DNA from: Candidatus Latescibacterota bacterium
Lineage (GTDB): Bacteria; Latescibacterota; UBA2968; UBA8231
Assembly: GCA_964291625.2 (NCBI GenBank)
Contig: OZ220089.1
Span: forward strand, 448,001-512,000
Direction of reading: 5' to 3'
Length of the DNA stretch: 64,000 nucleotides
Numbering within the stretch: the stretch's first letter is position 1; each line of letters opens with the position of its first letter. This document shows positions 1 through 64,000 of the stretch, in pieces. Position numbers and translations under genes: made by a program. Below the pieces are notes generated by a model. The model had not been told where the DNA came from. It saw only the letters and a list, made by a program, of their open reading frames with translations, and did not search any database.

Positions 1-1116
1 GAGGGCGCCCCGGCCCCGGGGGATGAGCTCGAAGCGCTCCTTGTTCCCGGGGATCGTGTTGATCTCCTCCAGGGGAATGGGGCCGCGGTGCTTGCGGTTC
101 AGCTCTCCGATGCGCTCGAAGCCGGCGGCCTCGGTGACGAAGACGTAGAACTCGATCGTCTGGTCGACGTAACCGCGGCTGAGCTTCTCGGGGATCTGCA
201 GCTCCAGCTCCAGCTGCTGGCGCGTGACCTCCTCGCTGAACTTCACCTGCGTCAGGTTGGCGTTGGTCCCCGGGTCGACGAAGGCGGGGGTGATCTCCCG
301 CGGCAGGTTGACCAGGGCCAGGCGGAAGGTCTTCTCGTCCTCGGCGAGACGCTCGAGGATGAGGTCGAAGTTGACCCGCGTGTTGAGGTCGCCCTCCTGG
401 GAGAACTGGACCGAGTTGATCGTCGGCAGGTCCTGGCTCGACTCCCGGCGCATGACGATGTGCAGGAGCTCCTTGCTGCCGTCGAGGTAGGTGAGGTCGA
501 CGACCACGTCCTCGTAGTCTTGGAGCAGCCGGAAGGTGAGCCGCGTGCCCTCGCCCAGGGGCAGGGAGGGCACGAGGATCTCGTAGGGCTCGGCGACGAT
601 CGTTCCCAGGCGCTCGGTGAGGGAGACCTTGAGGTTCTGGATCTCCAGCAGGGGCCGGATCTCGCTCTCCTCGCGGTCGGGGTTGAGCGACAGGGCCTGG
701 TCGAGCTGGGAGGCGTTCTCGAGGACGATGTCGACCTGGCGGCGGCCGTCGAGGGTGCGGTACTTGCGGGCCTCGCGGATGGTGACGCGGGTGGCGTCCT
801 TGAGGAACTCGAGGCGCGTGCGGTCGAGCTGGAAGACCGCCTCGCTGTACTTCAGCTCCGAGTGCAGGAAGGCGCGCCGGGCTTTGTTCAGGCTCTCGAG
901 GGTCTCGATCTTCTCGTCGTAGAGCTCCTGGATGATGTCGTACTCGCTCTTGTTGTTGTCCATCTCCAGCTTGCGGCTCTCCACCTCCCACTGCGCCTTG
1001 CGCAGCTTGATGTCGTAGAGGCGCTGCTCCTTGGTGCGCAGGTCCTTGGTCGCCGCCAGGGGCGAGGCCAGGAGGCCGAGGAGGAAGGCGCCCAGACAGG
1101 CGCGGGCGGCGGTCAT
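1..1116 (-). CDS. Exported alpha-hairpin/Ig-like protein, paralog of 1113-2633 (3'-partial, runs off the left edge)
   Basis: Not in the ORF track. Hand translation from the ATG at 1116 (ATGA overlap) gives MTAARACLGAFLLGLLASPLAA...DATRVTIREARKYRT...LPTINSVQFSQEG...FDLILERLAEDE...ELIPRG, open to position 1 and colinear with the neighbouring gene. Confidence 0.9.
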   Translation of the reverse strand, partial: MTAARACLGAFLLGLLASPLAATKDLRTKEQRLYDIKLRKAQWEVESRKLEMDNNKSEYDIIQELYDEKIETLESLNKARRAFLHSELKYSEAVFQLDRTRLEFLKDATRVTIREARKYRTLDGRRQVDIVLENASQLDQALSLNPDREESEIRPLLEIQNLKVSLTERLGTIVAEPYEILVPSLPLGEGTRLTFRLLQDYEDVVVDLTYLDGSKELLHIVMRRESSQDLPTINSVQFSQEGDLNTRVNFDLILERLAEDEKTFRLALVNLPREITPAFVDPGTNANLTQVKFSEEVTRQQLELELQIPEKLSRGYVDQTIEFYVFVTEAAGFERIGELNRKHRGPIPLEEINTIPGNKERFELIPRGRGAL

Positions 1117-2633
1117 CGGCGGCTGATCCGGACGCTGGCCACGCCGATGCCGACGACGAGGAGCACGAGGATGCCGATGAGGATGACGTTTCCGGCGATG
1201 TTCGATCGCGCCCCCACGTGGATGGTCAGGTTCTTCTCCAGGGACTCCACGTTCTCGTTGCCCACCTGGCCCTGGGCCTCGACGCCGAGCTCGTAGTTGC
1301 CCACGGCGATGTCGGGGGGCGGCCGGGCGACGATGTCGAGGGGCGCGCGCTCTTCGGGCTCCAGGCGCTTGATGAGGGTGGGCGTCACCTCCTCCTGCCA
1401 CTGGTAGGGCAGGTCGAGGGCGGCCTTGATGTTCTGCACCGCCACGCTGCCGCGGTTGAGGAACTCGACGCGGATGTTCAGCTCGTCGCCGGTCTGGATC
1501 TCCCGGTAGGTGTTGGAGACGAGGACCTCGAGCTTGCCGATGCCCTTGGGGATGAGCTCGAGCTCGACGTAGTTGGCCCGCAGGGCGCTCACCTCCTCCT
1601 CCGGCACCGGGTCGTCGCCGTAGCGCGCCCGGATGGCGTTGATGCGGGCGTACTCGCGCGGCTCGGTGACCAGGGCGAAGAAGGGGCGCGCCAGGCCCAC
1701 CAGGTCGCGGTCGAGCTTCTCGGGGATCTCGAGGACGAGGCCGAGGGTGTCCTTGGACTTGGTCTCGTCGAACTTCACCTGGTTGACCTTGGCGCCGGCG
1801 TTGCGGAAGGAGTGGTCGATCTTGCGCGGCAGGCCGAGGACGGCGAGGGCGAAGCTGCGCTCCTCGTCGGAGAGGCGCTCGAGGATGAGGTCGAAGCGCA
1901 CGTCCTGCTGCAGCTCGCCCGACTGCGAGAACTGGGCGGAGTTGATGCTCGGCAGATTCTCGCGCCCGCCCTTGCGCAGGGTGACGGGGATGCTCTCCAG
2001 GGCGTCAAGGTAGCCGAGGACCACGGCCACCGCCTCCTCGTCGCGCAGGAGGCGGAAGGTCAGGGTGCGCCGCTCGCCCACGTCGAGGGCGGGGACGCGG
2101 GTCTCGTAGGGCTCGCCCACGAGGGGCCCGTTCTCCAGGGAGACGAAGATGTTCTCCACGCGCAGCAGGATGCGCAGATCCTCCTCGGTGAGGGAGGGAT
2201 CGACGACGAGGGCGTCGCCCGTGTCGGAGGCGTTCTCGACGACGATGTCGACCATGCTCTTGCCGTCGGGGCTCTTGTACTTGCGGGCGTCGCGCACGAC
2301 GATATGGGTGGCGTTGCGCAGCAGGTCGAGCTTGGTCTCCTCCAGCAGGATCTCGGCCTCCTCCTTCTGCAGCCGCGCCTCGGCGTAGCTGTTCTGCGCC
2401 TGCTTGTAGGTGAGGAGGGGCACGAAGCCCGAGTCGTGGAGGGCCCGCGTGAGCCGCAGTTCCTCCAGGGCCTGCTCGAGGCTGGTGCGGCGCTGGTCCA
2501 GCTGCAGCTGGCGCTCGTCGAGCTGCAGCTTGTCGAGCTGCTGCTGGCGCGTGAGGCCGGCGCCCCCGGGAGCCGCGGCGGCCTGCGCGGCGAGGAGCAG
2601 GAACCCGGCCAGCAGCGGGAACTTCGCCCTCAT
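1113..2633 (-). CDS. Exported protein with N-terminal coiled-coil hairpin, Ig-like/NEW3 (COG1470-like) domains and C-terminal TM anchor
   Basis: Signal peptide; Q/L/E-rich helices; NEW3-like segment NRGSVAVQNIKAALDLPYQW...LEPEER...PPPDIAVGNY; terminal TM helix followed by RISRR. Confidence 0.8.
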   Translation of the reverse strand: MRAKFPLLAGFLLLAAQAAAAPGGAGLTRQQQLDKLQLDERQLQLDQRRTSLEQALEELRLTRALHDSGFVPLLTYKQAQNSYAEARLQKEEAEILLEETKLDLLRNATHIVVRDARKYKSPDGKSMVDIVVENASDTGDALVVDPSLTEEDLRILLRVENIFVSLENGPLVGEPYETRVPALDVGERRTLTFRLLRDEEAVAVVLGYLDALESIPVTLRKGGRENLPSINSAQFSQSGELQQDVRFDLILERLSDEERSFALAVLGLPRKIDHSFRNAGAKVNQVKFDETKSKDTLGLVLEIPEKLDRDLVGLARPFFALVTEPREYARINAIRARYGDDPVPEEEVSALRANYVELELIPKGIGKLEVLVSNTYREIQTGDELNIRVEFLNRGSVAVQNIKAALDLPYQWQEEVTPTLIKRLEPEERAPLDIVARPPPDIAVGNYELGVEAQGQVGNENVESLEKNLTIHVGARSNIAGNVILIGILVLLVVGIGVASVRISRR

Positions 2634-4033
2634 TCGACGTACCCCATCAGCCGCCGCAACGCGGCCTGGCGCGAGATGTAGGTCTCCTGGTTCCGGAACA
2701 GCTCTTCCTGGGCGGAGAAGAACTGCTGCCGGAAGTTCTCCAGCACCGCCTCGTCCACCTGCCCTCCCTTCTCCTGGACCTGCTGCTTGATCTCCAGCCG
2801 CCGGCGGGCGATGACCACGCTCTTCTCCTGCAGCCGCTGGGTCTCCTCGGCCTCGAGCATCGACTGGTAGGCCTGGCGCACGCCCAGCTCCACCGAGGCC
2901 CTGAGGTCGCGCAGCTGCACCTGCAGGCCCTGCAGCCGGGCGCGCTCGAGGCCCTCGCGGCCCAGGCGGGCGCCGCCCTCGAAGATGGGGATGCGCGCCT
3001 GCACGCGGGCCGACCAGGCCGCTTCGCCCGCGTCCTCGGGCGTGTCCGCCTCGTCGAGGGTGAGGCCGGTCTCCACACCGACGCCCCAGGTGCCGCCCTC
3101 GCGGCCGACGGTGAGGCCCGCCCGGCGGCGGCCGTCGCCGACGCCGGCGTCGGCGCTCAGGTCGGGGGCGTACTCCCAGCCGATCTCGCGCAGGACCCGC
3201 CGCTGCTCGTCGAGGAGCTGCTCGGTGACGCCGATCTCCACGTCGTGAACGAGGGCCCGGCCCACGGCCTCGTCCTGGTCGACGGCGAAGGGCTCCAGCT
3301 CGCCGCCGAGCCGCAGGTCGAGGCCGATGGGGCGGCCGATGAGGCGCAGGAGCTCCATCTTGTCGCGCAGCTGCTCGCGCCGGATGCGGTTGATGCTGAG
3401 CTCCTCCTCCAGGACGTTGAGCTCGGCCTGGAGCTTCTGCTCCTCGGAGGCGAGGCGCTTCTCGAAGCGGGCCTGCTGACGCGCGAAGGTGGCCTCGAAG
3501 TTCTGCCGCGAGGCGACGCGCAGGGCGATCTGCTGGTCCTTGAGCAGAATCAGGTGATAGAGCTCCCAGACGCGGGCGCTGACCTCGTAGACCTTGTCCT
3601 GGTAGTCGAAGACGGCCTTGCGCAGATCGGCGCGCAGCTGGATCTCGGAAGCGGCGTCGGGGCCGAACTCGAAGAGGCGCTGCTCGAGCAGCAGCTCGCT
3701 GGCCAGCTGGTCGCGGGTGGTGGCGTCGCCCTCGGCGCGCAGGGCGTCGTACCCGGCGGTGAGGCTCACCCGCGGCATCAGGCGGGAGCGGACGACGACG
3801 GCGTCGCTCTCGACCTCCTCGACGCGCTTGCGCGCGCGGATCAGCTCGCGGTTGTGGGAGAAGGCCGCCGCGAGGCAGTCGGCCAGGCCGAGGGGCGCCG
3901 CCCCGGCGGTGGAGTCGGGCCGCGCCGGAGGCCCCTCGGCGACGGCGGGACCGAGGGCCGCGGCCACTCCCGCGATGAGAACCGCCGTCCGCAGGTGGAG
4001 GGCCCGGAACGGCGAAAAGGTCAGCAAAATCAA
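2630..4033 (-). CDS. TolC-family outer membrane efflux protein
   Basis: Two OEP-like repeats (LADCLAAAFSHNREL...LMPRVSL; ARIPIFEGG...VRQAY). Start placed at TTG 4033 (alternative 4027), downstream of the predicted promoter. Confidence 0.85.
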   Translation of the reverse strand: MILLTFSPFRALHLRTAVLIAGVAAALGPAVAEGPPARPDSTAGAAPLGLADCLAAAFSHNRELIRARKRVEEVESDAVVVRSRLMPRVSLTAGYDALRAEGDATTRDQLASELLLEQRLFEFGPDAASEIQLRADLRKAVFDYQDKVYEVSARVWELYHLILLKDQQIALRVASRQNFEATFARQQARFEKRLASEEQKLQAELNVLEEELSINRIRREQLRDKMELLRLIGRPIGLDLRLGGELEPFAVDQDEAVGRALVHDVEIGVTEQLLDEQRRVLREIGWEYAPDLSADAGVGDGRRRAGLTVGREGGTWGVGVETGLTLDEADTPEDAGEAAWSARVQARIPIFEGGARLGREGLERARLQGLQVQLRDLRASVELGVRQAYQSMLEAEETQRLQEKSVVIARRRLEIKQQVQEKGGQVDEAVLENFRQQFFSAQEELFRNQETYISRQAALRRLMGYVE

Positions 4034-4064
4034 TAGGTTCCGTAGGGTCTGGCAGATCGCGCTA

Positions 4065-4093
4065 ATCCTACTCGTGAAGGTGGACCATGTCAA
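4065..4093 (-). promoter_or_regulatory. Sigma70-type promoter for the tolC operon
   Basis: Minus strand TTGACA (4093-4088), 17-nt spacer, TAGGAT (4070-4065). Confidence 0.7.
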
Positions 4094-4118
4094 GATGGGG
4101 TTGCGTGCAAGCCATTGC

Positions 4119-4148
4119 TTGACATGGGTCACGTACCCCCCGCACGTT
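4119..4148 (+). promoter_or_regulatory. Possible divergent sigma70 promoter for the ABC operon
   Basis: TTGACA at 4119-4124; only a weak -10 (CACGTT) at an 18-nt spacer. Confidence 0.4.
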
Positions 4149-4190
4149 ACCCCTGCGAATCGCGGGCCGACTTTTCCCGGAGAGAGGCGA

Positions 4191-4913
4191 ATGCTCGAGA
4201 TCATCGGGATGACCAAGCACTACGGCGACGTCCACGCCGTGAACGACCTCACCCTGACCATCGAGCCGGGCGAGATCTTCACCATGCTCGGAGCCAACGG
4301 CGCCGGCAAGACGACCACCCTCATGGTGGCCCTCGGGTTCACCGAGCCGACGGACGGGACGGTGAAGATCTGCGGCGTCGACGTCACGCGCGACCCGCTC
4401 GAGGCCAAGCGCCACGTGGCCTACGTGTCGGAGAACGTCATGCTCTACGGCAACTTCACGGCCCGCCAGAACCTCGAGTTCTTCACCAAGCTCGGCGGCC
4501 GCAAGGAGGTGGAGGCCTCGGAGTACGACCAGGTCATGGACCGCGTCGGCCTGCAGCGCGACGCCTTCGACCGGCGCGTCAAGGGGTTCTCCAAGGGCAT
4601 GCGCCAGAAGCTCGGCATCGCCATCGCCATCATGAAGAACGCCGAGGTGATCCTCCTCGACGAGCCGACCTCGGGACTGGACCCCAAATCGGGCGCCGAG
4701 TTCCTGCAGCTGCTGGCCGAGCTGCGCGAGGAGAACAAGGCGATCTGGATGACGACCCACGACATCTTCCGGGCCAAGCAGATCGCCGACCGCGTGGGCA
4801 TCATGGTCGAGGGCAACCTGGTGAAGATCTTCACCCGCGACGAGCTCGGGCAGGAGGACCTGGAATCGATCTACGTGGAGTTCGTGAGCCAGCCCGCAGA
4901 GCAGGCGGCCTGA
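4191..4913 (+). CDS. ABC transporter ATP-binding protein (ABC-2/CcmA type)
   Basis: Walker A GANGAGKTT, signature FSKGMRQK, Walker B ILLDEPT, H-loop TTHD; GAGAGG RBS before the ATG at 4191. Confidence 0.95.
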   Translation: MLEIIGMTKHYGDVHAVNDLTLTIEPGEIFTMLGANGAGKTTTLMVALGFTEPTDGTVKICGVDVTRDPLEAKRHVAYVSENVMLYGNFTARQNLEFFTKLGGRKEVEASEYDQVMDRVGLQRDAFDRRVKGFSKGMRQKLGIAIAIMKNAEVILLDEPTSGLDPKSGAEFLQLLAELREENKAIWMTTHDIFRAKQIADRVGIMVEGNLVKIFTRDELGQEDLESIYVEFVSQPAEQAA

Positions 4914-5019
4914 CGGCCGTCGACGCCGCCGGCCGCCGGCCCCGACCCGCCTTGCGCCCCCGTTCCCGCATGTCCCCGGTCAGCGGCGCCCCCGGCGCCG
5001 CGATTCCATCGAGGCTTCC

Positions 5020-6405
5020 ATGCTCCTGCGACTGATCCGCAAGGAAGTCCTGCACAACATCCTGAGCTTCCGCTTCGCCGTCACCTACGGCCTGCTCTTC
5101 GTCCTCGTCCTGCTCGCCGTCTTCCTCATGGGCAACGAGCACCGGCAGCGCATGGAGACCTATACCCGGCAGGAGGCCCAGGCCCGGGACCGCCTGGAGG
5201 AGCTGGCCGGGGTGCAGGACGCCACCGAGCAGTTCCGGCAGATCCAGCGCGAGGACTTCGCGGGGGTTCGCCAGCCGGGGGCGCTGGCCGTCCTCGCCCG
5301 CGGTCTCGAGGGCAGCCTGCCGGCGCAGATCTCCTCCGGCGGGTGGTTCACCACGCACAGCTCCGAGGACCGCCTGGGGCGCAACATCCTCCTCGAGATC
5401 TTCCAGGCCCCCGACTTCGCCTACGTGGTCAACATGGTCCTGAGCCTGCTGGCCCTGCTCTTCGTCTTCGACTCCGTCTGCGGCGAGAAGGAGCGGGGCA
5501 CCCTCAAGCTCCTGCTGTCGGGCTCGGTCCCCCGCGACTCGGTGCTGCTGGGCAAGTGGGTGGGCGGCTACCTCTCCATCGCCGGGCCCTTCGCCGCCGC
5601 CGCCGCCGCCGGCTTCCTCTACCTCTCCCTCTCCGGCTCCCTGCCGCTCGAGGCGGAGGTCGTCTCCCGCTTCGCCGCGATCCTCGCCGTCTCCTTCCTC
5701 TATATCTCCGCCTGCTTCAGTCTCGGTCTGCTGATCTCCACCCTCGCCCACCGCGGCGCCACGGCCCTGCTCATGGCGCTGCTGGTGTGGATCGGCTGGA
5801 TCCTGGTGGTGCCCAACGTGGCGCCTGTCGTGGCCCGCCTGGCGGCGCCGGTGCCGTCGCGCCAGGTGATCGACGCCGAACAGCAGGCCATCGACCGCGA
5901 GGCGGAGCTGCTGATGGGGGCCATCCGCAAGAGCAAGGTCTACGGCGACCAGCAGCAGATGGAGCGCATCCGGGAGGAGACCGAGCAGCGCAAGCGCAAG
6001 CTGGACGGATTCTACAAGGACCGCATGTCGCGCCAGACGTCCCTGAGCCAGAACCTGGCGCGCCTGTCGCCGTCGGCCAGCTATCTCCTCGCCGCCACCC
6101 GTCTCGCCGGCACCGGCCCCGACCTCTTCGCCCACTTCTCCGACGCCGTCGAGCGCTTCCACGGCGCCCACGAAGACTTCCGCCGCCAGATGTACGGCAA
6201 CGTCTCCTGGACCGGAGGACCCGATCCGGACATCCAGGACGAGGGCTGGTTCGACCCCGGCGAGGTGCCCCGGCTGTCCATGTTCTCCGAGAGCCTCTCC
6301 GAAGCCTTCGACGGGGCCCTCTTCGACATCCTGCTGCTGTGCGTGTTCAACGTGCTGTTCTTCCTGCTGTCGTACGTCTTCTTCCTCCGATACGACGTCA
6401 CCTGA
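5020..6405 (+). CDS. ABC-2/NosY-type permease subunit
   Basis: GEKERGTLKLLLS...LLGKW motif, multiple TM helices, two large extracytoplasmic loops, C-terminal FLRYDV. Confidence 0.9.
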   Translation: MLLRLIRKEVLHNILSFRFAVTYGLLFVLVLLAVFLMGNEHRQRMETYTRQEAQARDRLEELAGVQDATEQFRQIQREDFAGVRQPGALAVLARGLEGSLPAQISSGGWFTTHSSEDRLGRNILLEIFQAPDFAYVVNMVLSLLALLFVFDSVCGEKERGTLKLLLSGSVPRDSVLLGKWVGGYLSIAGPFAAAAAAGFLYLSLSGSLPLEAEVVSRFAAILAVSFLYISACFSLGLLISTLAHRGATALLMALLVWIGWILVVPNVAPVVARLAAPVPSRQVIDAEQQAIDREAELLMGAIRKSKVYGDQQQMERIREETEQRKRKLDGFYKDRMSRQTSLSQNLARLSPSASYLLAATRLAGTGPDLFAHFSDAVERFHGAHEDFRRQMYGNVSWTGGPDPDIQDEGWFDPGEVPRLSMFSESLSEAFDGALFDILLLCVFNVLFFLLSYVFFLRYDVT

Positions 6406-6426
6406 GCCGCCCCCGGGAGAACGCCC

Positions 6427-7860
6427 GTGCTGCTGCACATCGTCCGCAAGGAGCTCCTCGACCAGCTGCTGTCCCTGCGCTTCGCCATCGCCTGCGGCAT
6501 CTGCCTCATCGTCTTCCTGCTCAGCGCCGTGGTCCTGACGCGGGATTACCGCGAGGGCCTGTCCACGTACAACATGAACCGGGTCATGCACCGCAACGAG
6601 CTGCAGCAGCGCAGCGAGATCTGGAGCCTGAACGAGGGGGTCACCGTCGACCGGCCCCTGAACCTCATGAACACGCTGGTGCGCGGCCTGTCGAAGGAGC
6701 TGACCGAGAGCGTCCAGGTGCAGCCCGGGAACCGCCTCGACTTCCCCGAGGGCTGGGAGCAGAACCCGGTGCTGCCCCTCTTCCCGCCGGTGGACTTCGT
6801 CTTCATCGTCGGCATCATACTGAGCCTGCTGGCCCTGGCCTTCGCCTACGACGGGGTCTCGGGCGAGGCCGAGACCGGCGTCCTCAAGCTGCTCATGTCG
6901 TACAGCGCTCCTCGCGACCTGGTGCTCCTCGGCAAGTGGCTCGGCGGCTACCTGGCCCTCGTCGCGCCCTTCACCGTCTCCTTCGTACTCGCCCTCCTCG
7001 TGGTGCTGCTGTTCCCCGACGTGCAGCCCGACGCCGAGAGCTCGCTGGCCCTGCTCGCCCTCTACGGCCTCGCCCTGCTCTACCTCGGCGCCGTGTACAG
7101 CCTGGGCCTCTTCGTCTCCTGCCGCACCAGGCTGGCCTCGACCTCGATCACCGTCCTCCTGCTGCTGTGGGTGTCCCTGATCCTGGCGGTGCCGAACATG
7201 GCGCCGTACGTGGTCAGCCAGGTGGTGCCGATCCCCTCCGCCGAGGAGGTGGACCGCGAGAAGCAGGCCCTGCAGATGGAGCAGCAGCGGCGCTTCCAGG
7301 AGATCATCGCGGAGGAGCAGGAGCGGCTTGGCCGCGACAACGTGTGGGGCGACGAGTCGGTGCAGGAGCGGTTCCGGGTGGCGGCGGAGGAGTCCCAGGC
7401 GGAGATACAGAAGATCGAGGACAGTTTCCGCACCCAGGTGGCGGGGCAGACGCGGCTCTCCGGCATTCTCGCACGCATGTCTCCCCTGACCTCCTTCAAC
7501 CTCGCCGCCTTCGACCTGGCCGCCGCCGGCATCGCCCAGGAGGAGGAGTGGGTGGCGAGCCTGGAGGCCTTCGGCGACACCTGGTCGGCGTACTCGGAGG
7601 AGAAGCAGCGCGCCTACAGGGAGTGGATCCAGGAGCAGATGGCCGCTTCCCCCAGCGGCGGCGTGACCATCACGCCGCAGGACATGGAGCGGTTCAACCA
7701 GGACCTGGACCTGTCCGACGCTCCGCGGTTCGACTTTACCCACATGGGCGTTTCCGACCGCCTCGCCGCGGTCTACGTCGATCTGGCCTTGCTGGCCCTT
7801 TGGAACGTCGCCTTCTTCATGCTCGCCTACCTTTCCTTCCTGCGGTACGACATCAACTGA
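6427..7860 (+). CDS. ABC-2/NosY-type permease subunit (paralog)
   Basis: GEAETGVLKLLMS...LLGKW; same architecture as the upstream gene; GTG start. Confidence 0.9.
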   Translation: MLLHIVRKELLDQLLSLRFAIACGICLIVFLLSAVVLTRDYREGLSTYNMNRVMHRNELQQRSEIWSLNEGVTVDRPLNLMNTLVRGLSKELTESVQVQPGNRLDFPEGWEQNPVLPLFPPVDFVFIVGIILSLLALAFAYDGVSGEAETGVLKLLMSYSAPRDLVLLGKWLGGYLALVAPFTVSFVLALLVVLLFPDVQPDAESSLALLALYGLALLYLGAVYSLGLFVSCRTRLASTSITVLLLLWVSLILAVPNMAPYVVSQVVPIPSAEEVDREKQALQMEQQRRFQEIIAEEQERLGRDNVWGDESVQERFRVAAEESQAEIQKIEDSFRTQVAGQTRLSGILARMSPLTSFNLAAFDLAAAGIAQEEEWVASLEAFGDTWSAYSEEKQRAYREWIQEQMAASPSGGVTITPQDMERFNQDLDLSDAPRFDFTHMGVSDRLAAVYVDLALLALWNVAFFMLAYLSFLRYDIN

Positions 7861-7909
7861 CCCAGGCCCGCCCCGGGCGATCCAGACCGATCGGGCCACA
7901 GGAGACTCC

Positions 7910-8839
7910 ATGGCCCATCACGAGTTCGTCCCCGACCACTACCACAACACCCTCGGCTGGCACGAGCCGGTCCTCGAGGTCGCCCCGGGGGACTCGGTCT
8001 CGACGACCACCGTCGACGCCCGCGGCCGGGACCGCCACGGCCAGCAGGTGGCGGTCCGGGGCAACCCCCAGACCGGCCCCTTCCACGTCACCGGCGCCGA
8101 GCCCGGGGACGCGCTGGCGGTCACCCTCGACCTGGTGAGGCCCAACCGGCCCTGGGGCTTCACCGCCACCGCCGTGGCCCCCAACGTGCTCGACCCCGGC
8201 TTCCGGCCGCGCTTCGACGACGATCTCGAGGTCACCCGCTGGGAGGTCGACGTGGAGGCCGGCAGCGTGCGCCTCAGCGAGCCCGAGGGCCCCCTGTCGC
8301 GGCTCTCCCTGCCCCTGGACCCGATGGTCGGCTGCTTCGGCGTGGCCCCCGAGAGAGGGCAGGCGATCTCCACGGCCACCTCCCACCGCCACGGCGGCAA
8401 CATGGACTACCGGGGCTTCCGCCAGGGGGTGACCGTCTGGTTCCCCGTCTTCGCGCCGGGGGCCCTGTTCCACATCGGCGACGGCCACGCCGTGCAGGGC
8501 GACGGCGAGATCGTCGGCACGGGGGTGGAGATCTCCTTCGACGTGCGCTTCACCCTCGACCTGGTGAAGGGCTCGTCCATCGGCTGGCCGCGGGCCGAGG
8601 ACGACACCTGGCTGATGACGGCGGGCAACGCCCGGCCCCTGGACCAGTGCGTGCAGCACGCCACCACCGAGATGCTGCGCTGGCTGGAGACCGACCACGG
8701 CCTCGACGCCCGCACCGCCCACCTGCTCCTGGGGCAGGCGGTGGCCTACGACCTGGGGAACATCTACGACCCCGCGTACACCATGATCTGCAAGGTGAGG
8801 AAGAGCCACGTGGAGGCGATCCGGGGACAGGCCCCATGA
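7910..8839 (+). CDS. Acetamidase/formamidase family protein
   Basis: NPQTGPF, GAEPGD, HGGNMD and GDGHAVQGDGE motifs. Confidence 0.92.
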   Translation: MAHHEFVPDHYHNTLGWHEPVLEVAPGDSVSTTTVDARGRDRHGQQVAVRGNPQTGPFHVTGAEPGDALAVTLDLVRPNRPWGFTATAVAPNVLDPGFRPRFDDDLEVTRWEVDVEAGSVRLSEPEGPLSRLSLPLDPMVGCFGVAPERGQAISTATSHRHGGNMDYRGFRQGVTVWFPVFAPGALFHIGDGHAVQGDGEIVGTGVEISFDVRFTLDLVKGSSIGWPRAEDDTWLMTAGNARPLDQCVQHATTEMLRWLETDHGLDARTAHLLLGQAVAYDLGNIYDPAYTMICKVRKSHVEAIRGQAP

Positions 8840-9750
8840 GCAACCACGTCGTCGTGACCTGCGTCTCCTACGCCCCCATCAGCGGCTCCGACGAGGAGGT
8901 CGTGGAGCGCACCCACGAGGACCTGAAGGGGCTCGTGGGGCGCGCCGCCCGGGCCACGCGGCCGGACCTCGTGGTCCTGCCCGAGACGATCTGCCGCACC
9001 TTCGACGAGGAGGTCCCCGAGGGCCCCACGTCTCAACTGCTGGCCGGCCTGGCGCGGGAGCACGGCTGCTACGTCACCGTGCCCGTGCACCAGAAGGAGC
9101 CCGCCACCGGCGCCGTGTACAACGTCCTCGGCCTTCTCGACCGCCAGGGGGAGCTGGCCGGCGTCTACCGCAAGTACATCCCCGTGTACCCCGAGTTCGA
9201 CCACGGCACCCGCCCGGGCCCGGGGGCGCACCTGATCGAGACCGACTTCGGCCCCGTGGGCGGGGTCATCTGCTTCGACCTGAACTTCGGCGAGCTGCGG
9301 GCCGAGTACAAGAAGCTCAAGCCGCGGCTGCTGCTCTTCAGCTCCATGTACCACGGCGGCCTGGTGCAGCACTTCTGGGCCCTCGACGTGCAGGCGTTCT
9401 TCGCCGGCTCCGTGTACCGGGGCACGCCCTGCTCCATCATCGATCCCCAGGGCACCACCCTGGCCGAGAGCAACAACTACCTGCCCTGGGCCTCGGCCCG
9501 CGTCAACCTGGACTACGAGATCGTGCACCTCGACCGCAACCAGGGCCGGTACGACGAGATCCACGGGAAGTACGGCGACGCCGTGCGCATCGTCACCACC
9601 GGGCAGGTGGGCACCTCCGTCCTCTACAGCGAGGCGGAGGAGCGCACCGCCGCCGACATCGTCGAGGAGTTCGAGCTGATCCGGCTGGACGACTACTTCG
9701 ACTGGTCGCGCAAACTGCGCGCGGAGCAGCTGGAGAAGGCCCCGGCCTGA
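8836..9750 (+). CDS. Carbon-nitrogen hydrolase (nitrilase superfamily)
   Basis: E-K-C triad contexts VLPE, YRK, ICFD; ATGA overlap with the upstream gene. Confidence 0.9.
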   Translation: MSNHVVVTCVSYAPISGSDEEVVERTHEDLKGLVGRAARATRPDLVVLPETICRTFDEEVPEGPTSQLLAGLAREHGCYVTVPVHQKEPATGAVYNVLGLLDRQGELAGVYRKYIPVYPEFDHGTRPGPGAHLIETDFGPVGGVICFDLNFGELRAEYKKLKPRLLLFSSMYHGGLVQHFWALDVQAFFAGSVYRGTPCSIIDPQGTTLAESNNYLPWASARVNLDYEIVHLDRNQGRYDEIHGKYGDAVRIVTTGQVGTSVLYSEAEERTAADIVEEFELIRLDDYFDWSRKLRAEQLEKAPA

Positions 9751-9842
9751 GCCGCTGGACGGACCCCGGTCCGGGCGGGTTATTCTACTTCAATACAACG
9801 CCACATCGTCTCACACCGTCCCACCCCGCCGAGGGAGCCCGG

Positions 9843-10853
9843 ATGTCCCCTGCCCTTCTTCTTCTCCTGATCCTGCTGCCCGGCGCGCTCACCGGCCAGG
9901 AGCGCCCGCCGACACCGGTCATCGTCGCCGAGGTCCTCGAGCAGCCGCTGGTCGAGGACCTCTCCTTCGTCGGGCGCATCCTGCCGGTGCGCTCCAGCCG
10001 CGTCGCCGCCGAGACCGAAGGCAAGGTGGTGCAGCGGTTCAGGGACGCCGGTCAGACCGTGCGCGCCGGCGACCCCCTCTTCGCGCTGGCCAACGATCCG
10101 CTCCAGGCCGCCCTGGACGAGGCCGAGGCCGATCTGGCCCTGCGCCGGTTCATCCACGACGGCAGCCGCCGCCTGCGAGCCACCGAAGCGGTCTCCGAGC
10201 AGGACCTGCGCATCGAGGCCTTCGAGCTGGCCCGGGCCGAAGCCCGCCTGAGCGGCCTGAAGGCCCAGGTGGAAGACCTCCTCGTCCGCGCCCCCTTTTC
10301 CGGGCACATCGTCCGCACCGCCACCGAGGTCGGCGAGTGGGTCGGCCGCGGCGGCGAGATCGCCCAGGTGATCTCCATCGACACGGTGCGCGCCATCGTC
10401 GAGGTGCCCGAGCACCACGTGCCGCAGCTGGCCCTGGGGGACAGCGGCGCCATCTTCGTCGATGCCCTCGGCGGCGATCCCGTCCACGGCCTCGTGACCG
10501 CCATCTCCGCCGAGGGCTACCCCTCCTCCCGCACCTTCCCGGTCGTCGTCGAGGCCGCCAATCCGGAAGGCCGGATGCGCAGCAACATGTCGGCCCGGGT
10601 GCGCTTCCGGATCGCCCAGACGAGGCCGTCGCTCCTGGTGCACAAGGACGCCCTGGTCTCCGGTCCTCGGGGACAGGTGGTCTACCTCGCCCGCGACGGG
10701 ATGGCCCACGGCCGCCCCGTCGAAGCCGGGCTGGCGCACCAGGGCTACGTGGCCGTCACGGGCGAGCTGGCACCCGGCGATCTGGCCGTGGTGCGCGGCA
10801 ACGAGCGGCTGCGCGACGGCCAGGCCGTGCGCATCATCCGCAGGCAGCCGTAG
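9843..10853 (+). CDS. RND efflux periplasmic adaptor (MFP)
   Basis: Lipoyl/hairpin motifs GKVVQ...GQTVRAGDPL, VRAPFSG, GEWV, LRDGQAV. Confidence 0.92.
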   Translation: MSPALLLLLILLPGALTGQERPPTPVIVAEVLEQPLVEDLSFVGRILPVRSSRVAAETEGKVVQRFRDAGQTVRAGDPLFALANDPLQAALDEAEADLALRRFIHDGSRRLRATEAVSEQDLRIEAFELARAEARLSGLKAQVEDLLVRAPFSGHIVRTATEVGEWVGRGGEIAQVISIDTVRAIVEVPEHHVPQLALGDSGAIFVDALGGDPVHGLVTAISAEGYPSSRTFPVVVEAANPEGRMRSNMSARVRFRIAQTRPSLLVHKDALVSGPRGQVVYLARDGMAHGRPVEAGLAHQGYVAVTGELAPGDLAVVRGNERLRDGQAVRIIRRQP

Positions 10854-10859
10854 ACCGTC

Positions 10860-13800
10860 ATGCGCCTGATCGCCACAGCCATCCAGCGGCCCGTCAGCGT
10901 GACCGTCGGCGTGCTCCTGGTGGCGCTCTTCGGCCTGATCTCCCTCTTCCGGATCCCCGTTCAGCTCACGCCGGACATCGACCGGCCGATCATCACGGTC
11001 TCCACCGTGTGGCCGGGGGCCAGCCCGGAAGAGGTCGAGCAGGAGATCGTCCAGCGCCAGGAGGAACAGCTGAGGAGCGTCGAGGGACTGGTGCTGATGA
11101 CCAGCGAGAGCAACGACAGCCGCGGGGTCGTCTCCCTCGAGTTCAGCGTCGGCGTCGATCCCGACGCGGTGATGCTGCTGGTCTCCAACAAGCTCGACCA
11201 GGTCTTCGGCTATCCCCTCGACGCCGAGCGGCCGGTGATCTCGGCCGGCGGCAGCGGGCCGAGCGGGGCGATCACCTGGATCATGCTCCAACCCCTTCCG
11301 GACCGCGGCGACCTGGACATCGAACGCTACCGCGACTACGCCGAGGAAGTCGTCAAGACCGCCCTCGAGCGCGTGCCCGGCGTCTCCCGGAGCAACATCT
11401 ACGGCGGCTACGAACGGCAGCTCCAGGTCATCGTCGATCCCCGGGCCATGGCCGCCCGCCAGATCACCGTCCAGGACCTGGCCCAGGCCCTCACCCGCGA
11501 GAACGCCAATACCAGCGCCGGGACCTTCGACGAGGGCAAGCGCCGCTACATCGTGCGCACCGTCGGCCAGTACCAGCAGCCCGCGGACATCGAGAAGGTC
11601 GTCGTCCGCTCGGCCGACGGCACCCGGGTCACCGTCGGCGAGATCGCCCGCACCCGCCTCGGCTACGTCCGCACCGTGGCCTCCGTGCGGCAGAAGGGCA
11701 CCCCGGCGATCGCCATCAACGCCCAGCGCGAGACCGGGGCCAACGTCCTCGAGGTCATGGACGGCATCCGCCTCACCCTCCGCGAGCTCAACGAGGGGCC
11801 GCTGGCCCGCGAGGGCCTCTACCTGAAGCAGGTCTACGACGAGACCGACTACATCGACAGCGCCATCGGCCTGGTGCGCTCCAACATCGTCATCGGCGGC
11901 GCCCTGGCGGTGACGGTGCTCTTCATCTTCCTGCGCAGCGTCAGCTCGGTGGCGATCATCGCCACGGCGATCCCGATCTCGATCGTCGGCACCTTCCTGG
12001 CCATGGGGCTCCTGGGCCGCAACATCAACGTCATCAGCCTGGCGGGGATGAGCTTTGCCGTGGGCATGGTCATCGACAACGCCATCGTCGCCCTCGAGAA
12101 CATCTTCCGCCACCAGCAGATGGGGAAGACCCGCGTGCGCGCGGCCCTCGACGGGGCCTCGGAGGTCTGGGGGGCGCTCCTGGCCAGCACCCTGACCACG
12201 GTGGCCATCTTCCTGCCCATCGTCTTCGTCGAGGACGAGGCCGGTCAGCTCTTCCGCGACATCGCCATCGCCGTCTCCTGCTCGGTCGTGCTCAGCCTGA
12301 TCGTGGCCATCTCCGTCATCCCCAGCCTGGCCAACAAGATCCTCGGCGGCGGCGAGCGGCGCCGGAGCCGACTGGTCGCCTGGGGCGAAGGGGTGCGGAC
12401 CTTCATCGCCCGGAGCGTCTTCCGCATCAGCGGCAGCACGGTGCTGCGCATGGGGGTCATCGCCGGGCTGATCGGCCTGTCGCTGGGCATCGCAATCACC
12501 CTGCTGCCCAAGTCGGAATACCTGCCCACGGGCAACCGCAACCTGATCTTCGGCATCGTCCTGCCGCCCCCCGGCTACAACCTCGACGAGCTGATCCAGG
12601 TGGGCCAGACGATCGAGGACGTCCTGCGGCCCCACTGGGAGGCGGCCTCCGACCCCGACGGCCCCCAGGCCCAGGCGCTGTCGGGACCGCCGATCGCCAA
12701 CATGTTCTTCGTCGCCTTCGGCCGCTCGGCCTTCATGGGCGCGCGCTCGACCGACCCGGCGCGCGTGCGCGAGCTGATCCCGATCATCCAGGGGCCGGTC
12801 CTGGGCGGGGTGCCGGGGACGTTCGCCGTGGTGCAGCAGTCGAGCCTCTTCCAGCGCGCCACCGGCAGCGGGCGCTCCATCGACATCGACATCACCGGGC
12901 CCGACCTGGACCACCTCGTCGGGCTGGGGGGGCGGATCTTCGGCCAAGTCCGGCAGGTCGTGCCCGGGTCCCAGGCCCGCCCCATTCCCAGCCTCGACCT
13001 GGGCAATCCGGAAGTCCGCATCCTCCCCGACCGCGTGCGCGCCGCCGACCTGGGGCTCTCGGCGCGGGAGATCGGCTCGGCGGTCAACGCCTTGATGGAC
13101 GGGGCCCTCGTCGACGGCTACCAGTTCCAGGGGGAGGAGATCGACCTGGTGCTCCGGGGCGAGGAGGACTGGTTCCGCACCCAGGACATCGCCAACCTGC
13201 CGATCTACACCCCCCGCGGCCAGCTGGTGCCGCTCAGCGCCGTGGCGCGAGTCGAGGTGACCACCGGCCCCGAGCAGATCAACCACATCGAGCGGGACCG
13301 GGCGATCACCGTCCGGGTCATCCCGCCGGAGACGGTTCCCCTGGAGACCGCCCTCGACGCGCTCCAGACCAAGATCGTCCAGCCCCTCGTCGATTCCGGC
13401 GACCTGGTCCCGCCCTACCAGATCCGACTGTCCGGCTCGGCCGACGACCTGCGGCGCACCCGCCAGGCCCTGCAGTGGAACTTCCTCCTGGCCCTGCTCA
13501 TCACCTACCTGCTGATGGCGGCGCTCTTCGAGAGCTTCCTCTACCCCTTCGTCATCATGCTCAGCGTGCCGCCGGCCCTGGCGGGCGGCATCCTCGGGCT
13601 GGAGGTCGTCAACCGCACCCTGACCTACCAACCCCTCGACATCCTCACCATGCTCGGCTTCGTCATCCTCATCGGGGTGGTGGTCAACAACGCCATCCTC
13701 ATCGTCCACCAGACGCTGAACATCCTGCGGGAGGCGCCCGAGACCCCGCTCAGAGAGGCGATCCACGACGCCGTCTACAGCCGCGTGCGGCCGATCTTCA

Positions 13801-14000
13801 TGTCGACCATCACCAGCGCCCTGGGCATGCTGCCGCTGGTCATCTTCCCCGGCGCCGGGTCCGAGCTCTACCGGGGTCTGGGCAGCGTCGTGATCGGGGG
13901 GCTGCTGCTGTCGACGCTGTTCACCCTCTTTCTGGTGCCTACCTTCCTCAGCCTGGCGATGGACCTGAGGGCCTGGATCGGCCGGGGCGGGAGGGTGTAG
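10860..14000 (+). CDS. AcrB/AcrD/AcrF-family RND permease
   Basis: 1046 aa; GASPEEVE, GMVIDNAIV and RVRPIFMST motifs. Confidence 0.95.
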   Translation: MRLIATAIQRPVSVTVGVLLVALFGLISLFRIPVQLTPDIDRPIITVSTVWPGASPEEVEQEIVQRQEEQLRSVEGLVLMTSESNDSRGVVSLEFSVGVDPDAVMLLVSNKLDQVFGYPLDAERPVISAGGSGPSGAITWIMLQPLPDRGDLDIERYRDYAEEVVKTALERVPGVSRSNIYGGYERQLQVIVDPRAMAARQITVQDLAQALTRENANTSAGTFDEGKRRYIVRTVGQYQQPADIEKVVVRSADGTRVTVGEIARTRLGYVRTVASVRQKGTPAIAINAQRETGANVLEVMDGIRLTLRELNEGPLAREGLYLKQVYDETDYIDSAIGLVRSNIVIGGALAVTVLFIFLRSVSSVAIIATAIPISIVGTFLAMGLLGRNINVISLAGMSFAVGMVIDNAIVALENIFRHQQMGKTRVRAALDGASEVWGALLASTLTTVAIFLPIVFVEDEAGQLFRDIAIAVSCSVVLSLIVAISVIPSLANKILGGGERRRSRLVAWGEGVRTFIARSVFRISGSTVLRMGVIAGLIGLSLGIAITLLPKSEYLPTGNRNLIFGIVLPPPGYNLDELIQVGQTIEDVLRPHWEAASDPDGPQAQALSGPPIANMFFVAFGRSAFMGARSTDPARVRELIPIIQGPVLGGVPGTFAVVQQSSLFQRATGSGRSIDIDITGPDLDHLVGLGGRIFGQVRQVVPGSQARPIPSLDLGNPEVRILPDRVRAADLGLSAREIGSAVNALMDGALVDGYQFQGEEIDLVLRGEEDWFRTQDIANLPIYTPRGQLVPLSAVARVEVTTGPEQINHIERDRAITVRVIPPETVPLETALDALQTKIVQPLVDSGDLVPPYQIRLSGSADDLRRTRQALQWNFLLALLITYLLMAALFESFLYPFVIMLSVPPALAGGILGLEVVNRTLTYQPLDILTMLGFVILIGVVVNNAILIVHQTLNILREAPETPLREAIHDAVYSRVRPIFMSTITSALGMLPLVIFPGAGSELYRGLGSVVIGGLLLSTLFTLFLVPTFLSLAMDLRAWIGRGGRV

Positions 14001-14178
14001 AGGGCGGACCTCCCATGTCACCGAGCAAGCTGTTGCGCCAAGCCCTGAACCCATGGCCGGAAGAAGAGCGGCAGATCGCAAGAGGAAGTCGCCGATCTTC
14101 TCGGCAACCAGGCAGACACAGTCAAGAGACCATCTGCGCACCTCGCGCGGCCACCTCGGAAGAAAGGTTGTTTGCTTT

Positions 14179-15420
14179 ATGGTAGAGGACAATCTGCAGA
14201 AAGACCGTCCTTCGGGAGAGGAAGGTCCTGTCCATCAGGTCCTCCGTCTGATCGCACCGCAAGAAACCAAACACAGCGAGGACATCTACTCGCTCTTCGA
14301 CGCACTGGGCCGACCGGATCTGCGGGAGATGGGCCGGGCCGGACGGATCGCCGACAGCAAGCACGACTGGAAAACCTCCCGCGTCGGCTTTGTCGGTGAC
14401 CAGATCGCCACATACTATGGCGTATACGACCTCACCGTGCGGGTCGGGACCGCCCGTGTGAAGGCCGCTGGCGAGAATCTCTGCTATACTCACCCCGCCT
14501 ACGGGGAACGCTTCGGTGAGTTGATGGACCAAACGGTGGCGGAGGCGCTCGAAGCTATGCGCGACCAAGGCTACGACCTCGTCATCAACCTGGCCGGGCG
14601 AGAGTATGCTCGCTATGGCTATGTGCCGGTTTGGCGCTGCGAAGAGTGGAGAGTGGAGACAGCGGAGCTGCCACGCGAAGCGCCGGACTTTGAGTTGCAG
14701 CCCTTCGCGCCGACGCACCGCGAGGATCTGGCGGCGGTGTACAACAACACCAACGAGACGCTGACCGGTACTACCGTACGGCCGACCTATTTCCAGAACA
14801 AGGAGCCCGGCGGTTTCCAGGGCTGGCTGTGGACCGACGATAAGGATCGGCCTAGAGGCTATGTCACAGGCGGAGATGGGGGGAAGGATGTCTACGTCGA
14901 CGAACACGCGGGTCCAGCCGATGAGGTCCTCCAGGCCCTGGCGCTGATCGCGCGCCGTGGGGCCCATGATACGGTCCGCTTCCGGGGGTTGCCCTACAAC
15001 AGCCCCGTGGGCCAGAAGCTGAGGCAACTCCCCTCGTGCTCGATCGAATGGGTGGGTCCGCCCCGGGTTTATTTCGCCCGCATCGTCAACCTGCAATCCT
15101 TGTTCGAAAATCTGGTGCCCGAGCTGTCACGGCGCCTGGGAGCCTTCCCATTGGTGCAATGGGAAGGGGATCTGCTGATTTCAACGGGGGAGGAAGAGGT
15201 CGCCCTGCGCATCAAAGGGGCGGACGTAAGCGTCGTAACCACGGGAGAGATGACGCACGCGATTCGCGGCGGGCAGGATATCGTGCAGTTGGCGTTGGGG
15301 ACGGATACGCCGGAGGATGTGGTGGAACGCAATGGCATACGGCTCAGCGGTGATGCCGAGCAACTGGCAAAGATACTCTTTCCCGCGCAATACCCGATGT
15401 TCGGGAATCAGGACCTGTAA
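14179..15420 (+). CDS. GNAT (Eis-like) acetyltransferase with SCP2-like C-terminus
   Basis: YTHPAY...ELM...AMRDQGYD...YARYGY GNAT pattern, second GNAT-like half, C-terminal LFP; start uncertain (14053 or 14179); lower GC. Confidence 0.65.
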   Translation: MVEDNLQKDRPSGEEGPVHQVLRLIAPQETKHSEDIYSLFDALGRPDLREMGRAGRIADSKHDWKTSRVGFVGDQIATYYGVYDLTVRVGTARVKAAGENLCYTHPAYGERFGELMDQTVAEALEAMRDQGYDLVINLAGREYARYGYVPVWRCEEWRVETAELPREAPDFELQPFAPTHREDLAAVYNNTNETLTGTTVRPTYFQNKEPGGFQGWLWTDDKDRPRGYVTGGDGGKDVYVDEHAGPADEVLQALALIARRGAHDTVRFRGLPYNSPVGQKLRQLPSCSIEWVGPPRVYFARIVNLQSLFENLVPELSRRLGAFPLVQWEGDLLISTGEEEVALRIKGADVSVVTTGEMTHAIRGGQDIVQLALGTDTPEDVVERNGIRLSGDAEQLAKILFPAQYPMFGNQDL

Positions 15421-15497
15421 TCGGGCGGTCGTGTTGCAGCTCGTATCGGTGACTTGCTCTGCCTGACTCATTGGTCACGAAGCCACAGGAGATCCCC

Positions 15498-16565
15498 ATG
15501 CAATTCGGCCAGTTCTATCTGCTGGAAACCCCGCCCGGCAAGGACCACGCCCAGGTCTACCACGAGGCGTTCGAACAGTTCAAACTCATGGACGAGACGG
15601 GCTGGGACGCCATCTGGCTGGCGGAACACCACTTCGACCACAAGGCGCCGGGGGCCAACTACTACTCGGTCACCTCGTCCATCCATACCATGGCCGCGTA
15701 CGCCTCGGCCATCACCGAACGCATCAAGATCGGCACCGCGGTGGTCGTGCTGCCCTTCCACAATCCCGTCATCGTCGCGGAAGACTTCGCAACCGTCGAT
15801 ATCATGTCGAAGGGGCGGCTCCTCTTCGGCGTGGGGCGCGGCTACCAGGCCGAGGAGTTCTACAACTGGGGAATCGACCTGGAGGAGAGCCGCGACCGGT
15901 TCCAGGAAGAGCTGGACATCATCCTGAAAGCCTGGACGGGCCCCGTCGAATACGACGGCAGGTTCCACAAGGTCAGGAAGGTCAACGTCATCCCGAAGCC
16001 CGTACAACAGCCCCACCCGCCGGTCTACGTCGCGGCGGTGAGTCCCTCCACCTACGAGTGGGTCATCAAGAACGGCTACAACGTCCTGACCTCGTTCCTG
16101 CACCCCTACGACGAGGTCTTCCAGCTCTACGAGTCGTACCACAAGACCGCGGAGGCCTGCGGAATGTCGGGCCAACTGGACTTCCCCCTGGCGAGGTTCC
16201 TCTACGTGGCCGAGTCCACTCAGAAAGCCCGGGAGGAATGCCACGACCAGCTCATGTGGTACTTCCGCACCCTCCTGGCCGAGGTGATCGCGCCGCCGCC
16301 GGAGATGGCGCCTCCCGGCCAGATGGAGTTCTACCAGGGACTGAAACAGAAGTTCTCAGAGATTACCTTCGACGAGATCCTCGCCGATCACGCCATCGTG
16401 GGCGATCCGGACTTCGTCGCCGACAAGATCGGCTGGATCCAGAAGCACACGGGACTGCAGAACTTCATGGGGTGGACCCGCATCGGAGACCTGAGCCCCG
16501 ACCTGGTCTGCAAGTCCCTTCGGATGTTCTCCGAGCACGTAGCGCCCGCCTTCAAGGAGGCTTGA
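15498..16565 (+). CDS. Luciferase-like (LLM) flavin-dependent monooxygenase
   Basis: WLAEHHF, TERIKIGTAV, SKGRLLFGVGRGY, PKPVQQPHPP; AGGAG RBS. Confidence 0.93.
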   Translation: MQFGQFYLLETPPGKDHAQVYHEAFEQFKLMDETGWDAIWLAEHHFDHKAPGANYYSVTSSIHTMAAYASAITERIKIGTAVVVLPFHNPVIVAEDFATVDIMSKGRLLFGVGRGYQAEEFYNWGIDLEESRDRFQEELDIILKAWTGPVEYDGRFHKVRKVNVIPKPVQQPHPPVYVAAVSPSTYEWVIKNGYNVLTSFLHPYDEVFQLYESYHKTAEACGMSGQLDFPLARFLYVAESTQKAREECHDQLMWYFRTLLAEVIAPPPEMAPPGQMEFYQGLKQKFSEITFDEILADHAIVGDPDFVADKIGWIQKHTGLQNFMGWTRIGDLSPDLVCKSLRMFSEHVAPAFKEA

Positions 16566-16568
16566 CCA

Positions 16569-16994
16569 ATGTCATCCAGTGCAAACGCGCGTATCGCCCG
16601 CGAATCCCTCGAAGCCGCCTTCGCCTGCGACTGGAAGCGCCTCCGCGAAACCTACGCCGACGACGCAACCATGGTCGGCGGCGGACTCGACCTCCGCGGC
16701 GCCGATGACATGGTGGCGCTCTGGCGGGGCTGCCACGAGGAAGAGCGGGGCCTGCGGCTCGAGATTCTCAACCTCGTCGCCGACGATGAGATGGCCGTCG
16801 TGGAGTTCCGCCACAAGGGCGTCGTGAACCAGCCTCTCCCCGGACTGCCCGAAGCGTTGTATGGCAGACGCCTGGAGGCGACCGAGGTGCACCTGTTCCG
16901 GATTCAGGACGGAAAGATCACCGCCATCACCATCTATGGCGGTGTGCTTGAGTCTCCCGACGTTCCGCTCAGGCGGGTCTGGGTGACCGAGTAG
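16569..16994 (+). CDS. SnoaL/NTF2-like (ester cyclase-like) protein
   Basis: YADDA...LRG...VVEF...FRIQDGKI pattern. Confidence 0.8.
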   Translation: MSSSANARIARESLEAAFACDWKRLRETYADDATMVGGGLDLRGADDMVALWRGCHEEERGLRLEILNLVADDEMAVVEFRHKGVVNQPLPGLPEALYGRRLEATEVHLFRIQDGKITAITIYGGVLESPDVPLRRVWVTE

Positions 16995-17057
16995 GGAAGT
17001 CGGCCTGCCGCAGTGTGAGCACCACGGATACACTCCAGGCCACCAATAGGGGAAACC

Positions 17058-17879
17058 ATGAGCGACCATATTGCCGCGCCCGTGCCCATGACGGAAGAGC
17101 AGAAGTTCTTCTACGACCTCCAGGGTTGGATCCTGTTGCCTTCCGTCCTGTCCGAAGCGGAAGTCGAAGTGATGAAGGCCGAGGTCTACGACGGCGCCAG
17201 GCAGAGCTACCAGGGTGCCCTGCAGGAGCTCCTGGACCATCCTGCGGTGACCGGCATCCTCACCGAAATCCTTGCCGAAGAGCCGTTCCTCGGAGACGAC
17301 TATCACAGCTTCCGCTGCGAGGGCTCCTTCGTCACCGTGCGGCACGCCGGCTGGAAGAGCGACGGGGAGGGCACCGGCCTGCCGCACGTGGTGCGGCCGC
17401 CGCAACAGGCCAATGCCATGCGCTACCAGGTCGCGGGCAAGAAGATCTTCTCCGGGCTCACCCGGGTCGTGTGGGAGCTCGAAGAGGTGAAAGCCGGTCA
17501 AGGGGGCACCACGTTTCTCTCCGGCTCCCACAAGGCCCACTTCAACTACGGCGGCCCCGACCCCAACCAGCCCAATATCCGCGAGTCTCCCTGGGAGGAA
17601 GGCATGCGCGCGGCCATGGCTCAATACAGCTGCCCGCCCGGCTCGGCCATCATCTTCACCGAAAGCCTGCTGCACGCGGCCAACGACTGGCGCAACACGG
17701 ACAATCCGCGCTGCGCCGTGTTCAACTGCTACAATTCCCTGTGGGCTCAATGGCACCGACTCAACCTCGGCCACGAGATCATCGAGGCCATGCCGCCCAG
17801 GCGCCGCTCCTTGTTCCGCGGCACGTGGCAGCTGGGCGGCGAGAATCACGCCTACTCGCTGGACAATCGTTCGATCTGA
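17058..17879 (+). CDS. Phytanoyl-CoA dioxygenase (PhyH)-family protein
   Basis: EQKFFYDLQGW, GGTTFLSGSHK, GSAIIFTESLLH motifs. Confidence 0.85.
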   Translation: MSDHIAAPVPMTEEQKFFYDLQGWILLPSVLSEAEVEVMKAEVYDGARQSYQGALQELLDHPAVTGILTEILAEEPFLGDDYHSFRCEGSFVTVRHAGWKSDGEGTGLPHVVRPPQQANAMRYQVAGKKIFSGLTRVVWELEEVKAGQGGTTFLSGSHKAHFNYGGPDPNQPNIRESPWEEGMRAAMAQYSCPPGSAIIFTESLLHAANDWRNTDNPRCAVFNCYNSLWAQWHRLNLGHEIIEAMPPRRRSLFRGTWQLGGENHAYSLDNRSI

Positions 17880-17906
17880 CGTGCGTCGTCTCTCAGGAGG
17901 TCCAGG

Positions 17907-18371
17907 ATGGACCGGTACCGGCTCTCCCCCTTCGTCGAAACACCGCTCCGGGCGAGCCTGGCGATCCTGGCCGTCAACGCGGCCGTGATCCTGGCCTCCG
18001 GGATCATCTTCGGGGTTCTCGGAGTCGTCTCGAACCGGTGGGAGGCCGCCCCGCTCCTCGCCTTGCCGCTCTTCCTGCTCTTCGTCGTCGGCTCGTTCGG
18101 CGCGTGGTATCTCTTCGGGCGCCTGCTCCGGGGACGGTTCACGGTCCCGCAGCGTCTGACGGCCGCCGCCGTGGGAGTCCTTCCCATCGCAGCCGCCGCC
18201 TGGCTGATCGAGGCTCGCGCCGAAGGGGCCATGTGCGGAATCCTGGGCGCCTATGTGACGGGTGTGGGCGCCGGCGTGACGGCCTTTCTCACGGTCATGA
18301 TCGCCAGCGGCATCGACCCCCGCTTCGACCTGGACTCCGGCGGCCGACGGTCGCCCACGCCCTCCGCCTGA
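17907..18371 (+). CDS. Hypothetical membrane protein (about 4 TM)
   Basis: AGGAGG RBS; hydrophobic helices. Confidence 0.65.
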   Translation: MDRYRLSPFVETPLRASLAILAVNAAVILASGIIFGVLGVVSNRWEAAPLLALPLFLLFVVGSFGAWYLFGRLLRGRFTVPQRLTAAAVGVLPIAAAAWLIEARAEGAMCGILGAYVTGVGAGVTAFLTVMIASGIDPRFDLDSGGRRSPTPSA

Positions 18372-18432
18372 TCCACCCCGCCGCGCCGGGTATCCGGGCC
18401 TCCTGGCGCCCGACCCCAATGGCACTGACCGG

Positions 18433-19347
18433 ATGAGAACCCTCCTCATCCCCATCGCCGCTGCCATGGCCCTGTCGAGCCTCTTCTCCTGCTCGGGGAA
18501 TGATGACAGGCAGCTCAACGAACCCGGCACGGACGCAACCGGCCTGTCGACGCGATCCCTACTGCATGACGGCGTGGCCAAGGAGTACATCCTGTATGTG
18601 CCGGATTCCTACGATGGCACTTCGGACGTTCCGCTGATGCTCAACTTCCACGGCTTCGGGGGGACGGCGGAGGAATACCTGAACTACGCGGACATGCGGT
18701 CCCTGGCCGAGATGGACACCTTCCTCCTCGTCTATCCTCAAGGCACCTTGCTGGATGGTGATCCGCACTGGAATGCCGGTCTGGAATCGGAGGAGAACAA
18801 GAGCGACGCCGATGACTTCGGCTTCGTGGAAGCCTTGATCGACGAACTCTCCTCCGCGTACAGCATCGATGAAACGAGAGTATATGCCTGCGGCTACTCG
18901 AACGGCGCCTTCTTCGCCTATGCCCTTGCCTGCTATCACGGCGACAGGATAGCGGCCATCGGCTCCGTTGCCGGCACCATGATGGAGGAGACATACGCCA
19001 ACTGCGGCCCGTCCCACCCGACGGCCGTGGTGAGCATCCACGGCACATCCGACAAGGTTGTCCCCTATGACGGGGGTGAGGGGCTGGTCTCGGTTGACGA
19101 GGTGCTCGCCTACTGGACGGGTTTCAACAAGACGAGCACCGCCCCGGCGAAAGACAGCAGGAACGACCGGGGAACGACGATACAGCACTACTCATATGCG
19201 GACGGAGACAGCGGTATTTCCGTGGAGCACTACAAGGTGGTCGGCGGAGATCACGTCTGGTTCGAAATCCGCTACGACGGCTCAGATACGAGTGGTCTGA
19301 TCTGGGACTTCGTGTCGAGGTATTCCATCGACGGACTGAGACGGTAG
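18433..19347 (+). CDS. PHB-depolymerase/LpqC-family esterase, probable lipoprotein
   Basis: Lipobox-like LFSC; FHGFGG, VYPQG, GYSNG nucleophile elbow, HGTSD, GGDHVW. Confidence 0.85.
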   Translation: MRTLLIPIAAAMALSSLFSCSGNDDRQLNEPGTDATGLSTRSLLHDGVAKEYILYVPDSYDGTSDVPLMLNFHGFGGTAEEYLNYADMRSLAEMDTFLLVYPQGTLLDGDPHWNAGLESEENKSDADDFGFVEALIDELSSAYSIDETRVYACGYSNGAFFAYALACYHGDRIAAIGSVAGTMMEETYANCGPSHPTAVVSIHGTSDKVVPYDGGEGLVSVDEVLAYWTGFNKTSTAPAKDSRNDRGTTIQHYSYADGDSGISVEHYKVVGGDHVWFEIRYDGSDTSGLIWDFVSRYSIDGLRR

Positions 19348-19420
19348 AGCCGGGGCTTGCCCTCTACCCTGGCATTCCAGACGTTACCCCGAGAGACAAC
19401 AACAGAAAGGGAGAACACCC

Positions 19421-20158
19421 ATGTCAGGAATCGAACCCGCATCCCGATTGACCCGCCTGGACGGTGCCAGGATCGGACTTCTGGACCCGGGAAAGCGTAC
19501 TACAGGAGCCATTCTCGAGGCGGTCGGGGAGCGGCTCGCAGCAGAGCACGACGCGCACCCGGTCGGGCCCTGGAGAAAGTCATCCCCCTACCGCGTCTGC
19601 ACGAAGAAACTGCTGGAGGAAGTGGTTCCCCGGTGCGACGCGCTCGTCATGGGGGTCGTGGACTGATGCGGCGCAAGCTCGTGCAGTTTGCACGACATGC
19701 TGGAGTTCGAGCTGAGAGGCATTCCGACCGCCTACATCACGGCCGCGGGAAGGGTTCCACGGATCGAGCGTGATGGCGACGGGTTCAGCCTGTCCCACGC
19801 GACAGGGAGCTACCTGGTCGAGGGATGGGAGGACCCCGGTCCGCAGTCGGACAAGGTGCATCGGAGGCTGATGCACTTCGGAGTACACCGCAGGATGAGG
19901 ATGTGCGGTGTGGAGGAGGGGGACCGGGTCCGCTACGGCGGCAGGGACCTGCGATGGGAGTATCCTCGAGAGGAACAGGAAGCCCGGTTCAGGCCTCCCG
20001 GAGCCGGCGCCTGGTCGAGCCCCCTTGACGGCGTCGCAGGCTACAGGTGGATCGAGCTGCGCGCCTTTTCCCTGCCCGTGGAAGGCGATGAGTTCGAGGA
20101 AAGCGTGGAGGAGGCCGTCCCCCAGGTGGTGTCGATTCTGACAGGTGGAGGGACGTGA
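19421..20158 (+). CDS. UGSC-family-like selenoprotein (in-frame UGA at 19664-19666 read as Sec) with an inserted Obg-C-terminal-like domain
   Basis: ORFs 19421-19666 and 19688-20158 are in the same frame; the joined read is GVVD-U-CGASSCSLHD...ELRGIPT; SECIS-like hairpin 12 nt after the UGA. Confidence 0.8.
19679..19695 (+). promoter_or_regulatory. Bacterial SECIS element
   Basis: TCGTGCA-GTT-TGCACGA: perfect 7-bp stem, loop beginning GU; resembles the E. coli fdhF SECIS core in sequence and spacing. Confidence 0.75.
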
Positions 20159-20205
20159 GTTCGCGATCCGCCGGCCGATCGCCTCGGGGCCGTCGCCAAT
20201 CCTGG

Positions 20206-23408
<3,203 letters not shown>

Positions 23409-23423
23409 CAGGGGCGAGTCTTC

Positions 23424-23464
23424 GGGGTGGGGCCCTCGGTGGGGCTCCGCCCCGTTGCTTTGTT
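23424..23464 (+). terminator. Possible intrinsic terminator after katG
   Basis: GGGGTGGGGCCC...GGGCTCCGCCCC hairpin (with G-U pairs) followed by GTTGCTTTGTT. Confidence 0.45.
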
Positions 23465-23473
23465 GCCGACCCG

Positions 23474-23896
23474 ATGATGCCCACTGCCCGTGAAACGGTG
23501 CAGGCATACTTCGACTCCCTCGTCATGGGAGATGCGGAAGCCCTCACGGCCTTGATGCTCCCTGCCTCCCACTTCGTCAAGATCGGCACCGATGCCGGCG
23601 AGGTTGTCGAGGGAAGCGCCGGGATCGCGGCGTACTACCGGGACCACGCGGCGAGCACGGAGGACTTCCGCATCGAGTTCATCACTCTCGACGTGCAGGA
23701 ACGGGATGGCGTCGCGTGGTTCTGCACGCGTCAGGTCTGGCGGCTCAAGTGGCAAGGCGCGAAGGAGGAGTTCGTGATGCGAATGACGGGCGTCCTCGAG
23801 AGAGCCGGCGAGTCCTGGATGTTTGCCCAGATACACGCCTCGATCGGTGTTCCCGGGTCGGCATGGGTCGAGACCGCAGCACGAGAGCCCGGCTGA
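23474..23896 (+). CDS. NTF2/SnoaL-like protein
   Basis: IGTDAGE...G, GVAW, RMTGVL...W...QIHAS motifs. Confidence 0.82.
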   Translation: MMPTARETVQAYFDSLVMGDAEALTALMLPASHFVKIGTDAGEVVEGSAGIAAYYRDHAASTEDFRIEFITLDVQERDGVAWFCTRQVWRLKWQGAKEEFVMRMTGVLERAGESWMFAQIHASIGVPGSAWVETAAREPG

Positions 23897-23906
23897 GAGG
23901 GACTCC

Positions 23907-26258
23907 ATGGAACTGATCGAGAACGACTACTGGTGGAAGAGCCTGATCCTCGACTGCCCCGAGGACGCGGGGGACCTGACGGCGCGGGTCCAGGTGCGCC
24001 AGCCCCAGGGATACGCGCAGGAGCTGACGGTGGACGAGGTCGAGGTGGGCGGCGGCAAGGCCCGCGTCCCCATCCTCTATCCGCTCGTGGACGACGGGCG
24101 CTACGACCCCAAGCCCGACTTCTGGCAGGAAGGCTGGCTCATGGGGGAGTACCGCTTCGACGTGCAGCTCATGGCCGGGGACCGCATGGTCGCCGCCGAG
24201 TCCATGGCCCTCGACCCCAGGGGCTTCTTCCCCTCCGACCGCTGGCTCATCGCCGTCGACGCCCGGCCGCAGATCATCGAGTGCGCGCCCCGGCAGGCCC
24301 TGTTCGTCGACGAGGACGAGGCCCGCTTCCTCTACCGCATCCGCCGTCACCGGGTCAGCCGCTGCGAGGTGGAGGTGGACGTCACCACCCGCGAAGGCAC
24401 CGTCCCCCTGGCCGGCCCCTGGCGCCTGGACCTGACCCACGAGCTGCAGGAGCACTCCTTCTCCATCGCCGGGTGGGGCACCGGCGAGTACTGGATCCGC
24501 CTGCGGCCGCTGGTGGAGGGCGAGCCCGTGGGCCCCTGGTGCGTGCGCAAGCTCTGGAGGCAGGTCGACGCCGGGCCGGCGCCGCCGGAGGTGCTGGAGC
24601 TGGCCGGCTATCCCGAGGTGCTGGTCGACGACTACAGCTTCGACGAGGTCGAGGGGGTGCAGTTCGTCCCCGACACCCTGGACAAGAGCCCCGGGCCCCT
24701 GGCGGCCACCACCGAGCCCCACGACGAGGAGATGCTGCGCATCGAGTCCATCGCCTGGAAGGAGGAGGCCGGGCGCTACGAGGTGGTCTACGCAAACAGC
24801 GGCGGGCGGGTCGAGCGCAAGGAGAGGCGCGAGGAGCTCGGCCGCCTGCGCATGCTGCAGGTCAGCGAGGACGGCGAGAGCTGGGAGAAGCCGGCCCTCG
24901 GCCTCGTGGAGTACGACGGCTCGACAGCGAACAACATCCTGAGCGACGAGCGCGAACCCACCCCGGCCGAAGAGGAGGCCGCCCACGCCCTGGAGCACGC
25001 CGAGTTCCGCTTCTACGACGCCGAGAGGGACGGCCCCGTGGACCTGGACCGCGTTTTCATCGCCTCGGCCAAGGAGGACTTCCCCTTCGACTGCAGGAGC
25101 CTGCAGGACCAGGACGCCGACGAGGAGAGCGAGGTCTTCCGCCCCACCAGGGGGGAGTTCTGGTCCCTCGAGCAGCGCGGCGACCTCTACCTCGTGCTCA
25201 CGCGGGAGCCGGTCCTCTATCTCGGCGTCGGCATGGACCTGATGCACACGAGCGAGACGATCCGCTGCCACGTGGAGGAGTCGGACGGCGGGCGCCTGCA
25301 CTTCTACTTCCGCCCCGCCTCGCCCGCCTACCTGCCCCACGGCGTCACCTACGACAACATGCACCTGGCCCTGCGCTGCCTGGCCGTCATGTCCACCGCC
25401 GACGGCATCACCTGGGAGCGCCGCTTCGTCCTGGGGCCCGACGGCCACGACCGCCTGGGCTCCCAGTTCTACGCCATGGGGCTCCTGCAGCGCTTCGGCA
25501 CCACGGGCGACGCCCCGGGCCGGAGCGTGCTGGGCAGGGGGAAGCACAAGATCAACCAGGCCTTCCCGCGGCGGAACCTCTACCTCGGCTCGGTGCTGCT
25601 CCACTGGGGGATCGAGCAGACCCAGGAGCCGGAGCTGATCTGGACCCGCGACCTGCTGCACTTCAAGCGCTTCACCCGCCAACGGCGCAGCCTCATCGAG
25701 TCCAACGGCCCGGGCACCTACGACTTCGGCATGATCCGCGACCACTACAAGTACAGCGAGTTCGGCGGCCAGTGGTGGTACTACTACACGGCGATCAACA
25801 CGCGCCACAACGGCTACGGGATCATGGCGCGGGAGACGGACCTGGACGACCTCCGCCGCAGGCGCCCCAACCACGCCGAGGCCCCCTACTTCACCACCTG
25901 GGAGGGCTACTGGGCCGACGGCAAGCAGACGAAGTACCAGCCGGCCTGCGCCCGCTGCCGGCCCTTCCGCCTGGCCCACGCCGAGCCCGTCGACGGGAGG
26001 GGCCGCCTCGTCACCCGCCCCATCCGCGTGGACGGCGACGAGCTGCGCCTGAACGCGGCCACCGGGGGCGGCTCCATCCAGGTGGAGGTGACCGACGAGG
26101 CGGGCGAGCCCCTGGGGCCGGAGCCGGCGGTCTTCCGCGGCGACGAGGTGGACGCCGTGGTCGCCGACCTGGGCCCCTGGCGCGGACGGGCCGTGCGCCT
26201 GCGGTTCACCCTCGACCGGGCCCGCCTCTACGCCTTCCGGATCGCCTCGCGGGAGTGA
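23907..26258 (+). CDS. Hypothetical glycosidase-like beta-propeller protein with N-terminal extension
   Basis: SEDGESWEKPALGLVEYDGSTANNI and STADGITW Asp-box-like motifs; C-terminal GRLVTRP...LRLNA module. Confidence 0.65.
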   Translation: MELIENDYWWKSLILDCPEDAGDLTARVQVRQPQGYAQELTVDEVEVGGGKARVPILYPLVDDGRYDPKPDFWQEGWLMGEYRFDVQLMAGDRMVAAESMALDPRGFFPSDRWLIAVDARPQIIECAPRQALFVDEDEARFLYRIRRHRVSRCEVEVDVTTREGTVPLAGPWRLDLTHELQEHSFSIAGWGTGEYWIRLRPLVEGEPVGPWCVRKLWRQVDAGPAPPEVLELAGYPEVLVDDYSFDEVEGVQFVPDTLDKSPGPLAATTEPHDEEMLRIESIAWKEEAGRYEVVYANSGGRVERKERREELGRLRMLQVSEDGESWEKPALGLVEYDGSTANNILSDEREPTPAEEEAAHALEHAEFRFYDAERDGPVDLDRVFIASAKEDFPFDCRSLQDQDADEESEVFRPTRGEFWSLEQRGDLYLVLTREPVLYLGVGMDLMHTSETIRCHVEESDGGRLHFYFRPASPAYLPHGVTYDNMHLALRCLAVMSTADGITWERRFVLGPDGHDRLGSQFYAMGLLQRFGTTGDAPGRSVLGRGKHKINQAFPRRNLYLGSVLLHWGIEQTQEPELIWTRDLLHFKRFTRQRRSLIESNGPGTYDFGMIRDHYKYSEFGGQWWYYYTAINTRHNGYGIMARETDLDDLRRRRPNHAEAPYFTTWEGYWADGKQTKYQPACARCRPFRLAHAEPVDGRGRLVTRPIRVDGDELRLNAATGGGSIQVEVTDEAGEPLGPEPAVFRGDEVDAVVADLGPWRGRAVRLRFTLDRARLYAFRIASRE

Positions 26259-27466
26259 CGACGGTGGCGTCAGCCGACGGGGCGCCGGACCGGGATGTGG
26301 TCCTCACCCTGGACCACGGCGTGCTCCTCATGCACGACCCCCGGGCCGCGGAGGCCGCCTTCATCGACGAGATCTTCGAGAAGGCCCGCCGCCGCGGCAT
26401 CGGGACGATCCTCTGGCGGACCCTGGCCGGAGCTCGTGGACCCTACCGCAGCCGCTCGGTCCCGACCATGGCCGACCAGTCCGCGTCCTGGGAGCAACTG
26501 CTGGGGGGCATGGACCCCCTCCAGGCCGCCGTCGACAGCGCCCGGCGCCACAGTCTCCGCCTCTTCGCCTGGGCGACCCTGCAGGACTTCCACATCGTCC
26601 GCGACTGGGGCGTGCGCAACACCTCCCCCTTCTTCGACGAGCGCCCCCACCTCTACTGGTCCGGCGTCGACGGCACGAGCCGCCACCCCGGCATCCCCTG
26701 CTACGCCTACGAGGAGGCCCGGCGCTACTACCTGGACCACCTCGAGGAGGTGCGGGAGTACGGCGTGGACGGCCTCTTCGTCTGCTTCCGCAGCCACGCC
26801 GGCGAGCCGGCCGAGGACGACGCCTTCGGGTACAACCCGCCCTGGCTCGAACAGCTGCGCCGGGAGACCGGGGTCGACGCCCCGCCCGGGCGCATCCGCG
26901 AGCTGCCCTGGCTGGCCTGGCGCCTGCAGAAGATCCGCGGCGACTCGTACACGCTGCTGTTGCGGGAGATCCGCGAGGCGGCCGGGTCCCTGCCCGTATG
27001 GGTGAGCACCTCGGAGGAGCCGGACATCCTCATCGCCGGCCACTCGGAGAAGGAGAACCCCGGCCGCGCCCTGCACAGGGCCCGCCTCGACCTAGGCCGC
27101 TGGTGCCGGGAGGACCTGGTGGACGCGGTGGTGGTCGTCACCAGCCGCCTCAACCCGTGCGACCCGTCTGTGGCCGAGGTCTGGCGCGACACGACGGCGC
27201 GCTCCGGCAAGAAGCTCTACACCTGGCTGAACATGATCTGCCACTTCCACGACGGGGAGGGCCGGCTCGCCAAGCGGACCCCGACGCCGGCGGAGCTGCG
27301 CGGCATCGTCCGGAGTGCGGGGGACTGCCGCATCGACGGGCTGGTGCTGCACGAGACGGCGGACCTGGAGACCTCCTACCGGAGGGTGGTCGTCGACGGC
27401 GAGAGACAGGTGGTCAACGAACCCCATGCGGACCCCGAGGCCCAGTGGGACGCCCTCGCACCTTGA
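26255..27466 (+). CDS. Glycosyl-hydrolase-like 10 (TIM-barrel) family protein
   Basis: GIGTILWR, DPLQAAVDSARRH.LRLFAW, YGVDGL, FGYN; GTGA overlap. Confidence 0.6.
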   Translation: MTTVASADGAPDRDVVLTLDHGVLLMHDPRAAEAAFIDEIFEKARRRGIGTILWRTLAGARGPYRSRSVPTMADQSASWEQLLGGMDPLQAAVDSARRHSLRLFAWATLQDFHIVRDWGVRNTSPFFDERPHLYWSGVDGTSRHPGIPCYAYEEARRYYLDHLEEVREYGVDGLFVCFRSHAGEPAEDDAFGYNPPWLEQLRRETGVDAPPGRIRELPWLAWRLQKIRGDSYTLLLREIREAAGSLPVWVSTSEEPDILIAGHSEKENPGRALHRARLDLGRWCREDLVDAVVVVTSRLNPCDPSVAEVWRDTTARSGKKLYTWLNMICHFHDGEGRLAKRTPTPAELRGIVRSAGDCRIDGLVLHETADLETSYRRVVVDGERQVVNEPHADPEAQWDALAP

Positions 27467-30400
27467 ACAAGGCAGCGACGCTGGGCCTGCTCGGTGCCCT
27501 GGCCCTCGCCGCCTGTGGCCGCGACTCTCCGGTGGTCGGCCCAGGCAGGGGAGGGGAAGCAGGGTTCGCCATCCCCGATGCCAGGCTGCGCGCGGCCGTT
27601 GCGGGCGCCCTCGGCAAGTCGGGAAAGACGCCGATCACCGTCGATGAGATGGCGTCTCTGACGCGCCTCGACGCACCCAACTCAGGCATTCGCGATCTGA
27701 CCGGGCTCGAATTCGCAACCAGCCTGACGCGGCTGAATCTTGGTACAGACAAGGTGGATGGGGAATATGCGAACAGCAACGACATATCCGACCTGACGCC
27801 GCTGGCCGGCCTCAACAACCTGACACGGCTGATCCTTACCAGCACCGGTGTCGCGGACCTGGCGCCTCTCGCCGGCCTGACCAACCTGACACGCCTGTTT
27901 CTGGGCGACAACTCCATTGCGGATCTGACGCCTCTCGCCGGACTGACCAATCTGACCGACCTGTGGCTCTGGGATAACGATCTCTCGGACTTGACGCCTC
28001 TTGCAGGGCTGACCAACCTGACAAGGCTGGAGCTCTCCAGCACCGGTGTCTCGGATCTGACGCCTCTCGCCGGACTGACCAACCTGACGGAACTGTGGGT
28101 TGGCGATAACGCCCTGACGGACTTGACGCCCCTCGCCGGGCTGACCAGCCTCACATGGCTGTTCCTCTCCGACAACCGCGTCTCGGACCTCACACCCCTT
28201 GCGGGGCTGACCGACCTGACGACGCTGGAGCTCAGCGACAACTCCATTGCGGACCTGATGCCCCTTGACGGGCTGACAGACCTGACCGAACTGCGGCTCC
28301 AGAACAACAGCATCTCGGACCTCACCCCCCTCGCCGGGCTGATCAACCTGGCAACCCTGTGGCTCGGCGACAACGCAATCACCGATGTGACGCCCCTGGC
28401 CGGGCTGACCAACCTGATCGAGCTGCGCCTCGAGAACAACCACATCTCCGATCTCGCGCCACTGGTGGAGAATGCGGGACTTGGTTTTGCGAATTGGATA
28501 GATGTGCGGGGCAACCCGTTGAGCGATGAATCGATCAACACGCACATTCCAGCCCTTCAGGCCAGAGGGGTGATCAGCGACGGCGATGGTGGGGAGACGC
28601 CCCTTGCCATTCCCGACGCCAGACTGCGCGCGGCCATTGCCAACGAACTCGGCAAGGCAGGAAACGATCCCATCACCGCCCGTGAGATGACGGATCTGAC
28701 TCACCTTTTCGCGCTCGAGTCGGACATTGGCGAGTTGACCGGGCTCGAGTATGCGATCAACCTGACAGGACTGCAGCTCTATGGCAACCGCGTCTCGGAT
28801 CTGACGCCTCTGACCGGACTGACCAACCTGAGAGAGCTGCATCTCCGCCGCAACTCCATCAGGGACTTGACACCTCTCGCCGGGCTGACCAACCTGACCA
28901 AGCTTCTCCTTCGTGACAACGATGCTTCGAATCTATCACCCCTCGCCGGGCTGACCAACCTGACGACCCTGGAGCTTCGCGGCAACTCGATCTCCGAGTT
29001 ACCCTTCGGCCTGTTCGCAGGCTTCGCCAGCCTCGAGACGCTTGATCTGGCCAGCAACCCGGGTGCTCCCTTCGCGCTCACCCTCGAACTTGAACGCACG
29101 GACACGTCCAACCGGTTGGCGCCAGGTCCCGCTGGTGTTGTCGTCCGGCTGGCAGAGGGAGCCCCCTTCGAGATGACCGTACCGTTGTCGGTATACAACG
29201 GCTCGGTCTCTGTTGCCTCGCTCACCATCGGCGCCGGGGACACGACCAGCGCTCCTGCCCAGGTCACCGCGCCCGTCGGCTCGTCGACTGCGACCCATGT
29301 GGTCATGGACCATGCCCCCCTGGTTCCGAGCGGGTTCACGGGCCTCGAGATCCGCACCGGTGGCCCGCTGGAATTGTTCGCCGAGTCCGACGGACACTTT
29401 CCGGTTGCGGAAGAGATTCCCCCTCATGTCTTGCAAGTGGGGGGCCCGCAGGCGGTCCTGGACGTGGTCGAGTTCTTTTCGGACGCCGACGGCGATGAAC
29501 TGATGTACTCGGTGACGTCGAATGACGATGGCCTGGTTGGCACCCGGGTGAACGCGGGCGTGATGACCTTGAGCCCCCGCTCGGAAGGCCATGGCTCGGT
29601 TGTCGTCACCGCGACCGATCCCGGCGGCTTGGGCGTATCGCAAGAACTCTCCGTGACAGTTCTGCCGTCTCCGAACCCTCATTCGTTTGACATCGACCTC
29701 GTATTCGTCGGCGCCGCCACGGAAGAAACCCGTTCAGCGGCCCTCCAGATGGCAGAGCGCTGGACCGAAGTGATTACCGACGACCTGCGGGATGTTCCCG
29801 TGCCCGACAACACCGTCCACTGCCTGGGGGAGCATCGTTTCCATGGGACGGTAGATGACCTTGTGGTCTTCGTGGAGGTCGAGCCCCTCACTCATGGTTC
29901 GGGATTTGCAGGTCTGTGCCGGACGCGCGACAGGTACTCCGCAATGCAGTCAAGGAAGTACCATGGTTCCTCCCTGCCATATATGGGGCGCATCGTACTG
30001 GACACGGATCTGGTGGCCCGGGGTAGAAAGGCCTGGGGCAGAGAGTATCTGGCACACGTAATCCTGCACGAGATCGGGCATGCCCTGGGATTCGGGCCCT
30101 TGTGGCATGACTCCGGGTTTCTGCAGGACAGCGGCGGAGCCGACCCGCACTTCAACGGCCCACTCGCCATACGGGCATTCGACGCGGCCGGAGGCAGGAA
30201 CTACACGTCCGGCGCCAAGGTGCCCGTCTCGGCCGACGAAGGCCACTGGAGGTTCGGGGGCGAACTCATGGGTACTGGCACCGGCTCTGCCCTCAGCGCC
30301 ATCACGGTCCAGTCCTTCGCCGACCTCGGCTATGTCGTCGATGTCAGCCGGGCCGATCCGTTCCGGCTGTCAGGCACGGCCAAGCCGGCTGCGGGGCCCG

Positions 30401-30486
30401 GCCTCGATCTCCACGACGACATCCTCCGGGGGCCGATAGAGGGCGCCGACGAAGATGGGCACGTCGTCCGCGTGATACACCCATGA
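27463..30486 (+). CDS. Lipoprotein with internalin-like LRRs, Ig/cadherin-like domains and a leishmanolysin (M8)-like metalloprotease
   Basis: TTG start (TTGA overlap); lipobox LAAC; two IPDARLRAA caps; 22-aa LRRs; DADGDELMY; HEIGHALG...GHW...ELM. Confidence 0.88.
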   Translation: MNKAATLGLLGALALAACGRDSPVVGPGRGGEAGFAIPDARLRAAVAGALGKSGKTPITVDEMASLTRLDAPNSGIRDLTGLEFATSLTRLNLGTDKVDGEYANSNDISDLTPLAGLNNLTRLILTSTGVADLAPLAGLTNLTRLFLGDNSIADLTPLAGLTNLTDLWLWDNDLSDLTPLAGLTNLTRLELSSTGVSDLTPLAGLTNLTELWVGDNALTDLTPLAGLTSLTWLFLSDNRVSDLTPLAGLTDLTTLELSDNSIADLMPLDGLTDLTELRLQNNSISDLTPLAGLINLATLWLGDNAITDVTPLAGLTNLIELRLENNHISDLAPLVENAGLGFANWIDVRGNPLSDESINTHIPALQARGVISDGDGGETPLAIPDARLRAAIANELGKAGNDPITAREMTDLTHLFALESDIGELTGLEYAINLTGLQLYGNRVSDLTPLTGLTNLRELHLRRNSIRDLTPLAGLTNLTKLLLRDNDASNLSPLAGLTNLTTLELRGNSISELPFGLFAGFASLETLDLASNPGAPFALTLELERTDTSNRLAPGPAGVVVRLAEGAPFEMTVPLSVYNGSVSVASLTIGAGDTTSAPAQVTAPVGSSTATHVVMDHAPLVPSGFTGLEIRTGGPLELFAESDGHFPVAEEIPPHVLQVGGPQAVLDVVEFFSDADGDELMYSVTSNDDGLVGTRVNAGVMTLSPRSEGHGSVVVTATDPGGLGVSQELSVTVLPSPNPHSFDIDLVFVGAATEETRSAALQMAERWTEVITDDLRDVPVPDNTVHCLGEHRFHGTVDDLVVFVEVEPLTHGSGFAGLCRTRDRYSAMQSRKYHGSSLPYMGRIVLDTDLVARGRKAWGREYLAHVILHEIGHALGFGPLWHDSGFLQDSGGADPHFNGPLAIRAFDAAGGRNYTSGAKVPVSADEGHWRFGGELMGTGTGSALSAITVQSFADLGYVVDVSRADPFRLSGTAKPAAGPGLDLHDDILRGPIEGADEDGHVVRVIHP
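27784..28460 (+). repeat. 66-bp-period coding tandem repeat (about 10 LRR units); a shorter second block at ~28780-29000
   Basis: Recurring (I/V)SDLTPLAGLTNLTxLxLxxN. Confidence 0.9.
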
Positions 30487-30504
30487 AGGCCGGAGGAGCC
30501 TGAG

Positions 30505-31308
30505 ATGGACCAGCGCCTGAAGGACAAGATCGCCATCGTCACCGGCGCCGGGTCCGTGGGGCCCGGCTGGGGCAACGGCAAGGCCACGGCCGTGCTCTTC
30601 GCCCGCCACGGGGCCCGCGTCCTCGCCGCCGATATCAACCTGACCGCCGCCGACGAGACGCGGTCGATCATCGTGGGCGAGGGCGGACTCTGCATCTCCC
30701 ACGAGGCCGACGTCAGCCGCGGCGGCGACGTGGAGGCCATGGTCGAGCGCTGCCTGGCCGAGTACGGCCGCATCGACATCCTCCACAACAACGTGGGCAT
30801 CCTCGAGGTCGGCGGCTGCGTCGAGGCGAGCGAGGAGAGCTGGGACCGCGTCAACGAGGTCAACCTCAAGAGCGTCTTCCTCACCTGCAAGCACGTCCTG
30901 CCCCACATGGAGCGCCAGGGCGGGGGCGCCATCGTCAACATCTCCTCGGTGGCCGGCATCCGCTGGCTGGGCGTTCCCTATGTTTCCTACAGCGCCACCA
31001 AGGGCGCCGTGAACCAGCTCACCCGCAGCATCGCCATGCAGTACGCGAAGAAGAACATCCGCGCCAACGCCATCCTGCCCGGCTTCATGGAGACGCCCAT
31101 GGTCGTCCACTCCCTCTCGCAGACCTACTCCGGGGGCGACGTGGAGAAGATGGTGGAGATCCGCAACCAGCTCTGCCCCACCGGCAAGATGGGCGACGCC
31201 TGGGACGTGGCCCACGCCGCCCTCTACCTCGCCTCGGACGAGGCCCGCTACGTCACCGGCGCCGAGCTGGTCGTCGACGGCGGCCTGACCTGCTCCATCG
31301 GAGCCTGA
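30505..31308 (+). CDS. Short-chain dehydrogenase/reductase
   Basis: TGAGS...GNG, NNVGI, YSATK, VVDGG. Confidence 0.95.
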   Translation: MDQRLKDKIAIVTGAGSVGPGWGNGKATAVLFARHGARVLAADINLTAADETRSIIVGEGGLCISHEADVSRGGDVEAMVERCLAEYGRIDILHNNVGILEVGGCVEASEESWDRVNEVNLKSVFLTCKHVLPHMERQGGGAIVNISSVAGIRWLGVPYVSYSATKGAVNQLTRSIAMQYAKKNIRANAILPGFMETPMVVHSLSQTYSGGDVEKMVEIRNQLCPTGKMGDAWDVAHAALYLASDEARYVTGAELVVDGGLTCSIGA

Positions 31309-31310
31309 CC

Positions 31311-32876
31311 GTGAACATCGGCGACCTGCTGACCAAGGCGGCCCGGACCTTCCCCGGCAACCCGGCCGTGGTCTACGGGGAGCGGCGCCTGGACTACGCG
31401 GAGTTCGACGGGCGGGTCAACTGCCTGGCCGCGGCCCTGTACCGCCTCGGCCTGGAGCCCGGCGGCACGGTGGCGGTGCTCATGCACAATCGCCCGGAGA
31501 TGCTGGAGTCGATCTTCGCCTGCTTCAAGGCGGGGTGCGCCGCCGTCCCCCTCAACTTCCGCCTGCACCCGCGGGAGCTGGCCTGGATCATCGACCACGC
31601 CCGGGCCGGGGTGGTGCTCGCCAGCGACGCCTTCGCCGAGACCGCGGGCGCCATGCGGTCCGAGCTTCCCCACCTGCGGCACCTCGTCGTCGCCGGAGGC
31701 CCCGCCGATGGCGCCCTCGACTACGAGGAGCTGCTGGCGGCCGGCTCCGACCGCTTCGAGACCGCCCCGGCGGAGCCCGACGACACGGCCTGGCTGTTCT
31801 ACACCTCGGGCACCACGGGCCTGCCCAAGGGGGCGATGCTCACCCACCGCAACCTGCTGGCCATGACCATGGGGTTCTACGCCGACATGTGCCCCGGCTT
31901 CGGCACCTCCGAGGTGGTCCTCCACGCCGCCCCCCTCTCCCACGGCAGCGGCCTCTACGCTCTGCCGAACGTGGGCAAAGCCGCGGCCCACGTCATCCCG
32001 CCGTCGCCCTCCTTCGACCCCGAGCAGGCCCTGCGCGACATCGAGACCCACCGGGTGACCAACCTCTTCGCGGCGCCGACCATGGTGAAGCGGATGGTCG
32101 ACAGCCCCGCCATCGACGAGCGCGACCACGGCTCCCTCAAGGCGGTCGTCTACGGCGGCGCCCCCATGCTGGCGGAGGACCTGCGCAAGGCGATGGAGAA
32201 GCTGGGGCCCTGCCTGGTGCAGCTCTACGGCCAGGCCGAGTCGCCCATGACGATCTCCCACCTGCCCCACGGCGACCACGTCCTCGACGGCAGCCCCGAC
32301 CAGACCCGCCGCCTCTCCTCCGCCGGCATCGCCCGCACCGACGTGGAGGTGCGCATCGTCGACGCCGAGGACCGGCCCCTGCCGCCGGGCGAGACCGGGG
32401 AGATCGTCACCCGCTCGGACCTGGTCATGAAGGGCTACTGGCGAGACGAGGAGGCCACCGCCGCGGCCCTGCGCGGGGGCTGGCTGCACACCGGCGACCT
32501 GGGCTACCTTGACGGGCAGGGGTACCTGTTCCTCATGGACCGCTCCAAGGACCTGATCATCAGCGGCGGCGAGAACATCTATCCGCGAGAGGTCGAGGAG
32601 GTGCTGGTGCAGCACCCCGCCGTGGGCGAGGTCGCCGTCATCGGCGTGCCCGACGAGGAGTGGGGCGAGGCGGTGAAGGCCGTCGTCGTCCTGGCCCCCG
32701 GCCGCAGCGCCACCGCCGGGGAGCTGATCGATTTCTGCCGGGGCCACCTGGCCAGCTACAAGAAGCCCCGGTCGGTCGACTTCGTCGACGAGATCCCCAA
32801 GAACAACTACGGCAAGATCGTCAAGAACGAGCTGCGCGAGCCCTACTGGCGGGGCCGCGAGCGGCGGGTCGTCTAA
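31311..32876 (+). CDS. Long-chain acyl-CoA ligase (AMP-binding)
   Basis: YTSGTTGLPKG, YGQAE, WLHTGD, GGENIYP. Confidence 0.95.
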   Translation: MNIGDLLTKAARTFPGNPAVVYGERRLDYAEFDGRVNCLAAALYRLGLEPGGTVAVLMHNRPEMLESIFACFKAGCAAVPLNFRLHPRELAWIIDHARAGVVLASDAFAETAGAMRSELPHLRHLVVAGGPADGALDYEELLAAGSDRFETAPAEPDDTAWLFYTSGTTGLPKGAMLTHRNLLAMTMGFYADMCPGFGTSEVVLHAAPLSHGSGLYALPNVGKAAAHVIPPSPSFDPEQALRDIETHRVTNLFAAPTMVKRMVDSPAIDERDHGSLKAVVYGGAPMLAEDLRKAMEKLGPCLVQLYGQAESPMTISHLPHGDHVLDGSPDQTRRLSSAGIARTDVEVRIVDAEDRPLPPGETGEIVTRSDLVMKGYWRDEEATAAALRGGWLHTGDLGYLDGQGYLFLMDRSKDLIISGGENIYPREVEEVLVQHPAVGEVAVIGVPDEEWGEAVKAVVVLAPGRSATAGELIDFCRGHLASYKKPRSVDFVDEIPKNNYGKIVKNELREPYWRGRERRVV

Positions 32877-32889
32877 CCACAGGAGAGCG

Positions 32890-34158
32890 ATGATGTCGAA
32901 GAAACGCAGACTCGGCCGCGGCGTGGCCATGGTGGGAGCGGGCATGTCCCGCTTCGGCATCTTCCCCGAGCGGGACACCAAGGACCTCTTCACCGAGGCC
33001 TTCCAGGCGATGACCGCCTCCGTCGACAAGGGCGTCGACCCGGCCGACATCGACGCCCTCTACCTGGGCAACTTCACCAACGACTTCTTCGCCGGACAGT
33101 CCCACTGGGGACCGATCCTCACCGACGCCCTCGGCATGATCCCCAAGCCGGCGACGCGCACCGAGGGCGCCTGCGCCTCCAGCGCCATCGCCTTCCGCGA
33201 GGGCGTCTTCGCCATCGCCTCCGGGTTCTACGACATGGTCCTCGTGGGCGGCGTGGAGGAGATGTCCAAGCGCTCCACCGCCGACGTGGCCGAGGGCTTG
33301 GCCCTGGCCGCCATCCCCTACGAGCGCCAGTCGGGCTTCACCTTCCCCGGCGTCTTCGGAGCCATCGGCACCGCCTACTTCGACCGCTACGGCGCCGACC
33401 GCCGGCACCTGATGGACGTGACCATCAAGAGCCACGACAACGCCCCCCTCAACCCCAGGGCCCAGTACCGCTCCTCCATCCGCACGATCATGGAGGGCAA
33501 GGCCGAGCGCGCCCGGAGCAAGGGCGAGGAGGTGCCCGAGTGGGAGGACGAGAAGGACTTCCTCTCCGACCCGCGGGCCAACCCCGTGGTGGCCTGGCCC
33601 ATGCACCTCTTCGACTGCTGCCCCATCAGCGACGGGGCCTGCTGCATCCTGCTGGTGGGCGAGGAGCTGGCCCGGCAGTTCACCGACGCGCCCCTGCACG
33701 TGGCCGGCCTCGGGCAGGCCAGCGGCCGCGGACTCCACGCCGCCGAAACCCTCACCAGCTTCGAGGCCACCCGCCACGCCGCCGCCGAGGCCTACGGCAT
33801 GGCCGACATGGGCCCCGAGGACATCCAGATGGCCGAGGTCCACGACTGCTTCTCCGTCTCCGAGATCCTCCACCTCGAGGACCTCGGCTTCTACGAGCCC
33901 GGGGAGGGCTACAAGGCCGTCTCCGACGGGGCCACCCGCCTCGACGGGCCCAAGCCGGTCAACACCTCGGGAGGCCTCAAGTGCAAGGGCCACCCCGTGG
34001 GCGCCACCGGCGTGGCCCAGCTCGTGGAGCTGTGGGAGCAGCTGCGCCACCAAGCCGGCGACCGCCAGGTGCCGAATGCGGACCTGCGGGTCGGGGCGGC
34101 CCAGAACCTGGGCGGCACCGGCGGCACCTGCACGGTGACCATCCTCGAGAGGAGGTGA
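32890..34158 (+). CDS. SCP2-type thiolase-domain protein
   Basis: EGACASS, EVHDCF, KGHPVGATG. Confidence 0.92.
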   Translation: MMSKKRRLGRGVAMVGAGMSRFGIFPERDTKDLFTEAFQAMTASVDKGVDPADIDALYLGNFTNDFFAGQSHWGPILTDALGMIPKPATRTEGACASSAIAFREGVFAIASGFYDMVLVGGVEEMSKRSTADVAEGLALAAIPYERQSGFTFPGVFGAIGTAYFDRYGADRRHLMDVTIKSHDNAPLNPRAQYRSSIRTIMEGKAERARSKGEEVPEWEDEKDFLSDPRANPVVAWPMHLFDCCPISDGACCILLVGEELARQFTDAPLHVAGLGQASGRGLHAAETLTSFEATRHAAAEAYGMADMGPEDIQMAEVHDCFSVSEILHLEDLGFYEPGEGYKAVSDGATRLDGPKPVNTSGGLKCKGHPVGATGVAQLVELWEQLRHQAGDRQVPNADLRVGAAQNLGGTGGTCTVTILERR

Positions 34159-34163
34159 GCCCC

Positions 34164-34595
34164 ATGTCCGCCCCCCCGCCCCCGATGACCGACCACTCCT
34201 TCGGCCGGTTCCTCCTCGAGGAGAAGCTCATGGGCAGCCGCTGCGCCGGCTGCGGCGCCCTCTTCGTGCCGCCGCGGGCGATCTGCCCGGAGTGCCGCGG
34301 CACCGGCATGACCTGGGAGCAGATGCGGGGCACGGGCACCCTGACGGCCTTCACCTGCATCGCCATGGCCACCCCCGCCCTGCAGGCCGAGGGCTACGGC
34401 CGCGACAACCCCTTCTGCACCGGCGTGGTCGCCCTGGACGAGGGCCCCCGGGTGGTGGCCCGCATCGAGGGTTTCGACACCACCCGGCCGGAGGAGATCC
34501 ACCTCGGCGCGCCGCTGCGGGTGCGGTTCCTGCGGCGGGGCGAGGGGGAGGAGGAGCGGGCGGTGCTGGCTTTTAGGGTGGGGACTCCCGGATGA
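34164..34595 (+). CDS. DUF35 zinc-ribbon/OB-fold protein
   Basis: CAGC...PPRAICPEC; typical partner of this thiolase class. Confidence 0.9.
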   Translation: MSAPPPPMTDHSFGRFLLEEKLMGSRCAGCGALFVPPRAICPECRGTGMTWEQMRGTGTLTAFTCIAMATPALQAEGYGRDNPFCTGVVALDEGPRVVARIEGFDTTRPEEIHLGAPLRVRFLRRGEGEEERAVLAFRVGTPG

Positions 34596-34762
34596 TCGAC
34601 GATCCGGTGGTCGAGGAGATTCGCCGGCACCGCAAGGCCCACGCCGCCGAACATGGGAATGATCTTGACCGTATCGTGAAGGCCCTCCGCCAGCGTGAGC
34701 GAGAATCCGACCGGCCGCTGCTGAATCCGGGGCCACAGCCGTTGAGCCCGACCCGGAGCTGA
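34592..34762 (+). CDS. Small 56-aa protein (DPxVEEIR family, usually a PIN-toxin partner)
   Basis: Below the ORF-track cutoff: MIDDPVVEEIRRHRKAHAAEHGNDLDRIVKALRQRERESDRPLLNPGPQPLSPTRS; ATGA overlap. Confidence 0.7.
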   Translation: MIDDPVVEEIRRHRKAHAAEHGNDLDRIVKALRQRERESDRPLLNPGPQPLSPTRS

Positions 34763-36300
34763 GTCGAATCAGCATCCCCCCCTCCCCCCACGACACCGGG
34801 ACCTACCCGGCGCGGACCCACCTCTTCCTGGACGACCTCCACGTGGGCCGCCTCGACGGCCTGCGGCGCCTGCCCGGGCCGGTCACGCATGCCGCCAGCG
34901 GACCGGTATTGGAGCCCGAGACACCTTGGGAGGGGCTCGGCCTCATCGGCCGCAACAGCATCCTCTGGGACGAGGAGGCTGCCCGCTTCAAGTGCTGGTA
35001 TCCGTCCTTCGATCCGGCCCTGCCCGGGGAACCGGTGGGGGCCCGGCGGCGGTGGGCGTACGCCGAGAGCGCCGACGGCGTCCACTGGGAGCGGCCCGAC
35101 CTGGGGCTCACCTCCTTCGCCGGCTCCACCGCCAACAACCTGCTGCGCCTGGAGGGACTGGACGAGTCGGCGGCGGTCCTGTGGAGCGTCCGCAGGGACC
35201 CGGACGACCCCGACCCGGGGCGGCGCTACAAGGCGATCGGCATGGACCGCCATCCCCGGCGCCCGGGCGAGCCGACGTGGACCGGTCCCGACGGCGAGGA
35301 CGAGTGGTACCGCAGCCAGGGGCGGCACATGGGCTGCGGCCTCTTCATCGCCTTCTCGGCCGACGGGCTCACCTGGCGCCAGCGCGAGGGCTGGGCGGGG
35401 TCCGGGGCCCTGATCATGGACAACTCCATCCTCCACGGGTACGACCCCCACACCCGGCGCTGGCTGCTGTGGCAGCGGCCGCGGATCCTGCCCAAGCACC
35501 GGGTGATCGGCGTCAGCTTCTCCCCCGACTTCGAGGACTGGACCTTCCCCGAGTGCGTCCTCGTGCCGGACGAGGACGACCCGCCGGACACCCAGTTCGA
35601 CCAGCTCTCGACGGTGGCCGCCTCGGACGGCGGCTTCGTGGGGCTCCTGTCCGCCTCCTCGGAGGTGCGCGCCGACCGGGGCGTGACCGACATCGTGCCC
35701 CAGCTCGTCTACTCCCGCGACGCCCGTCGCTGGACCCGCGTCGACCGCGGGCCCTTCCTGGCTCCGAAGGAGGCGCCGCCGACCTGGGACGACGGCTGCA
35801 TCATCCCCTTCAACCCGCAGGTCGCCGGCGACGAGGTCTTCATCTTCTACTACGGCAAGAACGCCGGCCACATCTGGGGCGAGCCCACCGCCGATGGCCG
35901 CGTGACCCGCTCCGCCTTCGGCCTGGTGAAGCTGCGCCGCGACCGCTGGGTCGCCCTGACCGCCACGGCCGGCGGCTCCGCGGGCGGCGGCGAGGGCACC
36001 CTGACCACGTCCCTGATCAGCTTCTGCCGCCCGGAGCTGCGCCTGAACGCCGACGCCTCGAGCGGCTCCATCGCCGTGGAGCTGGTGGACTGCCAGAGCG
36101 GTCGGGCGGTACCCGGCTTCGGCCTGGACGACTGCGACCCAATGCGCGGCGACTCCCTGGACCACCCTGTGACCTGGCGCGGCAGCGGCGACCTGTCGGC
36201 GGTCATCGGCACCGGGAGCCGCCAGCCGCAGGTGGGCCGGGCCCTGGTGATCCGCGCGCGGCTCCGGGACGGCGCCCGGCTCTACGGGATCACCTGCTGA
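34759..36300 (+). CDS. Glycosidase-like beta-propeller protein (probable CTG start)
   Basis: HLFLDD N-terminal motif lies upstream of the first GTG (34843); YAESADGVHWERPDLG, RRYKA, LRRDRWVAL, LRLNADA. Confidence 0.7.
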   Translation: MSRISIPPSPHDTGTYPARTHLFLDDLHVGRLDGLRRLPGPVTHAASGPVLEPETPWEGLGLIGRNSILWDEEAARFKCWYPSFDPALPGEPVGARRRWAYAESADGVHWERPDLGLTSFAGSTANNLLRLEGLDESAAVLWSVRRDPDDPDPGRRYKAIGMDRHPRRPGEPTWTGPDGEDEWYRSQGRHMGCGLFIAFSADGLTWRQREGWAGSGALIMDNSILHGYDPHTRRWLLWQRPRILPKHRVIGVSFSPDFEDWTFPECVLVPDEDDPPDTQFDQLSTVAASDGGFVGLLSASSEVRADRGVTDIVPQLVYSRDARRWTRVDRGPFLAPKEAPPTWDDGCIIPFNPQVAGDEVFIFYYGKNAGHIWGEPTADGRVTRSAFGLVKLRRDRWVALTATAGGSAGGGEGTLTTSLISFCRPELRLNADASSGSIAVELVDCQSGRAVPGFGLDDCDPMRGDSLDHPVTWRGSGDLSAVIGTGSRQPQVGRALVIRARLRDGARLYGITC

Positions 36301-36328
36301 GAGGTGCGGCGCCCGGCCGTCCGGCGCC

Positions 36329-37405
36329 TCAGGTCAGCCGCCACTCCACCCCGTGCTCGGCGGTGGCCTGGCGGAACCAGTCGATGACCTCGGGGTGGTA
36401 GGGGATGCCCCGCTCGGCCCGCTCCACCGCCGTCTGCGCCTCGGGCCAGCCCGAGTAGAGGACGCGGTCGGCCCCGGGGGCGGGCGGACACTCGAGCAGG
36501 TCGGTGAGGTACTGGTCGAGGTCGGCCTTGAAGTCGGCGGGGTCGCAGAAGCCGGCGATGTCCCAGGCGACGAAGTGGTGGACCGAATCGCTCCGGCGCC
36601 GGGGTCCGGCCCCGGTAGCGGTGAGCACCGTGGTCAGCACCTCCGACATGACCGACAGGGCATAGCCCTTCTGGGAGCCTCCCTCCCGGGTCGAGCCGAG
36701 GGGCAGCATCATGTAGGACTCGGGGATCTCCGTCTCCTCCAGGATCGGGGTGCCGTGCTCGTCGGCGATCCAGCCGGGCAGCACCGTCTGCCCCAGGCGC
36801 CGGGCCAGGAAGATCCTGTTGGCGGCCACCACGCTCGGCGAGCCGTCGTAGACGAAGGGCGGGTGTTTCCCCGCCGGCGCGGCGAAGGCCAGGGCGTTGA
36901 GGCCGAGGAGGGCCTTCGATCCGAAGGTGGGCGCCATGCCGAGGCCGCCGGTGGTCGTGGCCATACCCAGCATCTCCCGCTCCAGGGGCATCTCGGCGTA
37001 GTAGGAGCAGGGGCCCAGGTGCCCGCAGTTGACCGCCGACACGGCGCCGACCCCGAACCGGGAGGCCCGCTCGATCGCCTCCTGCATGGCCACGGGGGAG
37101 ACCACCATGCCGTGGCCCCGGTCCCCGTCGATGAGGGCGGTCGCCTTGTTGTCGCGGACGATCTTCCAGTCCGGCGTGGGGTTGATGGCGCCCGAGGTCA
37201 GGCCCCCCAGGTAGAACCGCAGCAGGTTGGAGACGCCGTGGGTGTCGACGCCCCTCAGGTCGGCGTAGATCAGCACGTCGGCGGTCTTCGCGGCGTCCTC
37301 CGCCGGCATGCCGAGGGCCTCCAGGAGGCGCTCGGTGGTCCACCTCATCTCCTCGGGCCGGACCCGGACCTCCTGGTCCTCGGACACCTTGTACTTCTCG
37401 AGCAT
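36329..37405 (-). CDS. Ldh_2-family (malate/L-lactate/L-sulfolactate-type) oxidoreductase
   Basis: ADLRGVDTHG, DGDRGHG, GSQKGYAL; GAGGAG RBS. Confidence 0.92.
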   Translation of the reverse strand: MLEKYKVSEDQEVRVRPEEMRWTTERLLEALGMPAEDAAKTADVLIYADLRGVDTHGVSNLLRFYLGGLTSGAINPTPDWKIVRDNKATALIDGDRGHGMVVSPVAMQEAIERASRFGVGAVSAVNCGHLGPCSYYAEMPLEREMLGMATTTGGLGMAPTFGSKALLGLNALAFAAPAGKHPPFVYDGSPSVVAANRIFLARRLGQTVLPGWIADEHGTPILEETEIPESYMMLPLGSTREGGSQKGYALSVMSEVLTTVLTATGAGPRRRSDSVHHFVAWDIAGFCDPADFKADLDQYLTDLLECPPAPGADRVLYSGWPEAQTAVERAERGIPYHPEVIDWFRQATAEHGVEWRLT

Positions 37406-37503
37406 GTGCGGTCTCCTCGGGGGCGGCGGCCGGCGCAGCGGACAAAGGCCAGCCGGGGCGGGACCTCCCATCGGCCGGCGGCGCGGAGCGGCCGCCGGGC
37501 GGC

Positions 37504-38751
37504 TCAGGCCGGTCCCGGGTGCAGGTCCAGGGCCAGGGACCGGAAGTCGCGGACGCGGTGGAGGGTGACCCGGTCGTTGTCGTGCTGGTTGCGCGAGCTC
37601 TCCGCCGTGCGCGACGACACGAGCAGGTCGTCGCCGTCGACGACGGCGGCGTTGTACTGGAAGCCCTGGCCGGGGCCGGGCCAGCGGGCGATGCACCCGG
37701 CGGGGAACCAGTTCAGGGCGTCGAGGCTGTAGAACAGCATGAGGAAGCGGCGCTCGTTGCCGGCGCCCCCGGCCAGGCCGCGTTCGGCCATGGCCCGCCC
37801 CCACTCCACGTCCTGGGCCCGCGTCGGCAGGTTCACGGGAGTCCAGTAGTACCCGTCCGGCCCGTCGCGGATGACGTGGAAGTAGGCGTTGCCCGGGAAG
37901 GGGTGGAACTGCGTGAAGCGCAGATCCAGCTCCCCGCCTTCGTCCTCCAGGTCGCAGATGGCGCACAGGTGGGGCGTCGACTGGCCGTCGATCCGCAGGC
38001 GGACGTAGACCCGGACCCGGCCGTCCACGAGGACGACGTTGGGCTCGAGCCAGTGGTCGCCCATGTCCGGCGCCTGGTCGCGGTAGGTCGGCGCCAGGGT
38101 GGCCCCCGGGTACTGGACGGCGGCGTCGACCTGCTCCGCCAGTCCCCGGCTCAGGCCTGGCGGCGTGCCCGGGTAGGTCAGGGGCGGGGAGATGCGCCAC
38201 GCCGAGGGGTCCATCAGGTCGTCGGCGCCGAGATCGCCGGCGACGGCGGCGATCCGCGACCCGGCGCGGTTGAAGTTCCCGGCCTCGTTGGCGGCGCCGA
38301 AGCACCAGTAGAGGGTGTCGCCGCGCACGGCGTGGGGGGTGAAGGTGTTCCAGTAGGGGCCCCTGAAGAGGACCACGGGATCGCTCCAGGTCCCCCCCTC
38401 GTCGTCGCTGGCCACCAGCAGGATGTCCCGCCGGCCACGGCCGTTGCACAGCAGGTAGAGCCGCTCCCGGTGGACGAAGACGAGGCCGTCGCCGACCCGC
38501 GCCCGGCCCCGGCGCCGCCAGGTCCGCCCGTCGTCGTCGCTGGTCCAGAAGCGGGTCCTCAGCTCCTGGTCGGGGTTCCCCGGCAGCCGGTTGAGGCGCG
38601 TGAGCAGGGCGAAGCTGCACAGCAGCCGGCCGCTGGGCAGACGCACCAGGGAAGGGGCGGAGGAGTAGACCTCCGGATCGGGGATCAGAAAGATCTCGGT
38701 GCTTTCCTGGGCCAGGGGCTGCGACCAGCAGTGCGAGGGGATCCGGGCCAT
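37504..38751 (-). CDS. Sialidase-like (BNR/Asp-box) protein
   Basis: SDDDGRTW, SDDEGGTW, SLDALNW Asp-boxes; WLEPNVV. Confidence 0.75.
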   Translation of the reverse strand: MARIPSHCWSQPLAQESTEIFLIPDPEVYSSAPSLVRLPSGRLLCSFALLTRLNRLPGNPDQELRTRFWTSDDDGRTWRRRGRARVGDGLVFVHRERLYLLCNGRGRRDILLVASDDEGGTWSDPVVLFRGPYWNTFTPHAVRGDTLYWCFGAANEAGNFNRAGSRIAAVAGDLGADDLMDPSAWRISPPLTYPGTPPGLSRGLAEQVDAAVQYPGATLAPTYRDQAPDMGDHWLEPNVVLVDGRVRVYVRLRIDGQSTPHLCAICDLEDEGGELDLRFTQFHPFPGNAYFHVIRDGPDGYYWTPVNLPTRAQDVEWGRAMAERGLAGGAGNERRFLMLFYSLDALNWFPAGCIARWPGPGQGFQYNAAVVDGDDLLVSSRTAESSRNQHDNDRVTLHRVRDFRSLALDLHPGPA

Positions 38752-38785
38752 TCGGTCAGCCTCTCAGGACGGCGGGGTTGGGCGC

Positions 38786-40315
38786 TCAGTCCCCGAGGGG
38801 CCCGACCGAGTCCAGGCCCTCCGGCTGGGGCAGGACGTAGCGCACGGGCTGCACCGAGCCGTCGGCGCGGGTCACCCGCCGCACGCGGCGGGTCTTGATG
38901 ACGGAGTGTTCCACCAGCACGTCGTCGTCGATGCGGCAGCCGTAGAGGTAGCTGGTGCCCTTCACGGTCACCCCGCGGCCGACGCGCATGGGGTGATCGT
39001 CGGAGCCGGTCATGATGACGCCCGACTCGATGCGGCTGCCGGCGCCAACGACGCTGTTGCCCTTGAGGACGCTGCGGTCGAGGACCTCCACCCCCTCCTC
39101 CAGGACCATGGTCTGGCGGGGGTAGGTGCTCAGGCGCACGCCGGCGCCGATGCGCACCCCCTCCCCCAGGACCACGCGGCCGCTGAGCTCGCAGCGGTCG
39201 CCGAGGTGGACCCGGCGGTCGAGCTGGACCCCGGCGCCGACGCTGGCGCCCTTGCCGATGACGATGTCGAGGGGCCCCCGGTCCTTGTCGAGGGCGACGA
39301 TCTGCTCGATCACCTCGTCGGCGAGGTAGAAGTCCTCGTCGTCGACGATGGTGACGATATCCATGAGGCGCTCGTAGGCGCGGCGCCGGGCGATCGCCTC
39401 CATGCGGCGCCAGACGCTCTTGACGTTGAAGCCGAGGATCTCGTCGCCGTTGGCGGCGGGCACGGCGCGCACCACGAGACCGTGGCCGTTGAAGATCTCC
39501 ACCAGGTCGGTGAGCATCAGCTCGCCCTGGACGTTGTCGGTGTCCATGGCGCCGATGTGGGCCCGCAGGGCCGACTCGCGGAAGCAGACGACGAGGGTGT
39601 TGATCTCGCCCGTCTCCAGCAGCTCCCGTCGGTGGAAGACGTAGCGCCGGCCGCGGTAGTCCAGCTCCTCGGAGCCGCCCTCGGGCAGGCCGAGGATGTC
39701 GCCGTGCTCCTTGATGGCGATCACCCGGCCGGCGTCCTCGCCGGCGTCGCCGCCGTCGGCGTCGACCGGAGGGACGCGGACGATGCGGCCGTAGTAGTTC
39801 TGCTCCGCGGGGCCGTCGTAGAGACCGGTGAGGACCATCATGTCGCAGGGCTCGGACTCGAAGGCGCGGCGGAAGTGGGCGACCACGTTCTCGGTGAGCA
39901 GCCCCATGTCGCCGGGGAAGATGTAGACCTGGCGGTCCCGGCCTTCGGGGGGCGGGTCGAAGTGATCGAGGGCGACGCGCACGGCGTCGCCGGTGCCGGC
40001 GGGCAGCCCGAGGACGGGGTTCTCCTGGTAGGCGAAGCGGCGGCCCGGGCGGGGGCCGAGGTGGTCGGCCACCTCCTCTCCCTTGATCCCCACCACGAGC
40101 ACCTGGTTCGGGCTCTCCAGGCCGGCGGCCACGGCGTCGGCGACGCGCACCACCGTCGGCCGTCCCCAGATCTCGTGGAGCATCTTGGAGGTGTCGGAGC
40201 GGATGCGCTTGCCGTGGCCGGCGGCCAGCACCACGCCGACTCGCCCCGGCTCCTCCAGCAGGGGCGAGTCCAGCTCGCGCAGGCGGGCGCGGAGGCGGCG
40301 GCCGTCCGGGGGCAT
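38786..40315 (-). CDS. GlmU-like sugar-phosphate nucleotidyltransferase with a hexapeptide (LbH) C-terminus
   Basis: LAAGHGKRIRS...KMLH, GTGDAV, YGRI, EIN, NVQGELMLTD; hexapeptide repeats. Confidence 0.8.
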   Translation of the reverse strand: MPPDGRRLRARLRELDSPLLEEPGRVGVVLAAGHGKRIRSDTSKMLHEIWGRPTVVRVADAVAAGLESPNQVLVVGIKGEEVADHLGPRPGRRFAYQENPVLGLPAGTGDAVRVALDHFDPPPEGRDRQVYIFPGDMGLLTENVVAHFRRAFESEPCDMMVLTGLYDGPAEQNYYGRIVRVPPVDADGGDAGEDAGRVIAIKEHGDILGLPEGGSEELDYRGRRYVFHRRELLETGEINTLVVCFRESALRAHIGAMDTDNVQGELMLTDLVEIFNGHGLVVRAVPAANGDEILGFNVKSVWRRMEAIARRRAYERLMDIVTIVDDEDFYLADEVIEQIVALDKDRGPLDIVIGKGASVGAGVQLDRRVHLGDRCELSGRVVLGEGVRIGAGVRLSTYPRQTMVLEEGVEVLDRSVLKGNSVVGAGSRIESGVIMTGSDDHPMRVGRGVTVKGTSYLYGCRIDDDVLVEHSVIKTRRVRRVTRADGSVQPVRYVLPQPEGLDSVGPLGD

Positions 40316-42441
40316 CAGGCGGCGCTCCCGACGATGGGGCTCCCCAGGGCGCCGTTCCAGCCCGCCAGGGGCGGCAGCTCCACCCCCGGATCCTCGCCCC
40401 GGGCCATGGCCATCAGGGCCTCCTGCATGCACAGGGCCGGCTCCCCGTTCTGCGGCTCGAGGCGGACGTAGCGGCCGTCGGAGAGACAGGCCCGGGTCTT
40501 GGAGCGGTCCGCCAGGCACAGCTGCAGGTAGTGGTGCAGGCGCGCCTTGATGCCCTCCTCCTCCACGGGGAAGACGACCTCCACGCGGTTGCGCAGGTTG
40601 CGGTTCATCCAGTCGGCGCTGCCGGTCCAGATCTCGGGATCGCCGCCGTTGGCGAAGTAGAACACGCGGCTGTGCTCCAGGAAGCGGCCGATGATGCTGT
40701 GCACGCGGATGCGCTCGCTGATGCCGAGCAGGCCCGGCCGCAGGCAGCAGATGCCGCGCACCACGAGGTCGATCTCGACGCCGGCCATGGAGGCGCGGTA
40801 GAGGGCGCGGATGACCTTGGGGTCGGTGAGGCCGTTCATCTTGGCCACGATCGCCGCCGGGCGGCCGGCGCGGGCGTGCTCGATCTCGCGGTCGATGCGG
40901 CGCAGGAAGCCGGACATCATCGTCGTGGGCGCCACCAGGAGCTTGCGGAAAGTCTCCTCCGAACGCGCCGTGAGCAGGTTGAAGACCTCGGCCACCTCGC
41001 GGGTCAGATCCTCGCGGGCGGTGAGCAGCCCCAGGTCGGTGTAGAGCCGCGCCGTCACGTGGTTGTAGTTGCCGGTCCCCAGGTGGGCATAGCGGCGCAG
41101 CTGGTCCTGGTCGCGGCGCACGACCATGGAGAGCTTGCAGTGGGTCTTCATGCCCAGCAGGCCGTAGACGACGTGGACGCCGCCCTCCTCCAGCTTCTTG
41201 GCCCACTCGATGTTGAAGGCCTCGTCGAAGCGCGCCTTCAGCTCCACGAGGACGGCGACCTCCTTGCCCTGGTCGGCCGCCTCCATCAGGGCCTGCACGA
41301 CCTCGGAGTCCTCGCCGGTGCGGTAGAGGGTCTGCTTGATGGCCAGCACCCGGGGGTCGCGCACGGCCATGCGGATGAAGTCGATGACGGTGTTGAACGA
41401 CTCGTAGGGATGGTGGAGGAGGACGTCCCGGGCGCGCAGGCTCTCGAAGAACCGGTCGGGGTCGGCGGGCAGGTTGACCTCCAGGGGCGTGAAGGGCCGG
41501 TCCTTGAGCTCCGGCCGGTTGACGAGGCCGTAGATGGTGGTGATGCGGTTGAGGTTGACCGGACCGTCGGCGGTGTAGACGCGGTCCTCGTCGACCTCGA
41601 ACTGGGTCATGAGGAAGCGCACCAGGCGCTCCGGCGCCTTCTCCTCGATCTCGAGGCGCACCACGTCGCCCTTGCGCCGCTGCTCCAGGGACTCGGCGAT
41701 CTCCTCGAGCAGGTTGTCGGCCTCCTCCTCGTTGACGTAGAGCTCGGAGTTGCGGGTGACGCGGAAGGCGCCGTGGCCGTTGACGCGGTAGCCCTCGAAG
41801 AGCTCGGTCAGGTAGTGGGCGACGATCGCCGCCAGGGTCACCATGTGCCCGGCGCCGTCGCCGCCTCCGGGCACGGGCAGGATCCTCGGCAGCACCCGCG
41901 GCACGGTGACCACGCCCACGGCGGTCGCTCCGTCCTGCTCCAGGAGGACACCGATGCACAGGGCCTTGTTGAGCACCCGCGGGAAGGGGTGGGCGGGATC
42001 GATGACGATGGGCGTGAGGATCGGCTCCAGCTCGTCGTGCCAGTAGCGGCGGACGAAGGCCAGCTGCTCGCCGCGCAGCTCGGAGGGATCGTGGAGGTGG
42101 ATCTTCTCGGCGGCCAGGGCCGGCAGCAGCTCCTCGTTCCAGCAGCGGTACTGGGCGGCCACCAGCTCGTGGGTCGTGCGGGAGATGGCGGCCAGCTGCT
42201 CCTCGGGGGTCAGCCGGTCGGGGCCGGTGCTGGTGCCGCCGCTCTCCTGGACCTGCAGGATGCCGGCGACGCGGACCTCGAAGAACTCGTCGAGGATGTC
42301 GGCCACGATGCCGAGGAAGCGGACCCGCTCCAGGAGCGGATTGCGCTCGTCGCGGGCCTCCTCCATGACGCGCCGGTTGAAGTCGAGCCAGGAGAGCTCG
42401 CGGTTGATGTAGTATTCGGGACGGGAGAGATCGACAGCCAC
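40315..42441 (-). CDS. ppk1: Polyphosphate kinase 1
   Basis: YINRELSWLDFNRRV, HHPYESF, ELKARFDE, KTHCK, GTGNYN, RFLEHSR, SADWM.RN. Confidence 0.97.
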   Translation of the reverse strand: MAVDLSRPEYYINRELSWLDFNRRVMEEARDERNPLLERVRFLGIVADILDEFFEVRVAGILQVQESGGTSTGPDRLTPEEQLAAISRTTHELVAAQYRCWNEELLPALAAEKIHLHDPSELRGEQLAFVRRYWHDELEPILTPIVIDPAHPFPRVLNKALCIGVLLEQDGATAVGVVTVPRVLPRILPVPGGGDGAGHMVTLAAIVAHYLTELFEGYRVNGHGAFRVTRNSELYVNEEEADNLLEEIAESLEQRRKGDVVRLEIEEKAPERLVRFLMTQFEVDEDRVYTADGPVNLNRITTIYGLVNRPELKDRPFTPLEVNLPADPDRFFESLRARDVLLHHPYESFNTVIDFIRMAVRDPRVLAIKQTLYRTGEDSEVVQALMEAADQGKEVAVLVELKARFDEAFNIEWAKKLEEGGVHVVYGLLGMKTHCKLSMVVRRDQDQLRRYAHLGTGNYNHVTARLYTDLGLLTAREDLTREVAEVFNLLTARSEETFRKLLVAPTTMMSGFLRRIDREIEHARAGRPAAIVAKMNGLTDPKVIRALYRASMAGVEIDLVVRGICCLRPGLLGISERIRVHSIIGRFLEHSRVFYFANGGDPEIWTGSADWMNRNLRNRVEVVFPVEEEGIKARLHHYLQLCLADRSKTRACLSDGRYVRLEPQNGEPALCMQEALMAMARGEDPGVELPPLAGWNGALGSPIVGSAA

Positions 42442-42564
42442 GTTCCACCTCGGAAGCGGTGGCTCGAGAGCCGGAGAATTCAGCGGTCCTGTGAGACTTG
42501 CTAAGGTAACCCGTTGCGGCGGAAAGAGGCAATCAGCGAGTCCGGCCGCCCCAAGGGCGATGCC

Positions 42565-43398
42565 TCAGGCCCGCCAGAGTTCCTCGACGAAGGCCCGGTC
42601 CCTGGCGGCGTTGGCGAGCACCCCGCCCAGGTCGAAGGCCTCGCCTTCGGCGGGGGTGATGCCGGCGGTGAACTCCAGGCACATGGGCCCGTCGAAGCCG
42701 GACCGGCGCACGTGGGGCAGGAACCGCCGGTAGTCGGTCCAGTCCCCCTCCTCCAGGAGCGCCGCGGCGCCGTCCTTGCGGTTCTGGAGGTGCAGGTGCC
42801 GCACCCGGGGGCCGAGGGCGTCGAAGGCGGCCACGGCCGCCGCCGTGTCGTGCTCGACGTAGGGCTGAAAACAGATCCCGACGCCGTCCTCCGGCAGCTG
42901 GTCCAGCAGGCGCCCGGTGCCGTCGAGGGTGTCGCACAGGGTCCCGCCGTGGGTCTCGAGGGTGAGCACCATTCCAGCCTCACCGGTGCGGCCGGCCAGC
43001 CGGCGCATGCCCTCCACCGAGCGGCGCCAGACGGCCTCGCTCGCGTCGGCGCTGGCGACGCGTCCCGGGAAGATCTTGAAGAACGAGGCCTCGAGGCGGA
43101 CCGCCGCCGCCAGGAGCCGGTCCAGAGTCCGGCGCTGCTCCTCGTCCTCCGCGCCCTCCAGGTGGAAGGCGGGATAGGCGCCGACCCCCGCGGCGCGCAT
43201 CCCCCGCGCCCGCAGGGCCCCGGCCAAGTGCTCGACCTCCGCCTCCGACAGGCGGTCGAGGTGGTAGCCCCAGACCTCCAGGTCGCGGAACCCGGCCGCC
43301 GCCATCGGGTCGAGCAGGGCCGCCAGGGGCCGGGTCAGGGCGTGGTCCGCCGTCCAGCGGTTGGGCTCGAGCATGATCGTGTTGAGGAGCAGCTCCAT
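42565..43398 (-). CDS. Sugar phosphate isomerase/epimerase (AP2/xylose isomerase-like TIM barrel)
   Basis: LEVWG, LETH, HLHLQN, CLEF. Confidence 0.82.
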   Translation of the reverse strand: MELLLNTIMLEPNRWTADHALTRPLAALLDPMAAAGFRDLEVWGYHLDRLSEAEVEHLAGALRARGMRAAGVGAYPAFHLEGAEDEEQRRTLDRLLAAAVRLEASFFKIFPGRVASADASEAVWRRSVEGMRRLAGRTGEAGMVLTLETHGGTLCDTLDGTGRLLDQLPEDGVGICFQPYVEHDTAAAVAAFDALGPRVRHLHLQNRKDGAAALLEEGDWTDYRRFLPHVRRSGFDGPMCLEFTAGITPAEGEAFDLGGVLANAARDRAFVEELWRA

Positions 43399-43424
43399 GG
43401 TTGATTTCCCCCTGGCCGCGGGCC

Positions 43425-44459
43425 TCAGTCCTCCGGGAAGCGCACGCCGAGCTTGATGTTCTGCTCCGGGGCGGCGGCGATCTTCGGGTACTCCAGCAGC
43501 AGGCCGTCGAAGTCGACGACGGGGCGCACCACGGATACCGCGTCCAGGGAGCCGTCGCACAGCAGGCCCCAGGCGACGTCGAAGAGGCGCCCCTCGTCCC
43601 ATCGCGGGTGCTCCGGGTTGGGCTCGGAGCAGGCCCGGGAGAACACCAGGGTGGGGCGGTTCATGTGCGCCTCGGCGCCGAGGTCGAGACCCGCAGGCCA
43701 GGCGCCGGGAGCTGCGCCCGGCACCACCGTCCCCAGGTAGGCGACCCCCCGCAGGGCCTGCTGCAGAGCCTGGTGATGGCCGCTGTAGTCGATGCAGACG
43801 TCGGCGCCGCGGCCGCCCGTGGCCTCGCGGATCTCCAGCCCGGCGTCGCAGGCCGTCGGATCGAGCGTCAGGTGGGCGCCGGTCTCGCCGGCGACCCGGC
43901 GGCGCAGCTCGATGGGATCGACGCCGATCACGGGCGACGCCCCCGAAAGGCGCGCCAGCTGCACCACCATGAGCCCGATCGCCCCGAGGCCGAAGACGGC
44001 CACGGCGTCGCCGAGCCGCACGTGGCCGTCGCGCACCGCGCCGAGGGCGAAGTCGGCCGGATCGAGGCAGACCGCCGCCTGCCACGGCACGCCGTCGGGC
44101 AGGTGCCGCACGCGGCCGCTCTCCCAGACGTGCTCCTCGCGGAAGGGGCCGTGGGCGAAGACCGTCTCCCCCACGGCCACACCCTCCACGGCGGCACCCG
44201 TCTCCACCACCTCGCCGACGCACATGTTCCCGAGAGTGACCGGGTAGCGGACGCCGGGCCGCTCCGCCCGGAAGAGGCGGCTGTCGCCGTCGAAGGCGCC
44301 GCGGGGGCCGGCGTACCCACGGTACTGGGACATCTCGGTGCCGTGCTTGGCCGCCCCCCAGCGGCAGCGCACGCGCACCTGGGTCGGCGCCAGGGGCGGG
44401 GACTCGACCTCTTCGAAGGCCACCTTCTCGGGGCCGGGGGCGATCAGTTGTCTGGGCAT
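43425..44459 (-). CDS. Zinc-binding (MDR) dehydrogenase
   Basis: KHGTE, VFGLGAIG, GADVCIDYSG. Confidence 0.88.
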   Translation of the reverse strand: MPRQLIAPGPEKVAFEEVESPPLAPTQVRVRCRWGAAKHGTEMSQYRGYAGPRGAFDGDSRLFRAERPGVRYPVTLGNMCVGEVVETGAAVEGVAVGETVFAHGPFREEHVWESGRVRHLPDGVPWQAAVCLDPADFALGAVRDGHVRLGDAVAVFGLGAIGLMVVQLARLSGASPVIGVDPIELRRRVAGETGAHLTLDPTACDAGLEIREATGGRGADVCIDYSGHHQALQQALRGVAYLGTVVPGAAPGAWPAGLDLGAEAHMNRPTLVFSRACSEPNPEHPRWDEGRLFDVAWGLLCDGSLDAVSVVRPVVDFDGLLLEYPKIAAAPEQNIKLGVRFPED

Positions 44460-44677
44460 CTCTCTGTATTCAACTATCCGCCCGGCTCCCTCCAAAGCCG
44501 TCCTGCGCCTTCTCTACGCCGGTTGGCACCAGGGCGACAGTGCAGGTGTGGACGCTTGCGGCACCGGAGAAACAGACGCTAATGTCACTGAGTCTCTATA
44601 GCGGTACATAGAGTCCTCATCTCGCCGTCCCCGAGCCCTACAACTAACCTCCTTCCGCTCACCAGGGGAAACCCGCT

Positions 44678-45154
44678 ATGCCCTTCCTGTTCGCCGCCCT
44701 TGCTGTTCTTGCCCTTGTTGGTTGTGAAGGCCCTGCGGGGCCAATGGGACCAGAAGGACCCAAAGGAGACCAAGGTCCCCAGGGAGCCCAAGGTGCTCAA
44801 GGACCTCCCGGGATTTCCCCCGAAAGCGTCCTCATTGAACAGCCGTTGTCCATATCGGCTTACAATGAGGACGGGACGATCACCATTGAGGACAGCCGGA
44901 TCACTCCCAAGACCTTTCGGGCTCTGTATCTCAAGCTGGACTTCGATGGTCAAGCCGCCTATATCCCGCTTGATTATCTCTTGATAAGTGGAGTATCTAT
45001 CGCTCCTGAATCCCAAGAGCTGCAAACCCCCATCATATTTGTTGCAGATGGGGTTCTCCTGGTCTTGGATCCAGAAGGCGAGTTGTTCAGTGCTGCGCTA
45101 CTATCCTTCATGGAGGGCGCTACGGCGAGTATGGTAGTGCTTGTTGCCGGATAG
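44678..45154 (+). CDS. Collagen-like lipoprotein
   Basis: Lipobox LVGC followed by nine Gly-X-Y triplets; markedly lower GC. Confidence 0.75.
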   Translation: MPFLFAALAVLALVGCEGPAGPMGPEGPKGDQGPQGAQGAQGPPGISPESVLIEQPLSISAYNEDGTITIEDSRITPKTFRALYLKLDFDGQAAYIPLDYLLISGVSIAPESQELQTPIIFVADGVLLVLDPEGELFSAALLSFMEGATASMVVLVAG

Positions 45155-45208
45155 CCCCCCTTCCCTTCTCCCTTCTCCCGTCTCCCACCCCTCCCTCCAC
45201 CCATTCCC
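45155..45208. repeat. Pyrimidine-rich tract with imperfect TCCCNNC heptamers
   Basis: TCCCTTC TCCCTTC TCCCGTC TCCCACC at 45162-45189. Confidence 0.55.
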
Positions 45209-45221
45209 AGACGACGATTCC

Positions 45222-46184
45222 ATGGACCGAGTGAAGATCCTCGTGCCCGGCGACGACCCGCCCCAGATCGCCGGATCCCCGCAGCTCGACCGCCTCGCCC
45301 CCTACGGCGAGGTCACCGTCCACCAGACCCGGCCCGCGGACAAGGCCGAGCAGGTCGAGCGCGCCCGCGGCTTCAACGTCATCATCAACTCCCGGGGCGC
45401 CGTGAGCTGGCGCGCCGAGGAGCTGCGGGCCCTGCCCGACCTGAGGATAATCACCACCTGCTCCATCGGCACCGACATGATCGACCTGGAGGTGGCCCGC
45501 GAGCGCGGCATCGTCGTCTCCAACCAGCCGGGGCGCACGGCGCCGGTGGTGGCCGAGCACATGCTGGGCCTGCTGTTCACCGTGGCCAAGCGCGCCTCCT
45601 TCCAGACGGCGGAGCTGCGCGAGCACCGCTGGACGCGGCGCATGAACCTGACCGTGCAGGGCAAGGTCCTGGGCATCGTCGGCACCGGCAACATCGGCGC
45701 CGAGATGGCCCGCCTGGGGGCGTCCCTCGGCATGGAGGTGATCGCCTGGACCTTCAACCCCTCCGCCGAGAGGGCCGAGGCCCTGGGGGTGAGGTTCGTC
45801 GAGCTGGAGGAACTGCTCGCCAGGTCCGACTACGTGAGCCTCCACGTGGCCCTCACCGACGACACCCGCCACTTCATCGGGGCGCCCGAGCTGGCCGCCA
45901 TGAAGCCGGAGGCGGTGCTCCTCAACGGAGCCCGCGGCGAGGTGGTCGACCTCGAGGCCCTGGCCGCGGCCCTCGACGCGGGCGGCCTCGCCGGCGCCGG
46001 CCTCGACGTCTTCCCCGACGAGCCCTTCCTGGAGGACCACCCGATCAAGCGCTGCGAGCAGGTGGTGATGACCCCCCACATGGCCGACCAGACCCCTGAG
46101 GGGGTGGAGCTGCTCAACGTCGGCGCCGTGGACAACATCATCGCCTGGCTCGAGGGTGAGCCGCGCAACAACGTCGCCGCCTGA
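45222..46184 (+). CDS. D-isomer-specific 2-hydroxyacid dehydrogenase
   Basis: VAEH, GIVGTGNIG, LNGARG, GLDVFPDEP, TPHMA. Confidence 0.93.
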   Translation: MDRVKILVPGDDPPQIAGSPQLDRLAPYGEVTVHQTRPADKAEQVERARGFNVIINSRGAVSWRAEELRALPDLRIITTCSIGTDMIDLEVARERGIVVSNQPGRTAPVVAEHMLGLLFTVAKRASFQTAELREHRWTRRMNLTVQGKVLGIVGTGNIGAEMARLGASLGMEVIAWTFNPSAERAEALGVRFVELEELLARSDYVSLHVALTDDTRHFIGAPELAAMKPEAVLLNGARGEVVDLEALAAALDAGGLAGAGLDVFPDEPFLEDHPIKRCEQVVMTPHMADQTPEGVELLNVGAVDNIIAWLEGEPRNNVAA

Positions 46185-46200
46185 GGCGCGGGAGAGGCGC

Positions 46201-47040
46201 ATGTTCACCTCCCTGAGCCCCGGCGCCATCGGCGTCTCGGCGGACGGCCTGGAGGACGCCCTGCGGCTGGCCGCCGCCCACGGCTTCGAGGGCTGCCACT
46301 TCAGCATCGCCGAGGCCGCCCGCCTCGGCCCTGCCGCCGTCACCGACGCCGCCGGGGCCGCGGGGGTGTGCCTCTCGGCCTTCGGCTTCCCCCTCGACTT
46401 CCGCGGCTCCGAGGCCGACTTCGAGGCGGACCTGGAGGCCCTGCCCGCCCTGGCGCGCACCGCCGCGGCCCTCGGCGTGAGTCGCACGGCCACCTGGATC
46501 GCCCCCGCCTCCGACGACCTGAGCTACGAGGAGAACTTCGCCCTCCACGCGCGGCGGCTGAAGCCGGCGGCGGAGATCCTCGCCGACCACGGGATCCGCC
46601 TGGGCCTGGAGTACGTGGGGCCCGACAACAGCCGCCGGGGGCGCCGCCACGAGTTCATCCACACCATGGGACAGATGGCGGAGCTGTGCGCCGCCGTGGG
46701 GCCCAACTGCGGCTACCTGCTCGACGCCTGGCACTGGTACACGGCCCGGGAGGACGCCTCCCACCTGCTGGCGCTGGAGGCCGCGCAGGTGGTGGACGTC
46801 CACGTCAACGACGCCCCTCGCCGGCCCGTGGGCGAGCAGCTCGACCACGAGCGCTGCCTGCCGGGCGAGACCGGCGTCATCGACATCGCCACCTTCCTCG
46901 GCAGCCTCGAGCGCATCGGCTACGACGGCCCGGTGATGGTCGAGCCCTTCAGCCAGCGGCTGCGGGAGATGCCCCCGGCCGAGGCGTGCACCGCCACGAG
47001 GGCCGCCCTCGCCAAGGTGTTCTCCCAGGCGGGGATATAG
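46201..47040 (+). CDS. Sugar phosphate isomerase/epimerase family
   Basis: LGLEY, DAWHW, VHVND, LPGETG, VEPF. Confidence 0.88.
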   Translation: MFTSLSPGAIGVSADGLEDALRLAAAHGFEGCHFSIAEAARLGPAAVTDAAGAAGVCLSAFGFPLDFRGSEADFEADLEALPALARTAAALGVSRTATWIAPASDDLSYEENFALHARRLKPAAEILADHGIRLGLEYVGPDNSRRGRRHEFIHTMGQMAELCAAVGPNCGYLLDAWHWYTAREDASHLLALEAAQVVDVHVNDAPRRPVGEQLDHERCLPGETGVIDIATFLGSLERIGYDGPVMVEPFSQRLREMPPAEACTATRAALAKVFSQAGI

Positions 47041-47117
47041 GGTGCCCGCGCGGGACAGGCGCCTCGGCGCCCGCCTTCGTACGCGGTCCTGCGCGCACAG
47101 GCCCTGAGGCTCGGGGC

Positions 47118-48293
47118 ATGGGCGCCCGCGTGGCCCACGTGGTCCCCACGGACCGCATCGCCTACCTGCTGCTGCGCCGCCGGCTGGCGCGCCTGGCCGA
47201 GGCCGGGTACGAGATCCACCTGCTCTGCGGACGGGCCCCCGACTCCGGCGCCCCCGGCGGCGTCGACTACGAGGCCGCTTTCGCCGGCCTCGGCGTGCGG
47301 GTCCACTACCAGACCTTCGAACGCGAGATCTCGCCGGCGGCCGACATCCGCTGCGCCGCCGAGCTCTACTTCGCCGTGCGCCGCGGCGGCTACGACATCG
47401 TCCACAGCCACAACCCCAAGGGCGGTCTCCTGGGGCCGCCCGTGGCCCGCCTGGCCGGCGCCCGCCGGGTGCTGCACACGGTGCACGGGTTCCTCTTCCA
47501 CGACCGGACGCGGGGCCTGCTCCGGGCCGAGGCCGTGGCGGCCGAGCGCTGGACGGCGCGCTGGTGCCACCACCTGCTCTTCCAGGTCGAGGAGGACCTG
47601 GCGTACGCGCGGGACCACCGCTTCAAGGCCGCCGACCGTCTGCACCTGGTGGGCAACGGCGTCGACGAGTCGTACTTCGATCCGGCGGCCGATCCCGGGG
47701 CCGGCGCCCGCCGTCGGCAGGAGCTGGGCTGGGACGCGGATTGCCTCGTGGTCGGCACCACTGGCCGTTTGGTACGGGAAAAGGGCTACGCCGAGTTCTT
47801 CGACATGGCCGGCCGCATCGCCCGCCAGCGGGAGGACGTGCGCTTCCTCGTGGTGGGGCTCTTCGAGCCGGAGCAGTCCGACGCCGTCGACCCGCTGGAG
47901 CTGGCCCGGGCCCACGGGGTCGCCGACCGCTGCGCCGTCCTGCAGGGGCGGGACGACATGCCGGCCCTGTACGCGGCGATGGACCTCTTCGTCCTGGCCT
48001 CGCACCGGGAGGGCCTGTCGCGCTCGCTGCTGGAGGCGGCGGCCATGGGGAGGCCGACGGTGGCCTGCGACATCCGCGGCTGCCGCGAGATCGTCGTCGA
48101 CGGCGTCACGGGAAGGCTGGCGCCGGTGCGCGACGCGGCGGCCCTGGCCGAGGCGGTGGGCGGCCTGCTGGACGACGAGCCGGCGCGCCGGCAGATGGGG
48201 CGGGCGGGCCGGGAGCGGGTGGTGTCGCGCTACACCGAGGATCTCGTCGCCCGGCGCGTGATCGACTGCTACCGGCGGGTCCTGGAGGCCTGA
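47118..48293 (+). CDS. GT4 glycosyltransferase
   Basis: HSHNPK, HTVHG, GRLVREKG, EGLSRSLLEAAA (EX7E). Confidence 0.92.
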   Translation: MGARVAHVVPTDRIAYLLLRRRLARLAEAGYEIHLLCGRAPDSGAPGGVDYEAAFAGLGVRVHYQTFEREISPAADIRCAAELYFAVRRGGYDIVHSHNPKGGLLGPPVARLAGARRVLHTVHGFLFHDRTRGLLRAEAVAAERWTARWCHHLLFQVEEDLAYARDHRFKAADRLHLVGNGVDESYFDPAADPGAGARRRQELGWDADCLVVGTTGRLVREKGYAEFFDMAGRIARQREDVRFLVVGLFEPEQSDAVDPLELARAHGVADRCAVLQGRDDMPALYAAMDLFVLASHREGLSRSLLEAAAMGRPTVACDIRGCREIVVDGVTGRLAPVRDAAALAEAVGGLLDDEPARRQMGRAGRERVVSRYTEDLVARRVIDCYRRVLEA

Positions 48294-48296
48294 GCC

Positions 48297-49394
48297 TCAG
48301 GCGGACTCCCCGCCGGGCGCAGGGCCGTGCCTCTTCTCGAAGGCCTGGATCTCCTCGGCGCCGTCGAGGATCCCCATCTCCAGGTGGAAGTCGCGGACGG
48401 CCCCGGACTCCAGGTACTCCAGGGAGCCGTTGGCGCGGTTCCAGGCGCGGCCGAGGGCGGAGCAGTTCCCGGGCTCGATGCCGGTCACGTAGGTCCCGCG
48501 GTGGAAGTGCTGCCACTGGGAGAGCAGGGGGATCTCGGCGACCGGGAAGCGCCAGTAGAGGCCAAACCCGAGGCGGTCGTTGACCAGACCGGCGTGGACC
48601 TGCCCCCGGCGGTCGGCGCGGGGCCGGTGGACGTAGACGTCGTCCCGCACCCGCTGGCGGGGGCCGGCGGCCGTCGTGTAGGTCTCGGGACCCACCTCGC
48701 GGTCGGCCGTCCACTCGGTGGTCCGCTGCGAGCGCAGGACCAGGCGGGTGCCGCGGTCGAGCAGGGGCCAGCCCGGGTTCGTGTGGTAGAGGACCATCAG
48801 CGGCGCCGGGTCGGCGCCCAGGTTCTCGACGCGGTCGTGGATGTGGAAGCGGCGCTCGCCGAGGACCATGGAGATCTCGCGGGTCATCTCCAGGCAGTGG
48901 CCGAACATGATGTGCTCGCGCATGCGGCCGCCCACGCGCAGGACGTACTCCTCCCCCTCCCAGCCGCCGCGGGCGTACACGTCCTTGGCCGGGATGTAGG
49001 AGAGCCGCCCGTGCAGACCCAGCTCCTCGTTCTCCTCCTCCGGGTCGACCTCGGGATGGCCGACGAAGGTGAGGCCGCAGGTGGTCAGCAGACCGAGGAA
49101 GGAGCCGCGCATCCAGTCGTAGCCGGCCGGTTCGTAGAAGGCCGGCCCCACGTCTCCCGTCTTCGACCGGAAGCAGAGGGACATGCCCTTGTAGTGGGCG
49201 GAGGCGATGTCGAGGGAGCGGCCCGGCAGCACCGAGAGACAGAGGCCGGAGGCGTTGAAGAGCTCCACGAGCCCGGCGCCGCGCTCGTTGCCCTCCACCA
49301 GCTCGGCGCGGCGGACGCCCGCCACCTGGCTCATGTCCCCCACGAGATCCTGCACCTGCCGCCGGCTGTAGCGGCGGCCGAATAGCCTCGGCAT
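48297..49394 (-). CDS. Aldose-1-epimerase-like (DUF4432) protein
   Basis: LLTTCGL, LHGR, LYHTN.GWPL, GIEPGN. Confidence 0.85.
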   Translation of the reverse strand: MPRLFGRRYSRRQVQDLVGDMSQVAGVRRAELVEGNERGAGLVELFNASGLCLSVLPGRSLDIASAHYKGMSLCFRSKTGDVGPAFYEPAGYDWMRGSFLGLLTTCGLTFVGHPEVDPEEENEELGLHGRLSYIPAKDVYARGGWEGEEYVLRVGGRMREHIMFGHCLEMTREISMVLGERRFHIHDRVENLGADPAPLMVLYHTNPGWPLLDRGTRLVLRSQRTTEWTADREVGPETYTTAAGPRQRVRDDVYVHRPRADRRGQVHAGLVNDRLGFGLYWRFPVAEIPLLSQWQHFHRGTYVTGIEPGNCSALGRAWNRANGSLEYLESGAVRDFHLEMGILDGAEEIQAFEKRHGPAPGGESA

Positions 49395-49522
49395 GGCCTG
49401 CCTCCTCTGGTGATGAGTCCCGGGTACGGGTTCGATCACCCCTCCCTCGGAGTGATCCGGCGCCTTAGTATACGGGGCCGTCCCCGGCGAGCGCATCACC
49501 CGGTGCAACGGGAGACCGACCC

Positions 49523-51374
<1,852 letters not shown>

Positions 51375-51379
<5 letters not shown>

Positions 51380-51405
51380 AGGCCGCCCGCCTGCGCGCCG
51401 TCCGC
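51375..51405 (+). repeat. Direct repeat copy 1 (26 bp exact, 30/31 bp extended)
   Basis: CTTGAAGGCCGCCCGCCTGCGCGCCG, identical to 52275-52300. Confidence 0.95.
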
Positions 51406-51455
51406 GTGAAAAGGCCCGGCCCCTTGCGCTGAAGCGAGGCTCGGCCACGGTCCGT

Positions 51456-51484
51456 TTGACGCCCTTCTACCGTGCTCGTAGCTT
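51456..51484 (+). promoter_or_regulatory. Sigma70-type promoter of the toxin-antitoxin insert
   Basis: TTGACG-N17-TAGCTT. Confidence 0.55.
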
Positions 51485-51590
51485 GCTCACGGCAGGCTCC
51501 TGGGTTACCGATACGAGACTTCCAACGACTTCTCGCAACAGGTAACGATGGGAGCCTTTGGTGTTTGAACCTGGATCAGGACAAGAGCCC

Positions 51591-51848
51591 ATGACGACCG
51601 AAGAGGAACTGCTCCAACGCATCACCACGCGTTCGGATGTCTTCGGCGGCAAACCGATTGTCCGGGACATGCGCATCGCCGTTGAACACATTCTGGGCAT
51701 GCTCGCAGCCGGGGATACCGAGCGGTCCATTCTGCAGGAGCACCCATTCCTCGAACCTCAGGACATTCGGGCGTGCCTGGTGTTTGCCCACCGCACGGTT
51801 GCGGGCGAGCAGGTGCATGAGCGTATGCTCATGCGCACAGCAGGGTGA
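51591..51848 (+). CDS. DUF433-family antitoxin
   Basis: RIT...VFGGKPIVRDMRIAVEHILGMLAAG...HPFLEPQDIRACL. Confidence 0.92.
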   Translation: MTTEEELLQRITTRSDVFGGKPIVRDMRIAVEHILGMLAAGDTERSILQEHPFLEPQDIRACLVFAHRTVAGEQVHERMLMRTAG

Positions 51849-51976
51849 GGTTTCTCCTCGACGTATGCGCCTCATCCCAGCGAATGCAGCGTGCATTGGT
51901 GGACCAGGGGCATGACGTCCTATCAGCCCTGGACAGGAACCCTCGCGCGGCGGACGAGGAACTCCCGACGCGATGA
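51845..51976 (+). pseudogene. Truncated DUF5615 PIN-like toxin
   Basis: GTGA overlap; VRFLLDVCASSQRMQRALVDQGHDVLSALDRNPRAADEELPTR* (43 aa), lacking the later T-x-D-x-D-F part of the fold. Confidence 0.75.
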
Positions 51977-52274
51977 GCGAACCAGCTCTGATTGTGGTTA
52001 CGGGGAGTCGGGTGCGAATACGTCGATGGGAAGGCGAGGAAGGACGTGGCGCTTGATGGACCTTGCCACACATTCGGGACATTGCGCGCCTGCTTCACTC
52101 GCGCCTTGAGAGAGAGCACGCCGGAGTGGTGCTCCGCCGATCCTCACGCTGATCGAGCACCCACTTCGGGAGTGGCAAGACCCAAACGCTCACTTCCCTC
52201 AGACTCTTGGGGGCTGGTCCCGATACTCATGAAGAGATCCCACCTCCTCGATCACCTCCCACCGCGGAGGACAC

Positions 52275-52305
52275 CTTGAAGGCCGCCCGCCTGCGCGCCG
52301 CCCGC
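52275..52305 (+). repeat. Direct repeat copy 2 (5' end of the dehydrogenase gene)
   Basis: Exactly 900 bp downstream of copy 1. Confidence 0.95.
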
Positions 52306-53259
52306 CACTGGGAGTTCGTCGACGTGGACGAGCCGGTCCCGGGGGCGGGACAGATGCGCGTGCGCCTGGAGCAGGTCGCCGTCTGCGGCAGCGACCTGCC
52401 CGAGTTCCTCGGCGTTTACCCCGGATTTCCCAAGGCCGCGGGCGGCACCGGACACGAGGCGATCGGCCGCGTCGACAGCTGTCCCTCGGGTTCCTACGCC
52501 GAGGGCGAACGGGTTTTGCTGTGGGGTTTCGACCGCGTCCACGGCCTGTTCCAGGAAGCCGTCCTCACCCGGGATCAGGGTCTGCTGCGGCTGCCTTCGG
52601 ACGAAGTGCCCGAGCGGGTGCTGCTGACCCAACTCCTGGGCACCGTGATCCGCCCCTTCCGCAAGCTCGGCAACGTCATCAACCAGCGCGCCGTCATCCT
52701 CGGCCAGGGGCCGGCGGGGCTGCTGTTCACCGCCGTGCTGCGCAACCTCGGGGCCCGCGACATCGTCGCCGTGGAACCCCTCGACTGGCGGCGGGAATTC
52801 GCGGCACGGATGGGGGCGACCCACACCGTCGATCCCACCGCCGTCGATCCCGTGGAAGCCGTGGGCGAGATCACCGACGGGGCGATGGCCGACCTGGTGG
52901 TGGAAGCCGTGGGCGGCGCCGAGACCTACGGGGCCGCCGCCGTCCTGTGCCGCCGGGGCGGCGCCGTGGTCGGCTTCGGGGTGCCCGACAAGCAGGTCCC
53001 CGGGGGCGTCCTCGACCTGCCGCTGTTGGAGATGCAGCGCCGCGAGATCAACCTGGTGATGACCCTCAACGCCGGCGACCAGCCGTACGACGACTACGCC
53101 AACGCCCTCGCCTGGATCGAGGAGGGGCGCCTCGACCTGTCCGGCCTCGTGAGCCACGTGCTCCCCTTCGCCGAGATCCAGCGCGCCTTCGAGCTGGCCG
53201 CCGACAGGCCGGCGCCGGAACGGCCCGCCAAGATCGTCCTCTCCTTCGAGGCGCCCTGA
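52276..53259 (+). CDS. Zinc-binding alcohol/sugar dehydrogenase
   Basis: VCGSD, GHE, ILGQGPAG; GGAGG RBS with TTG start. Confidence 0.9.
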   Translation: MKAARLRAARHWEFVDVDEPVPGAGQMRVRLEQVAVCGSDLPEFLGVYPGFPKAAGGTGHEAIGRVDSCPSGSYAEGERVLLWGFDRVHGLFQEAVLTRDQGLLRLPSDEVPERVLLTQLLGTVIRPFRKLGNVINQRAVILGQGPAGLLFTAVLRNLGARDIVAVEPLDWRREFAARMGATHTVDPTAVDPVEAVGEITDGAMADLVVEAVGGAETYGAAAVLCRRGGAVVGFGVPDKQVPGGVLDLPLLEMQRREINLVMTLNAGDQPYDDYANALAWIEEGRLDLSGLVSHVLPFAEIQRAFELAADRPAPERPAKIVLSFEAP

Positions 53260-53981
53260 CCCCCCTCCTTCTCAGCGCCACCGCCTTCGAGCAGGATCAG
53301 GTGGCGGCCGGCCTGGACCAGCCCCTGCGGCAGTCGGTGGCCGGCCGGCAGTGGACGCGGGGAGCCCTGGGAGGGCGGACGGTGCAGGTCGTGGAGACCG
53401 GCCTCGGCGCGGTGAACACGGCCCACGCCCTGACCCGCAGCCTGCAGATGGAGCTTCCCCCGTGGGTGCTGCAGTTCGGGGTGGGCGGCGCCTACGAGAG
53501 CTCCGGCCTCGGCCTGGGGGACCTGGCCGTGGCCACGACGGAGAGCTTCGGCGACCTCGGCGTCATCACCCCCGCCGGCTGGCGTTCCGCCGAGGAGATC
53601 GGCATCCCCGTGGCCCAGGCCGGGGGCGAGAGCCGCTACAACGAGTACCCCCTCGACGCGGAGCTGGGCCGGGCCGCTGCGGCGGCCCTGAAGGAGCGGA
53701 TGGAGGCCCGCGTGGCCCAGGGTCCCTTCGTCACCGTGCAGGCCTGCAGCGGCACGGCGGCCCTCGGCCGCGAGAGGGCCGCCCGGGCGCCGGGGGCCCT
53801 GTGCGAGAGCATGGAGGGGGCCGCCGCGGCCCAACTCTGCTGGATGTATGGCGTGCCCCTGGTGGAGGTCCGCGCCATCAGCAACCGGGTGGAGGACCGG
53901 GACACGGCGGCCTGGGACCTGCCCCTGGCCGGCCGCCGCGCCCAGGAGGCGGCGCGGGTCCTGGTGGAGGTTCTGCCATGA
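53256..53981 (+). CDS. mqnB: Futalosine hydrolase (probable CTG start)
   Basis: LLLSATAFE, TGLGAVNTA, FGDLGV, ESMEGAA, EVRAISNRVEDRD...WDL; immediately upstream of mqnD. Confidence 0.88.
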   Translation: MTPLLLSATAFEQDQVAAGLDQPLRQSVAGRQWTRGALGGRTVQVVETGLGAVNTAHALTRSLQMELPPWVLQFGVGGAYESSGLGLGDLAVATTESFGDLGVITPAGWRSAEEIGIPVAQAGGESRYNEYPLDAELGRAAAAALKERMEARVAQGPFVTVQACSGTAALGRERAARAPGALCESMEGAAAAQLCWMYGVPLVEVRAISNRVEDRDTAAWDLPLAGRRAQEAARVLVEVLP

Positions 53982-54808
53982 GCCAGCCGCTGTCCCTCGG
54001 CTACTCCCCCTGCCCCAACGACACCTTCATCTTCTACGCCCTCGTCCACGGGCGGGTCCCCGGGGCGCCGGCGGTGAAGGAGGTCCTCCTCGACATCGAG
54101 ACTCTCAACGGCATGGCCGCCCGCTCCGAGCTGGACGTGGTGAAGGTCTCCTTCCACGCCCTGGGACACCTGCTCGGCGACTACTGCCTGCTGCGCTCCG
54201 GCGGCGCCCTCGGCCGCGGCTGCGGCCCCCTCGTCGTCGCCCGCGAGAGCCTCGAGCCCGGCGAGCTGGCCGGCCTGCGCGTGGCCATCCCCGGGCGGCG
54301 GACCACGGCGGCCCTGCTCCTGCGCCTCTTCGCCCCCGGCCTCGGGCGGACCGTGGAGATGCCCTTCCACCGCATCATGGGCGCCGTGCGCGACGGCGAG
54401 GCCGACGCCGGGGTCATCATCCACGAGAGCCGCTTCACCTTCCAGCGCTACGGGCTGCACCGCGTCCTCGACTTGGGCGAGTGGTGGGAGCGGACCACCG
54501 GCCACGCCATCCCGCTGGGAGGCATCGCCGCCCGCCGCCGGCTCGGGTCCGGGGAAGTCCACCGTCTCGAGGACGGCCTGCGGCGCAGCGTCGAGTACGC
54601 CCACGCCCATCCCGGCGAGGTGCGCGGCTACGTGGCCGGCCAGGCCCAGGAGATGGACCCCGAGGTCATGGAGGCCCACATCGAGCTCTACGTGAACGAC
54701 TACACCCTCGATTACGGCGGCGACGGCCGGGCCGCCATCGAGGAGCTGATGACGCTAGCCGAGAGGGAGGGCATCCTGCCGGCCGGCGGCCCTCCCCTCT
54801 TTCTGTGA
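53978..54808 (+). CDS. mqnD: 1,4-dihydroxy-6-naphthoate synthase
   Basis: GYSPCPNDTFIF, GALGRGCGP, IIHESRFT, HIELYVN. Confidence 0.95.
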   Translation: MSQPLSLGYSPCPNDTFIFYALVHGRVPGAPAVKEVLLDIETLNGMAARSELDVVKVSFHALGHLLGDYCLLRSGGALGRGCGPLVVARESLEPGELAGLRVAIPGRRTTAALLLRLFAPGLGRTVEMPFHRIMGAVRDGEADAGVIIHESRFTFQRYGLHRVLDLGEWWERTTGHAIPLGGIAARRRLGSGEVHRLEDGLRRSVEYAHAHPGEVRGYVAGQAQEMDPEVMEAHIELYVNDYTLDYGGDGRAAIEELMTLAEREGILPAGGPPLFL

Positions 54809-54821
54809 CGCGAGAGGTCCC

Positions 54822-55853
54822 ATGAGACTGCTGCAGTTCCGAGACCCGGCCTCCGGCCGCGAGCACCTGGGGCTGGTGGACGGCGGGGAGGTGATCGACC
54901 TGAGCCAGGGCGGCGGACCCGGCTCGGTCTACGAGCTCTACTACGGCGGCGGCGGCGACACGGACGGCTTCGGGGTTGCCCTGGGCGCCGTCGTCCGGGC
55001 GGCCGGCGACCACCGGCGGTTGTGCCTGGACGAGCTGCTCCAGGGGCGGGGCCCCTCCGCCCCTCACCTGCTGAAGCCGGTGAGCGCGCCGGCGGACCGG
55101 CCCCGGGGCCTGCGCGTGTGGCTGGCGGGGGTCACCCACGAGGACAGCGCCAAGCTGCGCGAGATCGAGGCGCAGCAGGCCACCGGCGAGGCGGTGAACG
55201 TGTACGACCAGAAGTACCGCGAGTGCGCCGCCGGCGGCCGGCCGGAGCTGTTCTCCAAGGACGACCCCGCCGCCGTCGTCGGCCACGGCCAGGCCCTGAC
55301 GCGGCCGGCGGAGACCGAGCGCCTGGTGCCGGAGACGGAGCTGGTCACGGTGTACGGACTCAACCGCGCCGGCCAGGTGGAGCGCCTCGGATACACCGGC
55401 GGTGACGACGCCACCGACAACGGCATGGAGGCGGCCAACCCCCTGAACCTGCCCCAGGCCAAGAACTGGGCCGGGGGCTGCGCCAGCCTGGGGCCGCTGC
55501 TGGTGACGGCCGACGAGTACGACGACCGCCGGGTCACGGTGAGCTGCGAGATCCTGCGCGCCGGCCGGCGGGTCGGCTTCAAGAAGGGGGATACCGGCCG
55601 GGACCACCTCAACATGCCCGACGGGCTGCTGCACATGGAGCGCACCCTCTTCCGCCGGATGCCCCTGGAGCCGGGACAGCTGCAGGCCCTCTACTGGGGC
55701 ACGCCGATCGTGTTCTCCGAGGCGGATCTGGCCGACGGGCTGCAGGCGGGCGACGTGGTACGCATGACCTTCTCCGGCGGGATCGGCACCCTCGAGAACG
55801 AGATCGAGCCCTTGGAGGAAACCGGTCAACTGAGGGCGCTGGAAGGAGGCTGA
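54822..55853 (+). CDS. Fumarylacetoacetate-hydrolase-family protein
   Basis: VWLAGVT, RPELFSK, VPETEL, ANPLNLPQAK, GIGTLEN. Confidence 0.82.
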   Translation: MRLLQFRDPASGREHLGLVDGGEVIDLSQGGGPGSVYELYYGGGGDTDGFGVALGAVVRAAGDHRRLCLDELLQGRGPSAPHLLKPVSAPADRPRGLRVWLAGVTHEDSAKLREIEAQQATGEAVNVYDQKYRECAAGGRPELFSKDDPAAVVGHGQALTRPAETERLVPETELVTVYGLNRAGQVERLGYTGGDDATDNGMEAANPLNLPQAKNWAGGCASLGPLLVTADEYDDRRVTVSCEILRAGRRVGFKKGDTGRDHLNMPDGLLHMERTLFRRMPLEPGQLQALYWGTPIVFSEADLADGLQAGDVVRMTFSGGIGTLENEIEPLEETGQLRALEGG

Positions 55854-55977
55854 CCGCCGCCGCTGGACCGCAGGTCGAAGGCCAGGGAACGTTTGCTTCC
55901 GGGTACCAGTGGCGGTCTGTTGATTCCCGGCGCGGCGACTATATTCGCATGACCCCGCCAGACCCCGGGAGCCCGGT

Positions 55978-56379
55978 ATGAGCGAAGGCGCCAACCCTCC
56001 GAGGCGTGCAGTCCCCGACCCCGAGGAAATGCCTTGGAGCATCAGCTATCTGCGCGACGACATCAGGGAGTTGCGCGCTGAAATGGTGGCCCAGTTCGGG
56101 GCCGTCCACAACCGCATCGGCGAGACCGACCGCTCCCTGAGCGGCCGTATCGACGAAACCAACCGCTCCCTTGGCGACCGTATCGACGAAACCAACCGCT
56201 CGCTGGGCGAACGCATCGACGAAACCAACCGCTCGCTGACCGACCGCATCGACGAATTCAACCGCTCGCTGAGCGTCCGCATCGACGAGACCAACAAGCG
56301 CCTCGACACCCACTTCCGCTGGATCATGGGCACGCTGGTAACCCTCACCGGCGTCCTCATCGCGGTCATCAAGCTCTGA
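55978..56379 (+). CDS. C-terminally anchored hendecad coiled-coil protein (CCDC90/DUF1640-like)
   Basis: 11-aa repeats RIDETNRSLxx followed by RWIMG and a TM helix ending IKL. Confidence 0.75.
   Translation: MSEGANPPRRAVPDPEEMPWSISYLRDDIRELRAEMVAQFGAVHNRIGETDRSLSGRIDETNRSLGDRIDETNRSLGERIDETNRSLTDRIDEFNRSLSVRIDETNKRLDTHFRWIMGTLVTLTGVLIAVIKL
56113..56295 (+). repeat. 33-bp coding tandem repeat, about 5.5 copies
   Basis: CG(C/T)ATCGACGAAACCAACCGCTC(C/G)CT... units. Confidence 0.92.
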
Positions 56380-56406
56380 AGCCCCCGGGGGGGCGCCTGA
56401 CCGCTC

Positions 56407-57786
56407 TTGCCCTCCGACAAACGACCGAACGTCCTCTGGATCTACGGCGAGGACCTCTCCCCCGACCTGGGCTGCTACGGCACGCCCGCCGTCTCCACCC
56501 CGAACATCGACCGCCTCGCCTCCGAGGGCATCCGCCACACCCACGCCTTCATCACCGCGCCGGTCTGCTCCGCGAGCCGTTCGGCCCTGATCACCGGGAC
56601 CTGGCAGACCCACTTCGACGCCCATCATCACCGAAGCAACCGCGACCGGCCGCTGCGCGCCGACATGAGGCTCGTCACCGACCGCTTCCGCGAGGCCGGG
56701 TACTTCACCTGCAACAGCCAGGGGCCGCCCTTCGACCGGCCGGGCAAGACCGACTTCAACTTCCGGCGGGAACGTCCCTTCGACGGCGTCGACTGGAGCG
56801 AGCGCGCCCCGGGGCAGCCGTTCTACGGGCAGGTCAACATCCCCGACACGCACCGCGTCTTCCAGCCGGATCCGGAATCCCCCATCCCGCCGGAAGAGGT
56901 GGAGCTGCCGCCCTACTACCCGGACCATCCCCTCACCCGGAAGGACTGGGCCCTCTATCTCGAGAGCATCCAGATCCTCGACCGCAAGGTGGGCCAGATC
57001 CTGGAGCGCCTCGAGGCCGAGGGGATCGCGGAGGAGACGATCGTCTTCTTCCTCAGCGACCACGGACGGGCCCACCCCCGCTGCAAGCAGTTCCTCTACG
57101 ACGGCGGCCTCCGCATGCCCCTCGTCGTCCGCTGGCCCGGCCGCCTCGAGGCCGGACTCGTCTGCGACCGCCTCGTCAGCGGCGTCGACCTCGCCCCCAC
57201 GGCCCTGGCCCTCGCCGGCGTCGAGATCCCCGGCCTCGTGCAGGGGCAGGTCTTCCTCGGGCCCGATGCCGTTGATCGGGGCGCCGTGTACGCCGCCCGC
57301 GACCGCTGCGACGGCACCGACGACCGCATCCGCTGCATACGCACCCGCCGCCACAAGCTGATCCGCAACTACCACCCCGACCGTCCGTACATGCAGTTCA
57401 ACGGCTACAAGAAGCTGCAGTACCCGCTCTGGACGCTGATGCCGCTGCTGGCGGCAAGGGGTGAGCTGTCCCCCGCGCAGCAGTCCTTCCTCGAGCCGAC
57501 CCGGCCCCCGGAGGAGCTCTACGACCTGGAGGCGGATCCCCACGAGCTGCACAACCTGGCGGGGGACCCGGCCCATGAGGGGGTGAGGAGCCGGCTGGCG
57601 GAACGTCTCGAAGCCTGGATCGCGGAGACGGGGGACATGGGCGAGAGGCCGGAACCTGCGGAAGTGCGGGCCTATTGGGACGAGCACATGGCCGCGGGTT
57701 TCAGGCGGGCCATGGAGGGGCGGGGCCTGTCGCCGGAGATCAGCGACGCGGACTACGTGAAGTGGTGGGAGGGGCAGTTGCTGTAG
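56407..57786 (+). CDS. Sulfatase
   Basis: RPNVLWI, TPNIDRLA, CSASRSALITG (CxxxR), SDHG, EELYDL..DP.E; TTG start. Confidence 0.95.
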   Translation: MPSDKRPNVLWIYGEDLSPDLGCYGTPAVSTPNIDRLASEGIRHTHAFITAPVCSASRSALITGTWQTHFDAHHHRSNRDRPLRADMRLVTDRFREAGYFTCNSQGPPFDRPGKTDFNFRRERPFDGVDWSERAPGQPFYGQVNIPDTHRVFQPDPESPIPPEEVELPPYYPDHPLTRKDWALYLESIQILDRKVGQILERLEAEGIAEETIVFFLSDHGRAHPRCKQFLYDGGLRMPLVVRWPGRLEAGLVCDRLVSGVDLAPTALALAGVEIPGLVQGQVFLGPDAVDRGAVYAARDRCDGTDDRIRCIRTRRHKLIRNYHPDRPYMQFNGYKKLQYPLWTLMPLLAARGELSPAQQSFLEPTRPPEELYDLEADPHELHNLAGDPAHEGVRSRLAERLEAWIAETGDMGERPEPAEVRAYWDEHMAAGFRRAMEGRGLSPEISDADYVKWWEGQLL

Positions 57787-57895
57787 ACCGCCGCTACTGT
57801 GCGAGCATTCCGACCCCCTCGCCCACGATGTCTGGTACTCACCCGGAAGCCGCCGCGTTGGCCCGCCCTTCCATCACGGCGCATCGCTCCATTCT

Positions 57896-58492
57896 TCAGC
57901 CATGCGCAAGACGGGCGCTCAGCGGTTCCGCCAGCCAGATGGGCATGACGGCCCGGGCGGCCCCGAGCTCATCCCGATCCTCATCGGACAGTTGGGGGAG
58001 GACCGTTTCGAGACCGTCCTCGACCTCCTCGGGCCCCAGCCACGCCAGGGCGCGAATGGCGTCCCCGGCCTTGCGGTGCGGGGCCGTCAGCTGCCAGCGC
58101 GGGGCGTGGCGCAGCTCGACCGTGAGCGACCCGAACTGCAGCCGCCGGTTGGGGCCGGAGGTGAGATAGACCGGGCGCACCGGATTCTGGGTGGTCAGGC
58201 CCAGGCAGTTGGCCGCGGCACCTCCGGACGGCACGATCGGTTCGCCCCACAAGGCCGACAGCGCGGCGAGCGCTTTGTCGACGCTGGGGGCCCGAAGGCC
58301 GAAGCGGGTCTCGACGGGGCGCATGTAGACGCCCTGGCAGACGCGCATGAGGTGGGCCGATCGCGCAAGGCGCGACAATGCCTGGTCGACTGCCGCCCGC
58401 TTGCCGAGGTGCAGCAGTGCAGCCGGGCACAGCGGCGCAGCCTCCGGAAGCGTGGCGGCATGCTCCATGATGCGCCGGGGAAGCCCCCGCAT
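57896..58492 (-). CDS. DUF6088 / AbiEi-like (type IV TA) antitoxin
   Basis: RAAVDQALSRL...GVY, SGGAAANCLGLTTQNP, YLTSG. Confidence 0.85.
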   Translation of the reverse strand: MRGLPRRIMEHAATLPEAAPLCPAALLHLGKRAAVDQALSRLARSAHLMRVCQGVYMRPVETRFGLRAPSVDKALAALSALWGEPIVPSGGAAANCLGLTTQNPVRPVYLTSGPNRRLQFGSLTVELRHAPRWQLTAPHRKAGDAIRALAWLGPEEVEDGLETVLPQLSDEDRDELGAARAVMPIWLAEPLSARLAHG

Positions 58493-58534
58493 GGTTCTGT
58501 TTCTCCCCTTGGGTCAGCAGGGCCGGCGCCGGCC

Positions 58535-59252
58535 TCAGCCCCCTTCGAACCGGTGCCGCTCAACCAGCTCGGCCATGCTGCCGAATCGGAAGTCCGGCTC
58601 CACCTCCTGCGGCGGCGGGGCCGTGGCGCCGCCCTCGCGGCCTCCGCGCCGGTCGATCCAGGCCGTGGCCAGACCCAGCGCCTTGGCCGGCACGTGGTCG
58701 TGGAAGAGGCTCTGCGCCACGTGCAGGATGCTCTCGGGGCCGGCGCCGAAGTCGGCGGCCACGCGCTCGAGGAGGAACTCGAAGTTGGCCGCCGCCGGCT
58801 TGTACGAGCCGATCTCCTCGGCGGTGAGCACCGCGTCCCAGGGATCGCCGAGGCGGGCGGCGCTGCCCCGGTAGCTGGCGCGGTCGCAGTTGGTCAGCGT
58901 CACGAGCCGGTGGTGGCCCTTCAGATAGCCCAGCGACGGGGCCGCGTCCTCGAAGGCGGGCCAGTCGCCGACCGACCGGCCGAAGCGGATGCTCTCGCTC
59001 TCGTCGGGTTCGCCGCCCCACCGACGGACCAGGCCGCGGTGGACGGCGGCCAGCAGGTCCGCGTAGAGCAGGCCGGGGTTCGCCGCCTGGCAGGCCGACT
59101 CCTCCCGAGCGAAGGCGGCCAGGGCCTCGTCGCGACCGGGCGGATCGGCCAGCCGCGGGAGCAGCGGCTGCAGCGCCTCCCAGATCCCTCTCCCAGTCGA
59201 TCAGGGTCCCGTAGGTGTCGAAGGTGAGGACGGCGAAATCGCGCAGTCGCAT
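58535..59252 (-). pseudogene. HAD-superfamily haloacid dehalogenase, frameshifted near 59186-59189
   Basis: FDTYGTLIDWE lies in one frame; IWEALQPL...WPAFED...LTN...GSYKP...HVAQSLFHD continues in another. Confidence 0.8.
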
Positions 59253-59260
59253 CGGTCCCT

Positions 59261-60835
59261 CTACCCGGTGTGCTTGCGTGTGCCGCCCGGTGCGAGCCGT
59301 TCCTCGCGCCACGGGCTCTCCTCGCCGTCGCCGCGGGTCCGCCAGGAGAAGGCGAGAGGCTGCCCTCCCCCGTTGTGGAACACGACCTCCGCCGCGGCCG
59401 CCGCCCCGGGAAGGGGACGCACCAGTGAGAGCAGGGTCGGAGGCGGGTGGCTCCTGCCATCCTCCAGCCGGAACTCGAGCAGCGGCCTGACCTCTCCCCG
59501 GATCTCCCGCGTGCCCAGCAGCAGCGGGCCGTAGCATGCGGTGACCGCTCCCTGCCCCCAGTTGCGGCCGTGTCCCGCGGCCACCGAGCAGACCGCGCCT
59601 CCCATGTCGGCGTGTTCCCGACCGCCGCGCAACACGCGCCTCGCCATCTGCAGCCGGGTCCCGGCGTTCCGCAGGGCGCGAAGGGCGTACCCGACCTCCC
59701 CCGTCACCTGCCAGGCGAGGGTCAGGGTGGCCGTGGACGGCTCGCGGACCGGCCTCACCGATCCGTCCTCCGACCACTCGCCCCAGTACGCCATGTCCGC
59801 CCGCTTGCCCACACCCGGCGCCCGCATCCGCCGCTGTTGGGGAAAGACCAGGGCCAGCTGCTCGGGCGACTCTTCGGGCAGGGCTTCCAGCCCCGAACGG
59901 ATCTCCGGATCGAGGCCGGTGTCCGCGAAGGTCCAGCGGTACCAGCTCAGCGCCGCCGCCGCGGGATCGTTGTAGGGATCGTCGAGGCAGTCCACCAGGG
60001 GCTCCACGATCCGCCTCGCCGCCTCCCGGAAGACTTCGTCGCCGGACAGCAGCCACAGATCTCCCAGGGCGTAGACCGCGCCCGAGGCCAGCAGGTTCTC
60101 GATGCCGGCGAGCGGGTCCCCGGGAAGGTGGTGGCCGCTGGCCGCAAGGCGGTGCAGGCCCCGGGCCTCGACCTCGGCTTCGTCGAGCCCCTCGCCGTCG
60201 AGGGTCCAGAGGAGGGGCATCGGATCCGGCGCGAAGACCAGGCGCTCCGCCCGCTTGCGGCCATGGCCCAGGGCCCACTCCAGGTAGCGCTCCTCCCCTG
60301 TCACCCGGTGAGCGGCGAGGGCGATGTGGAGAAAGCGGAAGTGCTCGGCCAGCTCATAGGCGTCCGACTCGCCGTTGGTCACGCAACGGGTGCCGATGCG
60401 GTAGCCGATGAAGGTGTCCCGCGAGTAGTCGTACCACGGAGGGACCTCGGGCACCCAGTTGCCGATGTGCTCGGCGGCGTCCGCCAGCAGCGCGACGGCT
60501 TCGGCATCCTGGGCCCGCAGACCGATGTAGCGCGGCAGGAAGAGCAGGAAGGGTTCCGGCCCGTGATGGGCCTCGGCCTCGGGCTCGTACCCGTGGAAGC
60601 ACTCGCGCTCCACCCATCCCTTCAGCGCCGACTTCAGAGTCTCGAAGTGGCGCAGGACCTCCGAGTCGCCGGTGATCAGATAGTGGGGGAACCACGCCAG
60701 GGCGTAGTTGGCCTCGTCCTCGCCGCCGTCGTTGGGACCGGGCGGATCGAGGCGCCGGCTCTGCTGCAGCCAGCGGTCCATCTCGGTCCGCAGCTCGGTG
60801 TAGGCGGTGTAGCAGTTGTGGATCTGGTCCTTCAT
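59261..60835 (-). CDS. Hypothetical protein, possibly an (alpha/alpha)-barrel enzyme
   Basis: 524 aa with host-like codon usage; repeated helix-turn patterns (ITGDSEV, VTGEERY, LSGDEVF, VTGEVGY). Confidence 0.7.
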   Translation of the reverse strand: MKDQIHNCYTAYTELRTEMDRWLQQSRRLDPPGPNDGGEDEANYALAWFPHYLITGDSEVLRHFETLKSALKGWVERECFHGYEPEAEAHHGPEPFLLFLPRYIGLRAQDAEAVALLADAAEHIGNWVPEVPPWYDYSRDTFIGYRIGTRCVTNGESDAYELAEHFRFLHIALAAHRVTGEERYLEWALGHGRKRAERLVFAPDPMPLLWTLDGEGLDEAEVEARGLHRLAASGHHLPGDPLAGIENLLASGAVYALGDLWLLSGDEVFREAARRIVEPLVDCLDDPYNDPAAAALSWYRWTFADTGLDPEIRSGLEALPEESPEQLALVFPQQRRMRAPGVGKRADMAYWGEWSEDGSVRPVREPSTATLTLAWQVTGEVGYALRALRNAGTRLQMARRVLRGGREHADMGGAVCSVAAGHGRNWGQGAVTACYGPLLLGTREIRGEVRPLLEFRLEDGRSHPPPTLLSLVRPLPGAAAAAEVVFHNGGGQPLAFSWRTRGDGEESPWREERLAPGGTRKHTG

Positions 60836-61719
60836 CCTGGCAGGGCTCCTGTATTGCAGATGAACCGGTGCTCGACTGACAGCAAAGGAGAGAATTAGGG
60901 TCGCCCTTCCCGACCGATGTCAAGGCCTCGGAAGGTTCCCTCCGGGGGCTGAAAGAGCGGGCACTCTTTCCAGCCGGTCTGCTCTCGCGCCGTCCGCGAA
61001 CCCCGGTCGAGTCCGGATCTTTCACCCAGACACCTGAAAGGTGCCGATGGGTGGTCCCCAGCGGCCAGTCCGGGTTCTCCGACAACAGCGTGGGTTGGCA
61101 CAGCCGTCTGGGGCGCGATCCTGGGACACCAGGGCCAGAACCCTCGGCCCTACCCCCCGGCAAGTCCTCCAGCCCGGACGGTCTCTTTAGTTCCGGCCGC
61201 ATGGGTAGCTCTGGGCCGCCTAGCGGGTCCGTTGTACGAATCGTCCCTGTCCCCTTCCTGTCCCTTTCCCTGAGCGTCCACCCCCCTCCCGACTTTCCTA
61301 TTCCGAAGTCACCCTCTGGAGCGGGGTCTCTCCAGCGTCAGGACCACACCCAGGTTTGCACACCCGCATCTTGGGGACACTATATTGCCGGCCGGAATCG
61401 CATTGGCTACACCCGGGAAGGAAGAGTAGAATTGACGGTCACACTGGGATTGCTTCTCCTTCGGCATCTCTGCGACCGCTGACGCTCCCGGTCGAGACCC
61501 CCTATGGCAGTGTCGGGGCGCTGGAGTTGGAGAGCCCCGCACAAAGAGCAGAAGGGCGAGAGAAGCACCTCACGGCCCTGATGGCAGTGCTTCGCCGATC
61601 CCAAGGTGCGTCTCGGGCACGGGTCCGAGAGAAGGCTGGTAGCCCGGCGGCTCAGCAGCATGGGATGGAATAGGGTATCTGAAGGGAACAGTACCTGAAC
61701 CTATCGGAAGCATCGTATC

Positions 61720-62160
61720 ATGAAACGATGTGCGAAAGGGGTGCGGACCTGCTCGGGGATTCCGGGCTTGGTTCTCGTGAGCTTGGCTTGCAGTGGATGC
61801 ACTGTAGATGCCGTCTGCAACAACCCCAACCTCCTCTGGCTCTGGCTGATCCTGCCGGTATTGCTCGGCGCATTGGGTGGAGTCGTAATGTGCCTAGTCC
61901 GGCTTCATCAACTCAAGGGATGGGATCTGAGCACTTCCCCTCGGACACCGAGACCGAAGTCTCTTCTGATTGGTGCGTCTATTGTCGCCGCCATCCTTTT
62001 CCTCTCCTTCCCCTCCTTCATGATCCCTGCCGAAGCCTGTGAGCCAGATCAGAAGACCGCCAACATCACCTTCTGGCTGCTGGGAAGCCTGATAGGCACG
62101 ATGATCGCCCTGGTCGGGCTGCTGCTCGCCAATCAACGCTACTCGAAGGGATCGGAGTGA
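61720..62160 (+). CDS. Hypothetical membrane protein (3 TM plus a possible signal peptide)
   Basis: Hydrophobic segments; its stop overlaps the GTG of the tubulin-like gene; lower GC. Confidence 0.65.
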   Translation: MKRCAKGVRTCSGIPGLVLVSLACSGCTVDAVCNNPNLLWLWLILPVLLGALGGVVMCLVRLHQLKGWDLSTSPRTPRPKSLLIGASIVAAILFLSFPSFMIPAEACEPDQKTANITFWLLGSLIGTMIALVGLLLANQRYSKGSE

Positions 62161-64000
62161 TTGTGAACTCCCTGATCGCATGCGGTGGGACCGGAGCGCA
62201 CGCAGTCTTGGCGATGATGCGACTGCATACGCTCGGATACGCCCTCGGGTTCTTTCGCCAACCGAACGACAAGCCGCTGGACTTTCCAGCCCTCTATCTC
62301 GTCGACCAAGATGCCGGTGATGGGCCCGGGGAGGAAACCGCGTGGCAAATGGTCCGCCGGCTTGTCGAATATCATCCTGGCCACTGGAACTCGCACGAGA
62401 CGTTCGGGCGGGAGGACGGTCTCAACCCAAGGATCGTGACCCCGTTGCCGGTTGGCCCCGACGCGGAGTGGTTCAACCCCCCCAATGACACGTTAGGCAA
62501 GCGTTTTGCCCATTCACCTCACCTGGATTTGCTCACGGACAGGGACCAACGGGGAATCCAGTTCTCGCGAGGCATGATGGGATCACCTTCTGTCGGGGCC
62601 CTGCTCTTTAAGCTGAAGAACCACGATGCTGGGGCAAGCGGCATCAACCATGACGGGGCTTTTGAGACGCTTCGAAACGAACGAGGGCGCATCGCCGTCG
62701 TCGGCTCTGGAGTAGGCGGGACCGGCGCCGCCGTAGTGCCCACGCTCGCGCGTCAACTCGCGGACGATGGCGCTCGCGTCATGGCCGTGATGGTGCTGCA
62801 ATGGTTCAAGTTTACAACCGACGGGATTGATGAGCTTCTGCGTGAGAAGGCAGAACTCAGGAACGATGCTATGCGCCAGAACGCGCACTCCGCCCTCGCC
62901 TACTGCGGTCAGGACCTAGCGAGAGAAGTAGCAACGGTGCCTGTAGGAGTACCGGAAACAGCCATCGTTGCTCGACGATTTACATCGGACACTGAACAGC
63001 CGGCGCATGAGTCGTTCGTCCACGGTGTCGCCGCCCTCTCCTGCCTGCGCCACTTTCTCGCATCGGAACCGTACCAGGCGGGCCTCTACCAGATGGGGGC
63101 CGAAGACCCTAGGAAACTCGGCGGTGGCAACCTCATCCCAGGCGGTAGTTCTGATGGCACCCTGCAGGATCTCGCGAATCAGGCCGGGACGCTTGCCACC
63201 ACCCTGGATGCCTTCGCGGCCGTGCTGGCTGATTCTCACTCCGGACGGTTCGCAGTCGTCCCCGCCATCTATCGCGAGATTCAACGCCTTACCGACCCGC
63301 GACAGGTTAGTCGAGAGATTCGCTCCCTCACAGCCAGCTACCGGGAACACCTGGGGTGGCTGCAACAGGTCCTTGGCGTTGAGCCGCAACCGATAGGCGC
63401 CTTGGCCTTGGAAACCAAGTCACGCAGGCGCTTGATTGACCACCCGATCCCAGAAACCACCGACCCATCACCGCAGGAGGTGGCTCTGAGCATTTTCCAC
63501 TGGGTTGCGGAATGGATCCGTAATCCTCAAGAAAGGAGGTCCGCTGGACTCCTCCCCAGCAAGCCGGGGAGGGTCGATGGCGGGTACTGGCCGCCCCTTA
63601 GTGGTGACGGTCTTGCCGTTGCGGCGGATCGCGCCGGTGACTTGAGCTCGGTTCCTTCCCAGAACGTCGAGGTTACGCTGGATGCAATCGTCGACACCGA
63701 CCACGTGTCGCAGAACGGCTGGCCGCATCCGATGGCCGTCGCCGATCACTTCCGGTACGCGGTTCAGCGTGAAGACCGGACAGCAATGCGCCAACTCGAG
63801 ATGCTTCTGGTGGGTCTGGTCACTGGCAACCTCGAATTGAGGGAAACCTCAGAAGCCGATGAGTCACCTGAACCCGTATCTCTCGCCGCATTGGTCAACG
63901 CGGTTCGTGATTCTGGCTTTCCCGGGGTCGCCAGGTACGCAGTGGTCTGGCCGGTAGAGGACGAGGTTCTGGGCTTCAATTCTCCGCATACGCTCTTGTG
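62157..64000 (+). CDS. Divergent tubulin/FtsZ-superfamily GTPase with a long C-terminal extension (3'-partial)
   Basis: Not in the ORF track. Hand translation is open from GTG 62157 to the window end: LIACGGTGAH, LYLVDQD, FSRGMMGSPSVG, VVGSGVGGTGAA. Confidence 0.82.
   Translation, partial: MIVNSLIACGGTGAHAVLAMMRLHTLGYALGFFRQPNDKPLDFPALYLVDQDAGDGPGEETAWQMVRRLVEYHPGHWNSHETFGREDGLNPRIVTPLPVGPDAEWFNPPNDTLGKRFAHSPHLDLLTDRDQRGIQFSRGMMGSPSVGALLFKLKNHDAGASGINHDGAFETLRNERGRIAVVGSGVGGTGAAVVPTLARQLADDGARVMAVMVLQWFKFTTDGIDELLREKAELRNDAMRQNAHSALAYCGQDLAREVATVPVGVPETAIVARRFTSDTEQPAHESFVHGVAALSCLRHFLASEPYQAGLYQMGAEDPRKLGGGNLIPGGSSDGTLQDLANQAGTLATTLDAFAAVLADSHSGRFAVVPAIYREIQRLTDPRQVSREIRSLTASYREHLGWLQQVLGVEPQPIGALALETKSRRRLIDHPIPETTDPSPQEVALSIFHWVAEWIRNPQERRSAGLLPSKPGRVDGGYWPPLSGDGLAVAADRAGDLSSVPSQNVEVTLDAIVDTDHVSQNGWPHPMAVADHFRYAVQREDRTAMRQLEMLLVGLVTGNLELRETSEADESPEPVSLAALVNAVRDSGFPGVARYAVVWPVEDEVLGFNSPHTLL

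Follow-up and report, generated by a model that had tools for sequence, protein, structure and literature searches.

We describe two tandem paralogous genes of a Candidatus Latescibacterota bacterium whose products, AdA and AdB, probably form a new class of adaptor proteins, anchored in the inner membrane by their C-terminus. The in silico support for this conclusion comes from the domain architecture of the two proteins, from the similarity of their hairpin to the hairpins of classical adaptors (MFPs) and from the linkage of their genes to those of a TolC-family protein and of an ABC-2 transporter. We found no earlier description of such adaptors in print. If the conclusion is true, there exists a previously unrecognised building plan for bacterial trans-envelope pumps.

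Layout of the locus

The stretch of DNA that we analysed, hereafter the window, covers 64,000 nt (assembly GCA_964291625.2, contig OZ220089.1, positions 448,001-512,000 of the forward strand). On its reverse strand lie, one after the other, a TolC-family OEP gene (2630..~4033; either of two TTG codons, at 4033 and at 4027, may be its start), the gene of the first adaptor paralogue AdA (1113..2633, 506 aa) and the gene of the second, AdB (1..1116). The window holds the N-terminal part of AdB, 372 of its 510 codons; the remainder, with the NEW3 domain and the C-terminal TM helix, is found to the left of it (G000:C1:447587-448000, locus L003). A divergent intergenic region of lower G+C content follows (4034..4190), in which we noted one candidate sigma-70-like site for the tolC operon (4093-4065, reverse strand) and found no Rfam family. 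On the forward strand come an ABC ATPase of the ABC-2 type, DrrA/GldA/NodI-like (4191..4913), permease 1 (5020..6405, 461 aa) and its paralogue permease 2 (6427..7860, 477 aa, GTG start), both permeases having the ABC2_membrane_2 and DUF3526 domains. These positions, and the divergence of tolC-AdA-AdB from the ATPase and permease genes, are those which a first-pass annotation of this DNA had given. It had also claimed that tolC and the two paralogues are translationally coupled, and we could indeed read in the sequence an ATGA overlap between the stop of tolC and the start of AdA and another between the stop of AdA and the start of AdB.

Architecture of AdA and AdB

AdA and AdB are 39% identical across 484 residues. 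Each of them is composed of a signal peptide, a hairpin of 39+36 residues, three Ig-like beta-sandwiches (the last of which is the NEW3 domain) and a C-terminal TM helix. In AdA the signal peptide occupies residues 1-~25, the alpha-hairpin 29-108, the first two Ig-like domains about 111-218 and 229-323, a helical linker 325-349, the NEW3 domain about 353-474 and the TM helix 479-505. The NEW3 domain is recognised by Pfam at E 8e-12 in AdA and 2e-11 in AdB (PF10633, NEW3 / NPCBM_assoc: 45.6 and 44.3 bits for a cut-off of 24.4), and it is present in every listed relative of normal length. After it, both proteins have a hydrophobic helix at the C-terminus and then a basic tail. The hydrophobic stretch at the N-terminus is short (~12 residues) and has Ala-rich sites of the cleavage type, at which the signal peptide is presumably cleaved. 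We found no N-terminal membrane anchor, lipid or TM: the sole long hydrophobic helix is the C-terminal one, 479-505.

The AF2 model of AdA (mean pLDDT 85) consists of helices 29-67 and 73-108, beta domains and helix 479-505. The two first helices form an antiparallel hairpin; across residues 31-110 the block means of pLDDT are 88-96. As the pTM is only 0.46, the model does not tell how the domains are placed relative to each other. Both hairpin peptides quoted in the first-pass annotation are present in the paralogues, and the beta-rich domains, the NEW3-like domain and the C-terminal TM anchor that it had described were recovered in both paralogues at full length. The Foldseek matches of the beta part are strings of Ig-like domains alone, for example HYDIN and integrin legs. 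Neither paralogue matches Biotin_lipoyl, HlyD_3 or HlyD_D23 at E<=0.01, whereas the true MFP of the window does. The long members of the family (718-797 aa) have two additional Ig-like repeats, and because of these repeats a ruler of fixed length fits the family poorly.

In the tree, the members of the tandem pair form two conserved sister clades. The predicted AdA-AdB complex reaches an ipSAE of 0.53 (runs 0.59, 0.49 and 0.53) versus 0.00 for the best control, which is weak support for a pairing: 116 of 157 solved complexes attain the pass mark, as do 2 of 215 mismatched pairs, and passes at ipSAE <=0.60 comprise just 18 of the 157 solved complexes and both of the mismatches that passed. The runs share at least 85% of the contacts, with a partner pLDDT of at least 80.

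Linkage to an ABC-2 transporter and to TolC

The two permeases are 32% identical and score 114.8 and 88.4 bits with PF12679 (ABC2_membrane_2; cut-off 27.2). The AF2 model of permease 1 has a pTM of 0.82; its best 10 Foldseek matches are NosY chains (E 1.6e-4 to 1e-3, target TM 0.57-0.80), and in it TM1 has a long extension and residues 281-393 form a helical bundle on the periplasmic side. PF12679, a six-helix NosY core and a separate ATPase (4191-4913) together identify a NosY-like type V ABC exporter. We surveyed 40 sampled loci of the phylum of the window, 20 with a tandem pair and 20 with a single copy; those from related genomes do not count as independent samples. Of these 40 loci, 35 have an orthologous ATPase and 34 have the permeases; the figures for a second phylum are 18 and 17 out of 20 loci. 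Two independent assemblies encode proteins in which permease and adaptor are fused (P0254, 892 aa; P0262, 924 aa). By this near-universal synteny and these natural fusions, the link of the adaptors to an ABC-2 permease, previously claimed for this locus, is supported. HEAT-repeat lipoproteins are often encoded in the same operon as the adaptors.

The TolC of the window has two OEP repeats (PF02321, E 1.4e-31), a signal peptide and the length of an outer membrane factor (about 430-470 aa). It is a divergent member of its family, since it scores only 73.5 bits with TIGR01844, for a cut-off of 225. In 33 of the 40 loci of the phylum (19/20 with a tandem pair, 14/20 with a single copy), the adaptor has a TolC-family gene as its immediate neighbour, in varying gene orders (T-AdA-AdB, P-P-Ad-T-A, T-Ad-A, T-Ad-P); where a genome has two adaptor loci, each is accompanied by a TolC (G130: L036, L066; G145: L037, L064). 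Adaptor-linked TolCs score 316-637 bits with their own profile; the 8 other OEP ORFs that this profile finds in the genome of the window score at most 108 bits. To judge by these scores, the adaptor-linked TolCs form a dedicated subfamily. The linkage of homologues to tolC holds in the phylum of the window and is mostly lacking in the second phylum and in a clade with a shorter hairpin: a TolC gene is nearby at 3 of the 20 loci of the former and in only 4 of 27 tree rows of the latter. No OEP was found among 52 scanned ORFs, out of 76 further ones, of the second phylum. The dedicated subfamily is also absent from five nearly complete genomes of family f3 which have adaptor and ABC genes; the best scores of the TolC profile are 59 and 48 bits in two of them, and the three others give none.

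That the ABC linkage is stronger and wider than the TolC linkage (ATPase 35/40 and 18/20, TolC 33/40 and 3/20) speaks for another explanation, which we regard as unlikely. According to it, AdA and AdB would be to the ABC-2 transporter what NosD is to NosFY, accessory subunits in the periplasm that handle or hold a substrate on their Ig/NEW3 stalk; TolC would belong to the same pathway but would not be docked by the hairpins, either being served by another adaptor or receiving a substrate released first to the periplasm. It is also favoured by the fusions, which involve the permease and not TolC, by the five f3 genomes, by the fold of the permease, nearest to that of NosY, which binds a periplasmic partner, and by the frequent sharing of the operon with HEAT-repeat lipoproteins. 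This explanation, however, does not account for an MFP-type hairpin at the free end of the proteins, nor for a TolC-binding motif in many members (see below), nor for a separate TolC paralogue beside each adaptor locus, often translationally coupled; and the module encodes no other adaptor.

The hairpin and its tip

A profile of the hairpin was built from 20 family members and searched against 177,635 PDB sequences. Seven matches have E<=0.01, all of them to hairpins: those of MexJ (3.5e-5), of a MacA/MexA chimera and of MexA, aligned in register over profile positions 25-99; the fused TriA-TriB chain (6vej) is a weaker match (E 0.022). When the genome of the window was translated in six frames and every ORF of 150 aa or more searched (16,708 in total), the profile matched AdA, AdB and only two further ORFs. 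Both are HlyD-family MFPs, aligned at their hairpin inserts, and hhalign compares the adaptor family with them at a probability of 92.3% (E 5.6e-7). This means that the hairpin of AdA and AdB is specifically similar to those of MFPs. The first-pass annotation had named findings that would refute its idea of adaptors; three of them were looked for, namely an N-terminus that does not fold as an antiparallel hairpin, homologues unlinked to tolC and an MFP just left of the window, and none of these refuted it.

The available text of PMC3391258 gives RxxxLxxxxxxS/T as the TolC-binding motif of the adaptor hairpin tip. We scored this motif at aligned positions 61/65/72 in 227 family members. L is found in 215 of them, S/T in 130 and R, still the commonest residue at its position, in 52. 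The full R-x3-L-x6-S/T motif is present in 38 members, 37 of which are among 118 distant cluster representatives (consensus of the distant set: RxxxLxxxGLxS); it occurs in 1 of 107 AdA-like sequences. The first-pass annotation had implied R-x3-L-x6-S for the copies of the window, which do not have it in full: the tip of AdA reads L/L/P, keeping only the L, and that of AdB I/L/T, keeping L and T.

Similarity between coiled coils can be convergent. If it were so here, AdA and AdB might be structural or tethering proteins of the envelope, or might oligomerise by their coiled coil, with no coupling to a channel. We hold this to be quite improbable, as neither the PDB sequences nor the ORFs of the genome yielded any coiled coils other than MFP hairpins, the alignments are in register with the tip and L is nearly always kept, and the linkage to TolC and ABC genes would remain unexplained; this must be set against the moderate E-values of the PDB search (3.5e-5 to 2e-3), the lack of MFP domains in the rest of AdA and AdB, and tips which, in the window, have lost R and, in AdA, S/T.

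A conventional MFP in the vicinity

No classical MFP had been seen in the locus. This is correct for positions 1-7860, and in the 15 kb left of the window we found none either. To the right of the permeases, however, there are a conventional HlyD-family MFP (9843..10853, forward strand) and an RND transporter (10860..14000, forward strand), which are context, outside the conserved module. They lie on the strand of the permeases, 2 kb beyond permease 2 and 6 kb from tolC, and have no outer-membrane factor gene of their own alongside. With MFP and RND queries in the correct frame, such a pair was found to adjoin the module in only 1 of the 40 loci (L042), which is of the same genus. Among 100 unassigned neighbour ORFs of 18 of the 40 loci there is just one HlyD, beside a separate ABC system. 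The main explanation is weakened by the fact that the HlyD-RND pair could also use the tolC of the window; it is nevertheless very improbable that this TolC serves mainly the HlyD-RND pump and that its adjacency to AdA and AdB is incidental, for although the pair lacks a neighbouring gene for an outer-membrane factor, follows the ABC genes on the same strand with short gaps and recurs at L042, that recurrence is the only one in 40 loci, TolC adjoins the adaptor in 33, tolC is translationally coupled to AdA rather than to the RND operon, and a shared use of TolC is compatible with the main explanation.

Proposed mechanism

The locus probably encodes a four-component trans-envelope exporter. Its motor would be a type V (NosY-like) ABC-2 transporter made of two copies of the ATPase and of a heterodimer of permease 1 and permease 2, whose helical loops would project into the periplasm. 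AdA and AdB would be type I membrane proteins, held in the inner membrane by the C-terminal helix, with the signal peptide cleaved and the basic tail on the cytoplasmic side. The NEW3 domain would rest on the membrane next to the permeases, the other two Ig-like domains would constitute a stalk, and the MFP-type alpha-hairpin would be at the far end, directed to the outer membrane. We infer that the hairpins of several adaptor copies would come together in a barrel; in the simplest arrangement three AdA would alternate with three AdB, as adaptors do in two-adaptor pumps. This barrel would make direct contact with the dedicated TolC trimer at its periplasmic tip, and a sealed duct would open. 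The substrate would be taken from the inner membrane or from the periplasm.

The adaptor explanation is weakened by the degenerate tips of AdA and AdB themselves, by the rarity of TolC near the adaptors of the shorter-hairpin clade and of the second phylum, and by the f3 genomes without a dedicated TolC. There is a more far-reaching reading, which we hold tentatively and at slightly short of even chances. In it, a type V ABC exporter would be linked to a dedicated TolC by adaptors that arose when an Ig/NEW3 accessory protein with a C-terminal anchor acquired an MFP-type hairpin. In one clade the adaptors would have been duplicated into an obligate AdA/AdB pair which co-evolved with its own TolC, and because of this co-evolution the canonical tip motif would have decayed in it; an older clade, with the shorter hairpin, would keep the R-L-S tip and use a shared TolC encoded elsewhere.

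Comparison with known systems

The nearest solved fold to permease 1 is NosY, and NosDFY(L) resembles our locus in being an ABC-2 system with a periplasmic partner and an operon lipoprotein. NosY, of about 270 aa, is however devoid of the two long periplasmic insertions of permease 1, NosD is a beta-helix and, unlike the AdA/AdB locus, the system has no TolC. YbhGFSR of E. coli is described, in the available part of PMC7190983, as an ABC-2-type exporter with two different permease subunits, proposed to use an adaptor and TolC, all of which it would share with our locus. It differs in that YbhG is a classical MFP, the ATPase YbhF is a fused double NBD and tolC is unlinked; its permeases are not stated to have DUF3526 loops.

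Two paralogous adaptor genes in one operon, as in our locus, are also reported for TriABC-OpmH of Pseudomonas aeruginosa (triA and triB, in the available text of PMC8277102). TriA and TriB are classical MFPs which serve an RND transporter, whereas AdA and AdB, of new architecture, would serve an ABC-2 transporter. The roles of TriA and TriB are unequal. In MacAB-TolC, a permease dimer with periplasmic domains is ringed by six adaptors, which dock TolC tip to tip. As an ABC-driven tripartite pump it serves as our working model for this locus, with the difference that MacB is of type VII (FtsX/MacB) and MacA an N-terminally anchored MFP, and that the permease is here a NosY-like type V one.

MFPs in general (AcrA, MexA, MexJ, MacA, HlyD) are anchored by an N-terminal lipid or TM helix and have their hairpin inserted in a lipoyl domain, whereas AdA and AdB are predicted to be anchored by a C-terminal TM helix and have the hairpin at the mature N-terminus; in place of the lipoyl, beta-barrel and membrane-proximal domains of MFPs they have three Ig-like domains, including NEW3. 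The full RxxxLxxxxxxS/T tip is carried by many members of the new family, and only in part by AdA and AdB themselves. They are like MFPs in their antiparallel alpha-hairpin of similar length, with sequence similarity in register, in their predicted anchoring in the inner membrane and in having the genes of a transporter and of a TolC-family protein close to their own.

Organisation of the locus

The window spans positions 448001-512000 of the genome's first contig. On the minus strand, the TolC-family gene (2630 to about 4033, with two OEP repeats, the TolC-type Pfam repeat, at E 1.4e-31) is followed by the genes of two candidate adaptors: AdA (1113-2633, 506 aa, comprising an alpha-hairpin, an Ig-like NEW3 domain and a C-terminal helix) and AdB, whose first 372 codons lie at 1-1116. 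Reading the genome left of the window completed AdB to 510 aa, and its C-terminal part contains a NEW3 domain and then a hydrophobic helix, as in AdA. Stop and start overlap as ATGA at both the tolC/AdA and the AdA/AdB junctions, in agreement with the translational coupling claimed by the first-pass annotation. The ABC ATPase (4191-4913) is divergent from the tolC genes and is accompanied by permease 1 (5020-6405) and permease 2 (6427-7860), each matching ABC2_membrane_2 and DUF3526; their 32% identity, together with these coordinates and Pfam matches, bears out the earlier description of a divergent ATPase with two paralogous permeases. The 157 bp between tolC and the ATPase are of lower G+C and hold one promoter-like site; an Rfam search of this region gave no family, its sole match being sub-threshold (E 0.82).

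The annotation had also noted that no classical periplasmic adaptor (MFP: HlyD, AcrA, MexA, MacA) appears in the visible part of the locus. This stands for the left side: 3' of AdB we read a UVR-motif protein, dapB, dapA and a purH-like gene, and found no MFP. It needs correcting on the right of the permeases, where an HlyD-family MFP (9843-10853) and an RND transporter (10860-14000) lie on the permeases' strand. They end a run of genes at 7910-14000 (formamidase-like, CN-hydrolase, HlyD, RND) on that strand with gaps of 0-93 bp, an arrangement found again solely in a locus of the same genus (L042). No outer-membrane factor gene stands beside the HlyD-RND pair, the next gene (14053-15420) being GNAT-like, and the pair may share the TolC of the window's locus. 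As to the UvrB/UvrC-motif protein (about 270-300 aa), it lies on the same strand 3' of AdB, preceding dapB, dapA and purH, in the window's genome (L003:13709-14530, left of the window) and in two other genera (L043:7487-8407, L046:11494-12378); this may be mere synteny.

Architecture of the adaptors

AdA and AdB share 39% identity across 484 residues. We modelled AdA with AF2, supplying 20 relatives (mean pLDDT 85, pTM 0.46). The model, like the sequence, begins with a short hydrophobic stretch of about 12 residues, continues with two helices (29-67 and 73-108, block-mean pLDDT 88-96) which are joined by a five-residue turn and form an antiparallel hairpin, then with two beta-sandwich domains (about 111-218 and 229-323) and a third, NEW3 (about 353-474), and ends with a helix (479-505) and a basic tail. 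The order proposed from the sequence alone, a coiled-coil hairpin followed by beta-rich domains, NEW3 and a membrane anchor, is thus reproduced. A Foldseek search of the PDB with the whole model returned Ig-like domain chains alone; dominated by such generic chains, it is uninformative on the hairpin.

The N-terminal stretch of both proteins, with its Ala-rich sites, would fit a cleaved signal peptide, and their long C-terminal helix with its basic tail would fit a type I membrane protein. With this topology NEW3 would rest on the inner membrane, and the tip of the hairpin would be the most distant point from that membrane. The residues after the predicted cleavage are strongly conserved (AdA 27-36, AdB 24-34, and in relatives too), with a start motif resembling LT(R/K)EQQ in AdA and the single-copy forms and DLRTKEQR in AdB; this conservation suggests that the free N-terminus at the base of the hairpin may have a role. 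Three long members of the family, P0117 (718 aa), P0120 (797 aa) and P0124 (779 aa), have a normal hairpin and the first Ig-like module in triplicate. Hence stalk length is variable across the family, and the extra repeats argue against a stalk of fixed length.

We predicted the complex of AdA 27-478 with AdB 24-482, using a 17-row alignment for each. The ipSAE was 0.53 (runs 0.59, 0.49 and 0.53) against 0.00 for the best control, with contacts agreeing at 85% or more between runs and partner pLDDT of at least 80. The outcome is classed as weak support. In the benchmark, 157 solved complexes and 215 mismatched pairs were scored, of which 116 and 2, respectively, attained the mark; those attaining it at 0.60 or under comprise only 18 of the solved complexes and both passing mismatches.

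An MFP-like hairpin

We built a profile from 20 family members and ran it over the full set of 177,635 distinct PDB sequences. Seven matches were obtained at E<=0.01, every one an adaptor hairpin: MexJ came at 3.5e-5, followed at about 2e-3 by a MacA/MexA chimera and by MexA, these hairpins being in register with profile positions 25-99. Beyond that cut-off, weaker matches include a fused TriA-TriB chain, ZneB and AcrA. In the window's own genome, whose six-frame ORFs of 150 aa or more number 16,708, the same profile matched only AdA, AdB and two HlyD-family MFPs (E 2e-5 and 2.7e-4), the latter exactly on the hairpin between their lipoyl halves. Finally, hhalign aligned the adaptor family with three MFPs of this genome with a probability of 92.3% (E 5.6e-7). 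By these three independent checks at the level of sequence, the hairpin of the family is specifically MFP-like.

The hhalign match extends beyond the hairpin, over AdA 110-128, where the near-invariant A-x-K-Y-x3-D-G of the first beta domain pairs with the MFP post-hairpin strand containing D-G, a faint hint that the likeness may exceed the hairpin alone.

The MFP family has a conserved domain order. Outside the hairpin, AdA and AdB have no HlyD or lipoyl Pfam match, and nothing else MFP-like was found in them. They miss three of the four features which define MFPs; hence we do not count them as members of that family, despite their hairpin, and set them apart from it.

As described in PMC3391258, MFPs engage the TolC tip via RxxxLxxxxxxS, with T for S in HlyD. 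Alignments place this motif at AdA positions 61, 65 and 72. Of the 227 members with N-terminal coverage, 215 have L65, 130 have S or T at position 72, and 52 have R61, the commonest residue there; the complete R-L-S/T motif is present in 38. It occurs in 37 of 118 distant cluster representatives against 1 of 107 AdA-like sequences; one distant subset gives the consensus RxxxLxxxGLxS. The tips of the window's own proteins are degenerate, reading L, L, P in AdA and I, L, T in AdB, with L65 invariant in AdA (17 sequences) and both L65 and T72 invariant in AdB (the window's copy and 16 orthologues).

Linkage to a dedicated TolC in the window's phylum

We surveyed neighbourhoods in two phyla, at 60 loci overall. 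In the window's own phylum, 79 of 168 genomes have a strong adaptor match (E of 4e-28 or better), and 27 further genomes have weak N-terminal matches alone, of the MFP-hairpin kind. Forty loci were fetched, comprising 20 tandem-pair and 20 single-copy loci. A TolC-family gene directly adjoins the adaptor in 33 of them (19 tandem, 14 single), which confirms the expected linkage of homologues to tolC. It does so in four gene orders (T, TolC; Ad, adaptor; A, ATPase; P, permease): T-AdA-AdB divergent from A-P-P, P-P-Ad-T-A, T-Ad-A and T-Ad-P. Two genomes have both a pair and a single copy, with TolC at both loci. Of the 40 loci, 35 have the orthologous ATPase and 34 the permeases, several of the misses lying on short contigs.

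The linked TolCs form their own subfamily, scoring 316-637 bits against its profile. In the window's genome, which has ten OEP genes in total, the linked TolC reaches 608 bits and the eight other OEP ORFs found by the profile at most 108.

A Pfam scan of 100 unassigned neighbouring ORFs from 18 of the 40 loci gave one OEP, previously counted, a lone HlyD, which stands beside a separate ABC2_membrane_6 gene (L071), and six HEAT-repeat proteins. The HEAT_2-repeat proteins (350-540 aa) belong to or adjoin the ABC operons of relatives, in many cases with the ATPase on one side and the permeases on the other (L039:2660-8274 and 13864-15330; L041:15748-17160; L043:13734-15341; L047:2627-4027 and 7332-8390). 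Most have a lipoprotein-type signal, a Cys following the hydrophobic stretch, and the C-terminal part of one is CBM9-like; no such protein is encoded at the window's own locus.

The sole tandem locus without TolC, L046:2915-9801, has a phage-type integrase upstream and a truncated AdA, whose match begins at profile position 77; the locus appears to have been disrupted. In another (L036:11708-14173), a MacB-type permease (MacB_PCD and FtsX) follows the T-AdA-AdB operon, and no orthologous ATPase or ABC-2 permease was found within the 20 kb fetched.

Two clades of adaptors

By source labels, family members come from Latescibacterota, Acidobacteriota (Thermoanaerobaculia), Gemmatimonadota and Handelsmanbacteria. 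A locus scan with a single adaptor protein as query yielded one locus. In the second phylum, that of the Thermoanaerobaculia genome, the family is present in 27 of 301 sampled genomes. At its 20 fetched loci we found the ATPase in 18, the permeases in 17 and TolC nearby in three (adjacent in L109, divergent in L121, 3.5 kb off in L120). Further ORFs of 330 aa or more numbered 76 at these loci; a Pfam scan of 52 of them, the ones nearer the adaptor and with a near-duplicate locus set aside, detected neither OEP nor HlyD. Two of these loci have radical-SAM/SPASM genes near the adaptor, and in one the gene immediately upstream of the adaptor encodes a C39-peptidase ABC exporter (C39-peptidase exporter/radical-SAM loci L113:9621-11966 and 2674-4332; L112:9420-10721 and 15583-17049); a link of the adaptor system to modified peptides is possible.

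In a quick maximum-likelihood tree, restricted to the 79 adaptors that cover at least 400 profile positions, two clades separate with 100% SH-aLRT support. The longer-hairpin clade (52 rows) contains two single-copy groups besides AdA and AdB, which are sister groups; 50 of its rows have a TolC no more than 2.2 kb away. In the shorter-hairpin clade (27 rows) each helix is about ten residues shorter, and TolC is near in four rows. Linkage to TolC is thus clade-specific, the counts across loci being drawn from related genomes and not from independent samples. In five nearly complete genomes of the shorter-hairpin clade, no member of the dedicated TolC subfamily was found anywhere, and the sequences of this clade which we examined have at least L and S/T at the tip. 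Full R-L-S/T tips are nearly absent from AdA-like sequences and common in distant representatives. Taken together, these observations are consistent with a reading in which the shorter-hairpin clade would dock onto a TolC that is shared and encoded elsewhere, as in E. coli, and the window's clade would have co-evolved with a private one.

The permeases and their link to the adaptor

The AF2 model of permease 1 (pLDDT 83.8, pTM 0.82) has a six-helix core, a long TM1 helix of 47 residues and, at 281-393, a periplasmic helical bundle that corresponds to DUF3526. In the PDB, the ten closest structures to the model are all NosY chains, from NosDFY. The own genome has at least seven further permease sets matching the DUF3526-type permease profile at 147-551 bits (first contig, about 1.83, 2.31, 2.50, 3.38, 3.89 and 4.76 Mb; second contig, about 0.27 Mb); the adaptor profile finds adaptors at the window's locus only.

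An exhaustive search of 1.84 billion representatives (clusters at 50% identity) gave 1572 matches at E<=1e-3, 241 of them at E<=1e-30. It uncovered two permease-adaptor fusions, P0254 (892 aa) and P0262 (924 aa), which fall in one cluster but come from different sources, each joining a complete ABC2_membrane_2 permease to a full adaptor with hairpin, NEW3 and C-terminal helix. A word-based search for longer fused forms had found none, which is weak evidence. An open frame of 1040 aa in G455, considered as a TolC-adaptor fusion, was rejected, as it is a wrong frame running over tolC.

Proposed mechanism and comparison with known systems

In the mechanism which we consider most likely, an ATP-driven, NosY-like heterodimeric ABC-2 transporter would be the motor, ringed by C-terminally anchored adaptors whose NEW3 domain and TM helix would lie against the permeases, whose Ig-like domains would form the stalk, and whose hairpins would form a barrel meeting the dedicated TolC trimer; the whole would work like a tripartite pump. 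At 1.5 Å per residue, helices of 36-39 residues give the hairpin a length of about 55 Å, and three Ig-like domains, if stacked, would add roughly 110-130 Å. With the dimensions of known pumps as the yardstick, this is of the order needed to reach the TolC tip. As to the substrate, the operon partners found in relatives, namely the HEAT-repeat lipoproteins with their CBM9-like end and, at one locus, radical-SAM genes together with a C39-peptidase ABC exporter, give no more than hints.

If this mechanism is true, it would reveal which part of an adaptor is truly required for engaging TolC; NosY-like ABC-2 transporters with DUF3526 loops, a large group, would join TolC-dependent export; and a function would be given to widespread "NEW3 domain-containing hypothetical proteins" (241 clusters at 50% identity, E<=1e-30). 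Proteins of the family are annotated solely as "NEW3 domain-containing" or "hypothetical". In a literature search covering sources other than subscription journals, NEW3 was not found alongside an ABC transporter or TolC in the papers listed; the titles and abstracts retrieved for NEW3 domain, NPCBM-associated, COG1470 and DUF3526 include none on this system, and a word search covering the first 300,000 of the 747,818 characters of a large review on tripartite systems gave no Ig-like or ABC-2 adaptor.

The tripartite pumps described in the literature considered here all use adaptors of one family, the MFPs. Of the MFP plan, AdA and AdB would keep the TolC-facing hairpin alone, with all the rest replaced.

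Follow-up and report, generated by a model that had tools for sequence, protein, structure and literature searches.

The window, i.e., the whole 64,000-nt stretch of DNA analyzed here, carries on its forward strand a single reading frame which opens with an ATG at position 19421, closes with a TGA at 20156–20158 and is interrupted solely by another TGA at 19664–19666. Under translation table 11, the region is represented by 2 ORFs that share this frame (19421..19666 and 19688..20158); as claimed in the original prediction, nothing other than the TGA at 19664–19666 parts them, and translation with this TGA read as U gives the predicted read-through protein of 245 residues. This conceptual product contains GVVD-U-CGASSCSLHD (i.e., ...GVVD-U-CGASSCSLHDMLEFELRGIPT...), and its Sec-spanning stretch reads VVD-U-CGASSCSLHDMLEFELR. 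The putative selenoprotein gene occupies 19421..20158 on the + strand (245 codons plus the terminal TGA) and is preceded, 7 nt 5′ of the ATG, by a ribosome-binding-like sequence, GAAAGGGAG (19405..19413, + strand); of 21 full-length relatives, 20 have a GAAAGGAG-like site at equal distance from their ATG or GTG start, L073 being the one without. The interrupting UGA (19664..19666, + strand) corresponds to residue 82. Cysteine codons on the same strand specify Cys72 (19634..19636), Cys83 (19667..19669), which immediately follows the Sec residue, and Cys88 (19682..19684), at Sec +6. The last of these falls within the 5′ arm of a SECIS-type hairpin, UCGUGCA-GUU-UGCACGA (19679..19695, + strand), with 7 bp and a 3-nt loop beginning with G-U. 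The original prediction had placed a perfect hairpin 12 nt after the UGA, and it is indeed there, formed by TCGTGCA (19679–19685), GTT (19686–19688) and TGCACGA (19689–19695).

The gene is the last in a run of + strand genes encoding a GNAT-like protein, a luciferase-like monooxygenase, a SnoaL-like protein, a PhyH-family Fe(II)/2-oxoglutarate dioxygenase (17058..17879, + strand; 273 aa; PF05721, 33.2 bits, cut-off 22), a small membrane protein, an alpha/beta-hydrolase (esterase; 18433..19347, + strand), which lies directly upstream, and the selenoprotein. A gene for a two-domain VOC (glyoxalase/dioxygenase-type) protein on the opposite strand (20206..20970, − strand) converges on the run 47 nt past the stop codon, with KatG next after it. 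An ORF at 17015–18436 (473 aa, Arg/Pro-rich, no family) was dismissed as spurious, the real genes in this interval being 17058–17879 and 17907–18371. The run lies in a stretch of lower G+C content, 62–64% at 14–20 kb compared with about 70% on either side.

The source genome encodes a Sec machinery: selB (341.6 bits, cut-off 242.25) adjoins selA (517.6 bits, cut-off 267.9), a tRNA-Sec is located beside this pair (Rfam, 74.2 bits; ARAGORN anticodon TCA), and selD (324.8 bits) itself contains an in-frame TGA. One check named in the original prediction, that the genome should possess selA, selB, tRNA-Sec and selD, was thereby answered positively. Another concerned the residue found in homologs at the UGA column. 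When 1.84 billion representatives were searched exhaustively with HMMER, 162 relatives were retrieved, among them full-length homologs (212–254 aa, 33–45% identity) with Cys at the Sec column. Residues were counted in 100 cluster representatives covering the motif (88 short and 12 long forms, the query included). Cysteine occupies the Sec column in all 12 long and in 83 of the 88 short representatives, as anticipated for a Sec position.

The TGA codon itself is conserved in all relatives that were read. Each of the 22 aligned sequences of the clade has it, at nucleotide identities as low as 64%, and always inside D-U-C-G-A-S-S-C-S-L-H-D. Among 61 related genomes, the source genome included, 9 places in 7 genomes encode copies 64–100% identical, with one TGA each. 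With each species represented by one genome, a further scan yielded 22 loci (4 from Gemmatimonadota/Gemmatimonadaceae, 17 from ‘Candidatus Latescibacterota’ and 1 from an uncultured bacterium), 21 of them full-length, and all 22 have the TGA within the same D-U-C-G-A-S-S-C-S-L-H-D motif. Across 168 genomes of the phylum, 46 of which contain a family member, exactly one TGA was found in 24 of 24 long-form and 24 of 24 short-form places covering the Sec column. An in-frame UGA is also present at this column in L105, a metagenomic long form. Synonymous pair differences exceed nonsynonymous ones both before the UGA (4610:2421) and after it (7529:6473), and by this measure both halves evolve as coding sequence under purifying selection.

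Current annotation conceals the gene, as the word ‘hidden’ in the original prediction implied. In a word-indexed protein-database search, all 31 matches were C-terminal pieces covering 34–63% of the query, and a protein entry of its own, P0036 (100% identical), consists of just the gene's N-terminal 81-aa piece; the gene is hidden because the databases hold only its separate fragments. That gene callers produce exactly this 81-aa piece along with pieces of approximately 150 aa, and that every one of the 31 matches is partial, is what would be expected if the UGA at 19664–19666 were an ordinary stop, separating 2 small genes or marking a decayed gene, with the hairpin a by-product of the encoded peptide. 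We nevertheless regard an ordinary stop as extremely improbable. In 48 of 48 places in the phylum the codon is TGA and stands in one column, with no TAA, TAG or sense codon in its stead; homologs have Cys at that column; both halves are under purifying selection, and one predicted fold takes strands from both; apart from the in-frame Leu90 and Met93 codons, the second ORF lacks a conserved start; and the genome possesses the Sec machinery. As far as sequence evidence goes, 19421–20158 is a genuine selenoprotein gene, mis-split in annotation. In a metatranscriptome library (X2), contigs 95–99% alike to the gene lie on each side of the UGA, with the TGA unchanged; none of these contigs bridges the UGA by a 31-letter rule and DNA carry-over is possible, and hence expression is not demonstrated by this library.

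Perfect 7-bp hairpins with loops of 3–8 nt number 64 per strand in the 64-kb window, and only 3 of its 634 TGA trinucleotides have such a hairpin beginning 8–20 nt downstream. The G+C content of the window DNA ranges from 62% to 73%, and perfect 7-bp hairpins are not rare in it. The folding energy of the 71-nt stretch is unexceptional for G+C-rich DNA (z = −0.93), and the weight of the case for the hairpin therefore comes from conservation rather than energy. The stem is unaltered in all 22 clade sequences, with the third loop base being the sole change within the hairpin. At invariant residues, the mean synonymous-site entropy is 0.27 for codons 83–92, compared with 0.66 upstream and 0.72 downstream, and of 100 sliding windows, the 8 with the least synonymous entropy are all located at codons 81–100 (permutation p = 0.0015). 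Short-form UGSC genes of the same phylum, with only about 31% protein identity, have a CGUGC(A)/(U)GCACG stem that begins 12–13 nt past the UGA, with GUG, GUU or UGUAU loops; the UGSC gene of cultivable Gemmatimonas-type bacteria shares this stem. In L105, a CAC-to-CGC change (His to Arg) leaves the stem in place, with a U-G wobble where a U-A pair had been; no double compensatory base-pair change was seen. The conserved peptide S-C-S-L-H-D is encoded by sequence overlapping the hairpin, and constraints on the protein and on the RNA are therefore entangled. A minimum-free-energy fold pairing GUCGUG, 5′ of the UGA, with the 3′ arm was discarded, being broken by substitutions in the relatives (GTT/GTG/ATG...GTC), and an Rfam scan of 19500–19900 returned no SECIS family, the only match being a chance one to a lncRNA (E = 5).

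Collectively, the Sec machinery, the conserved TGA, the Cys of homologs and the conserved hairpin support Sec insertion at the UGA, as originally proposed. We consider it likely that the region is one gene, encoding a 245-residue cytoplasmic long-form UGSC selenoprotein, in which SelB with tRNA-Sec would decode the UGA at 19664–19666 as selenocysteine under the direction of the coding-sequence hairpin at 19679–19695.

The protein is the product of the sole PF24696 gene in the source genome. Its residues 5–108, encoded by 19433..19744 (+ strand) and corresponding to β1–β4 of the predicted flavodoxin-like core, match the Pfam UGSC profile with 85.2 bits (cut-off 25), across profile positions 16–119 of 172 only; the score for the NCBIfam equivalog NF041046 (61.3 bits) is under its cut-off of 125. 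The above-threshold PF24696 match upholds the earlier assignment to the UGSC family at the level of the superfamily, and the short-form genes that were read conform to the pattern given with that assignment, GD-U-GSC...HD...E..GIP. Alignment with the short forms identifies residues ~109–208 (19745–20044, + strand) as an insertion, after which the family's last strand and C-terminal helix follow (strand 210–213 and helix 222–241 in the structural model; 20045..20155, + strand). Canonical UGSC proteins (PF24696/NF041046) share with this protein the Sec column after G-x-x-D, the following S/T-C-S-x-H-D ... E..RG.P, and the SECIS stem at a matching distance from the UGA. By contrast, they are single-domain proteins of ~150–190 residues with the motif U-G-S-C, whereas here the motif is U-C-G-A and a nested stretch of ~100 residues between strands 4 and 5 brings the length to 245. 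On this alignment and profile evidence, we place the protein in the UGSC superfamily as a non-canonical member, representing a distinct long-form branch.

In the literature, the UGSC-containing protein is established as an abundant family of selenoproteins with a UxxC motif and of unknown function (PMC2398784, PMC1976440, PMC9312934, PMC13188914). Sec forms far outnumber Cys forms both there and here, with 255 Sec and 21 Cys forms given for the GOS metagenomes. A ‘UGSC/Unknown_1’ fusion in GOS metagenomes is described in PMC2398784, in which UGSC is combined with a conserved domain of unknown function (Figure S1A of PMC2398784); by description, that domain is fused upstream or downstream, and it may or may not equal the nested insert. 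Neither a U-C variant nor an Obg-like insert is mentioned in the portions of the UGSC selenoprotein literature at hand.

The insert, which the original prediction had missed, appears to contain a recognizable domain. The Obg C-terminal profile PF09269 (DUF1967/OCT) matches 22 of 24 long-form members at E ≤ 0.1 (best E, 4.1e-12); the window protein alone scores 14.7 bits, under the cut-off of 27. The putative module occupies residues 112–178 (19754..19954, + strand). Consistently, the long-form family profile matches residues 344–411 of Thermus Obg (PDB 1udx) with an E of 3e-5. Invariant or near-invariant positions across the long-form branch include G154, R157, R160, G163, G167, V170, W179, D203, and G204. 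Like the OCT domain of Obg/CgtA, the insert carries a ...G-x-H-R-A-L-R-x-A-G-x-x-x-G-D-x-V... module, but the GTPase and Obg-fold domains are absent and the module is nested within another domain. Judged by these family-level profile matches, the long-form insert probably includes a domain homologous to the C-terminal domain of Obg. No paper combining ‘DUF1967’ with ‘selenocysteine’ was found in a full-text search of the literature.

The motif around the Sec residue departs from UxxC. The window protein reads D-U-C-G-A-S-S-C, with Cys at +1 and Ala at +3. Among the 88 short-form representatives, +1 is Gly in 80 and Cys in none, +3 is Cys in 72, and +6 is Cys in 24; among the 12 long forms, Cys is found at +1 in 2 (the query and P0035), at +3 in 2 (P0035 and the 560-aa P0102), and at +6 in 7. 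Cys72, invariant in the clade, is Cys in 7 of the 12 long and 51 of the 88 short representatives. Cys83 is likewise invariant in the clade, and a Cys right after the Sec column is otherwise restricted to the Cys-form P0035 (C-C-A-C) and the Sec-form L105, which is 35% identical and reads N-U-C-S-A-A-S-C. L105 is the one locus recovered in a metagenome scan with a narrower alignment (A6), and U-C is thus confirmed in only one additional Sec lineage. Further putative Sec long-form clusters are represented by the C-terminal fragments P0046, P0050, P0052, P0058, P0061, P0062 and P0078. The +3 Cys is absent from 10 of the 12 long-form representatives, most of which also have no +1 Cys; on these counts, loss of the +3 Cys is a mark of the whole long-form branch. 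With only the Sec/Cys column being invariant among the long forms, there is no resolving partner general to the branch. The claim that UxxC is replaced by a vicinal U-C plus a distal Cys stands for its first part, given the Ala at +3 and the Cys at +1, but not for the distal Cys: canonical forms of the phylum also carry the +6 Cys (U-G-S-C-T-T-C), which consequently is not a replacement.

An AlphaFold2 (AF2) model built from a 77-row alignment has a pLDDT of 92.7 and a pTM of 0.89, and supersedes a first model from 9 close sequences (pLDDT, 71.9), which was weak around the Sec residue. The elements of the model follow in the order strand 17–22, helix 28–43, strand 46–52, helix 62–71, strand 74–80, Sec82, helix 83–98, strand 103–108, the insert, strand 210–213, and helix 222–241. 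The matches listed by Foldseek and VIA-align are flavodoxin-like alpha/beta/alpha sandwiches, including lumazine synthase, flavodoxin-like reductases, receiver domains and lobes of sugar-binding proteins; the best are generic flavodoxin-like or Rossmann-like (VIA Z, 10.1; Foldseek E, about 8e-4), and none of those listed is a functional relative. Nor does a thioredoxin-fold entry appear among the best 50 matches listed by either program, an absence which does not exclude that fold. The model suggests that the core is flavodoxin-like and not thioredoxin-like, whereas the literature presumes a Trx-like fold for UGSC.

In the model, Sec82 is located at the end of strand 3 and the N-terminus of helix 83–98, a predicted position which fits a nucleophilic or redox role. 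Cys72 is at the opposite end of strand 3 from Sec82, and Cys88 is 6 residues into the helix. Because, going by secondary structure alone, one lies beyond the strand and the other inside the helix, Cys83 would be the nearest partner of Sec82. By analogy, Sec82 would be the redox-active nucleophile of an oxidoreductase. Since the family's +3 Cys is Ala here, Cys83 is a candidate for the resolving residue, and we tentatively suggest, as a possibility still short of likely, that oxidized Sec82 is resolved by it through a vicinal selenenylsulfide. Alternatively, Cys88 might resolve Sec82, a rather doubtful route that would require local unwinding of the helix. Animal thioredoxin reductase has an analogous vicinal redox center, its Cys-Sec pair being in G-C-U-G on a flexible C-terminal tail. 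Both proteins have adjacent Sec and Cys, able to form an eight-membered selenenylsulfide ring; here, however, the order is reversed (U-C), the pair is internal at a helix N-terminus and the fold is unrelated, and homology is not claimed.

The same residues could serve a different chemistry. Cys72, Sec82, Cys83, and Cys88 might form a metal or iron-sulfur site instead of a catalytic redox pair, making the protein a metal-handling or cluster-carrying module. All 4 are invariant in the clade. In the sister group of long forms the motif is D-C-G-H-G-S-S-C, and 6 of 12 long forms have His at +2, which resembles a Cys/His ligand set. In addition, a table in a 2026 review lists a GxUC motif in an unrelated prokaryotic selenoprotein of the (2Fe-2S)-binding CopZ family. 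Yet the model places Cys72 and Sec82 at opposite ends of the seven-residue strand 74–80, the candidate ligands are not conserved across the long forms and no relative with a metal site is among the structure matches listed; we consider a metal site distinctly unlikely.

A more conservative possibility is that the protein does what canonical UGSC proteins do, with U-C-G-A being the outcome of neutral drift and the insert a passive decoration. The superfamily, the Sec column and the SECIS stem are common to both, as is, in the canonical forms of the phylum, the +6 Cys. Against such conservation of function, the short forms are constrained at +1 (Gly in 80 of 88, never Cys) and +3 (Cys in 72 of 88), and both positions are altered here; U-C is kept in 2 Sec lineages only 35% identical; and the insert, too, shows conservation, with G154, R157, R160, G163, G167, V170, and W179 being invariant. 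An unchanged function appears to us as improbable as a metal site. In the redox reading, the insert would act as a docking or ligand-binding module.

Gene neighborhoods offer a possible hint at the pathway. A PhyH-type gene is located no more than 3 kb away in 20 of 23 loci (the window plus 22), and these genes are of 4 mutually divergent types in differing arrangements; the VOC gene is present in 16 of 23 loci and the esterase gene in 8 of 23, although the loci come mostly from a few related genera and, being kin, do not give independent counts. No PhyH gene is found at L059, L062 or L073 or on the short contig of L105, where the neighbor is CMD/AhpD-like. An association with KatG or AhpC was considered and not taken as conserved, KatG being near 3 of 23 loci and AhpC near 2 of 23. 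Within the genus, the gene is present in only 1 of 9 other genomes, where it comes with the whole island, whereas 14 of 15 genomes of another genus of the class have it; this distribution suggests lateral acquisition.

From this recurrent setting we infer that the protein may serve the adjacent PhyH dioxygenase and VOC enzyme by handling an oxidized small molecule, the weakest step of the proposed mechanism. In its fullest form, the redox proposal is that the long forms constitute an undescribed class of selenoenzymes, in which a vicinal Sec-Cys pair at a helix N-terminus of a flavodoxin-like fold would replace UxxC, the OCT-like domain would recruit a partner or ligand, and the enzyme would act with PhyH and VOC, for example by reducing or trapping an oxidized or electrophilic product of the dioxygenase. 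Taken as a whole, this is speculative and, in our estimate, unlikely to hold in every part.

According to the literature, UGSC proteins rank with the most abundant selenoproteins of aquatic environments. Membership of the UGSC superfamily places the present protein in known territory; what is new is the long-form branch with a nested Obg-C-terminal-like domain and a vicinal Sec-Cys, to which a mechanism and a link to the PhyH and VOC neighbors may be added conditionally. For the study of the family, the branch offers three points of entry: a naturally occurring motif whose presumed resolving Cys is shifted from +3 to +1, a nested domain which may point to a partner, and a recurrent neighborhood with a PhyH dioxygenase and a VOC enzyme. 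The high-confidence AF2 model further suggests that the presumed thioredoxin-like fold of the UGSC family should be re-examined. Finally, because the gene is split in every protein set searched, the selenoproteomes of Gemmatimonadota-type, sponge-associated and marine-associated bacteria are under-counted.

The genome to which the window belongs (G000) carries selA, selB and tRNA-Sec in one minus-strand cluster (G000:C1:3423794-3427224; loci L001, L007, and L016). The selA match falls into 2 pieces (3-409 and 408-454) that differ in frame or position, a split that could reflect a frameshift or an alignment artefact. Judging from the single in-frame TGA within selD of the same genome (G000:C1:1116503-1117309, locus L014), SelD is probably a selenoprotein as well.

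Upstream of the selenoprotein gene, the longest ORF in the region (17015-18436), encoding an Arg/Pro-rich product of 473 aa with no family, was rejected as spurious; the true genes, encoding the PhyH dioxygenase (17058-17879) and a 154-aa hydrophobic protein (17907-18371), lie in a different frame. The TGA between the latter 2 genes is an ordinary stop. On the opposite side, the ORF of the VOC gene (20206-20970, minus strand) as listed, with an upstream TTG start at 21249, is 93 codons too long; the second domain of the protein is 12 residues shorter than that of the orthologue at locus L051. At the divergent metagenomic locus L105, the product of the gene immediately 3′ of the selenoprotein gene (L105:838-1923) is 361 aa long and contains a CMD/AhpD-like domain, which belongs to a frequently redox-active family.

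The long-form gene is present in 3 copies in genome G052, each on a separate contig (loci L046, L047, and L048). Two of the encoded proteins are 85-86% identical to that of the window, and the third is a 64% paralogue, the gene of which has neither PhyH nor VOC neighbours. A DDE transposase is located approximately 3 kb away from the copy in L046. Genome G113 contains an intact long-form copy and 2 stray C-terminal fragments (L110 and L111; G113:C1:955455-955727 and 2294901-2295098), which cover profile positions 151-241 and 177-241, respectively, and are probably gene remnants. Two further UGSC-family matches, L107 (G036:C21:42500-42841) and L108 (G023:C2:1165624-1165941), contain a TGA inside open frames of 551-557 aa and possibly represent fused or multi-domain forms; neither was recovered by the motif scan.

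Close relatives of window positions 18400-20700 (95-99% alike) were found in contigs from several metagenome runs of sponge and marine origin, among them a single metatranscriptome library. Taxonomic labels across the 22 loci from the scan of one genome per species (L053-L074) are inconsistent, because the record titles of near-identical loci name either Gemmatimonadota/Gemmatimonadaceae (4 loci) or Candidatus Latescibacterota (17 loci).

The plus-strand gene run ending in the selenoprotein gene is entirely confined to a stretch (14000-20200) with a G+C content of 62-64%, compared to about 70% on both flanks. Only 1 of the 9 other genomes from the same genus encodes the selenoprotein, and that genome also possesses the complete island. 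The lower G+C content, together with this restricted distribution, in which the island is shared as a whole, suggests that the island, including the selenoprotein gene, was acquired laterally.
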